The position numbers and the translations under genes are program-made. Shown here in pieces: positions 1 through 64,000 of a stretch of 64,000 nt of DNA. How positions within the stretch are numbered: position 1 is the first letter of the stretch; every line of letters begins with the position of its first letter. The stretch is from positions 1,240,001 through 1,304,000 of the forward strand of contig CP120453.1 of the NCBI GenBank assembly GCA_034226945.1, written 5' to 3'. The notes under the pieces were generated by a model. The model was not told where the DNA came from and did no database searches. It saw only the letters and a list, made by a program, of their open reading frames with translations. Source of the stretch: Picochlorum sp. SENEW3 (Eukaryota).

Positions 1-1072
1 TCTGTTTTGGTTCTGGGCCGGGAAAACCGAAGGCTAGATATGATCCAAGGGGAGAGAAGGGCCAGACATTCGGTGTAGGGTTGAGCTCTGTGACTGGACC
101 ATCTGCATACAGGTAAACATATGGACCATATTGCCTGAACTCCTCATCGCGATTATCAAATCCCGCGTGTAACCTGAAAGATGATTCTCCAGATCCAGTA
201 GGTCCGTAGCCAATCTCCACGGCCACCTCAGTGGCTCGAGTACAGAAACTCGTGTCAGTAGAACAGTTTGAGTTTGGCGTCTGTAGGACCCATTCTTCAG
301 GGATGTACAAGCTTGCTGTGACGACCACTCCATTACCGACTGGTATGTGCTCATTATATGTGTATTTCATACCCTGCCAATTATATTTTGGCGCTGCAAG
401 GCTTTCATCGCCGAAGGACTCGACCCTTGAATTTGGTTGACCATTTGGCCCAGTGGTGGCTCTCAGTGTGGCAGACCTCGTAAAAAATGACGAAAGATAT
501 TCAAACTTGTCAGGAGGATACAAGTCGGTGTACCAGATATTCTCTTTGAAACTCCTTTGAGTAACTAATGGCATGGCTGTGTTGACAGAGGGATACCTGT
601 ATGTAATCAGTGGTGGTGGGACAAATCCTGTCATTCCAATGCTCGCCTCTCCGTCTGATTTTCTGGCTATGATCCGCGCATTTAGGCGTATTTGGCTCGA
701 TGATGTAGGTATATACTTCTTCATCAGTCGCAAATATCTCCCACTGGAAATTGAGACGAGTTCATACCGGTACCAAGTTGTCTCTGGAGGGTCGACTGCA
801 AGACAGATAATAATTCTTAGTCAACAGGCACCTTGACAGAAATTCTTCACAGGCGCATATGCCCCCGCACCTGTTACATTTGCTCCCCCCACGTTTTGAA
901 ATAACTCCCCCAGCTTTAGGCCCCTTGGCATTCGGAACAGCGCTTCTTTTCCCAGGTTCCACAGCAGGTCGTTGTACAACGCCACAGGGGGCGCTGACTG
1001 GACAGCATGTGGCCATTGAACGAGGCAAACGAGCAACAACTTTGCTGTCGCAATCGCTCTAACATAACCCAT
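1..1072 (-). CDS. Secreted protein of unknown function, 3' end runs off the window start
   Basis: Signal-peptide-like start (MGYVRAIATAKLLLVCLVQWPHAVQS) at 1072. Probable intron 870-796 (GTGCGG...TTGCAG), then a stop-free frame (VDPPETTWYRYEL...GFPGPEPKQ) to position 1 that the ORF track misses. Confidence 0.65.
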
Positions 1073-1289
1073 TATCAGATCATTAACTTACATATTTTGT
1101 AATGTGCGCCGTGGTATTACTGCGCAGATTGTAGCCGATGAAGACAGACGGTCACAATCACAGGGTGACTTTTGACCAGTCATAGATTGCACAGCTATCT
1201 GGGTCTGACTATGCAACATGTACATGTATTACATGCCAAAGATTAAATAAAATATAAAAAGACGTACACATGCTTCTCTGACTAAATAT

Positions 1290-3075
1290 TTATTCATCGT
1301 AGTCTTCCTCTGTGGCCTCATCAATTTCTTCGAGATCCACATCATCAGTGTAATCGTCGACGTCCGTGGAAGATGTTTTCATCTCCGGATCATCAATATC
1401 CAGGACATCACCCTCGTATCCAAAATATCTGACAATTTCACTAGCACTCTTGTAAGCCCGATCCTGCCAACCCTCGAGTGATCTGGCAGCAATGTTGATG
1501 CATTTAATGAAAAGCCTTGTTGCGGAATTATCACATCCAGGGGGCGGTCTTTTCGTTCGATTCAACGGGTAATGGTCCTACACAATATGTATGTCAAGTC
1601 AAAAGTCATGACGTGTGCCTGACAGCCTGAAACATAGAAGTAATCAACCGTACAATGTAATCCCTCTTATCAAAGTGCCATTTCCCTATGACTGCAGGGG
1701 TAAATGTACCCTCAGGATCAAAGTCATTGGAGTAGGTATAGTGAATCAGAGCCGCCCTTCTTCCATTTTTCCCATTCAACTCTTTATCCCACGGGGGCTG
1801 GGCCATGAATTCAGGGCGTAAATTGAATGCCTTGGGGCCTTCAGGAGTGACTGCAGCAGCAATGCTAAATGCATACCTGCACAACCCAAGCATATTAGTT
1901 CTACGTTCAAATACTGTTGTTAGAAAACAAAACCTACATTTCAGATGTCCATCCCCAGAGTTCAAATGCCTCTTTATCCTGCTTGAGGGCAAACGAAATG
2001 TTGAACCATTTGCTTGAGATTGGTCCCAACTGCTTTTTAGAAATCATCAATGGAGAGGGTCCTACATATACGCTCAGATGCCAGTGAGATTATGATTTGA
2101 GCATCATGTCTACAAGAAAAATGTTTTGAGAGGCGTGTAACCAAACGCACCGACTGGGAAAAATTGCTTCAGAGGGACATCTTTAGGGTTGTACTTTTGG
2201 ATAATTTTCGCATTTTTCTCCTCTGATGGTTTGATATAAAAGAAAGGATACGCAGATGGTCTGTTATATGTGGCCCACAATGGCGGTGCGCGAATAAGCA
2301 AGTGATCTGGCTCTGCCAGAAGCACAAAATGCTCCTTGATACTGGGCATGTACTCCTTGACCCATTGCAAGATTGCATAAGGTCGATTCAACATCACATA
2401 GCCCTGCACGTATTGACAGCCACGCATGAAATATTATTCTACAGGCCAAAACACATCAAGGCACGCACATCTGCGATCTTCTCAAGATCAGCTGGCAATG
2501 GTTTTACTATTACGGTTGGAATCTCATGCATCCAATCGTCAGGCTCTCCCGAGTGCAAGATTCGTGTGAATCCGCCCATATTTTTTGGCTTCTTTCCTTT
2601 AATACGAAGGTACCAGAAATAAAACTGCAGAGACAACATCGTCTCATTATAACACGCACTGCATCCTGATTGCATACCAAGTACAATTCACAACAACATA
2701 CCACCCTGGCTTGCCACTCATGATAAATCCTGCCATCACAGGGAAGAATCACGTGGTACTGTTTCTTCGGGGATACTTCTGGGAGATCCTTATTCACATA
2801 GTCTGCTGTTGCGGCGAGTTGCCGCGTATCTGATAACATACACAGACCACGGTTATTAGACCGGTGCTTGTAGAGCAAGGAAAACAGTATGACAAAAAGT
2901 CAGCAAACATACCTTTCACACCGCTAATATCATTTTTACTGGAGCCAAAAGAGAATAATTTCTCAAGCCCACCGTCATGACGAAGCGCAAACAACGTAAC
3001 AACTCCTAGAACTACAACTGAAAGATTCCTGCGCGAGCATAACGCCAGCCTCAAAGTCTGGCGCTTCTTTACCAT
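1290..3075 (-). CDS. HPAT: Hydroxyproline O-arabinosyltransferase-like (GT95), 6 introns
   Basis: Type II membrane anchor, then motifs YHEWQARV, GGFTRILHSGEPD, GYVMLNRPYA, LLAEPDH, WGWTSEMYAF, HYTY, WHFDKRDY, PPPGC, joined by GT-AG introns (e.g. 2912-2830, 2468-2404, 2150-2062). Confidence 0.9.
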
Positions 3076-3603
3076 TATAAAGATTTTATCTTTGAACAAT
3101 ACTCGGAGCAATTTAGGACAGAAGATTGCTACGCCATGGACAAAGCTCTGCCACAACTACCACGTGCTGTGTCACACGCGTATTCTCGATAGAGCTCGTT
3201 AGCTCGAAACATCGGTACACATATTGGTAAATTTGTACGTATAAAATGATCCCTCAATACCGACGTTGATGGCGTCCTCTTGACGTGGAAAGCCCAAGCG
3301 ATGCAGACTGCCCTTGACAACCTGTCAATGACAAGCAGCGTGTGGTGCATCTCGAGGGTCCTTTGAACACTCTTGATTCGAAGCAAGGTGTCCTTTTTCT
3401 GAGAAGCGACACTTTAGTATATCTATTGATGGGCCAGTATGTTTACAAGGAGTCAAAAGCGTACATTTGATACACGTAGTGCATGTTTCCACGCATGACA
3501 CAGAATACCAAACAAACCAGAGTGTTTGTTCTGTTTCAGAGCAACCCCTTCACAAAGCAAAGCCACGCACACACAGAAAAAAAGAGCAGCAGCACTGTCT
3601 TCA

Positions 3604-4083
3604 TCATATCAACAGCAAAACTGAACCAATACCAGCCCACACAGCAAGCATGCTGCCACTGCTCTCTGAGATGACGTCAGTTGTCGACGTCCCGCCAGCA
3701 GGGGTGGTGCTCTGTGCAGACGCTGCAACAGCAGCCAATACAGTATCAGTTGGCTCCAGCTTTTTCCCGTCCTGATAAAATGTACACTGAACAATCCCAC
3801 CGGACGGGCATCCCATGCACGTGCAGGAATTCTGCAAGGTTGATATGGCCACCACAGTGGTGAATATCACTGGTGAATATGACTGAGAGATGCACCCAGC
3901 AGGGCACTCAAATGTCAACGGAGGACCTGAAAAGGACGGTGTTGAGCCCCCAATGGTGACCCCATTCTCATCAATCGTCACGCCACTATTAATCACGGAA
4001 CCAGCGTCAATATCCTGTCCATAACACACGCCTGCAAGAATGGATACCAGCAGAATCACAGCATACGAGTTGTATGACGCCAT
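3604..4083 (-). CDS. Small secreted, probably GPI-anchored Cys/Ser/Thr-rich protein
   Basis: N-terminal signal peptide, Cys-containing core (CPAGC, CTCMGC, C), S/T-rich stalk and hydrophobic C-terminus (SSGSMLAVWAGIGSVLLLI). Confidence 0.7.
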   Translation of the reverse strand: MASYNSYAVILLVSILAGVCYGQDIDAGSVINSGVTIDENGVTIGGSTPSFSGPPLTFECPAGCISQSYSPVIFTTVVAISTLQNSCTCMGCPSGGIVQCTFYQDGKKLEPTDTVLAAVAASAQSTTPAGGTSTTDVISESSGSMLAVWAGIGSVLLLI

Positions 4084-4457
4084 CGTAATAAAAGCCAAAA
4101 AGAATATTCTTTCGTTTGCTGCGCAGTGTATGCCGATGAGAAAAATACCACGCGGTTGGAATAAGCTCCGTCAAGAGTTGTCTGTGGGTTTCCAGAAACG
4201 AACGTTGTAATGCAGAGAGGTGAACAGATTCTTGCAAAAGAATTTGAAGACATAGATATGTGTATGTCTGTAACTTTCCTTGACCACATCTTTCATAGCA
4301 GAAGATTGTCTCAATCACCCAATGATTTGGTGGCTAGCCTTCCGGAATTCGTCAGGGCGCCTTGCAAGGCATCAATTGATGACCTGCTGATTGAACGTAG
4401 ACATAGAGCACATGAATCTTCAAATACGAAAAACAAAAAAACATTACTGTTCTGACG

Positions 4458-6076
4458 ATGCTGCAGAGGATTCATGGCAGCAAGTGCTATACTCCTTTGT
4501 CTCGTTGTCACACAAGCTCTCTCCCAGCCAAGAAGAGCAATACCAGAGTCGTTGCCCAGTCCCACAATACAGGAATCAGTCCAATTCCCAAGTCATCATT
4601 ATCTGATATAGAAAAATTCTGTACAGAGACATGGTCTGATTGGGGTGCAGGTCAATTTCGTCGGGTTCAGACCACATCTGGCAGACGTCTGCATGTCGTC
4701 GACAATGTCCCTCATCCAGATGAATGCTCTGAGATTCTTTGGAGGATTGTTCAGGCTGAAAAAGCATTTAAAAATACAAAGCGATGTCAATTATACAATA
4801 ATGCGCTTGTGAATGGGGCGGTGGAGGGGTTGAAGGTGTCCTTGCCTCGACTGCCTGGATCATTCTCAGAAAAAACAACAGCACATGGAGATTTGCTCGA
4901 TATGATTCGTATCCACGATGAGGAGGAGGAGGACGCATTGTCTTTAGAGTATGTTCCGAGAACCATGCTGTCGATGGCATTTCTGGGGTGCCATCTGGCG
5001 TGGGAGGAGCAGATGGACAGCTTGTGTCAGAAAATGTCACTCACACCTTGTTCTTCCTGGCAATCACTGAGACAGGCATGTGTGCTTATCATGGTATCAC
5101 AGCACTCTATCCATCTCAGATATTAACCACAACATATAGTGTATATGATATGCAGGTCGATGATTGTCTCAGGGCGCTTCGAATAAGCAGGCATAAATGC
5201 CACCATACCTTGCATCATCTTGACAGGCAGGCAGGACTCTTCTTGCTGCAAGAGGAGCACAGTTCCTTTTCAGCACCAGACCAACTGCTCCGCATGCTGA
5301 TGCTGGGTGGAAATATTGCATACCATATCGTGTACCAGAGAGAAATACCACAGCATACATTGCAGGGCATACTCGCGTGTCTCACTCGGCTATCCCATGA
5401 AGGCGTTGGCGAGGATGATGACCCAGCAAGGATGGTCAAATGCCTGGCCATTGTCGGGGCATCGGTTGCATTCACAGACTGCTTCTTGCAGGACAATCAC
5501 ATCGATCTACATCTCGATACAACTATTCATAGGATTGCTCGGGAAATTGTACGCCAGCTTGCCATGCTGCACATCTCCACATCCCAAAAAGGGATGGATG
5601 CCTCCACCACAATGACCCTTCATGGACTGTTCCCATTCCTGGCATGGGTGATAGTGATATTGTCACCCAATCTAAACCTGCCAGAGGACGAGCACCGTTG
5701 TATACATGATATGTTTGAGCAGTCTATACGTGTGAGAGAATCAATGAGAGGCAAACACACTGTCTCGGCAGCCCAAGCAGACATGTACAACACTATCAGA
5801 AACATGGGCATTGCCGCACAGGTGGAGCAGCACATTCAAGGCATCTCTGTTGACATTGTTCTTCCTGACCACAGCATTGCCATTGAAGTTGATGGACCAT
5901 CACACTTCTTTAGAAATGATTCCATGCTGCAGATTGGACATGGGGCATTTAAAAAAGTATTGCTCGATCGAATGGGATGGACACTTGTGATCATCTCTCT
6001 TCAGACGTGGGATGATGTAGTGGACAGGCGTGCTCAATCAGAATACATGAAATCACTCCTATCTATCGGAACATAA
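4458..6076 (+). CDS. RAP-domain organellar RNA-binding protein
   Basis: Two ORFs joined in frame by intron 5094-5155. C-terminal RAP motif VDIVLPDHSIAIEVDGPSHF...KKVLLDRMGWTLVIISLQTW; transit-peptide-like N-terminus. Confidence 0.8.
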
Positions 6077-6118
6077 AGTATTTAACTATTTAATGTTGCA
6101 TGTATATAGGCGGATGTG

Positions 6119-7462
6119 ATGCTGGCACATTGCCAAATTGGGGCAACGAGGCCCTCGGTTCCCCAGACGGTCCTGCGTCCTTGTACTACGTGTACGTGGA
6201 GGGATTGGAGCAGACAGATTGCCACATATGCTGTTACAGATACACATAACGATGCCCTTTCTAGCGTTTTAGAAGGCATTGGGGTGCGAGGGTCCCAGTC
6301 GGAACGAGTTCTTTCACAAGTACAAGAGTTGGGTGGCAGTTCTGGTGTCGATTTGGAGAATGCTGAAGCAATATTGCTTCTGATGGTTGATACAATGGAC
6401 ATTAAGGTAATAAATATTAAAGGTATCGTCATAGAATATCCCAGTATACTCCTACAGTCGCCAGAAACCCTGAAAGCAAAGTATGATACATTGCTCTCTG
6501 CTTGGCCATCCAAACGCCAATTGGCGGGGTCGATTGCTTCCTACCCCATGATATTTGATGACGATTTTCCAGAAAAGCTTCGAAAGTTTATGGATGCCAT
6601 GATGGATATTGGTTTCGATAAAGATGATGTGGCAAAGATGCTTACAAAAGAGCCAGGACTGGTGGTGATTCGAAAGTTTGAATTGCTTAATATTCTAAAG
6701 CGGTTTCGGGTGGATGTACGCGATCCGACCGAATTGAAGCCCATTTTAAAATTCTTCGGGAAGAATCCATCTGTGCTCTTTCCTATGAATTTCAAAAGAG
6801 TGTATGAACGTGTCGAGAAGCTTGAGAATGAGGGAGGAATGCCTTTTGAGACTGCTGTATCCGTGGTTTTACAGAATTCTAAAGTTCTCGATCGGTGCGA
6901 TCAGGATTTCAATTCAATACGTGACATTATATCTCATATACAGGGGTATGGTATTGATCATGCGGATGTGATGCGTATGCTCACACGGTACCCAGCCATT
7001 GTTACCATGGATGCAGAGAGGGTGCAGTCAACTCTGTCTCTTCTGAGCACCTTCAACATACCCAGCAAAGACATTGCTCAGTATCCGAGGGTCTTTTCTC
7101 ATGATCCATTCAAGGTCATTGGTCCTCGATTGTCGTATTTGTCAGAGTATTGTGTCGACAAGATTGGGAAACTTCGATTATCAACCATCCTGACAGCTGG
7201 TGACGCATCCTTCATTGCAAAATATGTCACCTGTATGCAAGGCTTTGAAAAAGCCAAGGAACAAAATACTCTTCAGAGTGACGTATCTACAGTACATCAG
7301 AAGAAGACATCTCACGGGGAGAAAGCAGAGCAGGAACGGGCATCGATGCCGCGAAGTACACCCCCAAAGCCACCTCAAAACCAGAAGAAACCACGGAAGA
7401 AATTCTGGAGAAGAAAATTGCAGCGACTCCCCAAGCAGGACGGGGACTCTTCCTCACGATGA
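6119..7462 (+). CDS. mTERF family protein (organellar)
   Basis: Repeated ~30-35 aa helical units containing YP/NP/EP (EYPSILL, SYPMIF, KEPGLV, KNPSVL, RYPAIV, QYPRVFSHDPFKVIGPRLSYL); transit-peptide-like N-terminus. Confidence 0.8.
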   Translation: MLAHCQIGATRPSVPQTVLRPCTTCTWRDWSRQIATYAVTDTHNDALSSVLEGIGVRGSQSERVLSQVQELGGSSGVDLENAEAILLLMVDTMDIKVINIKGIVIEYPSILLQSPETLKAKYDTLLSAWPSKRQLAGSIASYPMIFDDDFPEKLRKFMDAMMDIGFDKDDVAKMLTKEPGLVVIRKFELLNILKRFRVDVRDPTELKPILKFFGKNPSVLFPMNFKRVYERVEKLENEGGMPFETAVSVVLQNSKVLDRCDQDFNSIRDIISHIQGYGIDHADVMRMLTRYPAIVTMDAERVQSTLSLLSTFNIPSKDIAQYPRVFSHDPFKVIGPRLSYLSEYCVDKIGKLRLSTILTAGDASFIAKYVTCMQGFEKAKEQNTLQSDVSTVHQKKTSHGEKAEQERASMPRSTPPKPPQNQKKPRKKFWRRKLQRLPKQDGDSSSR

Positions 7463-7476
7463 ACACAAAATACATC

Positions 7477-7502
7477 TAGTAGTAGTAGTAGTAGTAGTAG
7501 TA
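7477..7502. repeat. (TAG)8 microsatellite
   Basis: Directly visible. Confidence 0.9.
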
Positions 7503-7688
7503 ATTGAGCAGAATGCATCGGGGCTATGTATATATATGAATCCTCCTAGACCCATTCATGATCATCCTATTTAGACTGTGTGTGTGTCGGTATTGCCTGA
7601 CCATGGTATATGCCCAGAAAGAAAAAAACCGTGTCGGACAGCGAATTGACAATTTTATTTAATATAGAAGAATATATAGTTTTTAAAA

Positions 7689-8798
7689 ATGACGACGTTG
7701 AGGAATTCGATAGGGGAGAGAATCCCAAAGACGTTGGAGACAGCGTCAACTCTGTTAGAGGAAACAGCTCCCGCTTCTAAGACACAGAGGCAAATTGAGA
7801 AGACTGTCAAGCCCCCATTTATATCTCGTTTAGCAATGTTATATTACTGCATATCTTTCGGTGGATTTACATGGATTTGGATTGGGGTTACTCGACTTTG
7901 TCTACGGTTTCCTCTCGTGGTCGTACCACTCGTGTTCTTGTACCTGCTCTACATTACTGGTCCTGGTTCTCAAGCATCTTGCGATGGATCTTGGACGCCG
8001 ACATGGAGGACATGGGGTATGTGGAAGGTCTGTAAATCATACTTTGCGCGAGCTGAGCTGATAAAGACTGCGGATCTGGATGGGTCCAAATCATATATTT
8101 TTGTCCATCACCCTCATGGTATCTTGGCATTTTCGGCCTGGCTCGCGTTTGGTACAGAGGCGCTGGGATTCTCAAAGTTATTCCCTGGTATAGATAATCG
8201 TGTAGTGACGTTGAATATCAACTTTCATGCTCCTCTTCTTCGGGAATACCTGCTGGCGCATGGGGTGTGTTCGGTTGCCAAGTCTTCCTTGATCAACTTG
8301 CTCAACTTGGGGAAAAGTGTGACGCTGGTCGTCGGAGGAGGAAGCGAGTCACTGTTATCATCACCAGGAAAATACGAATTGGTGCTGAATAGACGGAAAG
8401 GATTTGTGAAAGTAGCTCTAGAGACTGGTGCCTCTCTGGTACCAGTGATTGGATTTGGCGAGACTGAGACCTATAGAACCGTCAATCAATTCGCTCACGA
8501 CAATATTATCCGAAAGATACAGAGAAAGATAGAAAAGAGACTAGGATTTACATTACCAATTGTTCTAGGCAGAGGTGTCCTGTTCAGTTTTGGACTGTTG
8601 CCGTATCCAGTTCCATTGCACATTGTGACTGGACCACCTGTTCATGTCCCCAAATTTGAAGGCGATGTGACCTCGGCAGTTTTTAGAGCACAGGTAGACA
8701 AATACCATGGTATATATAAAAAAGCGCTATTTGACTTGTTCGAGTCGAATAAAGAAAAGTATGCAAAGGACGCTGCAGACATGGTCATCATTGAATAG
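7689..8798 (+). CDS. DGAT2: Diacylglycerol O-acyltransferase type 2
   Basis: YF, HPHG, GGGSE and RKGFVKVALETGASLVPVIGFGE motifs; N-terminal TM segments. Confidence 0.92.
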   Translation: MTTLRNSIGERIPKTLETASTLLEETAPASKTQRQIEKTVKPPFISRLAMLYYCISFGGFTWIWIGVTRLCLRFPLVVVPLVFLYLLYITGPGSQASCDGSWTPTWRTWGMWKVCKSYFARAELIKTADLDGSKSYIFVHHPHGILAFSAWLAFGTEALGFSKLFPGIDNRVVTLNINFHAPLLREYLLAHGVCSVAKSSLINLLNLGKSVTLVVGGGSESLLSSPGKYELVLNRRKGFVKVALETGASLVPVIGFGETETYRTVNQFAHDNIIRKIQRKIEKRLGFTLPIVLGRGVLFSFGLLPYPVPLHIVTGPPVHVPKFEGDVTSAVFRAQVDKYHGIYKKALFDLFESNKEKYAKDAADMVIIE

Positions 8799-8877
8799 GT
8801 GTTGCGTTTCTGCAGAGACGGTGTTCTATTTTTTTCTTCGTCGTCATGTACACAATTTTGAGTAGACAGTATCAAAT

Positions 8878-10026
8878 TCACATATGATGCTCGTCTTTTA
8901 GGTGCAATGCTGTATCAGATGCCCTCATAGCCTGTGCTCCCGACAGTTCATACACATCACATTCATCCAAGTACTTGAAAAAGCAGACAATACAGGATAT
9001 ATTATCAAACGATCCCTTGTCATACGCCATTTGAATCAGACTATGTGCAGCTTCTTGTGGATCTGTATGTTTGAGCGCCTCATCCACAGCCTCTTGATTT
9101 GTGAAAACATCCCACAGCCCATCACTTGCCACAATCAAACAATTGCTCTTCACATGAAGCCTGTCTTGTCTGATCTCTGGATGTGCGACAATAAATCGTT
9201 TCAATAAACGATTTCCGAAACTTCTAGATACTGCTAAGACACCTCCTACTCGCCATGTACCGGCATGAATTACCGTTCCACCGACATCTTCTATGCGCTG
9301 GCGTTCATCAACCCTGTTAGGCTTGTGGTCCTCTGTCAGCACGACCGCCTTTTTATCCTCGGATAAAACTGCTCTAGAGTCACCAACATGGGCAACATAT
9401 AATTTATCTTTAATAATCAAGGCCGCCGTTGCCGTGCAACCATCATCATTCCTCTGTCTCTCATCCAATGTGGTATACACAGAATCTGTGCGGACAAAAC
9501 CATCCTCTGCATACAACAAAATCATCAAGTGAGATGGTAACATCATATGCAGCCACACAATGATTGACGCACCTAGAGCTTTAAATACGTCGTTTGGAAA
9601 GAAACTGCTCTGAAGAATATTCTGGAACAAGTTTTCTTGGACAAACTCTGACGCCTTTGGACCCCCATGCCCATCAAATACGCCAATACAACCGATTTCA
9701 CCGCACTCTGGACAATCATCTAGAGTAGCAAATCGACAATTCAGTGTATCTTCATTATAAGAGCGGCGACCACGCATCATAGCCCAACCAACGTCGACAA
9801 CGCCATCGGTTCTGCAAAACAACGCAACATATTTGTTGACGAGATGATATTCCGCAACCACAGAGCCACCTGTTCAATTATAAATACCATACCGTGTCAA
9901 TCTACCGGATTCAAACCCTTGGTCATCGATCGAATAACTGGAATTAGTGCCAGCAAGATGAGAAGTGCGCAAAGGCGACTTGTTCTTTCTTTTACCAAAC
10001 CAGCTCTTGAAAATACTAAATACCAT
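8878..10026 (-). CDS. Protein phosphatase 2C
   Basis: RGRRSYNED, VFDGHGG, VGDSRAV, DHKP, GVLAVSRSFG, ASDGLWD, GSFDNI; introns 9892-9812 and 9572-9507. Confidence 0.92.
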
Positions 10027-10195
10027 GACTATTTTTTTTACTACTTTAATGGTATAAACAAACACTGCGTGCCTCCAAGCATCTTTCACATGGAATTTGT
10101 CTTCTACATTCCTGTGCTTTCTGAGAATGTCATCTATTCATCTTTTAAAGATTCATCATCATCACATGAATATCGTATACTGATGAGTCAATCAA

Positions 10196-11008
10196 TCACC
10201 CTTCTCCCTCTGGGTGTAACAGTGGCGACACGGTATCCTGAACGGCTTGAGTGCCTTGTCGAAGTGCTGTCGAGTCCATGCCATATTTTGCACGGGCTCT
10301 ATCGTTCCATCCAGATTTGGCACCAGATCCATAGGATTGCTGGGCAGCCACACCCAGAAATCGATTCACTTCTTGTTGACGCTCTTCAACGCCAATCAAC
10401 CAATCTTCATATGCCTGTTGGTAAATAGATTGGAGCCAAAATGTGAGTAACAGGCCCAGAAATTCTATGCATAATAGAGCAATGCAGACAAGCTTGGCAA
10501 TCCTCTGGTGTGTTGATATATACTCTGAAAACACAGTCCACCATCCGGACGGGTCGTATGGGAGATTATGCTTCCAGGAAAATACATCTGTGAAGAGAAA
10601 TAAGATTACAACGCCCTGAATCAGCATCATCCCAATCAGACTGGTGATGCTCGCAGACACAAGCCTGATGGAATCTCTGCTGACTGCGAGATATCCCAAC
10701 AAGGCACTGACACACATGATGCCGCCAAAGCTAGCCAGTATATAGAGAGACCATGCAATGTCAGCATGATGCTCTTCCTCTGGAGGCACATACCCTGTCC
10801 TATGATAGTGGACAAACAGTATGGCAGCATACGCTGCAATACTGCATCCCACAAGTCCTGATGCTGCATGGAACACATTCAACGAGCCCTTCAGCGGCGA
10901 TACAACGAACGCATTCGCCGCAGATGACTGCTGAAACGAGTACCCTCTGTTTCCTTGCCCTAATGGAGCGTACGCTCCCATCTCCGCATCATATTGCGGC
11001 CCTCTCAT
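10196..11008 (-). CDS. Tetraspanin-like 4-TM protein (TOM2A/TET18-20 type)
   Basis: Four hydrophobic segments, luminal LPYDPSG, and C-terminal WNDRARAKYG resembling the plant TOM2A family. Confidence 0.7.
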   Translation of the reverse strand: MRGPQYDAEMGAYAPLGQGNRGYSFQQSSAANAFVVSPLKGSLNVFHAASGLVGCSIAAYAAILFVHYHRTGYVPPEEEHHADIAWSLYILASFGGIMCVSALLGYLAVSRDSIRLVSASITSLIGMMLIQGVVILFLFTDVFSWKHNLPYDPSGWWTVFSEYISTHQRIAKLVCIALLCIEFLGLLLTFWLQSIYQQAYEDWLIGVEERQQEVNRFLGVAAQQSYGSGAKSGWNDRARAKYGMDSTALRQGTQAVQDTVSPLLHPEGEG

Positions 11009-11026
11009 GCTATGCGTGATGCAGTA

Positions 11027-11383
11027 TCAGAAAAATCTCCGTGCACTCACCCTATGTGATACGACCAATATCCTCTGAGCCGACACTGCTTTCGCCTTTT
11101 GCTGCTTACGACCTCTCCCCTTTTTCTTATTTTTCTTCCCTGTCGTCGCCGTGGCACCCAAATCGTCCAACGATGAAGACACGGGTCTTCCTTTTGAACT
11201 CACAGACTCTGCAGCACTGCCAGTCTTCCTCGCTGAAGCCTCCCGATAATCGTCTCTCAACAACTCTGGATCGCTTTGATACTTATCTCGTATTTCTAAG
11301 AAACTCACAACGGCAAATGTCCCGTACGCAAGAGCAATTAATCCCAACGCATTCAGGACCACGTCAAACAGGATACTACTCAT
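11027..11383 (-). CDS. Small single-TM protein with Lys-rich tail; 3' end uncertain
   Basis: MSSILFDVVLNALGLIALAYGTFAVVSFL hydrophobic segment, then a basic tail. A GTGAGT donor at 11050 may alter the C-terminus. Confidence 0.55.
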   Translation of the reverse strand: MSSILFDVVLNALGLIALAYGTFAVVSFLEIRDKYQSDPELLRDDYREASARKTGSAAESVSSKGRPVSSSLDDLGATATTGKKNKKKGRGRKQQKAKAVSAQRILVVSHRVSARRFF

Positions 11384-12026
11384 TGACCCAATACCCTTGG
11401 ACGTGTCTTTTCGACGTTTGGCGTACAAGGATTGAATATAAAACCAATGGTTGATCGGAATCGTCTCATATCATCGAGATATCCGTCCATTGGACTGAAT
11501 CGTTGCGTGCTTTTTAAATCATCGATCAGACGCATGCATTGATAGGACATTTTATGAGGTTTCATGAAAATTCTATGCCTTCGGTCGTCGTATCATTTCA
11601 ACCGGTCGTGTTCACAAGGGGTATACTGCGATCGAAAGAATCGCAGCAGGAGCCCGCTTTCGAGGGGAATCTGGAGCAAAATAGGACAGAAACAGCCAAC
11701 ACCACAGGCTTTGGCGATACGGCCAACGCGGACGAGCAGGATAAAACTAATTTTTCATTCAGCTCGGGTGTCAGACTCTCATATAGGTACGTTTTCAGAC
11801 TGTATTTATACGTAGTTTTACATTTGAGAATCCTAGAAAGGTCCTCTAAGGCACGTATACGCGAAGCGAGAAGAGCGTGGCATTGTTGCCTACACGAAAG
11901 ATCTTCGTTTGCGAAGCCGTTGTTTCACTTTTGTGCCTTGTACCCATGTAGATAGTGCTGAAAATATTTGTGACTTATATTCGAGGAGGAAAACGTAAAA
12001 CCAAAACACAAGGCACCTAGTTTTGG

Positions 12027-15000
12027 ATGACGGGCGGAGAGTCCCAGCCTGCCAGCGAGGGCCCTGCTCAGGGTACTGCTGGACCAGTCAGGGATGTCCA
12101 CATGTCTGAGGAGAATTTATCTTCGAGCAGCGACGAATCCTCGGATCGCACAAGTAATACGATGGTGGATCGAAAAAGAAGAAGATACATTGATGTTTCA
12201 GGTGAGAGCGTTGATGCAATGCGCACGAGATGGGATAGTGGCATGGCAGCTGGGAGGGCGCCGAGGAGAAGGAGGCCATCGACGCAATGGGAGCAATTGA
12301 TTGGTCTGACGTGGCAGGAAAAGTATTCTCTTCACGAAAGAAAGATGCGAGAGGATGGTAGATGGGTCAGTTCGCGTCGGAAGGACTTGCCGCCTGATAT
12401 ATTTAGATCGAGCAAGTGGGAGCCCATTGAAATAGAACGGGCCATTGGAATTCGCCGAAAGGAACTGTTGCGACGGGATAAATTTGATGAGGATTGCGAA
12501 GAGTTTCATGTGTTTTATTCGCAGCCCGAGTTGGCGTATAATTTTAAAGGCGATTGGGAGAGAGCAGAGGGTCAGAGAGAGAAGGATAGGCTGTGGAATT
12601 TACCGTGGCCTTTAAAATATAGGGAGCACATGGAGAGGATGGAGAAACTCGGGAAATGGCCGTCAAAACGCGCTAATACGGATGGATCAAGACCGCCTAT
12701 ATTTTCCAGGGCTAGTAAGGATCCAATGGAGCAAATTATGTCAACACGGCTGTACAATTTGCTGCGGTCAGAAGTTTTTGATACATATTGCCAAGAGTTC
12801 CATGAGTTCTACATGAAGAATACAGGGTATGACTTTAAGAAAGAATGGGAAAGAGCTCATGAAAGCAAGTACTATAACAAACTTTCGTGGTCTGAGAAAT
12901 ATGGTGAGCATCTGAAGAATGTGGAAAAGGATGAACTGCGTTCCATGGACCAGGAGAGGTTGCGGGTGATATTATTTAATCCCAAAGGCCGTTCTCTAAT
13001 TCAGAGAATAGTATCTGAGCGGTTTCGTAAGTTATTGAGGTTCCGGGAAAAAGTTTCTAGTGCTGAAATAGAAGAGTTCCATCGGATTTATCTCGAGGAG
13101 ACTGGGTTTGATTTCAAAAAGTACTTGGAACAGTACAATCGTCGTGCTAGGGACTCAGATAGTGAAGCAGAGCACCCTCCTTTACTCATAGAGACTCCAG
13201 AGGCCTTTGAAATCCCAGCCATTCCATTGAAGGCGGAAAAGGACGAAGGAGAAGCCAATTACGAGTTTTATCTACTCAAGGGTTTGGATCTCTGGAAGAA
13301 GCAATGTTTTGATCTTCGTGAGCAGACAGGTAGAGGGATTCTTCCTCAGGATTGCATCGAAACCAGTACTGGTGAGACTAAAAGGATTGGATCCGATGTA
13401 CAAAAGTGGAGTAGAATAGCCCGAAATGAGTTACGACCCGAGTCTGCTAAAATGCAGTGCAGGCTTATAGAAATCCGACGCCGCCTGGTTACTCTGCTTG
13501 GCGTGGACCATAGTCTGCCAGATCCTCTTTGGAAATCATCGAAGAAAACTTCATCAGGCAAGGAAAAAAACGAGCATGGCTATACAATGGAGGAGATTTG
13601 CCAAGAGCATAAGGACGAAATTTTGCAGATGGATCCTATCAGATGGATTAATTCTAATACGCAAAATGGATCCTGTCCAAAGGTTTTTCAGAAAAACTTG
13701 GGCCCGTGTGAATCTCTAGCTGCAGTGACGCGGGAAAGGCTGTTGGCTTCACCCACCTTTGGTGAACAGTGCCAAAGATTCCATGACTTTTACTGGAAAG
13801 AGTTGGGTTACAACTTCAAGATTGAATGGGAGAATCATAGGATAGACGTGCTGCATAAAAGTAGCAATTGGGTTGACAAATTTGAGGCTCACAAGATGCA
13901 AGTGATAAAAGAGGACAGGGACAGACCTTCCCAACCGGCGCGATGGCAGTATAGTAAAGATGGGTCCCGTCCAAAAATTTTCAAAGTAACTGCGACTCAA
14001 TTGGAGCACGAAATATCCCGGAGGCGAGATAGACTGATGCAACGCATGCATATTGACCGCGATGTGCAAGAGTTTCACGATTTTTACCACGCAAACATTG
14101 GTTATGACTTCATAAAGGATTGGGAGTCAAACAAGAAGAAGAAAACCGTCCCCTGGATTGAAAGGTACAATGCTCACAAGAAAGTAATACAGTTAGAGGA
14201 CGCGAATAAGCCAGAGACATTGAAGCGATGGAAGCCAGTGGAGAAGGGTAAAACTCTCCCCCCAGTTTTCCGAAAAGATGCAAATACATGTGCTCAAGAG
14301 GAGTGTGCTGTCGGGAAGAGGAGGGATACATTGCTGCGCAAGCGCGATTTTGATGAAGCGTGTAGGGAATTCCATGAATTTTATAATAAAGAGCTGCAGT
14401 ATGATTTTGAACAGGACTGGCATTCTAAAAAGAACAAGGCTGATCCAAATGATGAGGAGTGTGCAGAAATCCTTTGTGATCTAAAAGGTGAGGAGCACCT
14501 CAATAGTTCTAAATTGCGTCGAAATCATCATCAACCAGTGAAAGATCCGAAAGTCATCGAAAAATTGAAAAAAGTTGGATTAACTGCGTTAGGTGAGAAG
14601 AAGATTTCAACAGGAGAAGTCCGCTGCAGGCCCAAATTAATGTACAAGAAAATGTTCCAGCCTCCCCTGTCAGAACGCTCTTTTCCAACTGTTGTACATG
14701 CGTGCATTATGGAGGACTGTCTTAAGATTATAGTGGAGATGTTGGGCCTCGTTCGAGGGCATGATCCAGTCAAAGAATTTTGCTTTGAGAGAAGTGGATA
14801 TGAGAGAAATGGTTCACTGATGGCTGCAATGATAAAAGTAGTAAATATCAGCAAGGCCCTGCACCACACAGAGGAACCACGACCAAGCACTAAGGACTTT
14901 TGGGAGTTTGTGAAATCTAGAATTTCAGACCATGTAGAAATTGACGACGTTCTGAAGAACACTGTGGCTTGCAAGTCACCCAGGGAGGATGCACTCATTA

Positions 15001-16205
15001 CCACACCAACGACACTAGACCGCGACACTGCTGTTGTGACTCTCCCGATAAAGGCAAAGGCTTTGGAGGATCGATCTAAAGGCGCAGTTATAAGCAAATT
15101 CAAAGTGAACTATGAGAAGCTTCAAGAATTCCTAAAGACCCATTCAACCCTGCCCAAACCTCGGGATGGAGATGCATCCCTTGCAAGCTGGCTGAGGCAC
15201 CAGCGAGTCCAATACCTGAATAATAATTTGAGAGACGAACCTGGGGTGATGGCTGGATTAACAGGTGAAGAGAAGCGGAAGATGTTGGACTCCCTTCCTG
15301 GGTGGAAGGAGTATGTGGCAGATGCAAAAGTCCCAAAGAGGGGAACGGTTCCCTTGGTCATGGAGTCAATTCCATCAAAGTATACAAAACTTCAGGAAAA
15401 TATCGAAAAACATCTGGAGATCCTAGAGAGATGGAAAATCGAGGAACAAGGCAAATCTGCCATTTCACGCAAACACATTCCTCCACAGCGCTGTGTATAC
15501 AATGACGCAAAGCACGGAGAAACTCGCCTTGGGTCTTGGATATATAGATTTAAGAAGAATGCCAAAAAAGGTGTGTCAGACGCTAAAAAAGTCCTTGGTA
15601 GAATCGGTGAGATCCTGGAGCTTGGAGAAAATTGGTGGCAGGAAAGTCCCAACACTGATGTACGTTGTGAAGCTCCTCCAAGTGATAAAATTTGCACCAC
15701 GGCGATTCAATCCTGTGAGTTGAAGTCAGAACATAGACCGAAAGCCTTTACTCAAAGTGCTCAAGCCTCTGGGGTGAAATATAATAGATTAGAACCTGCG
15801 AGAATATATGAGATTCTGGAGGAAGAAGGCCGCCAGGAGAAGTGCTTAAGCCATACTGCTGATTCCTCAGATATGCCCTTGATTAGTAATGTGAACAGCA
15901 CAGTCTCATCTGACCAAGAAAAAGGACCAGCGAGTATTCTGCGGGACTTATTCGTGAAAGACGTTGAGGCTGTATCCACAAATGACATCTTCCAAGTCAT
16001 TCGCAAGCTAGCAGATCAATACTGCCTTGATAATCCAGAGATGAAGAAACAAATCGATACTGCAGTTGAAAATGCAGGATTCAAGATTTTGGAAAAGTAC
16101 GATGATGGTAAACTACTGTATAGTCTCGCGAGATCGTGTGTTGAGTCACATAATATTGGCAAGTTTTTCCGCCACCTTGTCGCACAGCATGGCTCGAATC
16201 CCTGA
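12027..16205 (+). CDS. 1392-aa intronless repeat protein with helicase-associated (HA)-like domains
   Basis: Uninterrupted 4.2-kb ORF. Six repeats ending EFH.FY...GYDF...W. HA-like segment FKVNYEKLQEFLKTHSTLP...LASWLRHQR...EKRKMLDSLPGW. NLS-like RKRRR. Confidence 0.85.
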   Translation: MTGGESQPASEGPAQGTAGPVRDVHMSEENLSSSSDESSDRTSNTMVDRKRRRYIDVSGESVDAMRTRWDSGMAAGRAPRRRRPSTQWEQLIGLTWQEKYSLHERKMREDGRWVSSRRKDLPPDIFRSSKWEPIEIERAIGIRRKELLRRDKFDEDCEEFHVFYSQPELAYNFKGDWERAEGQREKDRLWNLPWPLKYREHMERMEKLGKWPSKRANTDGSRPPIFSRASKDPMEQIMSTRLYNLLRSEVFDTYCQEFHEFYMKNTGYDFKKEWERAHESKYYNKLSWSEKYGEHLKNVEKDELRSMDQERLRVILFNPKGRSLIQRIVSERFRKLLRFREKVSSAEIEEFHRIYLEETGFDFKKYLEQYNRRARDSDSEAEHPPLLIETPEAFEIPAIPLKAEKDEGEANYEFYLLKGLDLWKKQCFDLREQTGRGILPQDCIETSTGETKRIGSDVQKWSRIARNELRPESAKMQCRLIEIRRRLVTLLGVDHSLPDPLWKSSKKTSSGKEKNEHGYTMEEICQEHKDEILQMDPIRWINSNTQNGSCPKVFQKNLGPCESLAAVTRERLLASPTFGEQCQRFHDFYWKELGYNFKIEWENHRIDVLHKSSNWVDKFEAHKMQVIKEDRDRPSQPARWQYSKDGSRPKIFKVTATQLEHEISRRRDRLMQRMHIDRDVQEFHDFYHANIGYDFIKDWESNKKKKTVPWIERYNAHKKVIQLEDANKPETLKRWKPVEKGKTLPPVFRKDANTCAQEECAVGKRRDTLLRKRDFDEACREFHEFYNKELQYDFEQDWHSKKNKADPNDEECAEILCDLKGEEHLNSSKLRRNHHQPVKDPKVIEKLKKVGLTALGEKKISTGEVRCRPKLMYKKMFQPPLSERSFPTVVHACIMEDCLKIIVEMLGLVRGHDPVKEFCFERSGYERNGSLMAAMIKVVNISKALHHTEEPRPSTKDFWEFVKSRISDHVEIDDVLKNTVACKSPREDALITTPTTLDRDTAVVTLPIKAKALEDRSKGAVISKFKVNYEKLQEFLKTHSTLPKPRDGDASLASWLRHQRVQYLNNNLRDEPGVMAGLTGEEKRKMLDSLPGWKEYVADAKVPKRGTVPLVMESIPSKYTKLQENIEKHLEILERWKIEEQGKSAISRKHIPPQRCVYNDAKHGETRLGSWIYRFKKNAKKGVSDAKKVLGRIGEILELGENWWQESPNTDVRCEAPPSDKICTTAIQSCELKSEHRPKAFTQSAQASGVKYNRLEPARIYEILEEEGRQEKCLSHTADSSDMPLISNVNSTVSSDQEKGPASILRDLFVKDVEAVSTNDIFQVIRKLADQYCLDNPEMKKQIDTAVENAGFKILEKYDDGKLLYSLARSCVESHNIGKFFRHLVAQHGSNP

Positions 16206-16379
16206 TACAGGGCTACTAGTTTGTATATGAATGTCACGATTGTGTATTTATAAAAAGAAAGAAACTTAAAATCAACTTCAAAAAAACATTTAAAAAAGAT
16301 ACACGCAAGATACTTGCAACAATCTCAGACTGCTCTTTGCTTTGTCAGCAAATTTGAATTCCAGGTCCCTGTTCTCTTC

Positions 16380-17580
16380 TCAACGGAGCAATTGTTCCAG
16401 CTCCCATGGGTCAAACTCTTCCAAATCGTCATGCATAATACTCTCATAATCCATGTCGCCGCATTCCATGGTAGGAAAGAAAACGCGCCAGTCTTCAGAC
16501 TGACAGACCATGGGTTCATCAGCATCATTTAATGAAGACTCGAGATTTCTTTGGACTCCATCCATCCCCTCGAAAAAACCGTCTGTCATGCTCTCAGGGG
16601 AACCCAATAAATCCCATAACAGTTGATCTATATCCATGCCATATTCGTTGCTGCCCAACATGGTGGACATATCATGGACATCCAGCATGCCCACACCTTG
16701 CATTTCAGGCATCATTGGTGTCTCCGGAGGAGCCACGTCATCAAACAACGCAGCGCCATCGCTCACGTTTTCATCGAGTGCTTGTTCATAAATTTTCGCC
16801 AATATCCTGTCCACTCGCAAGGCCTCATCGACCTCTTTTCCGTACTTTGAACTCTTCTTGGCATGCAGCACATGCTCCACCACACAGTACACGCACACCA
16901 CCAGCAGCGTATCGTAATCTCCTTCCATGTTGCAGAAGGAAACGTTACCATCAGGGCTTTTAAATATCGAGTCCCTGCTGTGGCGCACTGTCACCGAATT
17001 GGTTTTGGCCCTGACGGGCATGTCCGTGGAAGAGGGCTGCTGGAGAGAGCCCTGCAGGATGCCACAAATGGCGTCCTCCACCTGCTTGCAGATGATTGCC
17101 ATGGTCGTCGTCTTATCATGAAACCTCAACAGACACGCCAGCAGCGTCTTTCCCATATTCCTCTGCTCGGCCCTGGCATTTTGTAGCCCCTCGAAATACT
17201 TGTTGGAGTCTTCTATTCTGAATATTTCGACCCTGGCGGGATCGCACAGAAGACTCTTCACGTCCTTCACCAGGTCGTGTTCCTCCGATAACAGCAGTAG
17301 TCCTGCAAGGCACCGTCGTTGTCAGGCACGACCCAAGGCGACTCACAACTATGCTCAGATCATTACAAATAAAACGATGAGACGATATCCATCAATTTCT
17401 GGCACCATCGAATAGTTCGCTCCAATTGGAGCGAACTTTGCACGGATTGGAAATTCTTGGCAACGCGAATCGCTCTCCCATGCACGTACCTTGCAGGTTT
17501 CCCAAAATATCGCGACTTTCATAATTATTGTTCATAATAAAGTCGAGAACATCACCTGGAGTGATAGATTTGCGGGACAT
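16380..17580 (-). CDS. Hypothetical protein with acidic/hydrophobic C-terminus
   Basis: Exon 17580-17490 (MSRKSITPGDVLDFIM...) spliced through intron 17489-17303 (GTACGT...TTGCAG) in frame with the 296-aa ORF. Confidence 0.7.
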
Positions 17581-18192
17581 CGCAGTGAACGTGTTCGAAT
17601 GATCACTCTGTAAGTAGTATCTGTGCCGTATCGCACTATTTCTCTGTTTAAATTTGTTCAATGTAATATATTGATATATTATAAATTGCGTTTGTGGGTG
17701 TGGGTGCGTGCGTGCGTGAATTATATGCCATGCTCTGGGATGAGTATGCTGCCGACCTGGAAGTGGACAGCAAGCGAGACTCTCGGATGCCACATGCCTC
17801 GGCCGAGGGACCCAACAGTGGACCCCCACAAGGGCAGTGATGCCCAGGGGCAGCAAGGTCACAGAATCATGTGCGGCGTGATGGAAACATCTTACATGAA
17901 CGCTACTCTTCAAAAATATGTCACATGGATGATGGATATCCGATCGACTGGTTATTAGAATGAATTTCAGAGGTGGAGAAGCCATGGGCTTGGTTGGGGA
18001 CATCCCGGACAAGAAACAAACGGTGAAAAAAACATTAAAAATACTCGACTTTGAAGACAAGCGCCGTCACGGCGTTTTAATTAGCGACTACGAGTCCCTG
18101 TTCGCCACTGTAATGGTATACATGAGCTTTGGCTACATGATCTCAGTAGCATCAAAACATTCCTTTTCCGTATCCAATGACAATGATTGACT

Positions 18193-19452
18193 TCATGTCT
18201 GTGCTGGACTCGGGGCCTCGTTCTTCTTGTTTATATACTGTATGACGACTTCAGCAACCTTGTCTGGTCTGACAGCGTCCAACAAGCTTTCACAGCTTGT
18301 AGGTGCCTTTGCCTTGTGTTTCTCATGCTGCTCCTTGGCATTCTTGATAATGGCAGCCTTGAGGCAATCCAGGGTTTCCTGAGACTCATATGCTCTATCC
18401 TCTCGAGGAGTTTCAAACGTTTTGAACGACAGATTGTTTTTGAACGATATTGGCCACGAGCTGGCCTGCCCCAGAATCGTATTCATTCGTTTCCTGACAC
18501 TTGATGATGCAAATCCCTGGATCTCGTTTGCTTGTGCCAAAACAATGCTGTCCTGTTCCTTATAATTTTGAAACCAGCTGTTCAACAATACGCAATACCC
18601 GTATTCCACTAGTTTCATGCATTCTTCTTCAGTGAGACCAGGGTATTGGAATTTGACCAACAAGAGGGAGTACATCTTCATATCGTTGAGGCTTTTAACT
18701 ACGCTGAGCTTGCACCTGTAGCCTTCTCCAGGGAGAAGACGCTCATCATACGTCCACAGGTCGATTCTTCTTTCAGTTTGTGTAGCCTGTGATACAAGTT
18801 GCACTACATCAACTGATTTCTCTGCCTCCTCTTGGATTATTATTGGTGAGCAAGAATGATGCATCGTTGCTGGGGATTCCTTGGCTTCAAATGAATTGCT
18901 TTGGACATACCAATGCTGCTGATTAATAAGATCCAAGTATTCAAAAGAACCTAATACATGGTCACGAAGTCCTTCACCAAAAACGCAGTCGATCACATTG
19001 ACTTTGTTCCTGGTAGAATTTGCATCCATCATCATCTGCTTTGATGATGTGTGATCCATGGTGTTTTCCTCCTCAAACTCTAGTTTTCTCGGTCTCAATG
19101 AGGTATAAGAGCGCGATTGTCCACCACTATAAAATATAGTAGTATCTGGAGATGGCCTGAGAGCTTTTTCTCCAGTCATTGGAGTCTCTAGAATCATTTT
19201 GTGAGTTTCTACACCCAAACACCCTGAATCACTCCCCTTTTCTTCACATACATACTGCTCATAATTGGCAGGACCGGTGTATATCAAAGGTGTATCAAAC
19301 GTATCTTCTTTGGGGGGCAGTACGGGGGTGCTTACGATTGGATGGCCACCACCACCATCTGGGGTGTCCTTGGTTGCCAAACCGAGGGCTAGTGGTGTAA
19401 ATTCCCTTCTCCTCTTGCGGTCACGCTGTCGTGCAGTGACACGTTGCAACAT
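18193..19452 (-). CDS. Hypothetical protein (~419 aa) with NLS-like N-terminus
   Basis: Long intronless ORF, RDRKRRR near the start, no recognised domain. Confidence 0.7.
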   Translation of the reverse strand: MLQRVTARQRDRKRRREFTPLALGLATKDTPDGGGGHPIVSTPVLPPKEDTFDTPLIYTGPANYEQYVCEEKGSDSGCLGVETHKMILETPMTGEKALRPSPDTTIFYSGGQSRSYTSLRPRKLEFEEENTMDHTSSKQMMMDANSTRNKVNVIDCVFGEGLRDHVLGSFEYLDLINQQHWYVQSNSFEAKESPATMHHSCSPIIIQEEAEKSVDVVQLVSQATQTERRIDLWTYDERLLPGEGYRCKLSVVKSLNDMKMYSLLLVKFQYPGLTEEECMKLVEYGYCVLLNSWFQNYKEQDSIVLAQANEIQGFASSSVRKRMNTILGQASSWPISFKNNLSFKTFETPREDRAYESQETLDCLKAAIIKNAKEQHEKHKAKAPTSCESLLDAVRPDKVAEVVIQYINKKNEAPSPAQT

Positions 19453-19753
19453 CCTTTTTCCCTGCACACACGCGATCAAATATAATTATTGGTACCAAAA
19501 AGAGTAATTCTGTCAAAGAAAAAACATTTTCTACGGTGGGGATGAAACACAACAGCAAGCGGCGACAGAACCCAGCTCGCAATTCTTTTCATGTCTACCC
19601 AAGTACGTACCATGAGATCGAGATTCGCTTCTTTTATCACTTATTTTAATATAGTAGAGTATATTTATCGATATTTGTAGATGAGCCCTGCAAGTTGCCC
19701 GACTTTTAGGGAACATGGACCACTGATTGCACTCAAAACGGCCATGCCATCAC

Positions 19754-19840
19754 TCTTCCCATCAACAATTCGCTTGATGGGAAGAAGTCGATATCGTGTT
19801 TGAACGAACCATCCCATCAAAAGCACGCTTGATAGGAAGT
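19754..19840. repeat. Two tandem inverted repeats TCCCATCAA-N8-TTGAT(G/A)GGA
   Basis: 12-bp perfect arms at 19754-19765/19774-19785. Second copy at 19812-19820/19829-19837 with one mismatch. Confidence 0.85.
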
Positions 19841-20657
19841 ACTCAGCACCGTGTCTTGTCCAAGGACAAACATCAGCGTCTCGCTTCCAACCCTGCCATC
19901 ATTACCCATCGATCATTTGATTTGTATCCAAAATCACGTCTACCATACGTACAGAGAATTTTAAGGGCACCACAATGCGCTGTGGCTGCTTGCATCGCCC
20001 GAAGCCACCGTGGGATGGCGAGCTGGGATCACTTCCCGTACTTCCGTTTCCTCCCGGACTCGCCATATATACACCTATGGGCTCTCTTGATGACATATAT
20101 ATCATTAGTAAATATATTCATGTCATTTTTGAGGGCGCACATGCCCAATTTTGAGACCTTGCCGTGTGGACCAGCAGGAGGCCTCCACAAGGCCTGTTTT
20201 CAGGCTTTTCGGAAACGGCTGCAGCATGCTGGCAGTATCCCGGTATTCGCCTCGAGGCCCTCTTTTGGTTTTGACCACCCCGCCCCCTGAAGTGGCATTT
20301 TGACGCTCCTCGCCCGATTGCGCTGAGGATTTTTACAGTCTTTCTACATCCTAGTAGATCATGGTGATGTAAAAATGAAGAACGCGACGAATATAGCAGA
20401 CGCATGGTCTGCTGCTGCTCCAGCTGCTGCTGGGCCCTGTCGAATACTCGCTAGTATCGATCGATCGACTTTCAAGGTCGAGCCTTGGCGGTGACCGATG
20501 AACAACAACAATCGGGACGGACATTTCAAATTCAGTTTGAGTCGTGTATCGCCCCATCCGCACACGGATAGTATTGAATAAAATACGTTAATGATTGTAT
20601 TCGACCTTATGTGTTGATTCGATTTGTGTGGGAAAGACAGCCCGCTCATTGACGCGA

Positions 20658-23600
20658 ATGGTCGACCTCACCCGTGCTGGCGGTTCACACCGCGAGGAAA
20701 TTGCACAACACGGGGGAACAGGGCAGTTGGGGGCTGAAGGGAGGCATTTGGTGGTGCCAACAACTAGTCCAGGTGAAGTTGGCGAATCGTTAGCAACATG
20801 TGGACACTCGGGGGACGTGGCGACCCCTGGAGGCCTCTCGGGTTTACAGGATGATGAAGAGAGGGAATTAATATTTCTAATCGTGCACGCGCTGCAGAAT
20901 ACAGAGTTGAAGGATGTCGCGGAGCTCTTGTCACAGAGAGCGCTCGAGCGGGGGTTGTTGCCCTGTAGAACCGACTACACTGGGCATCAGCGGCAGGCCC
21001 GTAGTTATGGCGATGTAGTTGAAAGATTTAATCACGTACCTCAAACGTATGTGTTGGACGCTCTGAGGTCCCTTCGGCGGGAGAGGGCGTTGTTGGAAAA
21101 CCAAAGTGTCCAGGAAGAGGGGCCTGGTGTGGTTGATGTGGTTCGTGTAGAGGCGGAGAAGAATGATGTAAGGAATGTGTCCTCGGCTCATTTAAGTATC
21201 CCATCGAGCCTTTTGGATCGGATGGTGTTGGGAAAGGATAATGTATTGTATACAAGAGAGTTGGACAGAAAACCTGGTGCCTGGCTACATGCGATGCCAA
21301 GTATGCATCACGGCTTGAAAGGAGAAAATATTCTAATGTACGACGAGCTCCGCCGGTGTGGTTTGATGAGAGAGATGCGTGATGGAACAGGGGTTGGATT
21401 AGAAAAGCGGCAGATGTGGAATCATCAGTTTACAGTTCGTGGCCATTCCATGGCTGCATACTGTGTTATTTATGATAGAACAGGGGACTTGATCATAACT
21501 GGATCTGATGATCGCTTAGTGAAGATTTGGTCGGCGAGGACGGGCTTGCTGCTTCGATGTTGTCGAGGACATTTGCATGAAGTGAGTGATTTGGCTGTGA
21601 GCCATGATAATAAAGTGCTTGCTAGTGCCTCTGTGGATGGTTCCATCCGTCTCTGGAATATAGATCGCAATGAAAACTTTAGTGAAGATTTTGGAAGGCT
21701 TGTTGGAGTTTTGGAAGGCCACACATCATTGGTCTCTTCCCTGAACTTTTCTCCAGTGAGGGATTTTGAGTTGCTATCTTCAAGTTTTGATGGAACTTGT
21801 CGCATTTGGGATATTCGGGACGGTTCGTTTGTGAGTATGGAATGGAATTGGAGAAGAAAAGGTACAAATTTACCTGTAAGTATGAATTTGAGACAGCGAG
21901 AAAATCCGGTTGAAAGGGGACTCAGACCACGGGCACGCAATCATGCACAAGAGGAAGAGGAGGAAGCAGAGGCATCCGAGATCCAGGAAGAAGGAGAAGA
22001 GGATGATACGAAAGTCAGTATAGCCATGTTTTCTGGTGATGGAAATCATATTATTGCTGGAGTGGCAAATTGCAATATGTGCCTGTGGGAATGGCATCCT
22101 GATGGGCAGGATGGAGACGGTACTCCAGTGGCAACCAGAGTTGAGTTGCTGCGTGGGTATCACAATTCAGATGTGTACCTCGTGCAACGGAGTTATGGCG
22201 GCGACTGGATTGCTAGTGCGTCTCGGGATGGTATTGTTTGTGTCTGGAAACCAGGAAAAGGGGGGCACCATAGACGCTTGGTCCCAATTGATACATGGAA
22301 GTGTGTAGGGACATTTTCGGCACCCGAGCAGGATGACGATGCACGTGCAAGGAGACGCAGGGCTGAGCCTCCTCGTGTGGATCAAATTGCTTGGAATTCG
22401 GATGATACTCTCATTCTGGCAAGCGTGCAGAATTATAAAGTACTAGTGTATTCCTTGCCAAAAGGTCAGGTTGTCACAGAGCTCTCTGGTGTTCACAAAG
22501 AACCAGTTCATGTGGTGTTGGCACATCCATTTGAACCAGATATTGCAATCACAGCGAGTTACTCTGGAGAAATTGTCCTGTGGAATATTTCTCGAGGTGT
22601 TCCAATAAAGATTTTCCATAGTGTCGACTCGAGGCCCGATGGAAGGAAATGGCCTGACCCAATTGCATATGTGGACGGCTATATCAGCCCAGATGGCCAG
22701 TATGCTGCTCTGACGGATGCTGCAGGACAGCTTCACGTGATTGGATTGGGCAGTCCCGATCCTTGGATATCCAGGGCGCCATATGATCAGTTTTTGTCAA
22801 CTGATTATGAGGAATTGCTCACAGATGATCAGGGTATTGTCCGAAGCCTTGTGACCAATGAGCCAGCTGATGCAAGAACTGGGACAGAGTTGGTCTGTGA
22901 TGCCACCGCCACCCCGTATCCTCATGGATATCAGCTTGCATATCGCAATGGGACCTTGTTATCGTCTGATGGGAGAGATGTCGCCTGGATTCAACCAGGT
23001 CAGCAGCCAGGATATGTAATGGCTGCTCCCACTCTGGCAGCTGCTCAGTGGAGAGTGTACGCTGCTGGCGGAACAGATAATGCTGCAGAGCAAGCCCTCC
23101 ATAGAGCCCAGCTGCGGCTGCAAGATCACGAAAGGCAAATAGATATGTCTGAAGGAGGGCGGCCTCCACTTGCCCGAGAGAACGTCTTGGTGAACGAGCC
23201 GCGCCCTGATCGCCTCTGGGAAACAATATCTGCCTCTGATACATCAGATGATGAAAACACAGAAACCCGTAGGAATGGTGCTCGACGACCTGTTCGACAG
23301 AGTCGTCGTATTTCTGCTCGAAATTCAGATCACGAAGATGATGATATAATCGATATTACAGAATTGACAGAAGAACAACTTAGAGAACGGCAGCAACAGG
23401 AAAGAGAGCGGCGTTTACAACGGAGAGAAGCAGCTCGCAACAGGAGGAGACAGGGGACTCGAGTTTCCACAAGAACATCGCGGCGAAATACAACAATACC
23501 GGAAGGAGAGTTCGATAGCGAACCTGAGTCATCTGACGTATCATCTTTGGTGCCAGAGGAGGAGGACGTCCCGGGTCCATCACGGCCACAGGGCAGACGC

Positions 23601-24941
23601 CGGGGAAGGAAACGAGAAAGAGACTCTGATGAAGGCCCCCCTGCTCCTGAGCCAAGGAATATGAGCCACTATCAGTGGCTTATATCTGATAAGCGGTTCT
23701 CTGCCATATATGCTCCTCAGAATGGCGACGAGGTCATTTATTTGAGGCAAGGCCACGAATCCATGTTGCAAGAGGTTGCAACAGAGATTGCCCCTCCTTG
23801 GGAATCATTTAGAAACGGAGACAGGATCCGCCCTGCTGAGCCATGTGTTGTGAAAAGCATTCGATATTTCATTGCCAGCGATGGTACCCAAGGAACTGCA
23901 GTGACGCTAACCCTCGAATTTTCTGATCAAACCTCACCCTTGTTTGGCCAGGCATTTGATATCAACCTGTACTCGCCATTATCAGGTCTCGCCGATTGTG
24001 TTGTTCTGCGGACTGTATTTGACGCAACTGTCTCACGTCAATGGAATGCAAATGAAGAATGCAAAACTGTATTTTGGGCAGATGATTCCGAAGAGTGGTG
24101 GAATGGCACCGTGTTGGAGGACAAGTTGGAGGACTTCCACACACCACAGGACCCCTATGCAGAGGCTAATGAGCTATGGGAGCGTTTCGGGGTCCAATGG
24201 ATTCCAAATCAGAGTGGTGATCAAGCAGAATTCTCTTTCCATTCTCCATGGGAGCTGCGATCTGAGGAGAACATGTCCAGTGGTGTGCTGGATCCCCACA
24301 CGATCGACCCAGCAGTGCTGTCAAAAATGAGGGAGGCTGTTACAGCAGCATCGTCCCAGCCTGAGTGGGAGATCTTTCAAATAGCTCCTCTCGTGGATGA
24401 AGCATACATGTCCAGGAGAGGGCACTGTGAATATTACAACACATTGATACCGTTGCCCATTGGATTAGCTGACATTGCTTCCCGACTGGAGAATAGGTAC
24501 TATCGACAACCATCTGCCATTGAGCATGACATTCGTCTCCTTGCCAGAAATGCAGGGGAATTCAATGGAGACGAAAATGACATATATCGAGAAGCCAAAA
24601 AACTAGAGGCATTCCTTCTTGATGTCCTCGATGGCACAGCCGATGTGGGAGATGCCGAGGTCTATACTGGTGATGACCATCAGACACCTCCAGCCAGAGC
24701 AACACGACGCACATCCCAGCGCTCTCGATCCCAAGTTCGAATTCCACCACAGCGACGCAGAAGAACGAGACAAACCACTGTCGAACTCTCTGAATCATCA
24801 TCTGAAGAAGAAGACGAAGACATGAGTTTCATGTCAGAGGAAGAACCTGATGAGTCTTCATCAGACGAAGCAGAGAGCAGTGCCTCTGAAGACTCCATGC
24901 CTAGACGTACAAGAGGAACTCAAATTCGACTACGCCGATGA
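20658..24941 (+). CDS. WD40- and bromodomain-containing protein (BRWD/PHIP family)
   Basis: RGHSMAAYCVIYDRTGDLIITGSDDRLVKIWS and further WD repeats, APYDQF, YAPQNGDEVIYLRQGH, SPWEL, bromodomain-like RLENRYYR...NAGEFN. Confidence 0.92.
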   Translation: MVDLTRAGGSHREEIAQHGGTGQLGAEGRHLVVPTTSPGEVGESLATCGHSGDVATPGGLSGLQDDEERELIFLIVHALQNTELKDVAELLSQRALERGLLPCRTDYTGHQRQARSYGDVVERFNHVPQTYVLDALRSLRRERALLENQSVQEEGPGVVDVVRVEAEKNDVRNVSSAHLSIPSSLLDRMVLGKDNVLYTRELDRKPGAWLHAMPSMHHGLKGENILMYDELRRCGLMREMRDGTGVGLEKRQMWNHQFTVRGHSMAAYCVIYDRTGDLIITGSDDRLVKIWSARTGLLLRCCRGHLHEVSDLAVSHDNKVLASASVDGSIRLWNIDRNENFSEDFGRLVGVLEGHTSLVSSLNFSPVRDFELLSSSFDGTCRIWDIRDGSFVSMEWNWRRKGTNLPVSMNLRQRENPVERGLRPRARNHAQEEEEEAEASEIQEEGEEDDTKVSIAMFSGDGNHIIAGVANCNMCLWEWHPDGQDGDGTPVATRVELLRGYHNSDVYLVQRSYGGDWIASASRDGIVCVWKPGKGGHHRRLVPIDTWKCVGTFSAPEQDDDARARRRRAEPPRVDQIAWNSDDTLILASVQNYKVLVYSLPKGQVVTELSGVHKEPVHVVLAHPFEPDIAITASYSGEIVLWNISRGVPIKIFHSVDSRPDGRKWPDPIAYVDGYISPDGQYAALTDAAGQLHVIGLGSPDPWISRAPYDQFLSTDYEELLTDDQGIVRSLVTNEPADARTGTELVCDATATPYPHGYQLAYRNGTLLSSDGRDVAWIQPGQQPGYVMAAPTLAAAQWRVYAAGGTDNAAEQALHRAQLRLQDHERQIDMSEGGRPPLARENVLVNEPRPDRLWETISASDTSDDENTETRRNGARRPVRQSRRISARNSDHEDDDIIDITELTEEQLRERQQQERERRLQRREAARNRRRQGTRVSTRTSRRNTTIPEGEFDSEPESSDVSSLVPEEEDVPGPSRPQGRRRGRKRERDSDEGPPAPEPRNMSHYQWLISDKRFSAIYAPQNGDEVIYLRQGHESMLQEVATEIAPPWESFRNGDRIRPAEPCVVKSIRYFIASDGTQGTAVTLTLEFSDQTSPLFGQAFDINLYSPLSGLADCVVLRTVFDATVSRQWNANEECKTVFWADDSEEWWNGTVLEDKLEDFHTPQDPYAEANELWERFGVQWIPNQSGDQAEFSFHSPWELRSEENMSSGVLDPHTIDPAVLSKMREAVTAASSQPEWEIFQIAPLVDEAYMSRRGHCEYYNTLIPLPIGLADIASRLENRYYRQPSAIEHDIRLLARNAGEFNGDENDIYREAKKLEAFLLDVLDGTADVGDAEVYTGDDHQTPPARATRRTSQRSRSQVRIPPQRRRRTRQTTVELSESSSEEEDEDMSFMSEEEPDESSSDEAESSASEDSMPRRTRGTQIRLRR

Positions 24942-25219
24942 TGATGCATATTTATTCATTCACCACGTGTAAGATTCCACCTGCTGTTGATGTCTATTGG
25001 AAATTTCCCAGCTTGAAAGCTCATGATCATGCTTGGATACCCAAATCAAAAAGTAAGGCCAGATTCCAGATCTCAGCATGGAAACAACCCATTCATCCTC
25101 AGCGCTCAGATCGTACTGTGTATATAAGTTTCCACTATATAATGCAATGTTTTGAGCAGAATATGACTGACAAGATTTGTATGTAGAGATCAGCTCACTC
25201 GGCACAGAAGAAGAAAACC

Positions 25220-27651
25220 ATGTCAGGATTTGGTTTTGGTGGTTTTGACATTTCTAACATTACCAATGTCAGCAATATTGGAGAAACGTTACAAAAAATC
25301 AGAGAGGATGTCGAAAATACGATTGATGCGTCATTTCAAGACGATGTTGAGGAGGGACATGACCAGGGCAATGACGACGCAGAAGGTAGTTGTTCTGCTT
25401 TGACGATGCCATTTTCTTATATGAAAATGATTTTAAAACCATATGTTGCAGGGTGGTTTGGCGGTTTTGATGGTATTGTGAAATCATTCGTTGGGGACGA
25501 GGAGGAGGAAGAACAGACTGCTACAGAGTTACCTCGGGAAGAGACGCAACAGCAGGTGGCACTGTCGCAAGCTGAAAAGCTCGATGAAACTCAACCAGTA
25601 CACAATACGCCAGATGAGCAGAAGGTTGTATTTCCAAGAGATGACGATAGAGCAGAGCCCCAGGCAGTGGCAGAACCTGTGGGTGCAGTGGAGGACCAGG
25701 CTCTTTCAGTGGCCAGGCGTGAAGTGGCGGATGGCGTTGCTGAGAAGGTGCCACAGGATCCATCTACTACTGTAACACATTCCTCAAAGAGTTCGAAGAA
25801 GAAGAAGAAAAAGAAGAATAAAGGGCAGGCAAAGGCAGTGGATACATTGCCTCCTGAGCAGCAGGCAGCATTGGCACAGACTGATGCTGACAGTGACATG
25901 GCGAAGCGAGTGGCCGAGCTGGAGCGTACACTGAAGGTACGGGAAGAGCAGTTGGGACGACAGGCAGAGGAGATTGCGGAAGCGAAACGAATCTCAGATC
26001 AGTTGATGAAGAAGAATGAAGAATTGGCCATGGCCAAGGCATCTGTTTCAGAAAAGGATGTGGCGGATGTAGAAACGTGCGTGTCGAATATTGTTTCATA
26101 CTGGTTCTGTTTTTGGTTATAATATATTTGGCACTGGAATGCAGGAAGTATGAGTCACAGCTAGATGACGCCAAAAAGAAGATGAAGCAATTAGGAGACC
26201 AGAAGGCAGCGTTGGAATCAAAGCTTCAGAAAGTGGTGGAATTGGAACAGAAACTTGAGGTGAAAGACACCGAGATCCGTGAAATATTGGAGGAAGGAGA
26301 GAAGTTGAGCAAGAAGCAGTTGCATATGGAGACGACAATCAAACAGTTGAGACAGAGCCTGACGTCTGCGAAATCAGAGAGCGAGGAACAGGCAGCTCTG
26401 TTGGAATCTGAGCGTTCTCAGGCTGCTGTCCTTCGGCAAGAGATGGAATCTCTACAATCTCAGTTGAATGTGTCGAAGGAAGATCATGACACGTTCCTGG
26501 CCAATCTGAAGACGGAGCATGAGAAGACTGTGAGGGAGCTGAGAACAGAACTGATTGCTGCTGAGAGAAAGATGGAGAACATGGAAAAGGCGGGTGCTTC
26601 GAGAAAATTACGTGATGCAGAAAGCAAGTGTGAGGCACTTCAAGAAAGTATTGAGAGTTTGCGTGAAGAAATGAGGAGACAGCGTGAAAATGCGGATGAA
26701 CGGGAGGATATGCTGTCTGCTGAAATTTCACTTCTGCAGCAGCGGTGTGCTGAAGCAGAAGCTCGTCAGCAAGACTCGCAAGATAAACTGCCGCAAGCAA
26801 CAGCTCCCCTTTATGATGAAATAGAAGCACTGCGAGGGAAGCTAGAGGAACAAGAGCAAGAATCTATTGCGGTGCAGAAGAAACTCATGTCACAGGTGGA
26901 CCAGCTGGAAAAGGAGAATGAGTCGCTGAAAACAAGACTGGAGAGTGTCACCGAGAATGAGCAAGAAATTCAATCCCGTTATGATACAATACATAGCCAA
27001 CTCATGAGTGCACAGCAAGCGTCTGTCGAATCGGAACGAATCGCATCTGTAGAGAGGGCAGCCCGGGATGAGGCTGAGCTTGCTCTCCGTGAAGCAAAAT
27101 CTGAACTGTCTGCGATGGAAAACAGCGTCTCTTCCATGGAGAAGGTATACAATAAGCAGATTGAAAACATGGCTAAGAAAGAGTCATCATTGAATGAGAA
27201 GATTCGACAACTGGAGGACCAGGTCGAAACGCTCAAGGGACAAGCAGCAACCCAGGCACCCATCTCTCCACCCAAGACGATTCCTGAGGCACTCGGCAAA
27301 GAAGAGGAGACAAGCCTCACGTTGGATCTTTCTGAGCATAGTTTGCAGAAGAAAATTAAAGATTTGGAATCAACGAGGGACAGGTTATCCAACGAACTCG
27401 TTCAAGCAGAACAACGTGTTGCTGAAGGCATTGCAGCCAAAACCAAACTGGATGGAGTCTCAGCAGAAGTCTCAACTCTCCGTAAAAAATTAGCCGCAGC
27501 AACAGAACTCCTTGGAGAACGCGAGGAACGAATAGAAGAATTGCGAGCAGACCTCCAGGATATCAAAGAGGGATACAAACAGCAATTGGTCATCATGGCG
27601 GATGAGTGCACACGGCTGAACAAAAAGGTCGCAGCCATGACGTCAATGTAA
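25220..27651 (+). CDS. Golgin of the TMF1/GC5 family
   Basis: Coiled coil with EGEKLSKKQLHMETTIKQLR and C-terminal ELLGEREERIEELRADLQDIKEGYKQQL; introns 25386-25451 and 26077-26144. Confidence 0.85.
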
Positions 27652-27659
27652 CACTATGA

Positions 27660-28607
27660 TTATAACGATGCCATTTCTTCCCGACACTTTTCGCATTCAC
27701 ATCGAAATCCATAGGAAAACTCTAGCATCTGCTGCCTCTCAGCAACAGGAGCATCAGCGTCTATATACGAGACACAGAGCTGCTCATGCTGAGAGATATC
27801 CCGCTCTGCAGTCAAGCGGATCTCGTGCGTATTCCTAGGAAACCCGACCCCAACATTTGGAATGCAGGAATGATTCAACATTGATGCCAGTACATACACA
27901 GCAGACCCACTCTCTCGTGCTGCAGTTACATGCTCCTTCAAGAGCGCAGAATATCCACCCTTGTCGCCAATTAACAATGAACCAACGTCAACAATATCTA
28001 CTCGAAAGGCATTCACATGTATTCTGCTCATCATATCTACATACCAAGACAAATTCAGACAGTCTCGCGCTCCAGAGATTGAGTCAAACGATGCCATGAG
28101 AGCCTCAAACGAATCCCTCCACTCCTGAGGAATTAAGTCACGTTGCACATTCACATGACACAAACTCGACATATCACTACTTCGAAAATCACCTCCATCT
28201 ATATCTTCTCTGACCTTCATACACGCCAGTTCCGACACAAGCAACGGAAACTTTTGATTCCCATGCTCAACACAGAAAGAATGCAATGGCCCCCACTCTA
28301 TACCTGCATACATTGCTCTAATAGATTCTCCATTTCCAGCACATGATGGACAATAGATAGCACCATGATGACTCTTCTCATCAGCAATGAATTCAGGTCT
28401 GAGACACCCAGCACACCATGACTGCTTCTTTGAGACTGGTGCCGTACTCACCAAAGGCACCTCCTCAAGGATCACCGTCCCCTGCGGAATATCAGTCGCA
28501 GCGAATAACCCTCGACCCAAACCAGGTATATTCTGAAACAATGTAACGAATCGACTGTTTTCCGCCAGCAAACGAGACAATCGAGGCACATATGAAGCAC
28601 TCCCCAT
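27660..28607 (-). CDS. SET-domain methyltransferase (ATXR4/SMYD-like)
   Basis: GRGLFAATDI, CAGC, LNHSCIPN, VSYID, YGFRCECEKC post-SET motif. Confidence 0.85.
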   Translation of the reverse strand: MGSASYVPRLSRLLAENSRFVTLFQNIPGLGRGLFAATDIPQGTVILEEVPLVSTAPVSKKQSWCAGCLRPEFIADEKSHHGAIYCPSCAGNGESIRAMYAGIEWGPLHSFCVEHGNQKFPLLVSELACMKVREDIDGGDFRSSDMSSLCHVNVQRDLIPQEWRDSFEALMASFDSISGARDCLNLSWYVDMMSRIHVNAFRVDIVDVGSLLIGDKGGYSALLKEHVTAARESGSAVYVLASMLNHSCIPNVGVGFPRNTHEIRLTAERDISQHEQLCVSYIDADAPVAERQQMLEFSYGFRCECEKCREEMASL

Positions 28608-28952
28608 GCAGGAAACAAGTTTTCTATTTTGTTCACGATGTGAAACCCTGATCTATCTATGGTATCGATCGGTACTCCATTTATTTTTCATATTCTTTGT
28701 TGTTGTTGTCGTGTACAGATCGATCCAGGCTTTGTATGTGTGCCTTTTTGATCGACTGACTTCAAAAAGAGAGCCACGGAATTCCGTAAATACAACACTT
28801 CAATCAAACAGGCTTCACCACCATCAAAGACGCATGACACATACTCGGTACCCATTAATTGTTTATTTCCTTATTGAAATACTCCATTTCTGCAGAGGGG
28901 TAGTACTTGTATCAAAAGAGCGTGTTGGAACTTGCCATTTGAGAATTTCGAC

Positions 28953-30043
28953 ATGTCGCTCCTCGTATCCAGACGGTCATCTCAGCATTGGATGTCGCGT
29001 ACATGCAAGCAACTATCATCATTATACTCGTGTGATTCGTATATCACGACACCGGCGGTGCGTTGGCTCATCTTGTGTTGTTTGAGGGTGTGGTCAGGCA
29101 ACGAGAATATTTCTTTTTTCATCTACTCGCTCACGTATACCTGACCGTGTCTTTCTTTTGGCTTCTGCAGTATTATTATCACCACGAAAGCATTGGTCTC
29201 CAGAATGAGGTCATAGAGAAGCAGCCATTGCTGCTACATATGCGACACAACAGCAGCGTGTTCAATACAACAAATACTAGAGGAGGAGGAGGAGGAGGAG
29301 GTGGTGGCAGGTCTCTGACCACAGCCAGCACCGCAGTTCATCCAAGGCATCTTAACATCACACATCACAGTGCTATGAAAACGCCATATCATGCGCAGAA
29401 GCGATCCATGTTTATTCAAACACAGAATACGCCAAACCCTACCAGTCTCATGTTTATACCAGGCAAGCCAGTTATGGAGGGTGGTGGGAGTGCCAACTTT
29501 TCCAATGCACGAGAGGCCATGGCCTCTCCATTGGCTAAAAAGCTCTTCCTCATCGACGGAGTGGAGCAGGTATTTTTCGCCACAGATTTCGTGACCGTGT
29601 CGAAGAGCGACGATGTGTCATGGTCTGTCATCAAACCAGAGGTGTTTGCAGCAATTACAGAGTTTTATGCAAACAATGAACCAATACTCTATGATGCAGA
29701 TAAAGATCCGTCGTCCTCAGATATGACTATCAATGAAGATGATGATGAAGTTGTCGCTATGATTAAAGAGTTGTTGGAAACCAGGATTCGACCTGCTGTG
29801 CAGGAGGATGGTGGTGACATTGTGTTTTGTGGGTTTGATGAGGACTGTGGTGTTGTGACGTTGAAAATGATGGGGGCATGCAGTGGGTGTCCTTCATCAT
29901 CTGTTACCCTGAAGAGTGGTATTGAGAATATGCTGATGCATTACATACCAGAAGTGAAGGGTGTTGTGGAAGCAGAAGCTGATGATGCAGAGATTGAAGG
30001 GGAAAAGGCATTTCAAAAGTTGGAACAGCATTTGAGTTCTTGA
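28953..30043 (+). CDS. NFU1: Mitochondrial NifU-like Fe-S carrier (NFU1/NFU4 type)
   Basis: MFIQTQNTPNPTSLMF, IRPAVQEDGGD, GACSGCPSS; presequence exon 28953-29057, intron 29058-29170. Confidence 0.92.
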
Positions 30044-30529
30044 TGAAGATGGTCTTGTTTTCTTTTGCTGTTCATGCTTTGATTGATATTGGTAATCGTA
30101 GACACTGATTTCAAGCATCAAGCCCTAGTGAGCATCCTCACTGTACCAAACAATGTTTACATTCTTATATTGTAATCAAATGGGTTGCCATTGCATTAAT
30201 ATATCCCTCTGAATACTAACTACTCGAGTAGTACATCCGCTCCAATGTTATTCATATTACCATGCATGGCTTGCCATTTGGTAAGCAAGAACACTAGACT
30301 AACAACTGCCCACCCTGCAGAGGAGAGTGCTCACGAGGATCCAGCCCTGGGCGCGACCTTTGACCAGATTGCAATCTGGAGATGTCGCTGATCAACAGGA
30401 GCGCATACCACGCAATCCTCATAAGAAATATACAAGTTGCACTTTGTACTATTTTCACACTACTTTTAAACAGATACCCGTACATTATTACCTATTGTCG
30501 ATTGATCTGAGTGATTCTTCACTGTAACA

Positions 30530-33324
30530 ATGTGGAGACTTGCGTTGTTAGTCGTACTTGCCCTGAGTGTCAGGGCACAGGATGGTGCGTGTTTTACACC
30601 AGTATGCACTGCTATATAATATTGGAATTTTATACAACGTCTAGTGAGGCATTTGGATGATACGAGGCACTCGTTTGGACGGTCGACTGATTCCCGCGTT
30701 ACAATGTGACGGTCACGTGGACGGGTGATAGAGACCTCCAACCTATGTGGCGGCCTCGTGTCCAGGCGCATGGGGACAGCGACTATCTATTTGATGTATA
30801 CTAACGGTGTTTGTTGAATATTAGTCATTAATCTAAGGTCGATGCCGCTCGCAGAGGATTCCGATCGGCTGTTGACCTCGGTCAGGCAGCCTGTTATTGT
30901 GGAGGCCAACGTGCCAAATATCACTGTCGGTTTCAAGACTGGTCCAAACATTCCTGGAACTCAGTTCACGATCAAGTGCGTTCTTGAGGGCGAAGCATGC
31001 GATGCTCCTCCTCAAGGGCAGCCTGTGAGTGGGTCTTTGCCTGTCAAACCAGCTGCTGTGGAGGGCACAGTCCAAGGTCTGGATGTGGATCAGACATACA
31101 GTTGCTTTGTGGAAACAACTCTCTCTGAAAATGGAAAAGTCTCGTTTTGCCAGGAGGCCACACCGAGTCCAGGTATTGTGAGATTCGAGTTGAAATTCCC
31201 AGGGTACCGCGACGCAGCTGCATTTGGTCAGCAAGACAGAGAACAAGTCTGTGCTAATGTCTTATCTCTGCAGCCGGGAGGAACATGCACTGTGTTGCGC
31301 GTGGTGAACGGTAGTGCCATTGTTTTTATTCAGGTTGAAGACGACGACTACAGGAATACATGGTCTCTCACAGAGACGCTGGCACAGAATGAAACTGAAG
31401 TGACTGCTGCGCTCACAAGTGGCCTTGAGGGTTCTGTTGAGATTGCTGATATCCAGACGGAACCTCCACTTCCAAGTCCACTCCCTCCCACAGGCGTCAC
31501 TGCCAATCCATCCAGTGATTGCATGCCATCTGTTGTTGTGACATGGACAGCCCCACAGAGAAGCTCCACCATTACTGGGTATTTTGTTTCCTGCAAATCC
31601 ATGACTGCACCGACAGCAAACAGCACTGTTGCAGCAACGCAGCGCAATGTCAGCTTATCAATTCAAGCTGGAGAAGAATACATGTGCTCTGTGGTGTCTC
31701 AGGGACCGTCAGGGACCTCTGTGCCAGCAGATGCATCATCACTGGTGATGTACAGGTGTGTTTTTGAGTCTTGCCTGCAGTTCTTATATGCATGAGTGGC
31801 TGAAAATTTCTTCAACGTGATATGCTAATTTTTATCGGTCTCACAAGTGCACTTAATTTGGTGGATTCATGTAGGTATCCTGTTGCATGCAAACCTGGAG
31901 AAGTATCAAATGTGGCTACAGGGCCTGTGACAGGCGAATTGCTTCAAAGTCAAGTCACGTGGGAGCCCGCTGAGGAAACCATACCCCCCATTCTGGGATA
32001 CAAGATCGTGTGCAATAGCACTGATGGGTTGGAGGCAGACGTGCGCACAGTGGAGGTGCCTGAAAGTCCTGCTATTGTGGGTGATGGGGAAGAAGAAAAT
32101 GGACCACTGCCGCAAGGAGCCGACTATACTTGCAGTGTTGCTGCTTATAATGCTGCAGGAGATGGTCAACCAGTGGATTCTTCATCCTTCATGGTACCTG
32201 CCGTAATCAACAAAGATTTAAATAAAGCATATGAGACTATTCAAGCTGCGATTGATGATCCCAATGCAGAGACTACAACAATTTCTGTTGGGCGGGGAAC
32301 TTTCAAAGAATACATCTCTATCGAGAAGTCAATAACCTTATTGGGGCCAAATGCTGGTGTATTGCCATATAATGATGCAAAGGATGGCATCAACCCCTCT
32401 CGGAACTTGGAAGCAAAGATTGAGCCTCCAAATGATTCAAGAGAAAGTCTGATTCGCATCCGTGCAACAGAAGTCACGATGAAAGGTTTCACCATTACAT
32501 TGCCCTTAGAGGGGGAGCCATCATGGGGCATCCATGGTGCAGATGACATATCTGAGGGTGGGCCAGCCTATAATGTGAGCGGATTGACTGTCGAGGACAT
32601 GATACTAGAAGGAGGCTTGTCAGTTGGCATGATTGTTCGCAGGACCTCTGAGAATTGCAGTCCAGAAGCAACCGTAAACCAGGTTACTTTTAAGCGGAAC
32701 TTTATGAAAAATACGTTTGCACAGCCATTTTACATGCAGTGTGCATCCGGAAATGTTGAAGACAATGTCGTTCTAAATGGATATTCTGGAGTTCAAATCC
32801 AACCATATACGGGTGCAACATTTGGTACGGTCCAAAACAACGTGTTCAAAATCTATAGTAGAGGTATCTACTTGAACTTTATCCGGACAAACCCAGTTGA
32901 TTGGACTGTGACAGGGAATGCAATCACATTGGTACCTGAATTTCAGCCAGACCCATTTGGCTTTGATCAGTGGACTGGCATTTATTTCCGCACAACAGGT
33001 CCTTTTGCAAGCGAATCTCCTTTCTTGACAGTTACTGGCAATACCATCAACATGGGTACTGTTGGTGGCGACTATCCATATTCAGTGTATGGCATCTACT
33101 TCAGAAATTACCAATTGATGATTGAGGACAGTGCAACCATATCTGGCAATAATTTGACTGGCTCTGGGGAAATAACTGCGTATATCTCTGCGCTGAACAA
33201 CCAAAACGAAAATGGAGATATCATTGATCTGGAAATTGCCGAGAAGCTGGAAAATGAGAATCAGTTCAGTGAGGACACTGCTGTCTCAGATGATCCTTGC
33301 TGTGAGATTGTTCAAATAGTCTGA
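30530..33324 (+). CDS. Secreted protein with FN3-like domains and a C-terminal right-handed beta-helix (pectin lyase-like) domain
   Basis: Signal peptide MWRLALLVVLALSVRA; introns 30585-30644, 30706-30837, 31756-31874. FN3-like VTW...ITGY...Y.CSV repeats. TIQAAID...GTFKEYISIEKSITLLG followed by Asn-ladder repeats. Confidence 0.75.
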
Positions 33325-33987
33325 CTACCATGTGGCGCTCTGACAAGGGACGAGGTTATCTGCTGAAGTAAAAGAGATACATTCAGCAAATATGCCAGCA
33401 ATGTAACGGAGCCTCAGCTATCACTTATATACTGGGCACTCTGTTGACAGGCTGTTTCTTCTTTTTGGGTAGAGATTTTATTACATTTTATTACATGGGT
33501 TTGACAGGCCCACATGCACGCTTTTGAGAGGATCGAAACCGCATTACACTTTTGCTAAGTAGTTTTTTCACTGTGTTGGTAAATGAAAGGACAAGATGCG
33601 TGTTCGTACATGTTGCAATGGAAACTGTTTGCCAGCACACATTTGGATTCCAATGCCATTTCTTTTTTATGCATTTTTCTCACATGTATCATCATAAAAC
33701 GAATTTAATGATGGAGATACATTCACCACAAGCATACCCTCAAAGAAGACACTGTACAATAAGGATTCATCTTGAGTGTTATCACTACATCGGTGTACGT
33801 CATTCATATCAAACCACTGGGCCAGTACTGGTTTCAGATCTGAATCTAGATATCAAATCAATTCATGCGCCGTTTAGGATGCACTTCAATTTTCACTGAT
33901 ATCACGGCTATTGACCGAAAAATGAATTAGTTTTTCTGCGAGAATCCACAATCCATCCATTAATTCAAACAAAAAGTGCCAACAAAC

Positions 33988-34848
33988 ATGTACATGTCTC
34001 TCACAGGAGGAATTGGTCTTCGCCATGCGCCATGCCTTCCTCCCCAGAGGATGGCTTTACATTCTCCTCCTACTTGTCGAGGTATTCAGTCTCTTACACG
34101 AGGCAGAGTCAGGGCGACGCAAGACACAGATAATTCAGCAACAACAAATTCCTCAACAGAACAAGACCGAATATATCAGGGCATATACGGCCCTTGGAAA
34201 GTAGAGCAAAGCGATTTGATCGAAGTTTGGACGTATAGAGTAGCAATCAGCGTTCTAGCGGCATGCTGTGTTGGAGAAAGCTTGGATGTCCTCCTTCTTG
34301 GACACCAGCAAGGTATTTTGGATGACAATCTCGCCTGCTGGGGTGGGATTATCGCCTTGGGTATTGCACTATATCAGATTCATATCTATGTAACACCCCT
34401 GAAGCGTATGCTTCAGGTGTTCTGGGGCCTTGGCACTGCTGGCTTTGTCTACCTGTCTATCTTCCAGGCATCCTCTGCCTCTGTTGTCGACTTTGTCATG
34501 GAGCATGGATGGGGAGTCTGGTGTATCGGACCTCTTTTCGCAGCGTTAACGGGTGTCACGTTCAAAGAAGGGCTTTGTTATGGTAAACCAGAGGCGTTTG
34601 CGCTGACGCTGGTGATCCCAGCGCTGTTGCTCTTGCATCTTTTTGGAGCAGGTTCAACAGAGGGTGTTGAAATGTCCTTGGATGTGGTTGCTTGCGTGTT
34701 GTTGACTGTATTTGCTCTTCGAAAGTATACTCAGGATGTGGTGGATGATATTGGGGATGGAAGTGTGTTTCGATTTCAAAAGATGTCGGATGAAGAGCAG
34801 CAAGCAGTGTTGCTCAAATTGAAGCGTCAGGAATCATCATTTTTATGA
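33988..34848 (+). CDS. Plastid integral membrane protein (DUF2301-like)
   Basis: Transit peptide; YQGIYGPW, EVWTYR, IHIYVTPLKRMLQ, GPLFAALTGVTFKEGLCY, DDIGDGSVF. Confidence 0.85.
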   Translation: MYMSLTGGIGLRHAPCLPPQRMALHSPPTCRGIQSLTRGRVRATQDTDNSATTNSSTEQDRIYQGIYGPWKVEQSDLIEVWTYRVAISVLAACCVGESLDVLLLGHQQGILDDNLACWGGIIALGIALYQIHIYVTPLKRMLQVFWGLGTAGFVYLSIFQASSASVVDFVMEHGWGVWCIGPLFAALTGVTFKEGLCYGKPEAFALTLVIPALLLLHLFGAGSTEGVEMSLDVVACVLLTVFALRKYTQDVVDDIGDGSVFRFQKMSDEEQQAVLLKLKRQESSFL

Positions 34849-34980
34849 GAAAACTGGTGATGATGATGCGACGAGGAAAATAAGCGCGTATATAGATGTA
34901 TTTTATGTATATGTTATTTATTAATGGGTGTATAACCTGTATATACTTGATTTGGCTCGATAGAAACAAGGAAAAGACGC

Positions 34981-35782
34981 ATGGCAGAAGGGACCACTGC
35001 TGCGAACGAGTGGCACCTTCGTCCACGTCATAAAGACAATCCAGTCGTTTTTTTTGGTATGTAAAATTATTAAAAGTCGTTGCATGGCCTTTTGAGTGCT
35101 GATATGATCTCTGTGTGTGTATAGATGTCAGAATTGGGGATGTGGAGGTTGGGAGATTGCAAATGGAACTGTTTGCGGATGTGTGTCCAAAGACGTGTGA
35201 GAATTTTAGACAGCTCTGTACCGGAGAATTCAAGTACGTTTGTCATACCAGAAATACATTCGTGCAACGAGGAGTGAATGAATGATGGCATGGTGTGTGT
35301 TGTAGGCAAAATGAACACCCAGTTGGGTACAAGGATTGTACATTTCATAGGGTGCGTGGGCCCAATTCGATATTCCAATAGAAGGCATCATGTATGCATA
35401 TATATTAAAAAGTATGTGACTGAATATACATGTGTTGGATGTGTAGATTATCAAGGGATTTATGATTCAAGGGGGTGATTTTACCAGACATGATGGGACT
35501 GGTGGGCTCTCTATTTATGGTAGCAAGTTTGCGGATGAGAGCTTTATTGGTAGACATACTGGACCTGGGTTATTGTCCATGGCGAATAGTGGGCCGAATA
35601 CGAACGGGAGTCAGTTTTTCATCACATGTGCCAAGACAGAGTGGTTGGATGATAAGCATGTTGTGTTTGGGAGAGTGATTGGCGATGGTATGTTGATTGT
35701 CAGGAAATTGGAGGCTGTGGCGACTGGACAGAATAATAAACCGAAATTGCCCTGTGTGATTGCTCAATGTGGTGAAATGTAA
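34981..35782 (+). CDS. PPIH: Cyclophilin H-type peptidyl-prolyl isomerase, 3 introns
   Basis: Exons translate [78 protein letters not shown]. Confidence 0.88.
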
Positions 35783-35793
35783 CAAGACTTGTA

Positions 35794-37368
35794 TTACACA
35801 GCCATTTTCATCTGGATCTTCTTGTGGGGTTTGTAGTCCACAATCTCAAAGTCATCAAACGTGAATTCATCAATATTCTTCTTCTCGGAGTTTATCCGGA
35901 GAGTTGGAAGATGGCGTGGATAATGCTGTAATTGCTCTTTGAGTGGATCCACGTGATTTGCATACACGTGTGCATCACCCAATACGTGAACAAAATCACC
36001 AGCAACCAGCCCACACACGTGTGCCACCATTCGGGTCAACAATGCGTACGATGCTATATTAAATGGTACACCGAGTCCCAAGTCGCACGATCGCTGATAC
36101 ATTTGACAGCTCAATTCCCCATCAGCAACGTAGAACTGACAAAACATGTGACATGGTGGTAGAGCCATCTCTGGAAGAGCCAATGGATTCCACGCGGTTA
36201 GCACCAAGCGCCTGTCATTGGGGTTATTCTTGATTTTATGAATGAGATCATTGAGTTGATCGACCCCTTTGCCGGAATAGTCGGCATACATGTTTGAATA
36301 CTCTGCACCAAAGTGACGCCACTGAAACCCATACACTGGCCCAAGATCCCCCTCCTCCCTCTCTGTGAGGCCAATCGAATCAAGATATTCACGAGAGCCA
36401 TTTCCATCCCAAATATGGATTCCTTTGTCTGATAATTCTGTCGCATTGGTACTTCCTTTGATAAACCAGAGGAGCTCTTCTGCCAGCCCTCTCCAAAAGA
36501 CACGCTTTGTGGTGAGGAGAGGAAATGTATGCCGCAAATTGAATCGCATCGTCTTTCCAAATTTTGAATACGTCCCAGTCCCTGTTCTATCCCCCCGAAA
36601 CGTACCCTCATCAACAATCTCCTGGATCATATCCAAATACTGAAACTCCTCATGCTGCCGAGCCATCCCTACAGGCAGCGCATCAATCGCCCTTGCCGCA
36701 ACCTCATCATCGTCTACATTTACTCGTGTGTAACATAAAAAGGAGTATCTCATTCCATCAGGAGTATCTCTCCGCGGAGAACCCGCATGCCACAGTTTGA
36801 ACCTTGTCTCATCCACCTCTGGCATGAAAGTGTCACAATCCACATCCCCTTCCACCCTCGTCAGGTGAATCGCAGACAGCAACGGCGACGCCAACGCTTC
36901 TTTATACACTTCTCCCCCTCCAATCACAAAAACATTCTCCAGAGACCCTGCCAGATCTTTCTGCAGGTAGGCCATGGCATCTTCCAAACTCCTCTTCACC
37001 ACCATGCCCCCTTCCTCCTCCATCTGGCGACTTAATACCACATTGACTCTACCAGAGAGTGGTCTAAACTTTTTTGGAATAGACTCCCATGTCTTGCGAC
37101 CCATAATCACGGCATTTTTCTTTGCAGCGTCGCGAGTGGTCGTTGTCAGTTTTTTGAAATACGCCATGTCTCCAGGCAATTTCCATGGCAGCGTTCCATC
37201 TACAAACATGACCAATCGATGTTATAAATGATTTACAAAGCAAGAAAATCGACAGAAACCCGCACCTTTACCGATGCCACCCTGACGAGTTGCCGCAACA
37301 ACAATTTGAAACACCAACATTGGTTGAGTTTGTTCTTGTGACACTGAATTTATCGTTGACACCGTCAT
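35794..37368 (-). CDS. DHFR-TS: Bifunctional dihydrofolate reductase-thymidylate synthase
   Basis: FQIVVAA...[40 protein letters not shown]; intron 37265-37200. Upstream in-frame ATGs exist, so the start is uncertain. Confidence 0.95.
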
Positions 37369-37746
37369 CTCTTCATTCGATATCGTCTCATACATACATT
37401 GAATGACAAGTGGCAAATTATGGGGCATCTCATGGCTCTAGACTCTGCATCTTCTTCTTCCCTGCCCCGAATGATATACTTCTGACCATTGACCGATTCC
37501 TTTAATGGGCCGATGGAATTGTACCTCGGTGGAACGGATCACGATGGGCATTGTTTCTAAGTTTGATTGGGCGGATCCAGTCTTCTCGGGTAAACTATGT
37601 AACAAAAGAAAAAGAATGAATGTCTGAGAACCAGAGCATTGCTCAAGGACCCTGACAACTGCTGTTTGAGATCCAACTCGCTCAACAGACATCAATCGCC
37701 CGTTACATATTTCACAGAACAGTCTTTTCTCAGCGCTGCTAGCATT

Positions 37747-38548
37747 ATGGCATCAGAACTTAGCCAATTCATAGGTACGCATGGTTGTGGGTCGAGCGTT
37801 GCTGGCTGAATTGATGTACGACTGAGTCTCTCTCCCATGTGTGTGCAGAAAAGGAGCTTCAGGCTCAGGGAATTGAGGATGATGAGGAGCAAAAGCTCCT
37901 GTCCGATTTGAAGGTCAAGGTAGGTATATAGTACTTGTTGTGCACGAGTGTTCGTATCGTGTCATCTGCTCATGCTTGGTTTTACGACATGTCTTTTTTA
38001 AAATCTCTATGATGCAGCCACTGTCTGTGGATGCTGCTCCTCTTGAGCGGTCGACATGGTCCTCTCGAAAAAATATTCTTTTTCTCGTTGGTGGAATTGT
38101 CGTGGTGGCACTGATTATAGTCGGTGCTGGGTCCTATTATAAGAAGGGTTTGACCACGAGGGATATTGCTCAGCCTGATAAGACCATGCCTCCTTTGGAC
38201 ACACGAGGGGCAGACAATCCAAGTCCCGTCAAGAAACAGCAAGAGATGAAAGAGTATGATGATTATGAAGATGATGATTACGATAAGGAGAATGAGGACG
38301 TGGTGAAGAGAGAGAAGGAGAAGAAGAAGAAAGAGGAGGAGGAAGAGAAGAAGAAGAAGGAGAAGAAGGAGAAGAAAAAGGCAGATTCGGACAAAGAGGA
38401 CTCTGCCGAGTATGAGGATTATGATTATTCCCCCGACGTGAAGACACCAGTCAAAGATGATGGGGCAGCAGCAACAAAGAAGGACAAGAACCGCAGGCGA
38501 AGCCATCGTAAACTTGCCTCATATGCCCCGCATCATCAGCTCGTATAA
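37747..38548 (+). CDS. Type II membrane protein with highly charged low-complexity ectodomain
   Basis: Exons 37747-37774, 37849-37919 and 38018-38548 join in frame; TM ILFLVGGIVVVALIIVGAG; D/E/K-rich tail. Confidence 0.65.
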
Positions 38549-38611
38549 ACTTTTTTTTATGGTTAGATATATATGATTGAATGCACACATCATCAAAAAG
38601 AAAGAATAGAC

Positions 38612-39796
38612 TCAGATGTTGAGCGTATTGTCGAAAATCCAGGAAAAGGAGACGTCAGTCTTGGCTCCCTTTGCTTTGCGGGCTGCAGCTCTATCTGAAA
38701 GTTTGCGGATTCTAGCAGGCAACTTCATCAGATATTCTTGTGCCTCCGCAGCGTCTCCAGTCACAGACCTGCCGTTCACCTCCCAACGGTCAATCAAGTG
38801 TTCCATAATGTCGCAGTAATCATTGGCATCATACACGCCAAGACTCTCTGCCACCGTTGAGAAATCATCAAACAAATTCCTGCCTTTATTCTTCTCTACA
38901 TGCTCCATATCATCCATCAAGTGCGCAGGCATGACAATCTGCTTCTTCATCATGTCTGCAAATGCCAACATGGCTCCATTTGGATCCTGTCTGAATAGCT
39001 CATCAACAATTCTAGTGTATGCAACTTCGTGACGAGACTCGTCAGAAGCAATGGCACCGCAGATTTTACTAAGAGTGTCATCACCATACTCCTGAGCTAA
39101 ACGAGCCGTGTTTCCATGAGAGATTTTTGTTGCTCGTTCCTGGAACGATGTGTACACAAATCCCAAGTATGGATTGTTTTCCGTTTTAGGATTCATCCCA
39201 CTGCCGATCAAATTCTGAATGGTAACTTCTACAGCACGCATGTTCACCCTTCCGGTCAAATAGCAAAACTTGTTCATCAAGTCCCCGTGCCTGTTCTCCT
39301 CAGCAACCCACTGCCGTGTCCACTGCGCCCAAGGTGTATTAGAAGCACCAGTCTCATCGCGTACTCCATCAAGAGTATTCAACATTGCCATATACGTTGG
39401 CAAGGCTTCTTCAGTAATCATATCCCCAATGAGAGTCACAAAGTATTCATCTGGAATATTCTTTGTCCTCTCCCTCAAATCATGCACAGCATCCAGAAAA
39501 TCAGGAGATTCTGGATCCGGCAGGAAATCCTGTGGCTGCCACAGCTTATCCACAGGCTTGAGAATAGGAAGAACCTGCTCGGCAGCAAAATCATCAAGAC
39601 TGTGAATCAACTCCAGCCTCTCTGGTGTAATGCTATGCACCACCTGTCCGTCCAAGAGAATAGGCCCCTCATTCGTCGCCGATGCAGCACACACTTGCAC
39701 TGATCTGTTTCTTCTCATACTAAGGCCGCACTTGCTGCCATCAAGCGATGGCTTTTTCGCCACCGCAGCAGGGTGCTGTCCTCCAATCACACGCAT
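38612..39796 (-). CDS. FAB2: Stearoyl-ACP delta-9 desaturase
   Basis: [39 protein letters not shown] di-iron motifs; probable 5'UTR intron 39973-39802. Confidence 0.95.
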
Positions 39797-40421
39797 GTCA
39801 CCTGCAACCATCCACAATTCAATCACATACACCAATCAATGGATATAAAAGATGTATTAACAGAGAATTAATACATCTCATGAAAAGATCCATGCGTAGA
39901 ACCCTCCCAAACAAGATCAGACAACCCTCTCGGGTAATGTCAAAGACACGTGAGCAATGCATCACGGACGCACCTTCTTGCCGTTGGATCTATTGTTATG
40001 TAAAATAGTAATGTTAATGGACTGTGAGATGTGCCAATGCACTCTGCCCCAAGGACCTGACACGGGTTGTCGTGTTTCTGTACGCTTCTGTTCAAGCAAG
40101 TAATGCTTGATTCGACCAAGATTCAGTGTGTATTACGATTTAAATGTACCAATGTGAGTACTGGATGTGGGATGGAAACATGTTTTGTCTGCATGCGTTC
40201 CAAGAATCGGGATCTATCTATGTGAAATAAGTAATTCCCATGCAAGGGGTCCTTGGATGGGGGATGGTGTGTTATCCATCTCTGGAGATGGATTCTGTTT
40301 CCATTCATTTGGAAACAAGATACTAAGGTGCCTGTAGAGATGAGCCATTCTCTCATAGCCACGTAGTGCCATCGTATATTACTCAAGGAAGAAAAATTAT
40401 GAAAATAAAATTAGTATTGAC

Positions 40422-41882
40422 TCACTCATCATGATCGTCATGTGTTGGTTTTGAGACAGACACCTGCTTCTTTTCAATGCCTGTGAAGCTAGGGTCTTTG
40501 ATCTTGAACACCTTGTCCAATACATCCTCGATAGCTCTATCTGGAGTTGAAGCACCCGATGTCACGCCAATGGTGATTGGTTTCTCGGGAAGCCAGCATT
40601 GTGTTTCAACAAGCTCTCCATGTGCCAACTTGTGGGTGATTGTGTTCTTCTCCACGTCAATACGGGCACCACTATCAACCCAGAATGAGGGGATGTTTTT
40701 CATCTCTCCAATCTCCTGCAAATGTGATGTGTTTGATGAGTTGAATCCACCCACGACAATCATCATATCCAATCGCTGGTCGTCTGCTGGGTCCTGGTGA
40801 GCTGTCAATTCATACACTGCATCCTGTCTCTCCTGGGTGGCATCACAAATCGTGTCCATAATCATGAAATGTTCATTCAAATTAGCTGGTCCATATTTCT
40901 TCATCATCGTGCTTTCCAAAAGCTTCCCAATCGCCTCTGTCTCTCCCTTGAGCATGGTGGTCTGGTTGGCCATTCCAATTCTATTCAAGTCGACATCTGG
41001 ATCAAATCCAGCAGACATGGCATTCTTGAATTTGGCCATAAATTCAGACTTGTCTCCTCCTTCCATGATGTAGTCGCACACATAATGCGCCTCTTTCATA
41101 TCCTTTACAATCAGATATGTTCCAGCGAACGATGCTGTGGCAACAGTCTCCTCATGGGCCCACTTTCCATGAATAATGGATGTGTGGCCTTTGCGTGCCT
41201 GATTATCCACTGCATTCCACACTTTGGAAACCCATGGACATGTCGTGTCCACAATCTGCACCTTTTTATCATTCAAAAGCCTCATTTCTTGAACAGATGC
41301 ACCAAAAGCAGGCAGAATCACCACATCTCCTTCCTTGACATTGCTAAAGTCTTTTGCCCCAACAGTCCCCCCATCTGTCGTCTCAATAAACTCGACATCC
41401 ATCTCCTTCAACCTCTGATTCACCTTGGGATTATGAATAATTTCATTTGTAATATGCAAACGCTTTCCTGGATATGCCTTGCGTGCCTCGTAGGCCATCT
41501 GCACAGCCCTTTCTACTCCCCAGCAATATCCATACGCCTCTGCCAACAACACTGTCACGTCTCCTTGCTTCCACTCATTACCTTGCTCCTTCATTTGTGC
41601 AACCAAACCAGAAGTTGAGTATCCAACGCCATGATCCTCCATTAATTCCAAACTTTCCTCGTCATTCGTTGGCTTCCTCGTATACCGCCCAGTCTGGTTC
41701 AAAGAGCGCCTGAACGCTCTAGCATCAAACGTCCCCTCTTCTTGAGACACAGAAGCACTGCATTGAATAGGACGATGGGCATAACGACCCTGATACTTCA
41801 ATCCAGAAGAAGAGAGTACTGTGCGTCGACCAAAGACCGAACTTTGTGTGGTACCCACGCAGTGAGCCATCATCGCCACCAT
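40422..41882 (-). CDS. ispH: 4-hydroxy-3-methylbut-2-enyl diphosphate reductase
   Basis: [46 protein letters not shown]. Confidence 0.96.
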
Positions 41883-42198
41883 CACTAATCAGTATTTGTG
41901 GTTAAATATATTTCGAAATGAACGATGAATGAAAACAGTGCCATGAAAGCCAGGCGCATGACCATACTTGTCGAGTTTATCTGTTCAGATTGTGTTTAAA
42001 GTATCGATTTACAGAAAGGCGCGTCCTCTGAACATCTGAATATTCAGATGATTAACATTAATATCTAAACACGGCGTAAAGCAAAGCACCCTGTATTCGA
42101 CATGCTAGTCGCGAAATAACGCCATCCTTTTCACCACATCCAATAATAGTGAGGAATAAGTTGACAATTACCTCAAAAAGGGGGCTCCAAGTGCCAGT

Positions 42199-44226
42199 AT
42201 GTCGGGTTCTCCCCTGTTTTTGCTTGGACTCGTGCTCCAAACGTGCTTGTCAATATATCTCACTGGTGTTGGCGCAAAGACACAAGAATATACTCTGAGT
42301 CTATCAAATGATCTTGTGAGTCCTGATGGGGGGCCATCTAGGACAGCAGTGCTGATAAATGGCAAGTTGGGAGGTCCTCTGATATCTGTTGCTGCCAACG
42401 ATGTGCTCAAGGTGACGGTCAATAATTCCATGCTAGAGTATGGGAAATATTTCGGCGGTACAACAATTCACTGGCATGGATTCTCTATGAAAGGAGTTCC
42501 ATATCTAGATGGAACTGGCTACATGTCACAGTGTCCAATCTCTCCAAACACAACCATGGTGTATGAATTTCAGGTGACGGAGCTTCCTGGGACGTACATG
42601 TATCACGGCCATGAGAGTGTGCTGGTTGCAGACGGTTTGTCAGGTGGCTTGCTAGTCACTACTGGTGTTGAGGATGATGCGAAGGAAGAAGAAATTATCC
42701 TACCTCTGTCTGAGTGGTTTTCAGAACCTGCTCCAGAGCTTGCAAAACTATTGAACAGGCCTTTTGTTCCATTGAATAATACCACAAAAGAGTCAGAGCT
42801 CTTCAAATGGGTTGGAACACCTCGATCGCTGTTATTGAATTATCAGGGCTGTCATGCAGATTGTGAGTTGGGAACAAATCAAACAGACCAGACCTGCACA
42901 CCTGATCCATCGTGTGAGACACGGTACCGTGTCTCAGTCAAGCCGAATTCGTCGTATAGAATTAGAATCATCGGCGCTGGTTCATTATTACAACAGATGG
43001 TATGTTTTGAGGGACATAATCTAACATTAGTTGCAACAGATGCTCGGGAGACTGAGCCTCTTGAAGTTGGAGAATGTGTTGATGTAAACTTGGGCCAACG
43101 GATGGATGTTATATTAAACACAAGGAGCGATTCGAATCAGAGCGCCTTTTGGATAACAGGAAGAGCGCTTGGTCGAACTGGAATGCCTGCGTCATATGGT
43201 GTATTGCAGTATGAAGGTGATGACGGAACTGCGTTGCCACCATCACCTCCACAGCAGCCTGCAGATGTCCCTGTGTCGTGGGCGACAAATAACTTTGTCA
43301 TGAATATCACGTCTCCGAAGGATCGTGTACCGGAGTATGTGTCATCCAAAACACCCGGTAGACGAGTTATTATTGAAGTGGCGCAGCCAATCCTTCAACA
43401 GACTGCACAGCTGAGATGGGCCTTGTCAAATGTTGTGTACCTTGAGACACCATCATGCAATGCTACATTGGCCCAAGCCCAAGACCCCGAGTGGCTATCC
43501 TCATCAAACCCATACGTCATTGATTCGGCAGAGGAAATTGCTCGCTTAAATACATCAGATATTCCGGGCCTTGGACAGGATAAAGGAAGTGGGGAGGCAT
43601 TTGTATTCCTAAATCTCAATTTTGATAAGAGTCTGATGCCAACAGAACCGGTTGCGGGGACTCCTATTATCGAACTTGGCAGTGATGAAGTTATCGACAT
43701 CCTCCTACAAAATAACCCAGCCGAAGCATTCGGAGGAATACTGATGAACAGAACAAGCCAAGAGCAGCATCCAATCCATCTGCATGGACATCACTTTTAT
43801 GTCCTTGGATCTGGGCAAGGAGATTTTGTAGAATTGGAAAAGAACGGCACATTAAAGTCATTGCTGAATTATAAGAATCCGAGGCTTGGAGACACTGCAA
43901 CCCTCCCCATGAATGGATGGTTGTACTTGAGATTCAAGTCTGGAAACCCTGGAGTGTGGCCCATTCATTGCCATATAATATGGCACGAATTTATGGGCCA
44001 ATTAAGTCTGTTCGCGGAAGATGTACCGAATATTCCGAAAACTCCAGATGGCGTTTTGCCGCAATGTGCGACGGAATGCTATTATTCTGCTGGTAGCTTT
44101 GGCCAAAATTCATCAGATGATGAGCCAAGCGCTCCACCACCACCACCTCCTGCTGCAAGTGCAGCCATGACATATCAAGTACCAGCATTACTTGCATGGC
44201 TAGTCCTTGCCAAAATGACATTCTAG
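42199..44226 (+). CDS. Secreted, probably GPI-anchored multicopper oxidase (ascorbate oxidase/laccase-like)
   Basis: HWHG, YHGH, HPIHLHGH, HCHIIWH copper motifs; signal peptide; Pro-rich linker and hydrophobic C-terminus. Confidence 0.92.
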   Translation: MSGSPLFLLGLVLQTCLSIYLTGVGAKTQEYTLSLSNDLVSPDGGPSRTAVLINGKLGGPLISVAANDVLKVTVNNSMLEYGKYFGGTTIHWHGFSMKGVPYLDGTGYMSQCPISPNTTMVYEFQVTELPGTYMYHGHESVLVADGLSGGLLVTTGVEDDAKEEEIILPLSEWFSEPAPELAKLLNRPFVPLNNTTKESELFKWVGTPRSLLLNYQGCHADCELGTNQTDQTCTPDPSCETRYRVSVKPNSSYRIRIIGAGSLLQQMVCFEGHNLTLVATDARETEPLEVGECVDVNLGQRMDVILNTRSDSNQSAFWITGRALGRTGMPASYGVLQYEGDDGTALPPSPPQQPADVPVSWATNNFVMNITSPKDRVPEYVSSKTPGRRVIIEVAQPILQQTAQLRWALSNVVYLETPSCNATLAQAQDPEWLSSSNPYVIDSAEEIARLNTSDIPGLGQDKGSGEAFVFLNLNFDKSLMPTEPVAGTPIIELGSDEVIDILLQNNPAEAFGGILMNRTSQEQHPIHLHGHHFYVLGSGQGDFVELEKNGTLKSLLNYKNPRLGDTATLPMNGWLYLRFKSGNPGVWPIHCHIIWHEFMGQLSLFAEDVPNIPKTPDGVLPQCATECYYSAGSFGQNSSDDEPSAPPPPPPAASAAMTYQVPALLAWLVLAKMTF

Positions 44227-44587
44227 ATAGTATCAATGACGTAGAATCGTCTCCCAGATTCATATGGTGATGGAGAGCATCGCACTGTATGTCGAAATAC
44301 GTGTGCCAATTGATTGACACTGGAATGGAGGCGCCCTCTGCCAGCGACAAGGGAGCCACCCATCAGAATCATCCTACAAAATAAATCACATCGATGCAGC
44401 AGATATACGATCTCTTCCCCCACATTTACTGTCATATTATTTATCTAAGATAATTGTAATCGGAGATTGTTTCTGTATCTCGTAGAGTATTGAAAACCAA
44501 AACTACTTGGTAGTCTCTAGAAGGTTTCAGTGTCTGTGGTATACACGAATCGGTTTGTGACGCATTTGTGCACATCAAGGGCGAATC

Positions 44588-47042
<2,455 letters not shown>

Positions 47043-47287
47043 TGTTGTACGATAGATGGGCCGGATATCAGTCTATGTCTTTGATATCCTTGTTAAAACA
47101 TACTTTTTCATCCACATGCTATGCTCATATCGAACGATAAGGTCATTGATAATTAAGAAAAAGCCGGGTGTACTAAAATAGCATTTAAAAAACGTTCGAG
47201 TTCAAATAACCATCACTACAATTCCATGCGGTACTACTACTACTCCAGGCAGTCATATATTTATACATCATTAGTATATACGTAAAC

Positions 47288-48388
47288 ATGGGCGTGCGTG
47301 TGGCATCCAATCGCGTTGAGAACCACTGCAATAGAAATGGGCCGCGTTGCATGTCAACACCATGGTGGAGTCCACAGAACTCTCTTCGACGACGAATGCA
47401 ACAGTGCCGTTCAGCAGCGAACCAAAGTACTGTCACCAACTCTTCAACCTGGCTGGATGAACCCTTGAGGCACGTGATTGAATCACAGCAGTTTGACAAG
47501 AAGGCATTGTCGGAGATTTTCAATGTGTCTCGAGAGATGGAAGATGTTCGGCCAGGAACAGATGCATCAATGCAATTGCAAGGTAGGATTATGTCGACAC
47601 TCTTCTATGAGCCATCGACAAGGACGAGACTGTCGTTTGAATCTGCCATGGCAAGGTTGGGTGGAACCGTCTTGTCCACTGAAAGCGCGGGAGAGTATTC
47701 TTCGGCGGCAAAGGGGGAGACTCTGGAGGATACTATCCGAACTGTAGAGGGGTATGCTGATACGATTGTTCTGAGGCATTTCCAGGCAGGATCTGCCAGG
47801 CGTGCTGCCAATGCAGCATCTGTCCCAATAATAAATGCTGGCGACGGTCCAGGACAGCATCCAACGCAGGCGCTTCTCGATGTGTACACTATTCAACGAG
47901 AAATTGGTAGGTTGGATAACTTTAGTATCGGCATGGTTGGAGATTTGGCCAATGGTAGGACTGTGAGGTCACTGGCCTATGTCCTGTCCATGTATGAGAA
48001 TGTCAAAATGTATTTTGTGGCCCCAGACGTCGTCAAAATGAAGGATGATATTAAGGATTTTCTGACAGAACAAGGTGTTTCGTGGGAAGAAGTTGATGAT
48101 TTGAAAGCCGTGTCTGCAGACGTGGATGTTCTGTATCAGACCAGGATTCAAAAAGAGAGGTTCCAAGATAGACCAGAGGATTACGACAAAGCCAAGGGAA
48201 AGTATATTATTGATGACGATGTCATGAAGCTTTTACCAAAGCATGGTGTTATCATGCATCCTCTTCCGCGAGTGGATGAGATTGATCCAGCAGTCGATGA
48301 AGATCCTCGAGCTGCCTATTTTAGACAGGCACGGAATGGACTCTATGTTCGAATGGCTCTTCTCAAGCTGGCCCTTGCCCAAACGTAA
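47288..48388 (+). CDS. pyrB: Aspartate carbamoyltransferase, plastid
   Basis: FYEPSTRTRLSFE, INAGDG, HPTQ, HPLPR. Confidence 0.96.
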   Translation: MGVRVASNRVENHCNRNGPRCMSTPWWSPQNSLRRRMQQCRSAANQSTVTNSSTWLDEPLRHVIESQQFDKKALSEIFNVSREMEDVRPGTDASMQLQGRIMSTLFYEPSTRTRLSFESAMARLGGTVLSTESAGEYSSAAKGETLEDTIRTVEGYADTIVLRHFQAGSARRAANAASVPIINAGDGPGQHPTQALLDVYTIQREIGRLDNFSIGMVGDLANGRTVRSLAYVLSMYENVKMYFVAPDVVKMKDDIKDFLTEQGVSWEEVDDLKAVSADVDVLYQTRIQKERFQDRPEDYDKAKGKYIIDDDVMKLLPKHGVIMHPLPRVDEIDPAVDEDPRAAYFRQARNGLYVRMALLKLALAQT

Positions 48389-48448
48389 CCATATGGATAT
48401 TGTACATGTAAAACCATCAGGAGCGAATAACGTATGAAATCGTGAGAT

Positions 48449-49307
48449 ATGGCCGTCGTCTCAACGCCAGTCGCACTTGTGGTTTTGTTGGTGCTCTTTC
48501 AAAGGGTCCAAGGGGCTTCATTGGTGACTCTAGAGCACTCTTTGGACGGAATTAATTATAAAAAGGCAGGATCATTCCAATTAGATGGGGTGCGTCAGTG
48601 GTATACAATAATTCATGTATCGACTGTTTTTTCATAATTCAGTCTTCTCTTCTTATATTCTCCACATGTATATATCACTGCAGAAAGTTACAGTAGCACA
48701 CGTACAAGGATATTCTTTGTCGAATATCCTCAAGACTGGGGTGGATACGAGCCATGCGCTGTATTTTGTACGGGTTGTTGGAAATCATGCAAATACCTTG
48801 GAATACCCCGTCGCATCGATCCCTCTGTCGTGTTGGATGCACGCAGGATCTAAAGCAAAGGTAGATATTTTTACCACAGAGCGATCGAGCGGTACGATAC
48901 AGTCGGTATCATTGCATGCTCCATGCCCAGTCAACCAGGTTGCTGTTGGCGGTGTGGGTGAGCTAGAGGAGTATGCATTGACGTATTCGATATCAACACC
49001 TCGAGTAGCGGCGCATGTACCGCTCATGACAATGCAAGGTGGCAGTGGAGAAGCACTAGAGTATTTAGATTTGACCAACCAAGGTCAACAGTCTCAGGAG
49101 GCTCAGAGCAGCAGTACGATGCAACCAACCAAGAAGGGAGGTGCGGCACAGGCAAAGGATGATAGAACATGGTTACAGAAGAATTGGATGTTTGTTGCTC
49201 TCGGGGCGTTTATATTGTTGAATAAAGTCGGAGCCGCTGCTCAGGACCAACAACGGTCAGGTCCTCCTGCGAGGAATGTACCAGTTGGAGGGAACGCACG
49301 TCAGTGA
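48449..49307 (+). CDS. ER membrane complex subunit 10-like protein
   Basis: Signal peptide, LEHSLDG, C-terminal DDRTWLQKNWMF plus TM; intron 48590-48683. Confidence 0.65.
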
Positions 49308-49662
49308 GCTTGCAGTGCCTATGGAAGCATGCACGGGGCCGCAAAAATAGTTGTGTGAGTCGAATCTATATTTTTAATTGAACAAACACGCGTCAACGCA
49401 GCACTAGAGGGGCGAGAGGAGAGTCAAAAACAGACTGGTGGCTGCCTGTACTTGGACCGTCCGAGAAAAATAGTGTCAGACAGTCTGACAGCGAGAGTTG
49501 ATGAAGACGGCTGATTCAACACCGCGTTTCATTATATATGTGTGTATTCCCCCGATCTTGACTAATTAATTGTTTATATTTTGAGGGGGTCGTTGTAACA
49601 GACAGATCACATCAGCATTGAATGCATTCCAGCTCTTGCAACTCCTCTTCTTCGTGTTGACC

Positions 49663-50418
49663 ATGAATTACGCCAGTATTCTTCTCCTGTTGGCCACGTT
49701 GTTGGTGTCGAGCTCCTGCGGAGTTCAGGCACGACGAATGCTGGAGAGTGATGATGAGAAGGCGGCACGCCTGGGTTTGATTGCCGAGTTCAAAGGTGAC
49801 GGGACTGCATATTCTCACTCAGTTAACAATGCCACAGGATTTGCCTGCTCCATGAGAGAAATCCCACCAAAGGCAAAGAGAAATTTCGTTGCGATCAATT
49901 CCGCCCAATGGAATAACGGTACAGACTGCGGCAAGTGTGTTGAAGTGTGGTGTGAAGACTCTTTTTGTGTCAACCGTTACACACCGGTAAAACTGATGAT
50001 TATGGATCTCTGCCCGGAATGCAGTAAAGGAGATCTGGATCTGAGTATTCCTGCGTATGAGGAGGTTACAGGCAGATGGCCTCACAGACTCAAGTTTGCA
50101 TGGAGATATATTGACTGCTCTGAAGAGTTCAACTTTGAAGATGAGATTCGCATGGACCTCAAGAAGGGGCCAAACACGTGGTGGAGAGCATTCTACTTTT
50201 CCGGCAACAGATACCCTATTGTGAATGTCACATTGAACGGAAGAGAATTAGGCCGATCTCAGTTCAACTTTTTCAATGACTGGAGTACACTTGCAGAGAC
50301 AGGACCATATAAATTGACACTGACTGCCGACACGGGTGAAACTCTTGAGACCGATGTCGACGATGTCATGTTGTCTACACAGTACTTACCTGTTCAGTTT
50401 TCCCGCGTGGACAAATGA
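49663..50418 (+). CDS. Expansin-like protein (DPBB + CBM63-like domain)
   Basis: GDGTAYS, FACS, VAIN, CGKCVEV, DLCPECSKGDLDLS, then an aromatic-rich second domain. Confidence 0.85.
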   Translation: MNYASILLLLATLLVSSSCGVQARRMLESDDEKAARLGLIAEFKGDGTAYSHSVNNATGFACSMREIPPKAKRNFVAINSAQWNNGTDCGKCVEVWCEDSFCVNRYTPVKLMIMDLCPECSKGDLDLSIPAYEEVTGRWPHRLKFAWRYIDCSEEFNFEDEIRMDLKKGPNTWWRAFYFSGNRYPIVNVTLNGRELGRSQFNFFNDWSTLAETGPYKLTLTADTGETLETDVDDVMLSTQYLPVQFSRVDK

Positions 50419-50823
50419 TGAGGGTCACAAGACCACATTATACCGTAGGCCACAAATTTGTGTGTCCTTTAAAGGACCAATTCATCAAAAAGAAAAAGGC
50501 AATAATTTTTTCCTGAATACCTATCAACATAGTTTCAGAAGAAGAAGAATAAGTTATTTATGAGATTTGATTGTTTAGTTTGATGTTTCGTAGCAATGAT
50601 ATTGATTGATACAATACAGAAAGAAAAGAAAAAAAAGAATGTAACAAAGTCTTCATGAATTGGGCGCCACCATGATGATTGGCTCGCGGACGCGGACGAC
50701 CACACATTTTCGAATCCTTGGTCCAAGAGTACCACATGGCCCAAGAATCTCAGCAACCCTGACAAAGTCGCATAACTTTTTCTATCATTTAATTGTACAA
50801 CATTTTCATTCACACAAGTATCA

Positions 50824-51408
50824 ATGCAGTCACTTGCCGTCTCCAGAGTACCACGCGTTGGTGGTTTTACAAACTGGCAGCCAGCCAGAACAACCACACA
50901 CCGTATGACCCCACGTGCCAATGCTAGTGAGGGAACAACCGAGTCTGAGACTCCTACAGAAGGTTCGACTGTATTCTATGCCGGGAACAGCTACTCTGAA
51001 AACGAGTGGGCGGATGCAGTGAAACAAGGTGTGGTGGTCCCTGCTCCAGCAGAGCCAACAGAGGCTGCCAACCAGGATATGAGCATCGCTGATGTGATGG
51101 CATTTTCCGGACCAGGTCCAGAAATTATCAATGGAAGATTAGCCATGCTGGCATTCATTTCCGCATTGGGAGCAGAATTGTCCTCTGGAGAGACTGTCTT
51201 GAAGCAGTGGTCAGATGAGCCTACAGGCGTGTTTTTGAGCTTTGTTTTATTCAGTGCGGCCAGTTTGATCCCAATGCTCAATTCTACAAAGAGAGAAGCA
51301 TTTGGACCATTCTCCCCAGAGGCGGAGACGTTGAATGGGCGTGCTGCCATGATTGGCTTTGCCAGTCTCTTGGCAATTGAAATTGTCAAGGGATCTGCCT
51401 TGTTTTAA
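50824..51408 (+). CDS. ELIP: Early light-induced protein (ELIP/CBR), copy 1
   Basis: Two LHC motifs EIINGRLAML and ETLNGRAAMIG. Confidence 0.9.
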   Translation: MQSLAVSRVPRVGGFTNWQPARTTTHRMTPRANASEGTTESETPTEGSTVFYAGNSYSENEWADAVKQGVVVPAPAEPTEAANQDMSIADVMAFSGPGPEIINGRLAMLAFISALGAELSSGETVLKQWSDEPTGVFLSFVLFSAASLIPMLNSTKREAFGPFSPEAETLNGRAAMIGFASLLAIEIVKGSALF

Positions 51409-51843
51409 AATGTATGATATATAGACGTCAAGACGATTCTTTATTGTTTCATTCATTCTTTTGTAATGCACTACATTCTAGATACTCACACGAGGTGTAG
51501 ATGTCATGGTGCTATTCAATTGGTTGAGTTCATCCTCCCAATTCCAACTGGGTTCAACTGTGACTTGTACTAGGTGATGACCCTAGCAGCGCTGTTCTAC
51601 CATTAATAACCGACTTGGTGCACATCTATTGAATTATAATTGATTCAAATTATAACAGTAGTTTAGGGTTACAGGATAGAGGGTGTTTGAGGCTTGGACC
51701 GCCGTTTTCTGATTATTCAACGCTCGGTGTGAACCAACCTTGCACGTTCCTCTCAACGAAAGTGCGATATGTTTACTCTGAGGGCGTGATTTTGCCGTTT
51801 AAATCCACAAAATCTATAGTGATAGAGAAGAGAGCGCGCATCC

Positions 51844-52968
51844 ATGGTATTGAACAATCTTCGCAGCGCAGGCTGGAGTGGTGGTCAAAGACGCTGGATC
51901 CTTCTCTTGGTGACTACAACAGTGGTTGGGCTCCCTCTGTTTGTATGGACACGTGTTATGAATGCTAGGGTGTCGAATTCTGTGTGCGCAGTGGGCGGAA
52001 CACTCTTCTCTCGGCCACAGAGCATGGAGGACATTGCCTGTCCACTGAACACAAAATATTTGAACGACTTTGTCGCTAACTATAGCCAGCACAGAGACGA
52101 TATCAAGGATAGATTAGTACGAGCTCGAAACATGTGGCGAGATGGGAACGCAAAAGCGTATGTGCAGCACATTCACAAGGGAGGTGGATCCACAATGTGT
52201 GCATTCCTTGCATCATTGCCCAAGCTGGGTGTCAAAGCTCAAAATAACTGCAACGGGCCGAGAGAGTTTTTTCACATTACAGCTTCAAATTTTAAGTCTA
52301 TAGAAGACCATATGGATTCGAGGAAAGAGAGGTTTGTCTTCAATGAGCGGTCAATGGCATCTGCTGCCAGTCCAGAGGCAGCTGATGCGAGGAAACATTT
52401 TATTTTGTTAACCTCCGTTCGCCATCCGCTGGATAGAATCATATCGCACATGTCGCATGTGTATGAATTGTCTATAGAAAACAAAAAAAATGTGGATGAG
52501 CTTGTGTTGTGGCTGAAACGATTTCTCAGTGATACCAAACCACAGGGAGCCAGGTTGAGTGAAGAGAAGGAGGAGTTTCACCATCATGAAAACAACTTTG
52601 AGACCATGGTATTTTTAGGAAGGTTTCACCAGCAGACCAGTAAAATCCCAGTGTCTGCTATGAATGCTCTTCACGCGCTCGATGCATTTGATATTGTCAT
52701 ACCAACAGATCAAATGTCGGACGGTTTGCAGATGATTCGATCCATGTTTGCCCCCTCCACCCTCGATAAGAAGAAACCTGAAGGAAAACGAGCGAATGCG
52801 AGGCAATCATCAGATATTCTGTCGGAGGCGATGAGAACACGTGCTGACTTGAGAGAGTTGCATCTAGAGATACTATCAGAAAATTGTGCAGACTTGGCCT
52901 TGTACCAACGGGCGCAAGTGGTTTTCCAGATGACAGTAGAGGTGATGGAGGAACTTGAGTGGATATAA
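51844..52968 (+). CDS. Golgi-type sulfotransferase family protein
   Basis: Type II TM; PAPS-binding-like motifs QHIHKGGGST and TSVRHPLDRIISH; C-terminal N..DLALY. Confidence 0.75.
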   Translation: MVLNNLRSAGWSGGQRRWILLLVTTTVVGLPLFVWTRVMNARVSNSVCAVGGTLFSRPQSMEDIACPLNTKYLNDFVANYSQHRDDIKDRLVRARNMWRDGNAKAYVQHIHKGGGSTMCAFLASLPKLGVKAQNNCNGPREFFHITASNFKSIEDHMDSRKERFVFNERSMASAASPEAADARKHFILLTSVRHPLDRIISHMSHVYELSIENKKNVDELVLWLKRFLSDTKPQGARLSEEKEEFHHHENNFETMVFLGRFHQQTSKIPVSAMNALHALDAFDIVIPTDQMSDGLQMIRSMFAPSTLDKKKPEGKRANARQSSDILSEAMRTRADLRELHLEILSENCADLALYQRAQVVFQMTVEVMEELEWI

Positions 52969-53123
52969 CACATTTGCCATATATTTATCCTATTTTATGT
53001 TTCAACCACGATACTACAATGACAGATTATAGAGTCAAAGAAGCGCCTGGCGGTCTGTTTCTAGAAGCGCGTCCTTGCATGGCCATGGCGAATCTGAGCC
53101 ACACATCTGGCATGCCAGATTGG

Positions 53124-53130
53124 TATAAAA
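53124..53130 (+). promoter_or_regulatory. TATA box of ELIP copy 2
   Basis: TATAAAA 110 bp upstream of the ATG, preceded by a 16-bp palindrome. Confidence 0.55.
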
Positions 53131-53233
53131 CCCCCGGGCACCCCTCAGGTGCCAACACAATTAAAACAAGTGAAATACATAATTAACGGACCAAGTCAAT
53201 TTCTATCAAGTAGTAAACGAATCTGTATTCACA

Positions 53234-53875
53234 ATGTACGCTGTTGCTTCCCAGAGAACATTCAACCTCAGAACCACTGTCCAAGGTGGTGCCTCCAAGG
53301 GTGGGCTCAGAAGACACGCCCGCAAGGCAACCTTTGTGGTGCGTGCCTCCGAGGAACCAGCCTCAGAGACTCCAAAAGCCACTGAATCCGCCTCAGCAAT
53401 GCCAAACGAGCAGGTAAGTATGCGCACGATGTGATGACCATGACTACTACAGGTGTCCGAGGGATGGACGGATACTGACCACTCACTTGTTCATACCATA
53501 CTACAGGCCGCCACACCACCACCACCACCACCAGCTCCAAAGACTCCAGGATTTGGAGAGCTGATGGCTTTCTCTGGACCAGCACCAGAGATTATCAATG
53601 GTCGCCTCGCCATGATTGCCTTTGTGGCTGCCTTGGGTGCTGAGCTCTCTACCGGGGAGTCTGTCCTCACCCAGTTCAAGGATGCTCCGGTCGGAGTCAT
53701 CGGAACCTTTTTGTTGTTCTCCGCAGCCTCTTTGATCCCAATGTTCAAGAATGCTGATAGGGAGGCCATTGGACCACTCACCCCACAGGTGGAGTTGACC
53801 AATGGACGTGCTGCCATGCTTGGATTTGCCAGTCTCTTGTTGGTTGAGGGATTCCGCGGAGCTGCTCTCTTCTAA
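53234..53875 (+). CDS. ELIP: Early light-induced protein (ELIP/CBR), copy 2
   Basis: EIINGRLAMI and ELTNGRAAMLG; intron 53414-53506. Confidence 0.9.
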
Positions 53876-54338
53876 GCATCAGTCAGGCCAATGACGATAC
53901 TATCACACCACAGATATGGTGAAACACATTCATATATGTACGAGAGTATGATTCTTTCTCATCTTGAAGATTTGAGACATTATTAAAACAAACAAAGGTG
54001 TATGTTCATGTTGATTATTTCATTCTTTTGGTTGTAAAGCATTCAAGCCTAAACACATTGCATACTTGGTCATGGGTGTTTTCACATCAACACCCACGAC
54101 TTAAATCATCGAATCTCAAACTCAGACATTCTCTCATGGACTTGAACTCTAAGTAAAACCGCTTGGAGAAATTCCAGATCTCTGAATCAGAGATCCATCA
54201 CCCTTCCAACCATAGCAGCACATGTGACACTCGCATCAGCATAAGAATAACATTGTTCGAACATTTCATATTTTTATCAGTACCGTTACATTGACTGCCA
54301 AGGTACCCATTGTCAAATACAATTGCAGCTGAATAAGA

Positions 54339-55400
54339 ATGAAATTCCTGGTACGACGAACTGATACGTTCCCTTGCTGCATTTCATCACCAATGCCGTT
54401 TTATTAACACCTGATATATTATCTATACGTATAGGATACAAAATGTGCATTTTCCATGCCCCTATTCCACCAACCAAGGGACAGAATGAGTGGTCGAGTT
54501 CAAGCCTCGACAACCCAGCTACCAGAGCGTTTGGATACCATTGTGGCATCTTTCAAGGCAGTGCCTGACCCAATGCAGCGATACAAGCAATTACTATTCT
54601 ATGCTTCAAAGATTGAGCCATTGGAAGGAGCATATAAAGTGGAGGAGAACAAGGTGAAGGGCTGTGTGTCACAGGTGTGGGTGGTGCCACAGGTCCAAGA
54701 GGATGGCACTGTCCAATGGATGGCTGATTCCGACTCTCAACTGACCAAGGTATGAATTCAGATTATGATAATGTGTACACACGTTTGGTATAATCAAACC
54801 ATGATCTATTCCTCCTGTGTGTAGGGATTGGCTGCTCTTTTGGTGCAAGGTTTGAGCGGCATTACGCCCAAAGAAATCATCACGATCCAGCCAGAGTTTA
54901 TCACTGAGCTTGGACTGCAACAGAGTCTGACTCCATCACGAAATAATGGGTTTTTGAACATGTTCAAATTGATGCAGAGCAAGGCATTGGAGCTTGCCAT
55001 GGAGAGTGTCAATGCAGCATCAAGTGGTGCTGCTACCGCTGGTGCCCGCGATGCCACGGTGAATGACACACCTGTAGAATCAGACCAAGAATATCATAAT
55101 GAAGAACAAGAGACATCATCGACCCCTGTCGGCGACAGCATTCGCCGAAAACTGGAACAAGAACTTGAGCCAACGAAACTCGTCATTCTTGATGAATCCT
55201 CCAGGCATGCCAACCATGCCGAAAGAATGGGCGCTGCCTCTCAGGGAGAGACACACTTCACCATTGAGATTGTGTCAGACAAGTTTCAAGGACTGACGTC
55301 GATCAAAAGACACAGACTGGTCTATGGAATTTTAGAAGAAGAATTGGAGGGATCAGTCCATGCACTGTCATTGGTTACCAAAACCCCCGAGGAAGCATAA
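54339..55400 (+). CDS. SUFE1: SufE-BolA fusion (SUFE1 type)
   Basis: NKVKGCVSQVW, ADSDSQLTKG, LTPSRNNG, then BolA DESSRHA...ETHF...KRHRLVY...HAL; introns 54351-54434 and 54750-54824. Confidence 0.92.
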
Positions 55401-55439
55401 ACACCCATTAATTTATATGTAAAGAATTCTACTATTGTA

Positions 55440-56597
55440 ATGTCATTCCGATCGATACAAAAAGCGCTCGGTTTGGGGTTTGCATGTCGACAACAGTGCT
55501 CCCTGAGTAATGTCGCAGTCACCGCTGCTCTGTTTCAAGAGAGGGCGTATTATTATTATCATCATCAAGGAAGAGATGATGAACATCACGGATCTCTGAG
55601 GAACTATTCCAATGTACCAGAAGATTTGGTATACTCTGGTCCAAAAGCTCCAGCCCCAACCAGAGTGACTCTTCGCACCCTGCAGCAAAAGTATCAGAAA
55701 GGCATTCCACTGACAATGATCACAGCATATGACTATCCATCAGCAGTTCACGTAGATATGTCTGGAATAGATTTATTACTGGTGGGGGATTCTTCTGCCA
55801 TGGTGGTGCATGGCCATGATACAACCATTCCTATTACATTGGAAGAGATGATTACGCACTGTAAAGCTGTTGCAAGAGGGGCGCGTAGGCCATTTATTGT
55901 AGGAGACTTGCCATTTGGATGTTTTGAAGAAAGCAAGGAGCAGGCTGTTGCGTCTGCAATCAAAATGATGAAGGAAGGTGGGGTAGATGCGGTCAAGGTG
56001 GAAGGAGGGTTTCCAGCCCGTGCTCACACCGTGTCGGCGATTAATGAGGCGGGTATTGCTGTTGTAGGTCATGTTGGACTGACCCCTCAGTCCATATCGA
56101 AACTAGGAGGCTTCCGGCCTGCGGGACGAACTGCATCAGAAGCGCTCCGAGTGATGAAGGAGGCTGCAGCACTTCAAGAGGCAGGATGCATCGCTATTGT
56201 CCTTGAATGTATTCCGAGCATCGTCGCAGCAGCTGTCACGCGTGAATTAAAAATACCAACAATCGGTATAGGATCAGGACCACAGTGCTCTGGACAGGTG
56301 CTGGTCTTCCATGATATGCTTGGATTTCTCCAACACCCACACCATGCCAAAGTCACCCCAAAGTTTTGCAAAAAGTATGCCAATGTAGGAACAGATATTC
56401 AAAGGGCGCTCCTGGAGTATGTCGAGGATGTAGAGTCGAAAGGATTCCCGACTGAAGCTCATTCCCCGTATACCATTCCAGGTGGGGAACTGTATGCCTT
56501 GGGCAGGGCACTGAAAAAGCAAGGATATACTGCTGCTGCAGAGGAATGTTTGGAAGGATCTGATCCGGGAGGAGATGCTGACGATGATGATGAATAG
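55440..56597 (+). CDS. panB: Ketopantoate hydroxymethyltransferase
   Basis: [39 protein letters not shown]. Confidence 0.96.
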
Positions 56598-56637
56598 CAT
56601 AGTATATGTAAAGACACGCACGCATGTATACTATAGC

Positions 56638-56658
56638 GCATGCATGCATGCATGCATG
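56638..56658. repeat. (GCAT)5 microsatellite
   Basis: Directly visible. Confidence 0.85.
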
Positions 56659-56882
56659 ACACGCATTCATAAGAATATGAGTAGATCGTAGGGGTCCTTG
56701 TAGCGCGAATGGCGTTGCCATCCCATGGGATGCCGCATGTGTCCCATCAAAGCATGGCTGTCATGGGAACCTTGAAAAGAATATCGAGGCACGTGGCACC
56801 TTGTTCCCAACGTACACGAGGCTCCGTGACTGCGAGAGTCAGTATTATTATTTCTTATTTTCGACCACCACTATTATTAAAA

Positions 56883-58094
56883 ATGATGGAGTATTTTACC
56901 CCCATGAAAGGGGATGAAATACTGAAAACAAAGGTTGGATCGACATACCACTGGGTAACCAACGGCGAACCTCATGCTATTAGAAGACGAGAAATCTTGA
57001 ATAAATACGGTGATGAGGTGAAAAAACTGTATGGTTATGATACAAAAACAGCTTGGCAAGTGCTATCTGTGGTCTTGGCACAGTTTATCATGGCATACGC
57101 TGTCCGCGGGTGGTCCTGGGGCGTCATTGCGATTCTTTCATACGTGGTGAGTGGAACGCTGAATCAGAACTTATTCTGTGCTCAGCATGAAATTAGCCAT
57201 TGTTTAGCATTCAAGAAGCCGTCTCATAACAAGCTATTGGCGTTGGTGGCCAACATGCCACTTGTGGTTCCTGTTGCTGTCAAGTTTAGAGAGTATCACC
57301 ACGATCATCATTTGTTCTTGGGTGTTGATGGGGGTGATGTGGATCTTCCAACTGTTCTGGAGTCGACGTGGATCCGAGGGTTGGGTATGAAGTTGTTGTA
57401 TGGATTTGTCTACCTTGTTGTCTATGGCGTCAGGCCATTGCTTGTGAGGCCAAAGCAGGCACACATGGGTGATGTTGTGAACTGGATTCTTGTGATGGGA
57501 ACGAATGCGGCAGTGCTGTATTTCTGGGGGATCAAGTCCCTGGTATACCTGTTTGCTGGATCGATTCTTGGGGGAGGTATTCATCCCTTGGCTGGGCATT
57601 TGATTGCGGAGCATTACATGTTCGAGCCTGGACAGGAGACGTACAGTTATTATGGTCCATTGAATGCGTTGAGTTATAATGTTGGATATCATAACGAGCA
57701 TCATGATTTCCCTCAGATTCCTCAGACGCGGTTGCACATGCTGAGAAAGATTGCTCCAGAGTATTATGAGAATCTGTATCAGCACACCTCATGGACATGG
57801 GTGTTGTACAAGTTCTTTACGGATCCAAATATGGGTCCATGGTCTCGTATGCATAGGATGGCTCGTATCGGAGAGGAAAAGGCCAATGCACAGTACATTA
57901 CTGGCAATTGCCGGTATGGAACCAAGATGGATGTTGCAGGGATGGATCAGGAGAGCACCGCAACCAGTGCTCAGGTGATGCAGGAGAAGAATAGCAACGT
58001 GACGAATGGATTTGTGACGAGAGCATCCAGTCGTAAGGCTTCCAAGCACATCCGCTCTGATTCTGCCATTGAGAATTATGCCATGAACAATTGA
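56883..58094 (+). CDS. DES1: Sphingolipid delta-4 desaturase
   Basis: EPHAIRRREIL, His boxes HEISH, YHHDHH, HNEHHDFP. Confidence 0.93.
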   Translation: MMEYFTPMKGDEILKTKVGSTYHWVTNGEPHAIRRREILNKYGDEVKKLYGYDTKTAWQVLSVVLAQFIMAYAVRGWSWGVIAILSYVVSGTLNQNLFCAQHEISHCLAFKKPSHNKLLALVANMPLVVPVAVKFREYHHDHHLFLGVDGGDVDLPTVLESTWIRGLGMKLLYGFVYLVVYGVRPLLVRPKQAHMGDVVNWILVMGTNAAVLYFWGIKSLVYLFAGSILGGGIHPLAGHLIAEHYMFEPGQETYSYYGPLNALSYNVGYHNEHHDFPQIPQTRLHMLRKIAPEYYENLYQHTSWTWVLYKFFTDPNMGPWSRMHRMARIGEEKANAQYITGNCRYGTKMDVAGMDQESTATSAQVMQEKNSNVTNGFVTRASSRKASKHIRSDSAIENYAMNN

Positions 58095-58384
58095 CCTCGT
58101 AGTACATGTTTCTCGCATTTGATTTGGTTTTTTCTTCACCTTCTGGATTGTAACGAGTATGACAATGACATATGTTTTTTTAATACAAAAAAATCATGGT
58201 TGCGGTTACAAAACAGAGACATGATGTTATGAGCACGTGAGAATTCTGTCACCCTGGTTCTGTGGTATAGTAAGACTGGTAGTATGTAGTAATCTGATGG
58301 AATCATCACGGTGTCCGCAAAATTCAGATCAAAAAAGATGGAAAAATAGACCCGACTGAATTGGCTCCCCTTGGAGTCTAGGGC

Positions 58385-59494
58385 CTAGACTGGAGAATCA
58401 TGACGTGGCACTGACATTCTGACATTCCCTGCCCGAGCCACACAGCCATGCTTGGGGCTATGTTCGCTCGGACATAATGCCGAATCGTTATCAAAAGACT
58501 GTTCACTTTGCAGTAGATGCTTTCTTTCCGCCAGCTCCAAAACACCCTTGTCCGTCAAACTGGCAAGATTGGTGTGTCTGGGCAAACATTGATGCTCTGC
58601 CTCACAGGTGGACAGCAATGCCTTTGGAATCAACTGATGCGCATGCAATACAGACAAGATCACATACAACCCAAGCACTGATATGGCAATGAGCAACAGT
58701 ATCATGCAAAAGAAAACTGGCGCCAGCATGGCCCCAATGGACCGAGACTGGGTCCACTCTGGACCACCAGCATACATGGCTTTGCCAATTTGAATCAACC
58801 ATGCACCAACGAGAATCGTCGTCACTGATTTACTCATGCTCACAGCTGGAGACTTTGTAGCATATACTTCCAACATGGCACACACAAATGCAAACAACAT
58901 GGCCATGGCCAACAGCCAATGCACCATCTTATCCAATGCTTCATGTTTTTCATGCACAAACATTAAAAATCCCATGATGCCAATCCACAGAGCCGAAAAT
59001 GCTCTATTCACTCCTGGAGGAAGTTCCACCACACGTGATAGCAAATCTACGATCCCACTGGTAATAACTGCAGGGTAGGATGATGCATGCTGCCAATTAT
59101 TCACATTGTCACCAGCAAACTCTCCAGCATGCTTTGTTCCTTCCGGGCAGTACAAATGCTGGAATCCCTCTGATAAATGATCAAAGTACAATTCCATACT
59201 CATGGCAATAATCGGCAACACAATCTTCAACAGAGGCTCCATCAAGCTCATCCTCTCTCGTGGAAACCGATAAAAGGGCTGTGACTCAAACACCATCTTA
59301 TTCCGAACCGACACAACACTCCTGAGACACACATTATACGCCCACCATGATCCCCACACAACAAACAATATCCCAGGAAGGATATGCCCCATCAGCGTTC
59401 CTCCTTCACCCTGTGGTGGCACACCATCACAGCTCACCCCCATCCCTTCATGACCACCACCACCACCATGATGTGACATGTGATCCATATTCAT
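58385..59494 (-). CDS. TMEM45/DUF716 family membrane protein
   Basis: GTLMGHILPG..F...G.WW, NWQH, multiple TM helices, GAWLIQIG. Confidence 0.85.
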   Translation of the reverse strand: MNMDHMSHHGGGGGHEGMGVSCDGVPPQGEGGTLMGHILPGILFVVWGSWWAYNVCLRSVVSVRNKMVFESQPFYRFPRERMSLMEPLLKIVLPIIAMSMELYFDHLSEGFQHLYCPEGTKHAGEFAGDNVNNWQHASSYPAVITSGIVDLLSRVVELPPGVNRAFSALWIGIMGFLMFVHEKHEALDKMVHWLLAMAMLFAFVCAMLEVYATKSPAVSMSKSVTTILVGAWLIQIGKAMYAGGPEWTQSRSIGAMLAPVFFCMILLLIAISVLGLYVILSVLHAHQLIPKALLSTCEAEHQCLPRHTNLASLTDKGVLELAERKHLLQSEQSFDNDSALCPSEHSPKHGCVARAGNVRMSVPRHDSPV

Positions 59495-59530
59495 CTATCT
59501 ATCTATCTATATATATATATATATATATAT
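59493..59530. repeat. Compound (ATCT)n(AT)n microsatellite abutting the TMEM45 start codon
   Basis: Directly visible. Confidence 0.9.
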
Positions 59531-60260
59531 CGTTACAGTAGTAGTTCTTTTCTGATCCGTGTTCCTCTATCTTTCTTTCTTCTGGTATGAAAACATCTAT
59601 AGTGCGTGTATGCATAAAATTGATATGATGCGTGTTCGTTTCGTATGTATGCAACGGGTTGAGTTTAGATATTGTCCCTACATACACGACTGAACATACA
59701 GGTATATCAAATGTACTGTATCCACTGCCCTCTTGAACACCTGAACAGATTAGAAAACCTTATCAGACCATGAAGACAGACTATATGGCACACTGCATCC
59801 GTATAATGCAGTCGACCAAATGTCAAACGACGCAGTCAATGTACCAGATAGTCCCTTCGACCGTGACCAACCACCCCATATTATGGCCAAATCATCAATA
59901 GATGTGTAAAATATCCACAGATCATGATACAGAAACACGTACCGACGACTCGAAACCTTGCCTTGGTCGCAGAGTCGTGCCTTGTCAGGACGTGGGGGAA
60001 AAAAACTGTGGAAAATGCGGATAGTGCTTTCGCACTGAAATATTCCTTTTTCTGTGTCAGCAAAATTGAAAACCATAAAATATACACATGTCGATACGGG
60101 TCCGATGGCCTTGTACAGATTCCAATGGTTCTGCAGGTAACGCCGGGGCGGGCGCACCCTTTTGTTGAAAAGTATACCATCAACGGCTTGGTTTGATGGG
60201 ACACGGTAGTATACACGTTGATGGAGGGGCATATCTGCAGGAGGAATCTCTCAGTCTCAG

Positions 60261-60287
60261 GTGATATCACGTGACATCACGTGACAT
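60261..60287. promoter_or_regulatory. 10-bp-phased array containing two TCACGTGA G-boxes
   Basis: GTGATATCAC GTGACATCAC GTGACAT in the region between divergent TMEM45 and homoserine kinase. Confidence 0.5.
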
Positions 60288-60544
60288 GAGGCCATTGCAG
60301 CCATGTCCATGTTCTGGTTTCTCTGCTTCATCAGCAATGCGTCTCTGTGTCTCATGGCTCCAAGAAAGATTGGGAGGAGATTGGTCTCTTCCTTTTTTTT
60401 TTTTGAAACATGGTGCTCTTCCAGCATGGCACTTGATGATGACTCCTTCATCATCAGGATATGATCTGGACGCTATGCACCCAGATTGAATACTAATTCG
60501 ATAGTATAGTTCATAGGAGGTGGTATTACACCGTCATTGACACG

Positions 60545-61723
60545 ATGCATCAACATGCGTGTGCGAGAAGACCCACTTTTGCTTTGAGACATGGCTGTGG
60601 GGGAAGACAGGCGCATGCATTGCAGCCGATTGGCGTACATTGCCGACAAACAAACCATAATATATCAAAGATAGATGTGTGGGGTATTGAGACGCCATCT
60701 GTCCATGGAAGGCGTGTTGTCTCAATTCAGTCGGCAGAGGGATTAAAATCATACCTGGATCCGATCGAGTCGAGTGTGTCTGCGTTTGGTCCTGCGACTG
60801 TTGCTAATTTAGGACCTGGGTTTGATTGGTTGGGATGTGCGATCGATGGAGAGGGGGACATCGTGACTGCTCGTGTTCTGGAGGAGGCTGCTCCTGGAGA
60901 GGTGGTGATTGAATCCATTGAAGGGGATGGGGGCCGATTGAGTCTTGATGCTGCTCAGAACTGCGCTGGTATTGCTGCTATAGAAACTGTTAAATTGTTT
61001 GCAGCGGTGCCGTCGTGTGGGATTGGGATTACCTTGAAGAAGGGGCTTCCTCTGGGGAGTGGTATGGGGAGCAGTGCTGCATCTGCAGCAGCTGCTGCTG
61101 TGGCTGTGAATGCGTTATTTGGGAATCCGTTGAGTAAAGAAGCGTTGGTTGGGCCTGGTTTGATATCAGAATCTACTGTGAGTGGATTCCATGCGGATAA
61201 TATTGCGCCAGCAGTGCTGGGTGGGTTTGTGTTGGTTCGATCCTGTGATCCGTTGGATTTACAAGCACTCACATATGGTTCTGATGATTTATTCTTTGTC
61301 CTGGTGAATCCTAAATTTGAGGCTCCGACAGCAGAGATGAGAGCTGTGCTGCCAAAGGAGGTGCCCATGGCGAGTGTGGTGAATAACTCGTCCATGGGGG
61401 CCACCCTTGTGGCTGGGATATTGGAGGGACGTGCACCCTTGGTGGGAAGAGCGTTGGACAGCGATTGGATCATTGAGCCAGTCCGAGGCCCGTTGATCCC
61501 TGGTTTTATGGATGTGAAGAAGGCGGCAAAGGAGGCAGGGGCGTTTGGATGTACGATTAGTGGGGCTGGGCCCACAGCTGTTGCTGTTGTGGAGAATGAA
61601 CAGGTTGGACAGCGTGTGATGGAGGCGATGCAAAGAGCATTCAAGTCGTCCGGTAATTTGGAGACAAACTCTGCGAAAATTGTTAAATTAGATCAAATAG
61701 GTGCACGTGTGGTTGCTTTGTAA
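60545..61723 (+). CDS. thrB: Homoserine kinase, plastid
   Basis: PATVANLGPGFD, PLGSGMGSSAAS, HADN, ISGAGPT. Confidence 0.96.
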   Translation: MHQHACARRPTFALRHGCGGRQAHALQPIGVHCRQTNHNISKIDVWGIETPSVHGRRVVSIQSAEGLKSYLDPIESSVSAFGPATVANLGPGFDWLGCAIDGEGDIVTARVLEEAAPGEVVIESIEGDGGRLSLDAAQNCAGIAAIETVKLFAAVPSCGIGITLKKGLPLGSGMGSSAASAAAAAVAVNALFGNPLSKEALVGPGLISESTVSGFHADNIAPAVLGGFVLVRSCDPLDLQALTYGSDDLFFVLVNPKFEAPTAEMRAVLPKEVPMASVVNNSSMGATLVAGILEGRAPLVGRALDSDWIIEPVRGPLIPGFMDVKKAAKEAGAFGCTISGAGPTAVAVVENEQVGQRVMEAMQRAFKSSGNLETNSAKIVKLDQIGARVVAL

Positions 61724-61761
61724 TTTCTCTCCCTCTCTTTGTATATATGCGTCAACATAGA

Positions 61762-63057
61762 TCAAGAAGAAGAAGATGGCAGTATCTTTGTCTTGGCGCG
61801 TTCTCCCCGGATCATGGCATCGACAAAGAATTCTCCCGCCCTATAGGATGACCGAACCATGGGTCCAGATGCGACAAATTTGAACCCAATTTCTTCCTCA
61901 CCAAATTGTCTCCAGTAATCAAATTTCTCCGGATGCACATAGTCGACGATAGGCAGGTGACGAGGGGTTGGTTGGAGATACTGACCCAGTGTGAGAATAT
62001 CCACCCCACAATCTCTCAAATCAACCATGGTGTCGATAATCTCATCATCCGTCTCTCCCAATCCAAGCATAATTGATGATTTCGTGTATACTCCTGGAAT
62101 CTCTTTTGCTGCCCGCAATACCTCCAAGGACTGAACGTATCCAGCTCTTGGATCCCTCACCCGCTTTTGCAGCGACTCGACAGTCTCAATGTTGTGTGCA
62201 AACACATCCAAGCCACTCGATGCTAACAGACGAACGGCATCCAAATCTCCACTGAAATCTGGTGTAAGACATTCTACCAAAAGATCAGGCTTGAGCTCTT
62301 TCAACCCGCGCACCGTCTGAGCAAAGTGATTTGCCCCGCCATCAGGCAAATCATCTCGATCCACCGATGTGAGCACCACATACCCAACACCCCAGTCCGC
62401 AACAGCCTCCGCCGTATTCTTCGGCTCATCTGGATCTAGAGGAGGGGGAGCTTGTGAGGTATTCACCGCACAAAACCGACATCCCCTCGTACACGTGTCA
62501 CCCATGAGCATGATGGTTGCTGTTGCTGTGTGCTCATCAGACCCTCCCCAACACTCTCCAATATTCGGACACTGAGCCTCTTGACACACCGTGGCAAGCT
62601 TCAAATTACCCATTTGCGCTGTTAAATACTCATACTGTTCCCCTTGAGGCGCCTTCTGCCTCAACCAACCAGGCTTGTTCTGCAATGGAAGACTCTCTGC
62701 CGACATGGGACCCAGCATGGCCAAACTACTACTCATCCTGCTTCCTTGCTGTGAAGACGACGACGACGTCGGCGTCGTACTACGAAGGCTAGGATCCTTC
62801 TCAACAGCCATCCGCACCAATTCGGCAAACGCATCGTACTCGTCAGCAGAAACATCGATTGGTACCTCTGCTGCCACCCCTGGACTATCGACACCAGAAG
62901 AAAAACCTTGTCCATCTCCATTCATCGCATTGTATCGATACTTATCAGCAGATCTTGAGTAATTTAAATTCTGTCTAGATACACGCAATAATGGTGAATG
63001 CGCCGTTCGTGAGCGAGCATTCCAACGTGAATTCATGTCACGTTGGAATGACCGCAT
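61762..63057 (-). CDS. lipA: Lipoyl synthase (organellar); start uncertain
   Basis: [23 protein letters not shown] radical-SAM motif, VRSSY. Confidence 0.95.
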
Positions 63058-63144
63058 TGTCACCGTGAATTCATGACAAGACATCAGAATATGGCCCATT
63101 TTTATATAGATTAAAAATAATAACACAGTAAATGCATTTGAACC

Positions 63145-64000
63145 ATGTTGCTGCTCTGTCTGACGTTGACATTGTACAATCCTGGATTGGCCCTGGCCAT
63201 GCCCATGGGCATGGCATACTCGATTGACAGCAAACACCACGGTCCAGTGTCATGTGATGATGATATCCATGGATGGCATCTGATATGGAACGATGAGTTT
63301 GATGGTACTCAACTCGATACATCATCGACATGGGCATATGAATTGTATGATTCATGGCAGTATGGGTTTGGTCAATGGGGCAACGATGAGAAGCAGTTTT
63401 ACACACAAGAAAATGTACGAGTGGAGGACGGTGTATTACGGATACTCGCCATGTATGAGCCTAATTCCACTCGTTTACTGGATCTATGCTGGCAGGAGTG
63501 CTTTGAGAGGTGTATCAAGGCCGACAAGGTGGAGGGTACAGCGGATTTTCAAGGCTGTATGGATGGGTGTGGGAATACTGGTGGTCGATGTGCCAACGTC
63601 CAGTCCACTGGGATCAGTTCGGGAAGAATATATGCAAAATATCGAGGCTTTCAGCCTTCTTTTAGACATCCGGTGATACGGATAGAAGCTAAAATACGCA
63701 TGTCACATGCGGGTCTTGGACTTTGGCCAGCATTCTGGATGTTGCCATGGCATGACCAGGTTGGGTCTGTAGGACCAGGGGAGGGTCGATATGGTAGATG
63801 GCCGGCCTCTGGGGAGATTGATGTATTTGAAAGTGCCAACAATGTGTCATTTGTTCATGGATCCCTTCATGATGGGAGGCAGGTGGTGACACATGCCACA
63901 AGGCTCCATCCTCCAGCAACATCATACCATGTGTATGGGATTGAATGGCATAGGATTGGTATGATGCGGTGGTATGTGGATGGGCAGTACTATTACGGGA
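63145..64000 (+). CDS. Secreted GH16 beta-glucanase (laminarinase type), 3' truncated
   Basis: Not in the ORF track because it has no stop in the window. Manual translation: signal peptide [61 protein letters not shown] (catalytic ExDxxE at 63814-63831), [13 protein letters not shown]. Confidence 0.9.

Follow-up and report, generated by a model that had tools for sequence, protein, structure and literature searches.

The window analysed here is a 64,000-nucleotide stretch of contig CP120453.1 of Picochlorum sp. SENEW3. Positions 12027..16205 of its forward strand are occupied by a single uninterrupted open reading frame, which ends with the stop codon included in these coordinates and encodes a protein of 1392 residues. 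An identical protein, also of 1392 residues, is present among public predictions (P0001; 100% identity over 100% of the length), which fits a single-exon gene model. This agrees with the intronless giant protein of a preliminary description of this DNA. The gene lies in nuclear DNA of an intron-poor, photosynthetic protist. The protein is a string of small helical modules, ordered as three repeat units, a unit resembling the helicase-associated (HA) domain, three further repeat units, a conserved middle region, a canonical HA domain, and an HA-like unit with a sub-threshold profile score (Table 1). Pfam and NCBIfam scans of the protein detected neither a helicase core nor any other catalytic domain, in agreement with the initial view of a protein without a helicase.

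Table 1 Modules of the 1392-residue protein and their positions in the window.
Feature	Residues	Position	Strand	Evidence
N-terminal Ser/acid-rich region	1–92	12027..12302	+	weakly conserved; 54% of columns differ (3 orthologues)
Repeat unit 1	93–188	12303..12590	+	hmmsearch 118.6 bits; leave-one-out 73.5 vs best shuffle 9.1
Repeat unit 2	191–285	12597..12881	+	hmmsearch 116.4 bits; leave-one-out 82.8 vs best shuffle 11.7
Repeat unit 3	285–378	12879..13160	+	hmmsearch 90.9 bits; leave-one-out 33.8 vs best shuffle 7.0
LDLWK...GETKRIGS unit	411–500	13257..13526	+	HA-like by eye only; 81–87% conserved among orthologues
Repeat unit 4	518–613	13578..13865	+	hmmsearch 113.5 bits; leave-one-out 52.6 vs best shuffle 10.6
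Repeat unit 5	612–709	13860..14153	+	hmmsearch 113.2 bits; leave-one-out 73.4 vs best shuffle 9.7
Repeat unit 6	707–809	14145..14453	+	hmmsearch 123.6 bits; unit chosen for AF2 folding
Middle region	813–1023	14463..15095	+	conserved; 31% of columns differ among orthologues vs 50–60% in linkers
Canonical HA domain	1024–1090	15096..15296	+	PF03457, E 2.3e-07, 31.4 bits vs cut-off 28.4
LERWK...GETRLGSW unit	1118–1205	15378..15641	+	PF03457 is best Pfam match, E 0.0071, 17.1 bits (below 28.4)
C-terminal region	1301–1392	15927..16202	+	91% identical to P0002, 14% to P0003

The protein has two full-length orthologues, with identities of 85% and 73%. Among the three orthologues, identity reaches 65–94% in the repeat units and 81–97% in the HA units, and it is 40–76% in the linkers. 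In columns conserved throughout the repeat family, 17 of 182 cells (9.3%) are changed, and in columns specific to individual units 116 of 399 (29.1%), whereas the corresponding values for the linkers are 50–60%. These sequence comparisons indicate a genuine gene that evolves under purifying selection. The N-terminal region is hydrophilic, and a hydrophobic signal-like stretch is absent from its 92 residues. The middle region has no Pfam family below E 0.14 and no usable match in the ESM Atlas, and its AF2 pLDDT is mostly below 45. The C-terminal region has no Pfam family below E 0.09.

The repeat units span 93–103 residues, with about 95 being typical. Each unit contains an [ERQ]FH anchor, located at residues 159, 257, 350, 584, 682, and 781 (nucleotides 12501, 12795, 13074, 13776, 14070, and 14367). 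The spacings of 98, 93, 234, 98, and 99 residues divide the units into two blocks of three, and the six copies, the anchor coordinates, and the spacings agree exactly with those first read from the (E/R)FH motifs. The relatedness of the units was evaluated by a leave-one-out test, in which an HMM built from five units scored the sixth, with 500 shuffles of that unit as the control. The real units reached 33.8–82.8 bits, compared to 6.3–11.7 bits for the best of the 500 shuffles. Residues H11, F34, L55, F68, H69, Y72, and F81 are invariant in the six-unit alignment, the mean column identity of which is 45%. The pairwise identity of the units is 17–36%, and unit 3 is the most divergent, sharing 17–31% of residues with the other five. 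Translation of the entire window in all six frames revealed no seventh unit, and the next-best open reading frame has an E of 1.2. The only part of the units that still repeats at the DNA level is the 19-nucleotide EFH anchor, present in four copies with 79–100% identity, which indicates that the unit duplications are old.

The AF2 model of unit 6 (residues 707–812) has a pLDDT of 91.1 and a pTM of 0.80, and the five models calculated range in pLDDT from 87.3 to 91.1. Helices are formed by model positions 4–21, 51–64, 71–84, and 88–98. According to this prediction, the unit is an autonomous four-helix domain. Autonomous folding is supported by proteins P0012 (118 residues) and P0007 (197 residues), which contain one complete unit each. 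The long helix at the start of the unit is predicted to pack on a three-helix core together with an ordered loop of about 29 residues, which bears W29 and the motif G-x-R-P-x-[IVF]F. The motifs E..V..RR..LL, FD..C.EFH.FY, and L.YDF...W belong to the core. In a set of 23 non-orthologous units, conserved positions are F76 (23/23), P39 (22/23), F88 (22/23), W29 (21/22), W92 (20/23), and F79 (19/23). We hypothesize that the conserved aromatic residues, rather than metal, hold the domain together.

The two histidines and the frequent CxxxH motif of the unit were previously put forward as possible metal ligands, which would make the unit a new zinc-binding module. All six units of the protein possess H11 and H69, and a cysteine precedes the second histidine by four residues in four of them; however, units 3 and 5 lack the cysteine. 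Across the 23 non-orthologous units, the first histidine is kept in 14 and replaced by tryptophan in seven and cysteine in two, the histidine of the FH pair is kept in 17 and replaced by alanine in four and glutamate in two, and no residue attains a 50% majority in the cysteine column. Since the histidines and cysteine are not conserved in the family, a metal site is unlikely. Furthermore, AF2 folds the unit confidently without a ligand. The zinc-binding module was rejected as extremely improbable, because an invariant set of Cys/His ligands is absent across the 23 units.

A profile of the six units, the construction of which had been recommended in the preliminary description together with AlphaFold and Foldseek analysis of one unit, was compared with 1,835,955,588 cluster representatives. 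Just 21 proteins were found at E ≤ 0.001, and ten of them have at least two matched stretches. The unit occurs singly, in tandem arrays of two to six copies, and, once, behind an SF2 helicase domain. Six units are present in the 1392-residue protein, other proteins carry arrays of four or five, and at least one SF2 helicase has an array as its tail. Pfam provides no meaningful match to any of the six units or the 21 family members, and NCBIfam no family in the protein. The family profile search of PDB sequences gave a best E of 0.48, and the ESM Atlas no usable match for the unit. Foldseek comparisons of the confidently predicted unit model returned no match at E ≤ 0.001 from either the PDB, where the best TM is 0.28, or BFVD. 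The repeat, which had been called unfamiliar, is also without a description in the literature that we searched. We conclude that the unit of about 95 residues very probably represents a real, undescribed, autonomous domain family. Myb/SANT repeats, which occur in nuclear proteins, resemble the unit as small tandem helical domains with a core of spaced conserved tryptophans and phenylalanines (W4, W29, F/W69, F76, F88, and W92 in the unit). However, the unit is about twice as long as a Myb repeat and has neither a Pfam Myb/SANT match nor a Foldseek match in the PDB at E ≤ 0.001.

Protein P0010 is the one member among the 21 in which tandem units lie C-terminal to an SF2 helicase core. Its SF2 helicase C-terminal domain, at residues 153–273, is followed by four units at residues 397–810. 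The N-terminal part of P0010 matches DDX21 in the PDB (6l5m, E 7.3e-04); another 12 chains, the majority of them helicases, were matched at E ≤ 1. The Pfam Helicase_C match is weak (E 0.0012, 19.5 bits, below the cut-off of 23.5). P0010 is encoded on a contig of 3,136 nucleotides, and the helicase–unit fusion is limited to this one of the 21 family proteins. HA domains are positioned C-terminally to the helicase core in bacterial helicases, and the unit may fill the same architectural niche.

The canonical HA domain of the 1392-residue protein covers positions 4–62 of the 64 in the PF03457 profile, and scores 31.3 bits when scanned alone. It is 92–97% conserved among the orthologues and weakly matches 2kta_A ('Putative helicase') in the PDB (E 0.69). 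The domain was originally recognized as a canonical-looking HA unit from its motifs YEKLQEF (residue 1029) and SLPGW (1089), and its score above the Pfam gathering threshold confirms this assignment. The motifs LDLWK (420), GETKRIGS (449), LERWK (1133), and GETRLGSW (1164) are likewise located where they had been reported, as is RKRRR. The pair of units named HA-like fared differently: the LERWK unit is backed by a sub-threshold PF03457 match, whereas no Pfam family matches the LDLWK unit at E ≤ 10. In hhalign comparisons, the LDLWK unit aligns marginally to the LERWK unit (P 0.013, 77 columns), and to the canonical HA domain with a P of 0.15; the three HA-type units of the protein barely recognize each other. 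In the family member P0005, a weak HA match (residues 314–372, E 0.35) comes after two units.

The preliminary description regarded the repeat unit as a divergent HA-derived fold. The unit would then be a very divergent PF03457 homolog that has gained an insertion or an additional helix, and the 1392-residue protein a nine-module HA protein. Both the unit and the HA domain are small all-helical modules found in tandem, and both open with a helix of the pattern aromatic-x3-aromatic (W/aromatic-x3-Y/F). The unit shares its polypeptide with the canonical HA domain and the sub-threshold HA-like unit, and in P0010 it is placed behind the helicase core as HA is in bacterial helicases. Positions 5–32 of the unit HMM resemble the start of the LERWK unit, at a non-significant level (iE 0.87 in P0003 and 86 in the window). 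However, PF03457 matches none of the six units and none of the 21 family members at E ≤ 10, in searches where the HMMER filters drop most matches above an E of about 0.1. The hhalign comparison of the unit with the HA-like units gives P of 0.27–0.52 and a probability of 1.4%, obtained with shallow HA profiles of 3–9 near-identical rows. The solved HA structure 2KTA (Bacteroides vulgatus BVU_0683, residues 627–691) was found neither among PDB sequences by the family profile at E ≤ 10 nor among the six PDB matches of the unit model in Foldseek at E ≤ 10, and the AF2 control model of the canonical HA domain reached a pLDDT of just 37.4. The HA domain is composed of three helices and its Pfam model has 64 positions, in contrast to the 93–103 residues, four helices, and ordered 29-residue loop of the unit. 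The unit motifs P-x-[IV]F, RR..LL, C.EFH.FY, and L.YDF...W lack a counterpart in the HA units of the protein. The shallow HA profiles and the poor fold control make the comparisons of the unit with HA weak tests, and the descent of the unit from HA, not supported by them, appears doubtful.

We propose that the unit is a new helical module of the helicase-associated type in a non-catalytic, probably nuclear scaffold that may bind nucleic acid, and assign a probability of about 0.4 to this statement as a whole. In such a multivalent scaffold, the six units and the HA domains would bind nucleic acid or chromatin, or recruit a helicase. The nucleic-acid-binding part is tentative and follows by analogy from the co-occurrence of the unit with HA and from the helicase C-terminal domain present in a single relative. 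The HA domain is reported to bind DNA (Mills et al. 2013, cited in PMC12191111). No link of the unit to a known nucleic-acid-binding domain was found by sequence or fold in Pfam, the PDB, Foldseek searches of the PDB, and BFVD. The numbers of basic (K+R) and acidic (D+E) residues in units 1–6 are 22/22, 18/14, 21/19, 11/14, 21/16, and 22/22, respectively, and the pI of the units is 5.8–9.6. The units thus have a net charge near neutral. Their lack of a marked basic character and the occurrence of the helicase fusion in one of 21 proteins, by a weak match, speak against the proposed scaffold.

It is less likely that the units are protein–protein interaction modules of an adaptor that brings together other proteins, such as helicases or chromatin factors, and makes no contact with nucleic acid itself. 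The near-neutral charge of the individual units and the missing match to a known nucleic-acid-binding fold are in line with such an adaptor, as are the conserved positions, which are mostly buried aromatics together with acidic and basic residues. The constraint on unit-specific positions (29.1% differing cells versus 50–60% in the linkers) would follow from separate partners for the individual units. Nevertheless, the unit co-occurs with HA, reportedly a DNA binder, and with a helicase core, and it contains the conserved basic residues R59 (R/K in 18/23), K66 (K/R in 16/23), and R38 (R in 12/20), although an adaptor is compatible with both observations.

TALE, PPR, and PUF proteins are helical repeat arrays that read nucleic acid module by module, and the tandem arrays of two to six units could be a sequence-specific reader of this type, in which each unit would recognize one base or a short word and residues particular to that unit would determine the specificity. 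The two blocks of three units and the retention of its own identity by each unit across orthologues would suit this arrangement. However, classical repeats that carry such a code are closely alike outside a small number of hypervariable positions, whereas the units are just 17–36% identical to each other, are separated by short variable linkers, and exist in single-unit proteins. The AF2 model of a single unit is a closed, self-contained four-helix domain rather than a solenoid turn, and neither a solenoid nor code positions are evident. A reader of the TALE, PPR, or PUF type is accordingly highly improbable. We also consider it very unlikely that the units constitute a new class of nucleic-acid-reading modules, which would have arisen independently of HA in photosynthetic protists and whose arrays would read specific DNA or RNA targets unit by unit, with the conserved private surface of each unit determining its specificity. 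If true, such a class would offer a binding scaffold that looks programmable and a way into the gene regulation of these algae.

The probable nuclear location of the proposed scaffold is suggested by short basic clusters read by eye and by the hydrophilic N-terminus. The clusters are RKRRR at residues 49–53 (nucleotides 12171–12185), the RKRR core of which is kept in all three orthologues, and PRRRRP at residues 79–84 (nucleotides 12261–12278), kept in two of the three. Basic clusters are also present at the ends of family members P0008, P0010, and P0019.

The 1392-residue protein contains two blocks of three helical units, each approximately 95 residues long and carrying an (E/R/Q)FH anchor. 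A regular-expression scan placed the six anchors 98, 93, 234, 98 and 99 residues apart, and the numbers and remaining motifs of the preliminary description were all found at the places given there. Aligned over about 96 residues, the six units agree fully in seven columns and average 45% identity per column; in pairwise comparison they share 17–36% identity. Profiles built from five units score the sixth at 33.8–82.8 bits, whereas the best of 500 shuffles reaches 6.3–11.7 bits. The repetition is far beyond chance. No seventh unit was found in the other ORFs of the six-frame translation of the window. The repetition at the DNA level is limited to a 19-nucleotide stretch around EFH, which indicates that the duplications are old. 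The block-equivalent pairs of units 1 and 4, 2 and 5, and 3 and 6 are 31, 36 and 24% identical, values that do not exceed those of other pairs, and the second block was therefore rejected as a copy of the first.

Features of the protein and of the surrounding sequence, with identity among the three orthologues
Feature	Nucleotides (strand)	Residues	Identity	Remark
Gene	12027–16205 (+)	1–1392		uninterrupted ORF, 1392 codons
Units 1–3		93–378	65–94% (all units)	
Anchors of units 1, 2, 3	12501, 12795, 13074	159, 257, 350		
LDLWK unit		411–500	81–97% (all HA-type units)	LDLWK...GETKRIGS
Units 4–6		518–809	65–94% (all units)	
Anchors of units 4, 5, 6	13776, 14070, 14367	584, 682, 781		
Middle region		813–1023	74–84%	
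Canonical HA domain		1024–1090	81–97% (all HA-type units)	PF03457
LERWK unit		1118–1205	81–97% (all HA-type units)	LERWK...GETRLGSW
Linkers			40–76%	
C-terminal disordered part			26–63%	
C-terminal 92 residues	15927–16202	1301–1392		
ORF antisense to gene	13749–14090			113 aa
ORF antisense to gene	14531–15103			190 aa
Downstream ORF	16380–17270 (-)			296 aa
Downstream ORF	18193–19479 (-)			428 aa
Chromatin reader	20595–24941 (+)			1448 aa
TMF-like ORF	26077–27651			
SET-domain ORF	27660–28607			
Fibronectin type III ORFs	30842–31795, 31822–33324 (+)			one domain each
SufE–BolA ORF	54825–55397 (+)			

The unit represents an undescribed protein family, which is real, rare, foldable and constrained, and for which we propose a role as a candidate only. 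A HMMER search of 1,835,955,588 cluster representatives with the six-unit profile identified 21 proteins at E≤0.001, of which 10 have E≤1e-10 and two E≤1e-30. The protein and its orthologues account for one of the 21 representatives; the other 20 are 41–834 residues long, and many of them are evidently fragments. At least two matched stretches are present in 10 of the 21 proteins. A family-profile search aimed at longer proteins returned only the public protein P0001, the full-length orthologues P0002 and P0003, and P0010, a relative with a different domain composition. The preliminary description had called the repeat unfamiliar, and the libraries searched bear this out. Meaningful Pfam matches were found in 0 of the 6 units and 0 of the 21 family members, the best match of the family profile among PDB sequences has an E-value of 0.48, and the ESM Atlas contains no usable match for unit 6. 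Among 185,579 prokaryotic species genomes, 80 matches to patterns from a narrower alignment yielded 0 confirmed relatives, which, given the strictness of the patterns, is weak evidence for the absence of the unit from prokaryotes. No relative was detected in phage records by tblastn, and the literature search returned nothing on such a repeat, nor on HA domains in diatoms. The relatives P0008 and P0016 contain a sub-type of the unit, in which EFH.FY is replaced by DYD.AF or EFE.AF; P0008 is alanine-rich and has five such units. The profile matches the sub-type only at positions 40–77, and therefore the family's ancestral core may be the three-helix half at the C-terminus.

The structure of unit 6 (residues 707–812) was predicted by AlphaFold2 from the 21-row family alignment. 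The model has a mean pLDDT of 91.1 and a pTM of 0.80, with pLDDT values of 87.3–91.1 among the five models. It is composed of four helices (residues 4–21, 51–64, 71–84 and 88–98), and the 29-residue non-helical segment between helices 1 and 2 is also predicted confidently, with block means of 88–92. No structure reached E≤0.001 in Foldseek searches with this four-helix model; at E≤10 there were six matches in the PDB, with a best TM-score of 0.28, and 16 in the BFVD viral library. The best-kept positions among 23 non-orthologous units are F76 (23/23), P39 (22/23), F88 (22/23) and W29 (21/22), followed by W92 (20/23), F79 (19/23), L63 (18/23) and L64 (18/23). These aromatic and structural residues form the signature of a hydrophobic core. 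In the same 23 units, the first of the two histidines proposed previously to bind metal together with a CxxxH motif is His in 14, Trp in seven and Cys in two; the second is His in 17, Ala in four and Glu in two, and the cysteine column has no majority residue. Because of this variability, we reject a metal site as a property of the family.

The two full-length orthologues are 85% and 73% identical to the protein. Differences among orthologues within the units affect 17 of 182 cells in family-conserved columns (9.3%) and 116 of 399 in unit-specific columns (29.1%), whereas 50–60% of the linker columns differ. Since the unit-specific columns vary less than the linkers, each unit keeps a private constrained surface. 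As judged from these substitution patterns, such surfaces would fit distinct binding partners. Over the C-terminal 92 residues, identity is 91% to P0002 but only 14% to P0003, whose identity to the protein as a whole is 73%; the mismatch likely reflects a frameshift or another gene model in P0003.

Only one Pfam family, the helicase-associated (HA) domain, scores above threshold in the whole protein (31.4 bits, cut-off 28.4). Of the HA-like domains described previously, this canonical copy is thus confirmed. The LERWK unit is plausible, as its best match when scanned alone is the HA family, below the threshold (17.1 bits, E 0.0071). The LDLWK unit scanned alone has no match in Pfam and resembles HA by visual likeness only. 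The LDLWK and LERWK units are marginally alike (hhalign P 0.013, 77 columns), and in comparisons of shallow profiles the three HA-type units barely recognize one another. Neither a helicase core nor any other catalytic domain could be detected, in agreement with the earlier statement that the protein lacks a helicase, and no NCBIfam family is present. A match to the endonuclease/reverse-transcriptase family Exo_endo_phos_2 at residues 475–545 (E 0.0068; 16.7 bits, cut-off 27.4) was dismissed as noise. An AlphaFold2 prediction of residues 813–1210, including the middle region, HA and LERWK, from a three-row alignment reached a pLDDT of 37.4 and a pTM of 0.22, and the ESM Atlas has no usable match for the middle region.

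The unit had been suggested to be a divergent derivative of the HA fold. We found no support for this, as HA is absent even at E≤10 from the matches of the six units and the 21 family members. Of the known domains HA comes closest, with the same niche and company, but the unit is half as long again, has four helices, and differs from HA in sequence, size and topology. The hhalign comparison of unit and HA-type profiles gave a probability of 1.4% (P 0.27–0.52); with three to nine near-identical rows per profile, this result is uninformative rather than negative. A 72-residue HA query for short HA proteins, from which a deeper profile could be built, found no candidate sharing words. The canonical HA domain of the protein itself matches the solved HA domain 2kta_A weakly (E 0.69), and 2kta_A was found neither by the family profile among PDB sequences nor by the unit model in Foldseek. 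These comparisons are weak tests, and we consider a remote homology of the unit to HA unlikely. Code repeats of the TALE, PPR or PUF kind were rejected as a model for the protein, because its units are closed domains of low mutual identity.

The company of the unit points to proteins of helicase type. P0010 comprises 834 residues and is encoded on a 3,136-nucleotide contig; its SF2 helicase C-terminal domain, at residues ~153–273, is followed by four units at residues 397–810. The helicase part matches DDX21 (6l5m, E 7.3e-04) and 12 further chains at E≤1, mostly helicases, and has an E-value of 0.0012, below the cut-off, with Pfam Helicase_C. HA domains have the same place behind the helicase core in bacterial helicases, according to their Pfam description. 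In P0005, two units precede a weak HA-like stretch (E 0.35), and the protein studied here has three units, then an HA-like unit, and a true HA later. HA domains reportedly bind DNA, as Mills et al. are said to have described in 2013. The N-terminus of the protein is hydrophilic with a conserved RKRR cluster, and several relatives have basic clusters at their ends. By eye, the one or few units of P0013, P0019 and P0010 are followed by long acidic tails or short basic clusters (PKKRK-type at the C-terminus), reminiscent of nuclear or nucleolar proteins.

On the grounds of its helicase-core and HA company, the hydrophilic N-terminus and the basic clusters, we read the unit as a putative binding module of helicase-associated type, and place it, with its undescribed family, among the small helical modules that are accessory to helicase-type proteins. 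The protein would then be a multivalent, non-catalytic and probably nuclear scaffold, for which binding of nucleic acids is suggested by analogy. The charge of the unit is near neutral and nothing links it to a known nucleic-acid-binding fold, and therefore it is almost as likely that the units are protein-interaction modules. If the helicase-associated reading is true, the unit would join HA as a second helical module of helicase-associated type, with a structure of its own, confined to 21 of 1.84 billion cluster representatives. It would also prompt the question of the nuclear task of a catalytically empty protein of nine modules, six units and three of HA type, in a group of algae that matters ecologically. 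Domains of unknown function that are restricted to one lineage are common, and a merely lineage-specific protein-interaction domain would be another of these, of modest interest. Defining the unit would provide an annotation for a currently blank family and a compact, confidently folding domain for structural and binding work.

The gene was described previously as intronless, and the public predicted protein P0001 has the same length and sequence as its ORF, so the single-exon reading agrees with the existing gene model. Purines are in strong excess on the coding strand at window positions 12001–16000 (GC skew 0.21 and 0.12, AT skew 0.13 and 0.19), since the encoded protein is rich in Lys, Glu and Arg. 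The two antisense ORFs within the gene are probably by-products of base composition. Nearby ORFs encode RAP, mTERF, DGAT, PP2C, WD40-bromodomain, TMF, SET and NifU proteins, and more distant ones a chlorophyll-binding protein, a plastid-type acyl-ACP desaturase, LytB, a bifunctional DHFR-TS and OTCase, among others. The ORF of the chlorophyll-binding protein has no match to a PDB chain at E≤1e-05. The context is the nuclear, gene-dense and intron-poor genome of a photosynthetic protist, presumably diatom-like, and the neighbors are uninformative about the role of the protein.

The two ORFs just downstream have no Pfam family at E≤0.001, and the product of the first is very acidic. The chromatin reader has WD40 propellers, with a BRWD1-like domain at its N-terminus and a bromodomain at its C-terminus, and lies near the SET-domain and TMF-like ORFs. 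The adjacent fibronectin type III ORFs may be a tandem pair or the two parts of one intron-containing gene. In the SufE–BolA ORF, the end of a SufE domain is linked to an entire BolA domain; the ORF resembles a SufE–BolA fusion, the 5' part of which is probably located in another exon or frame.
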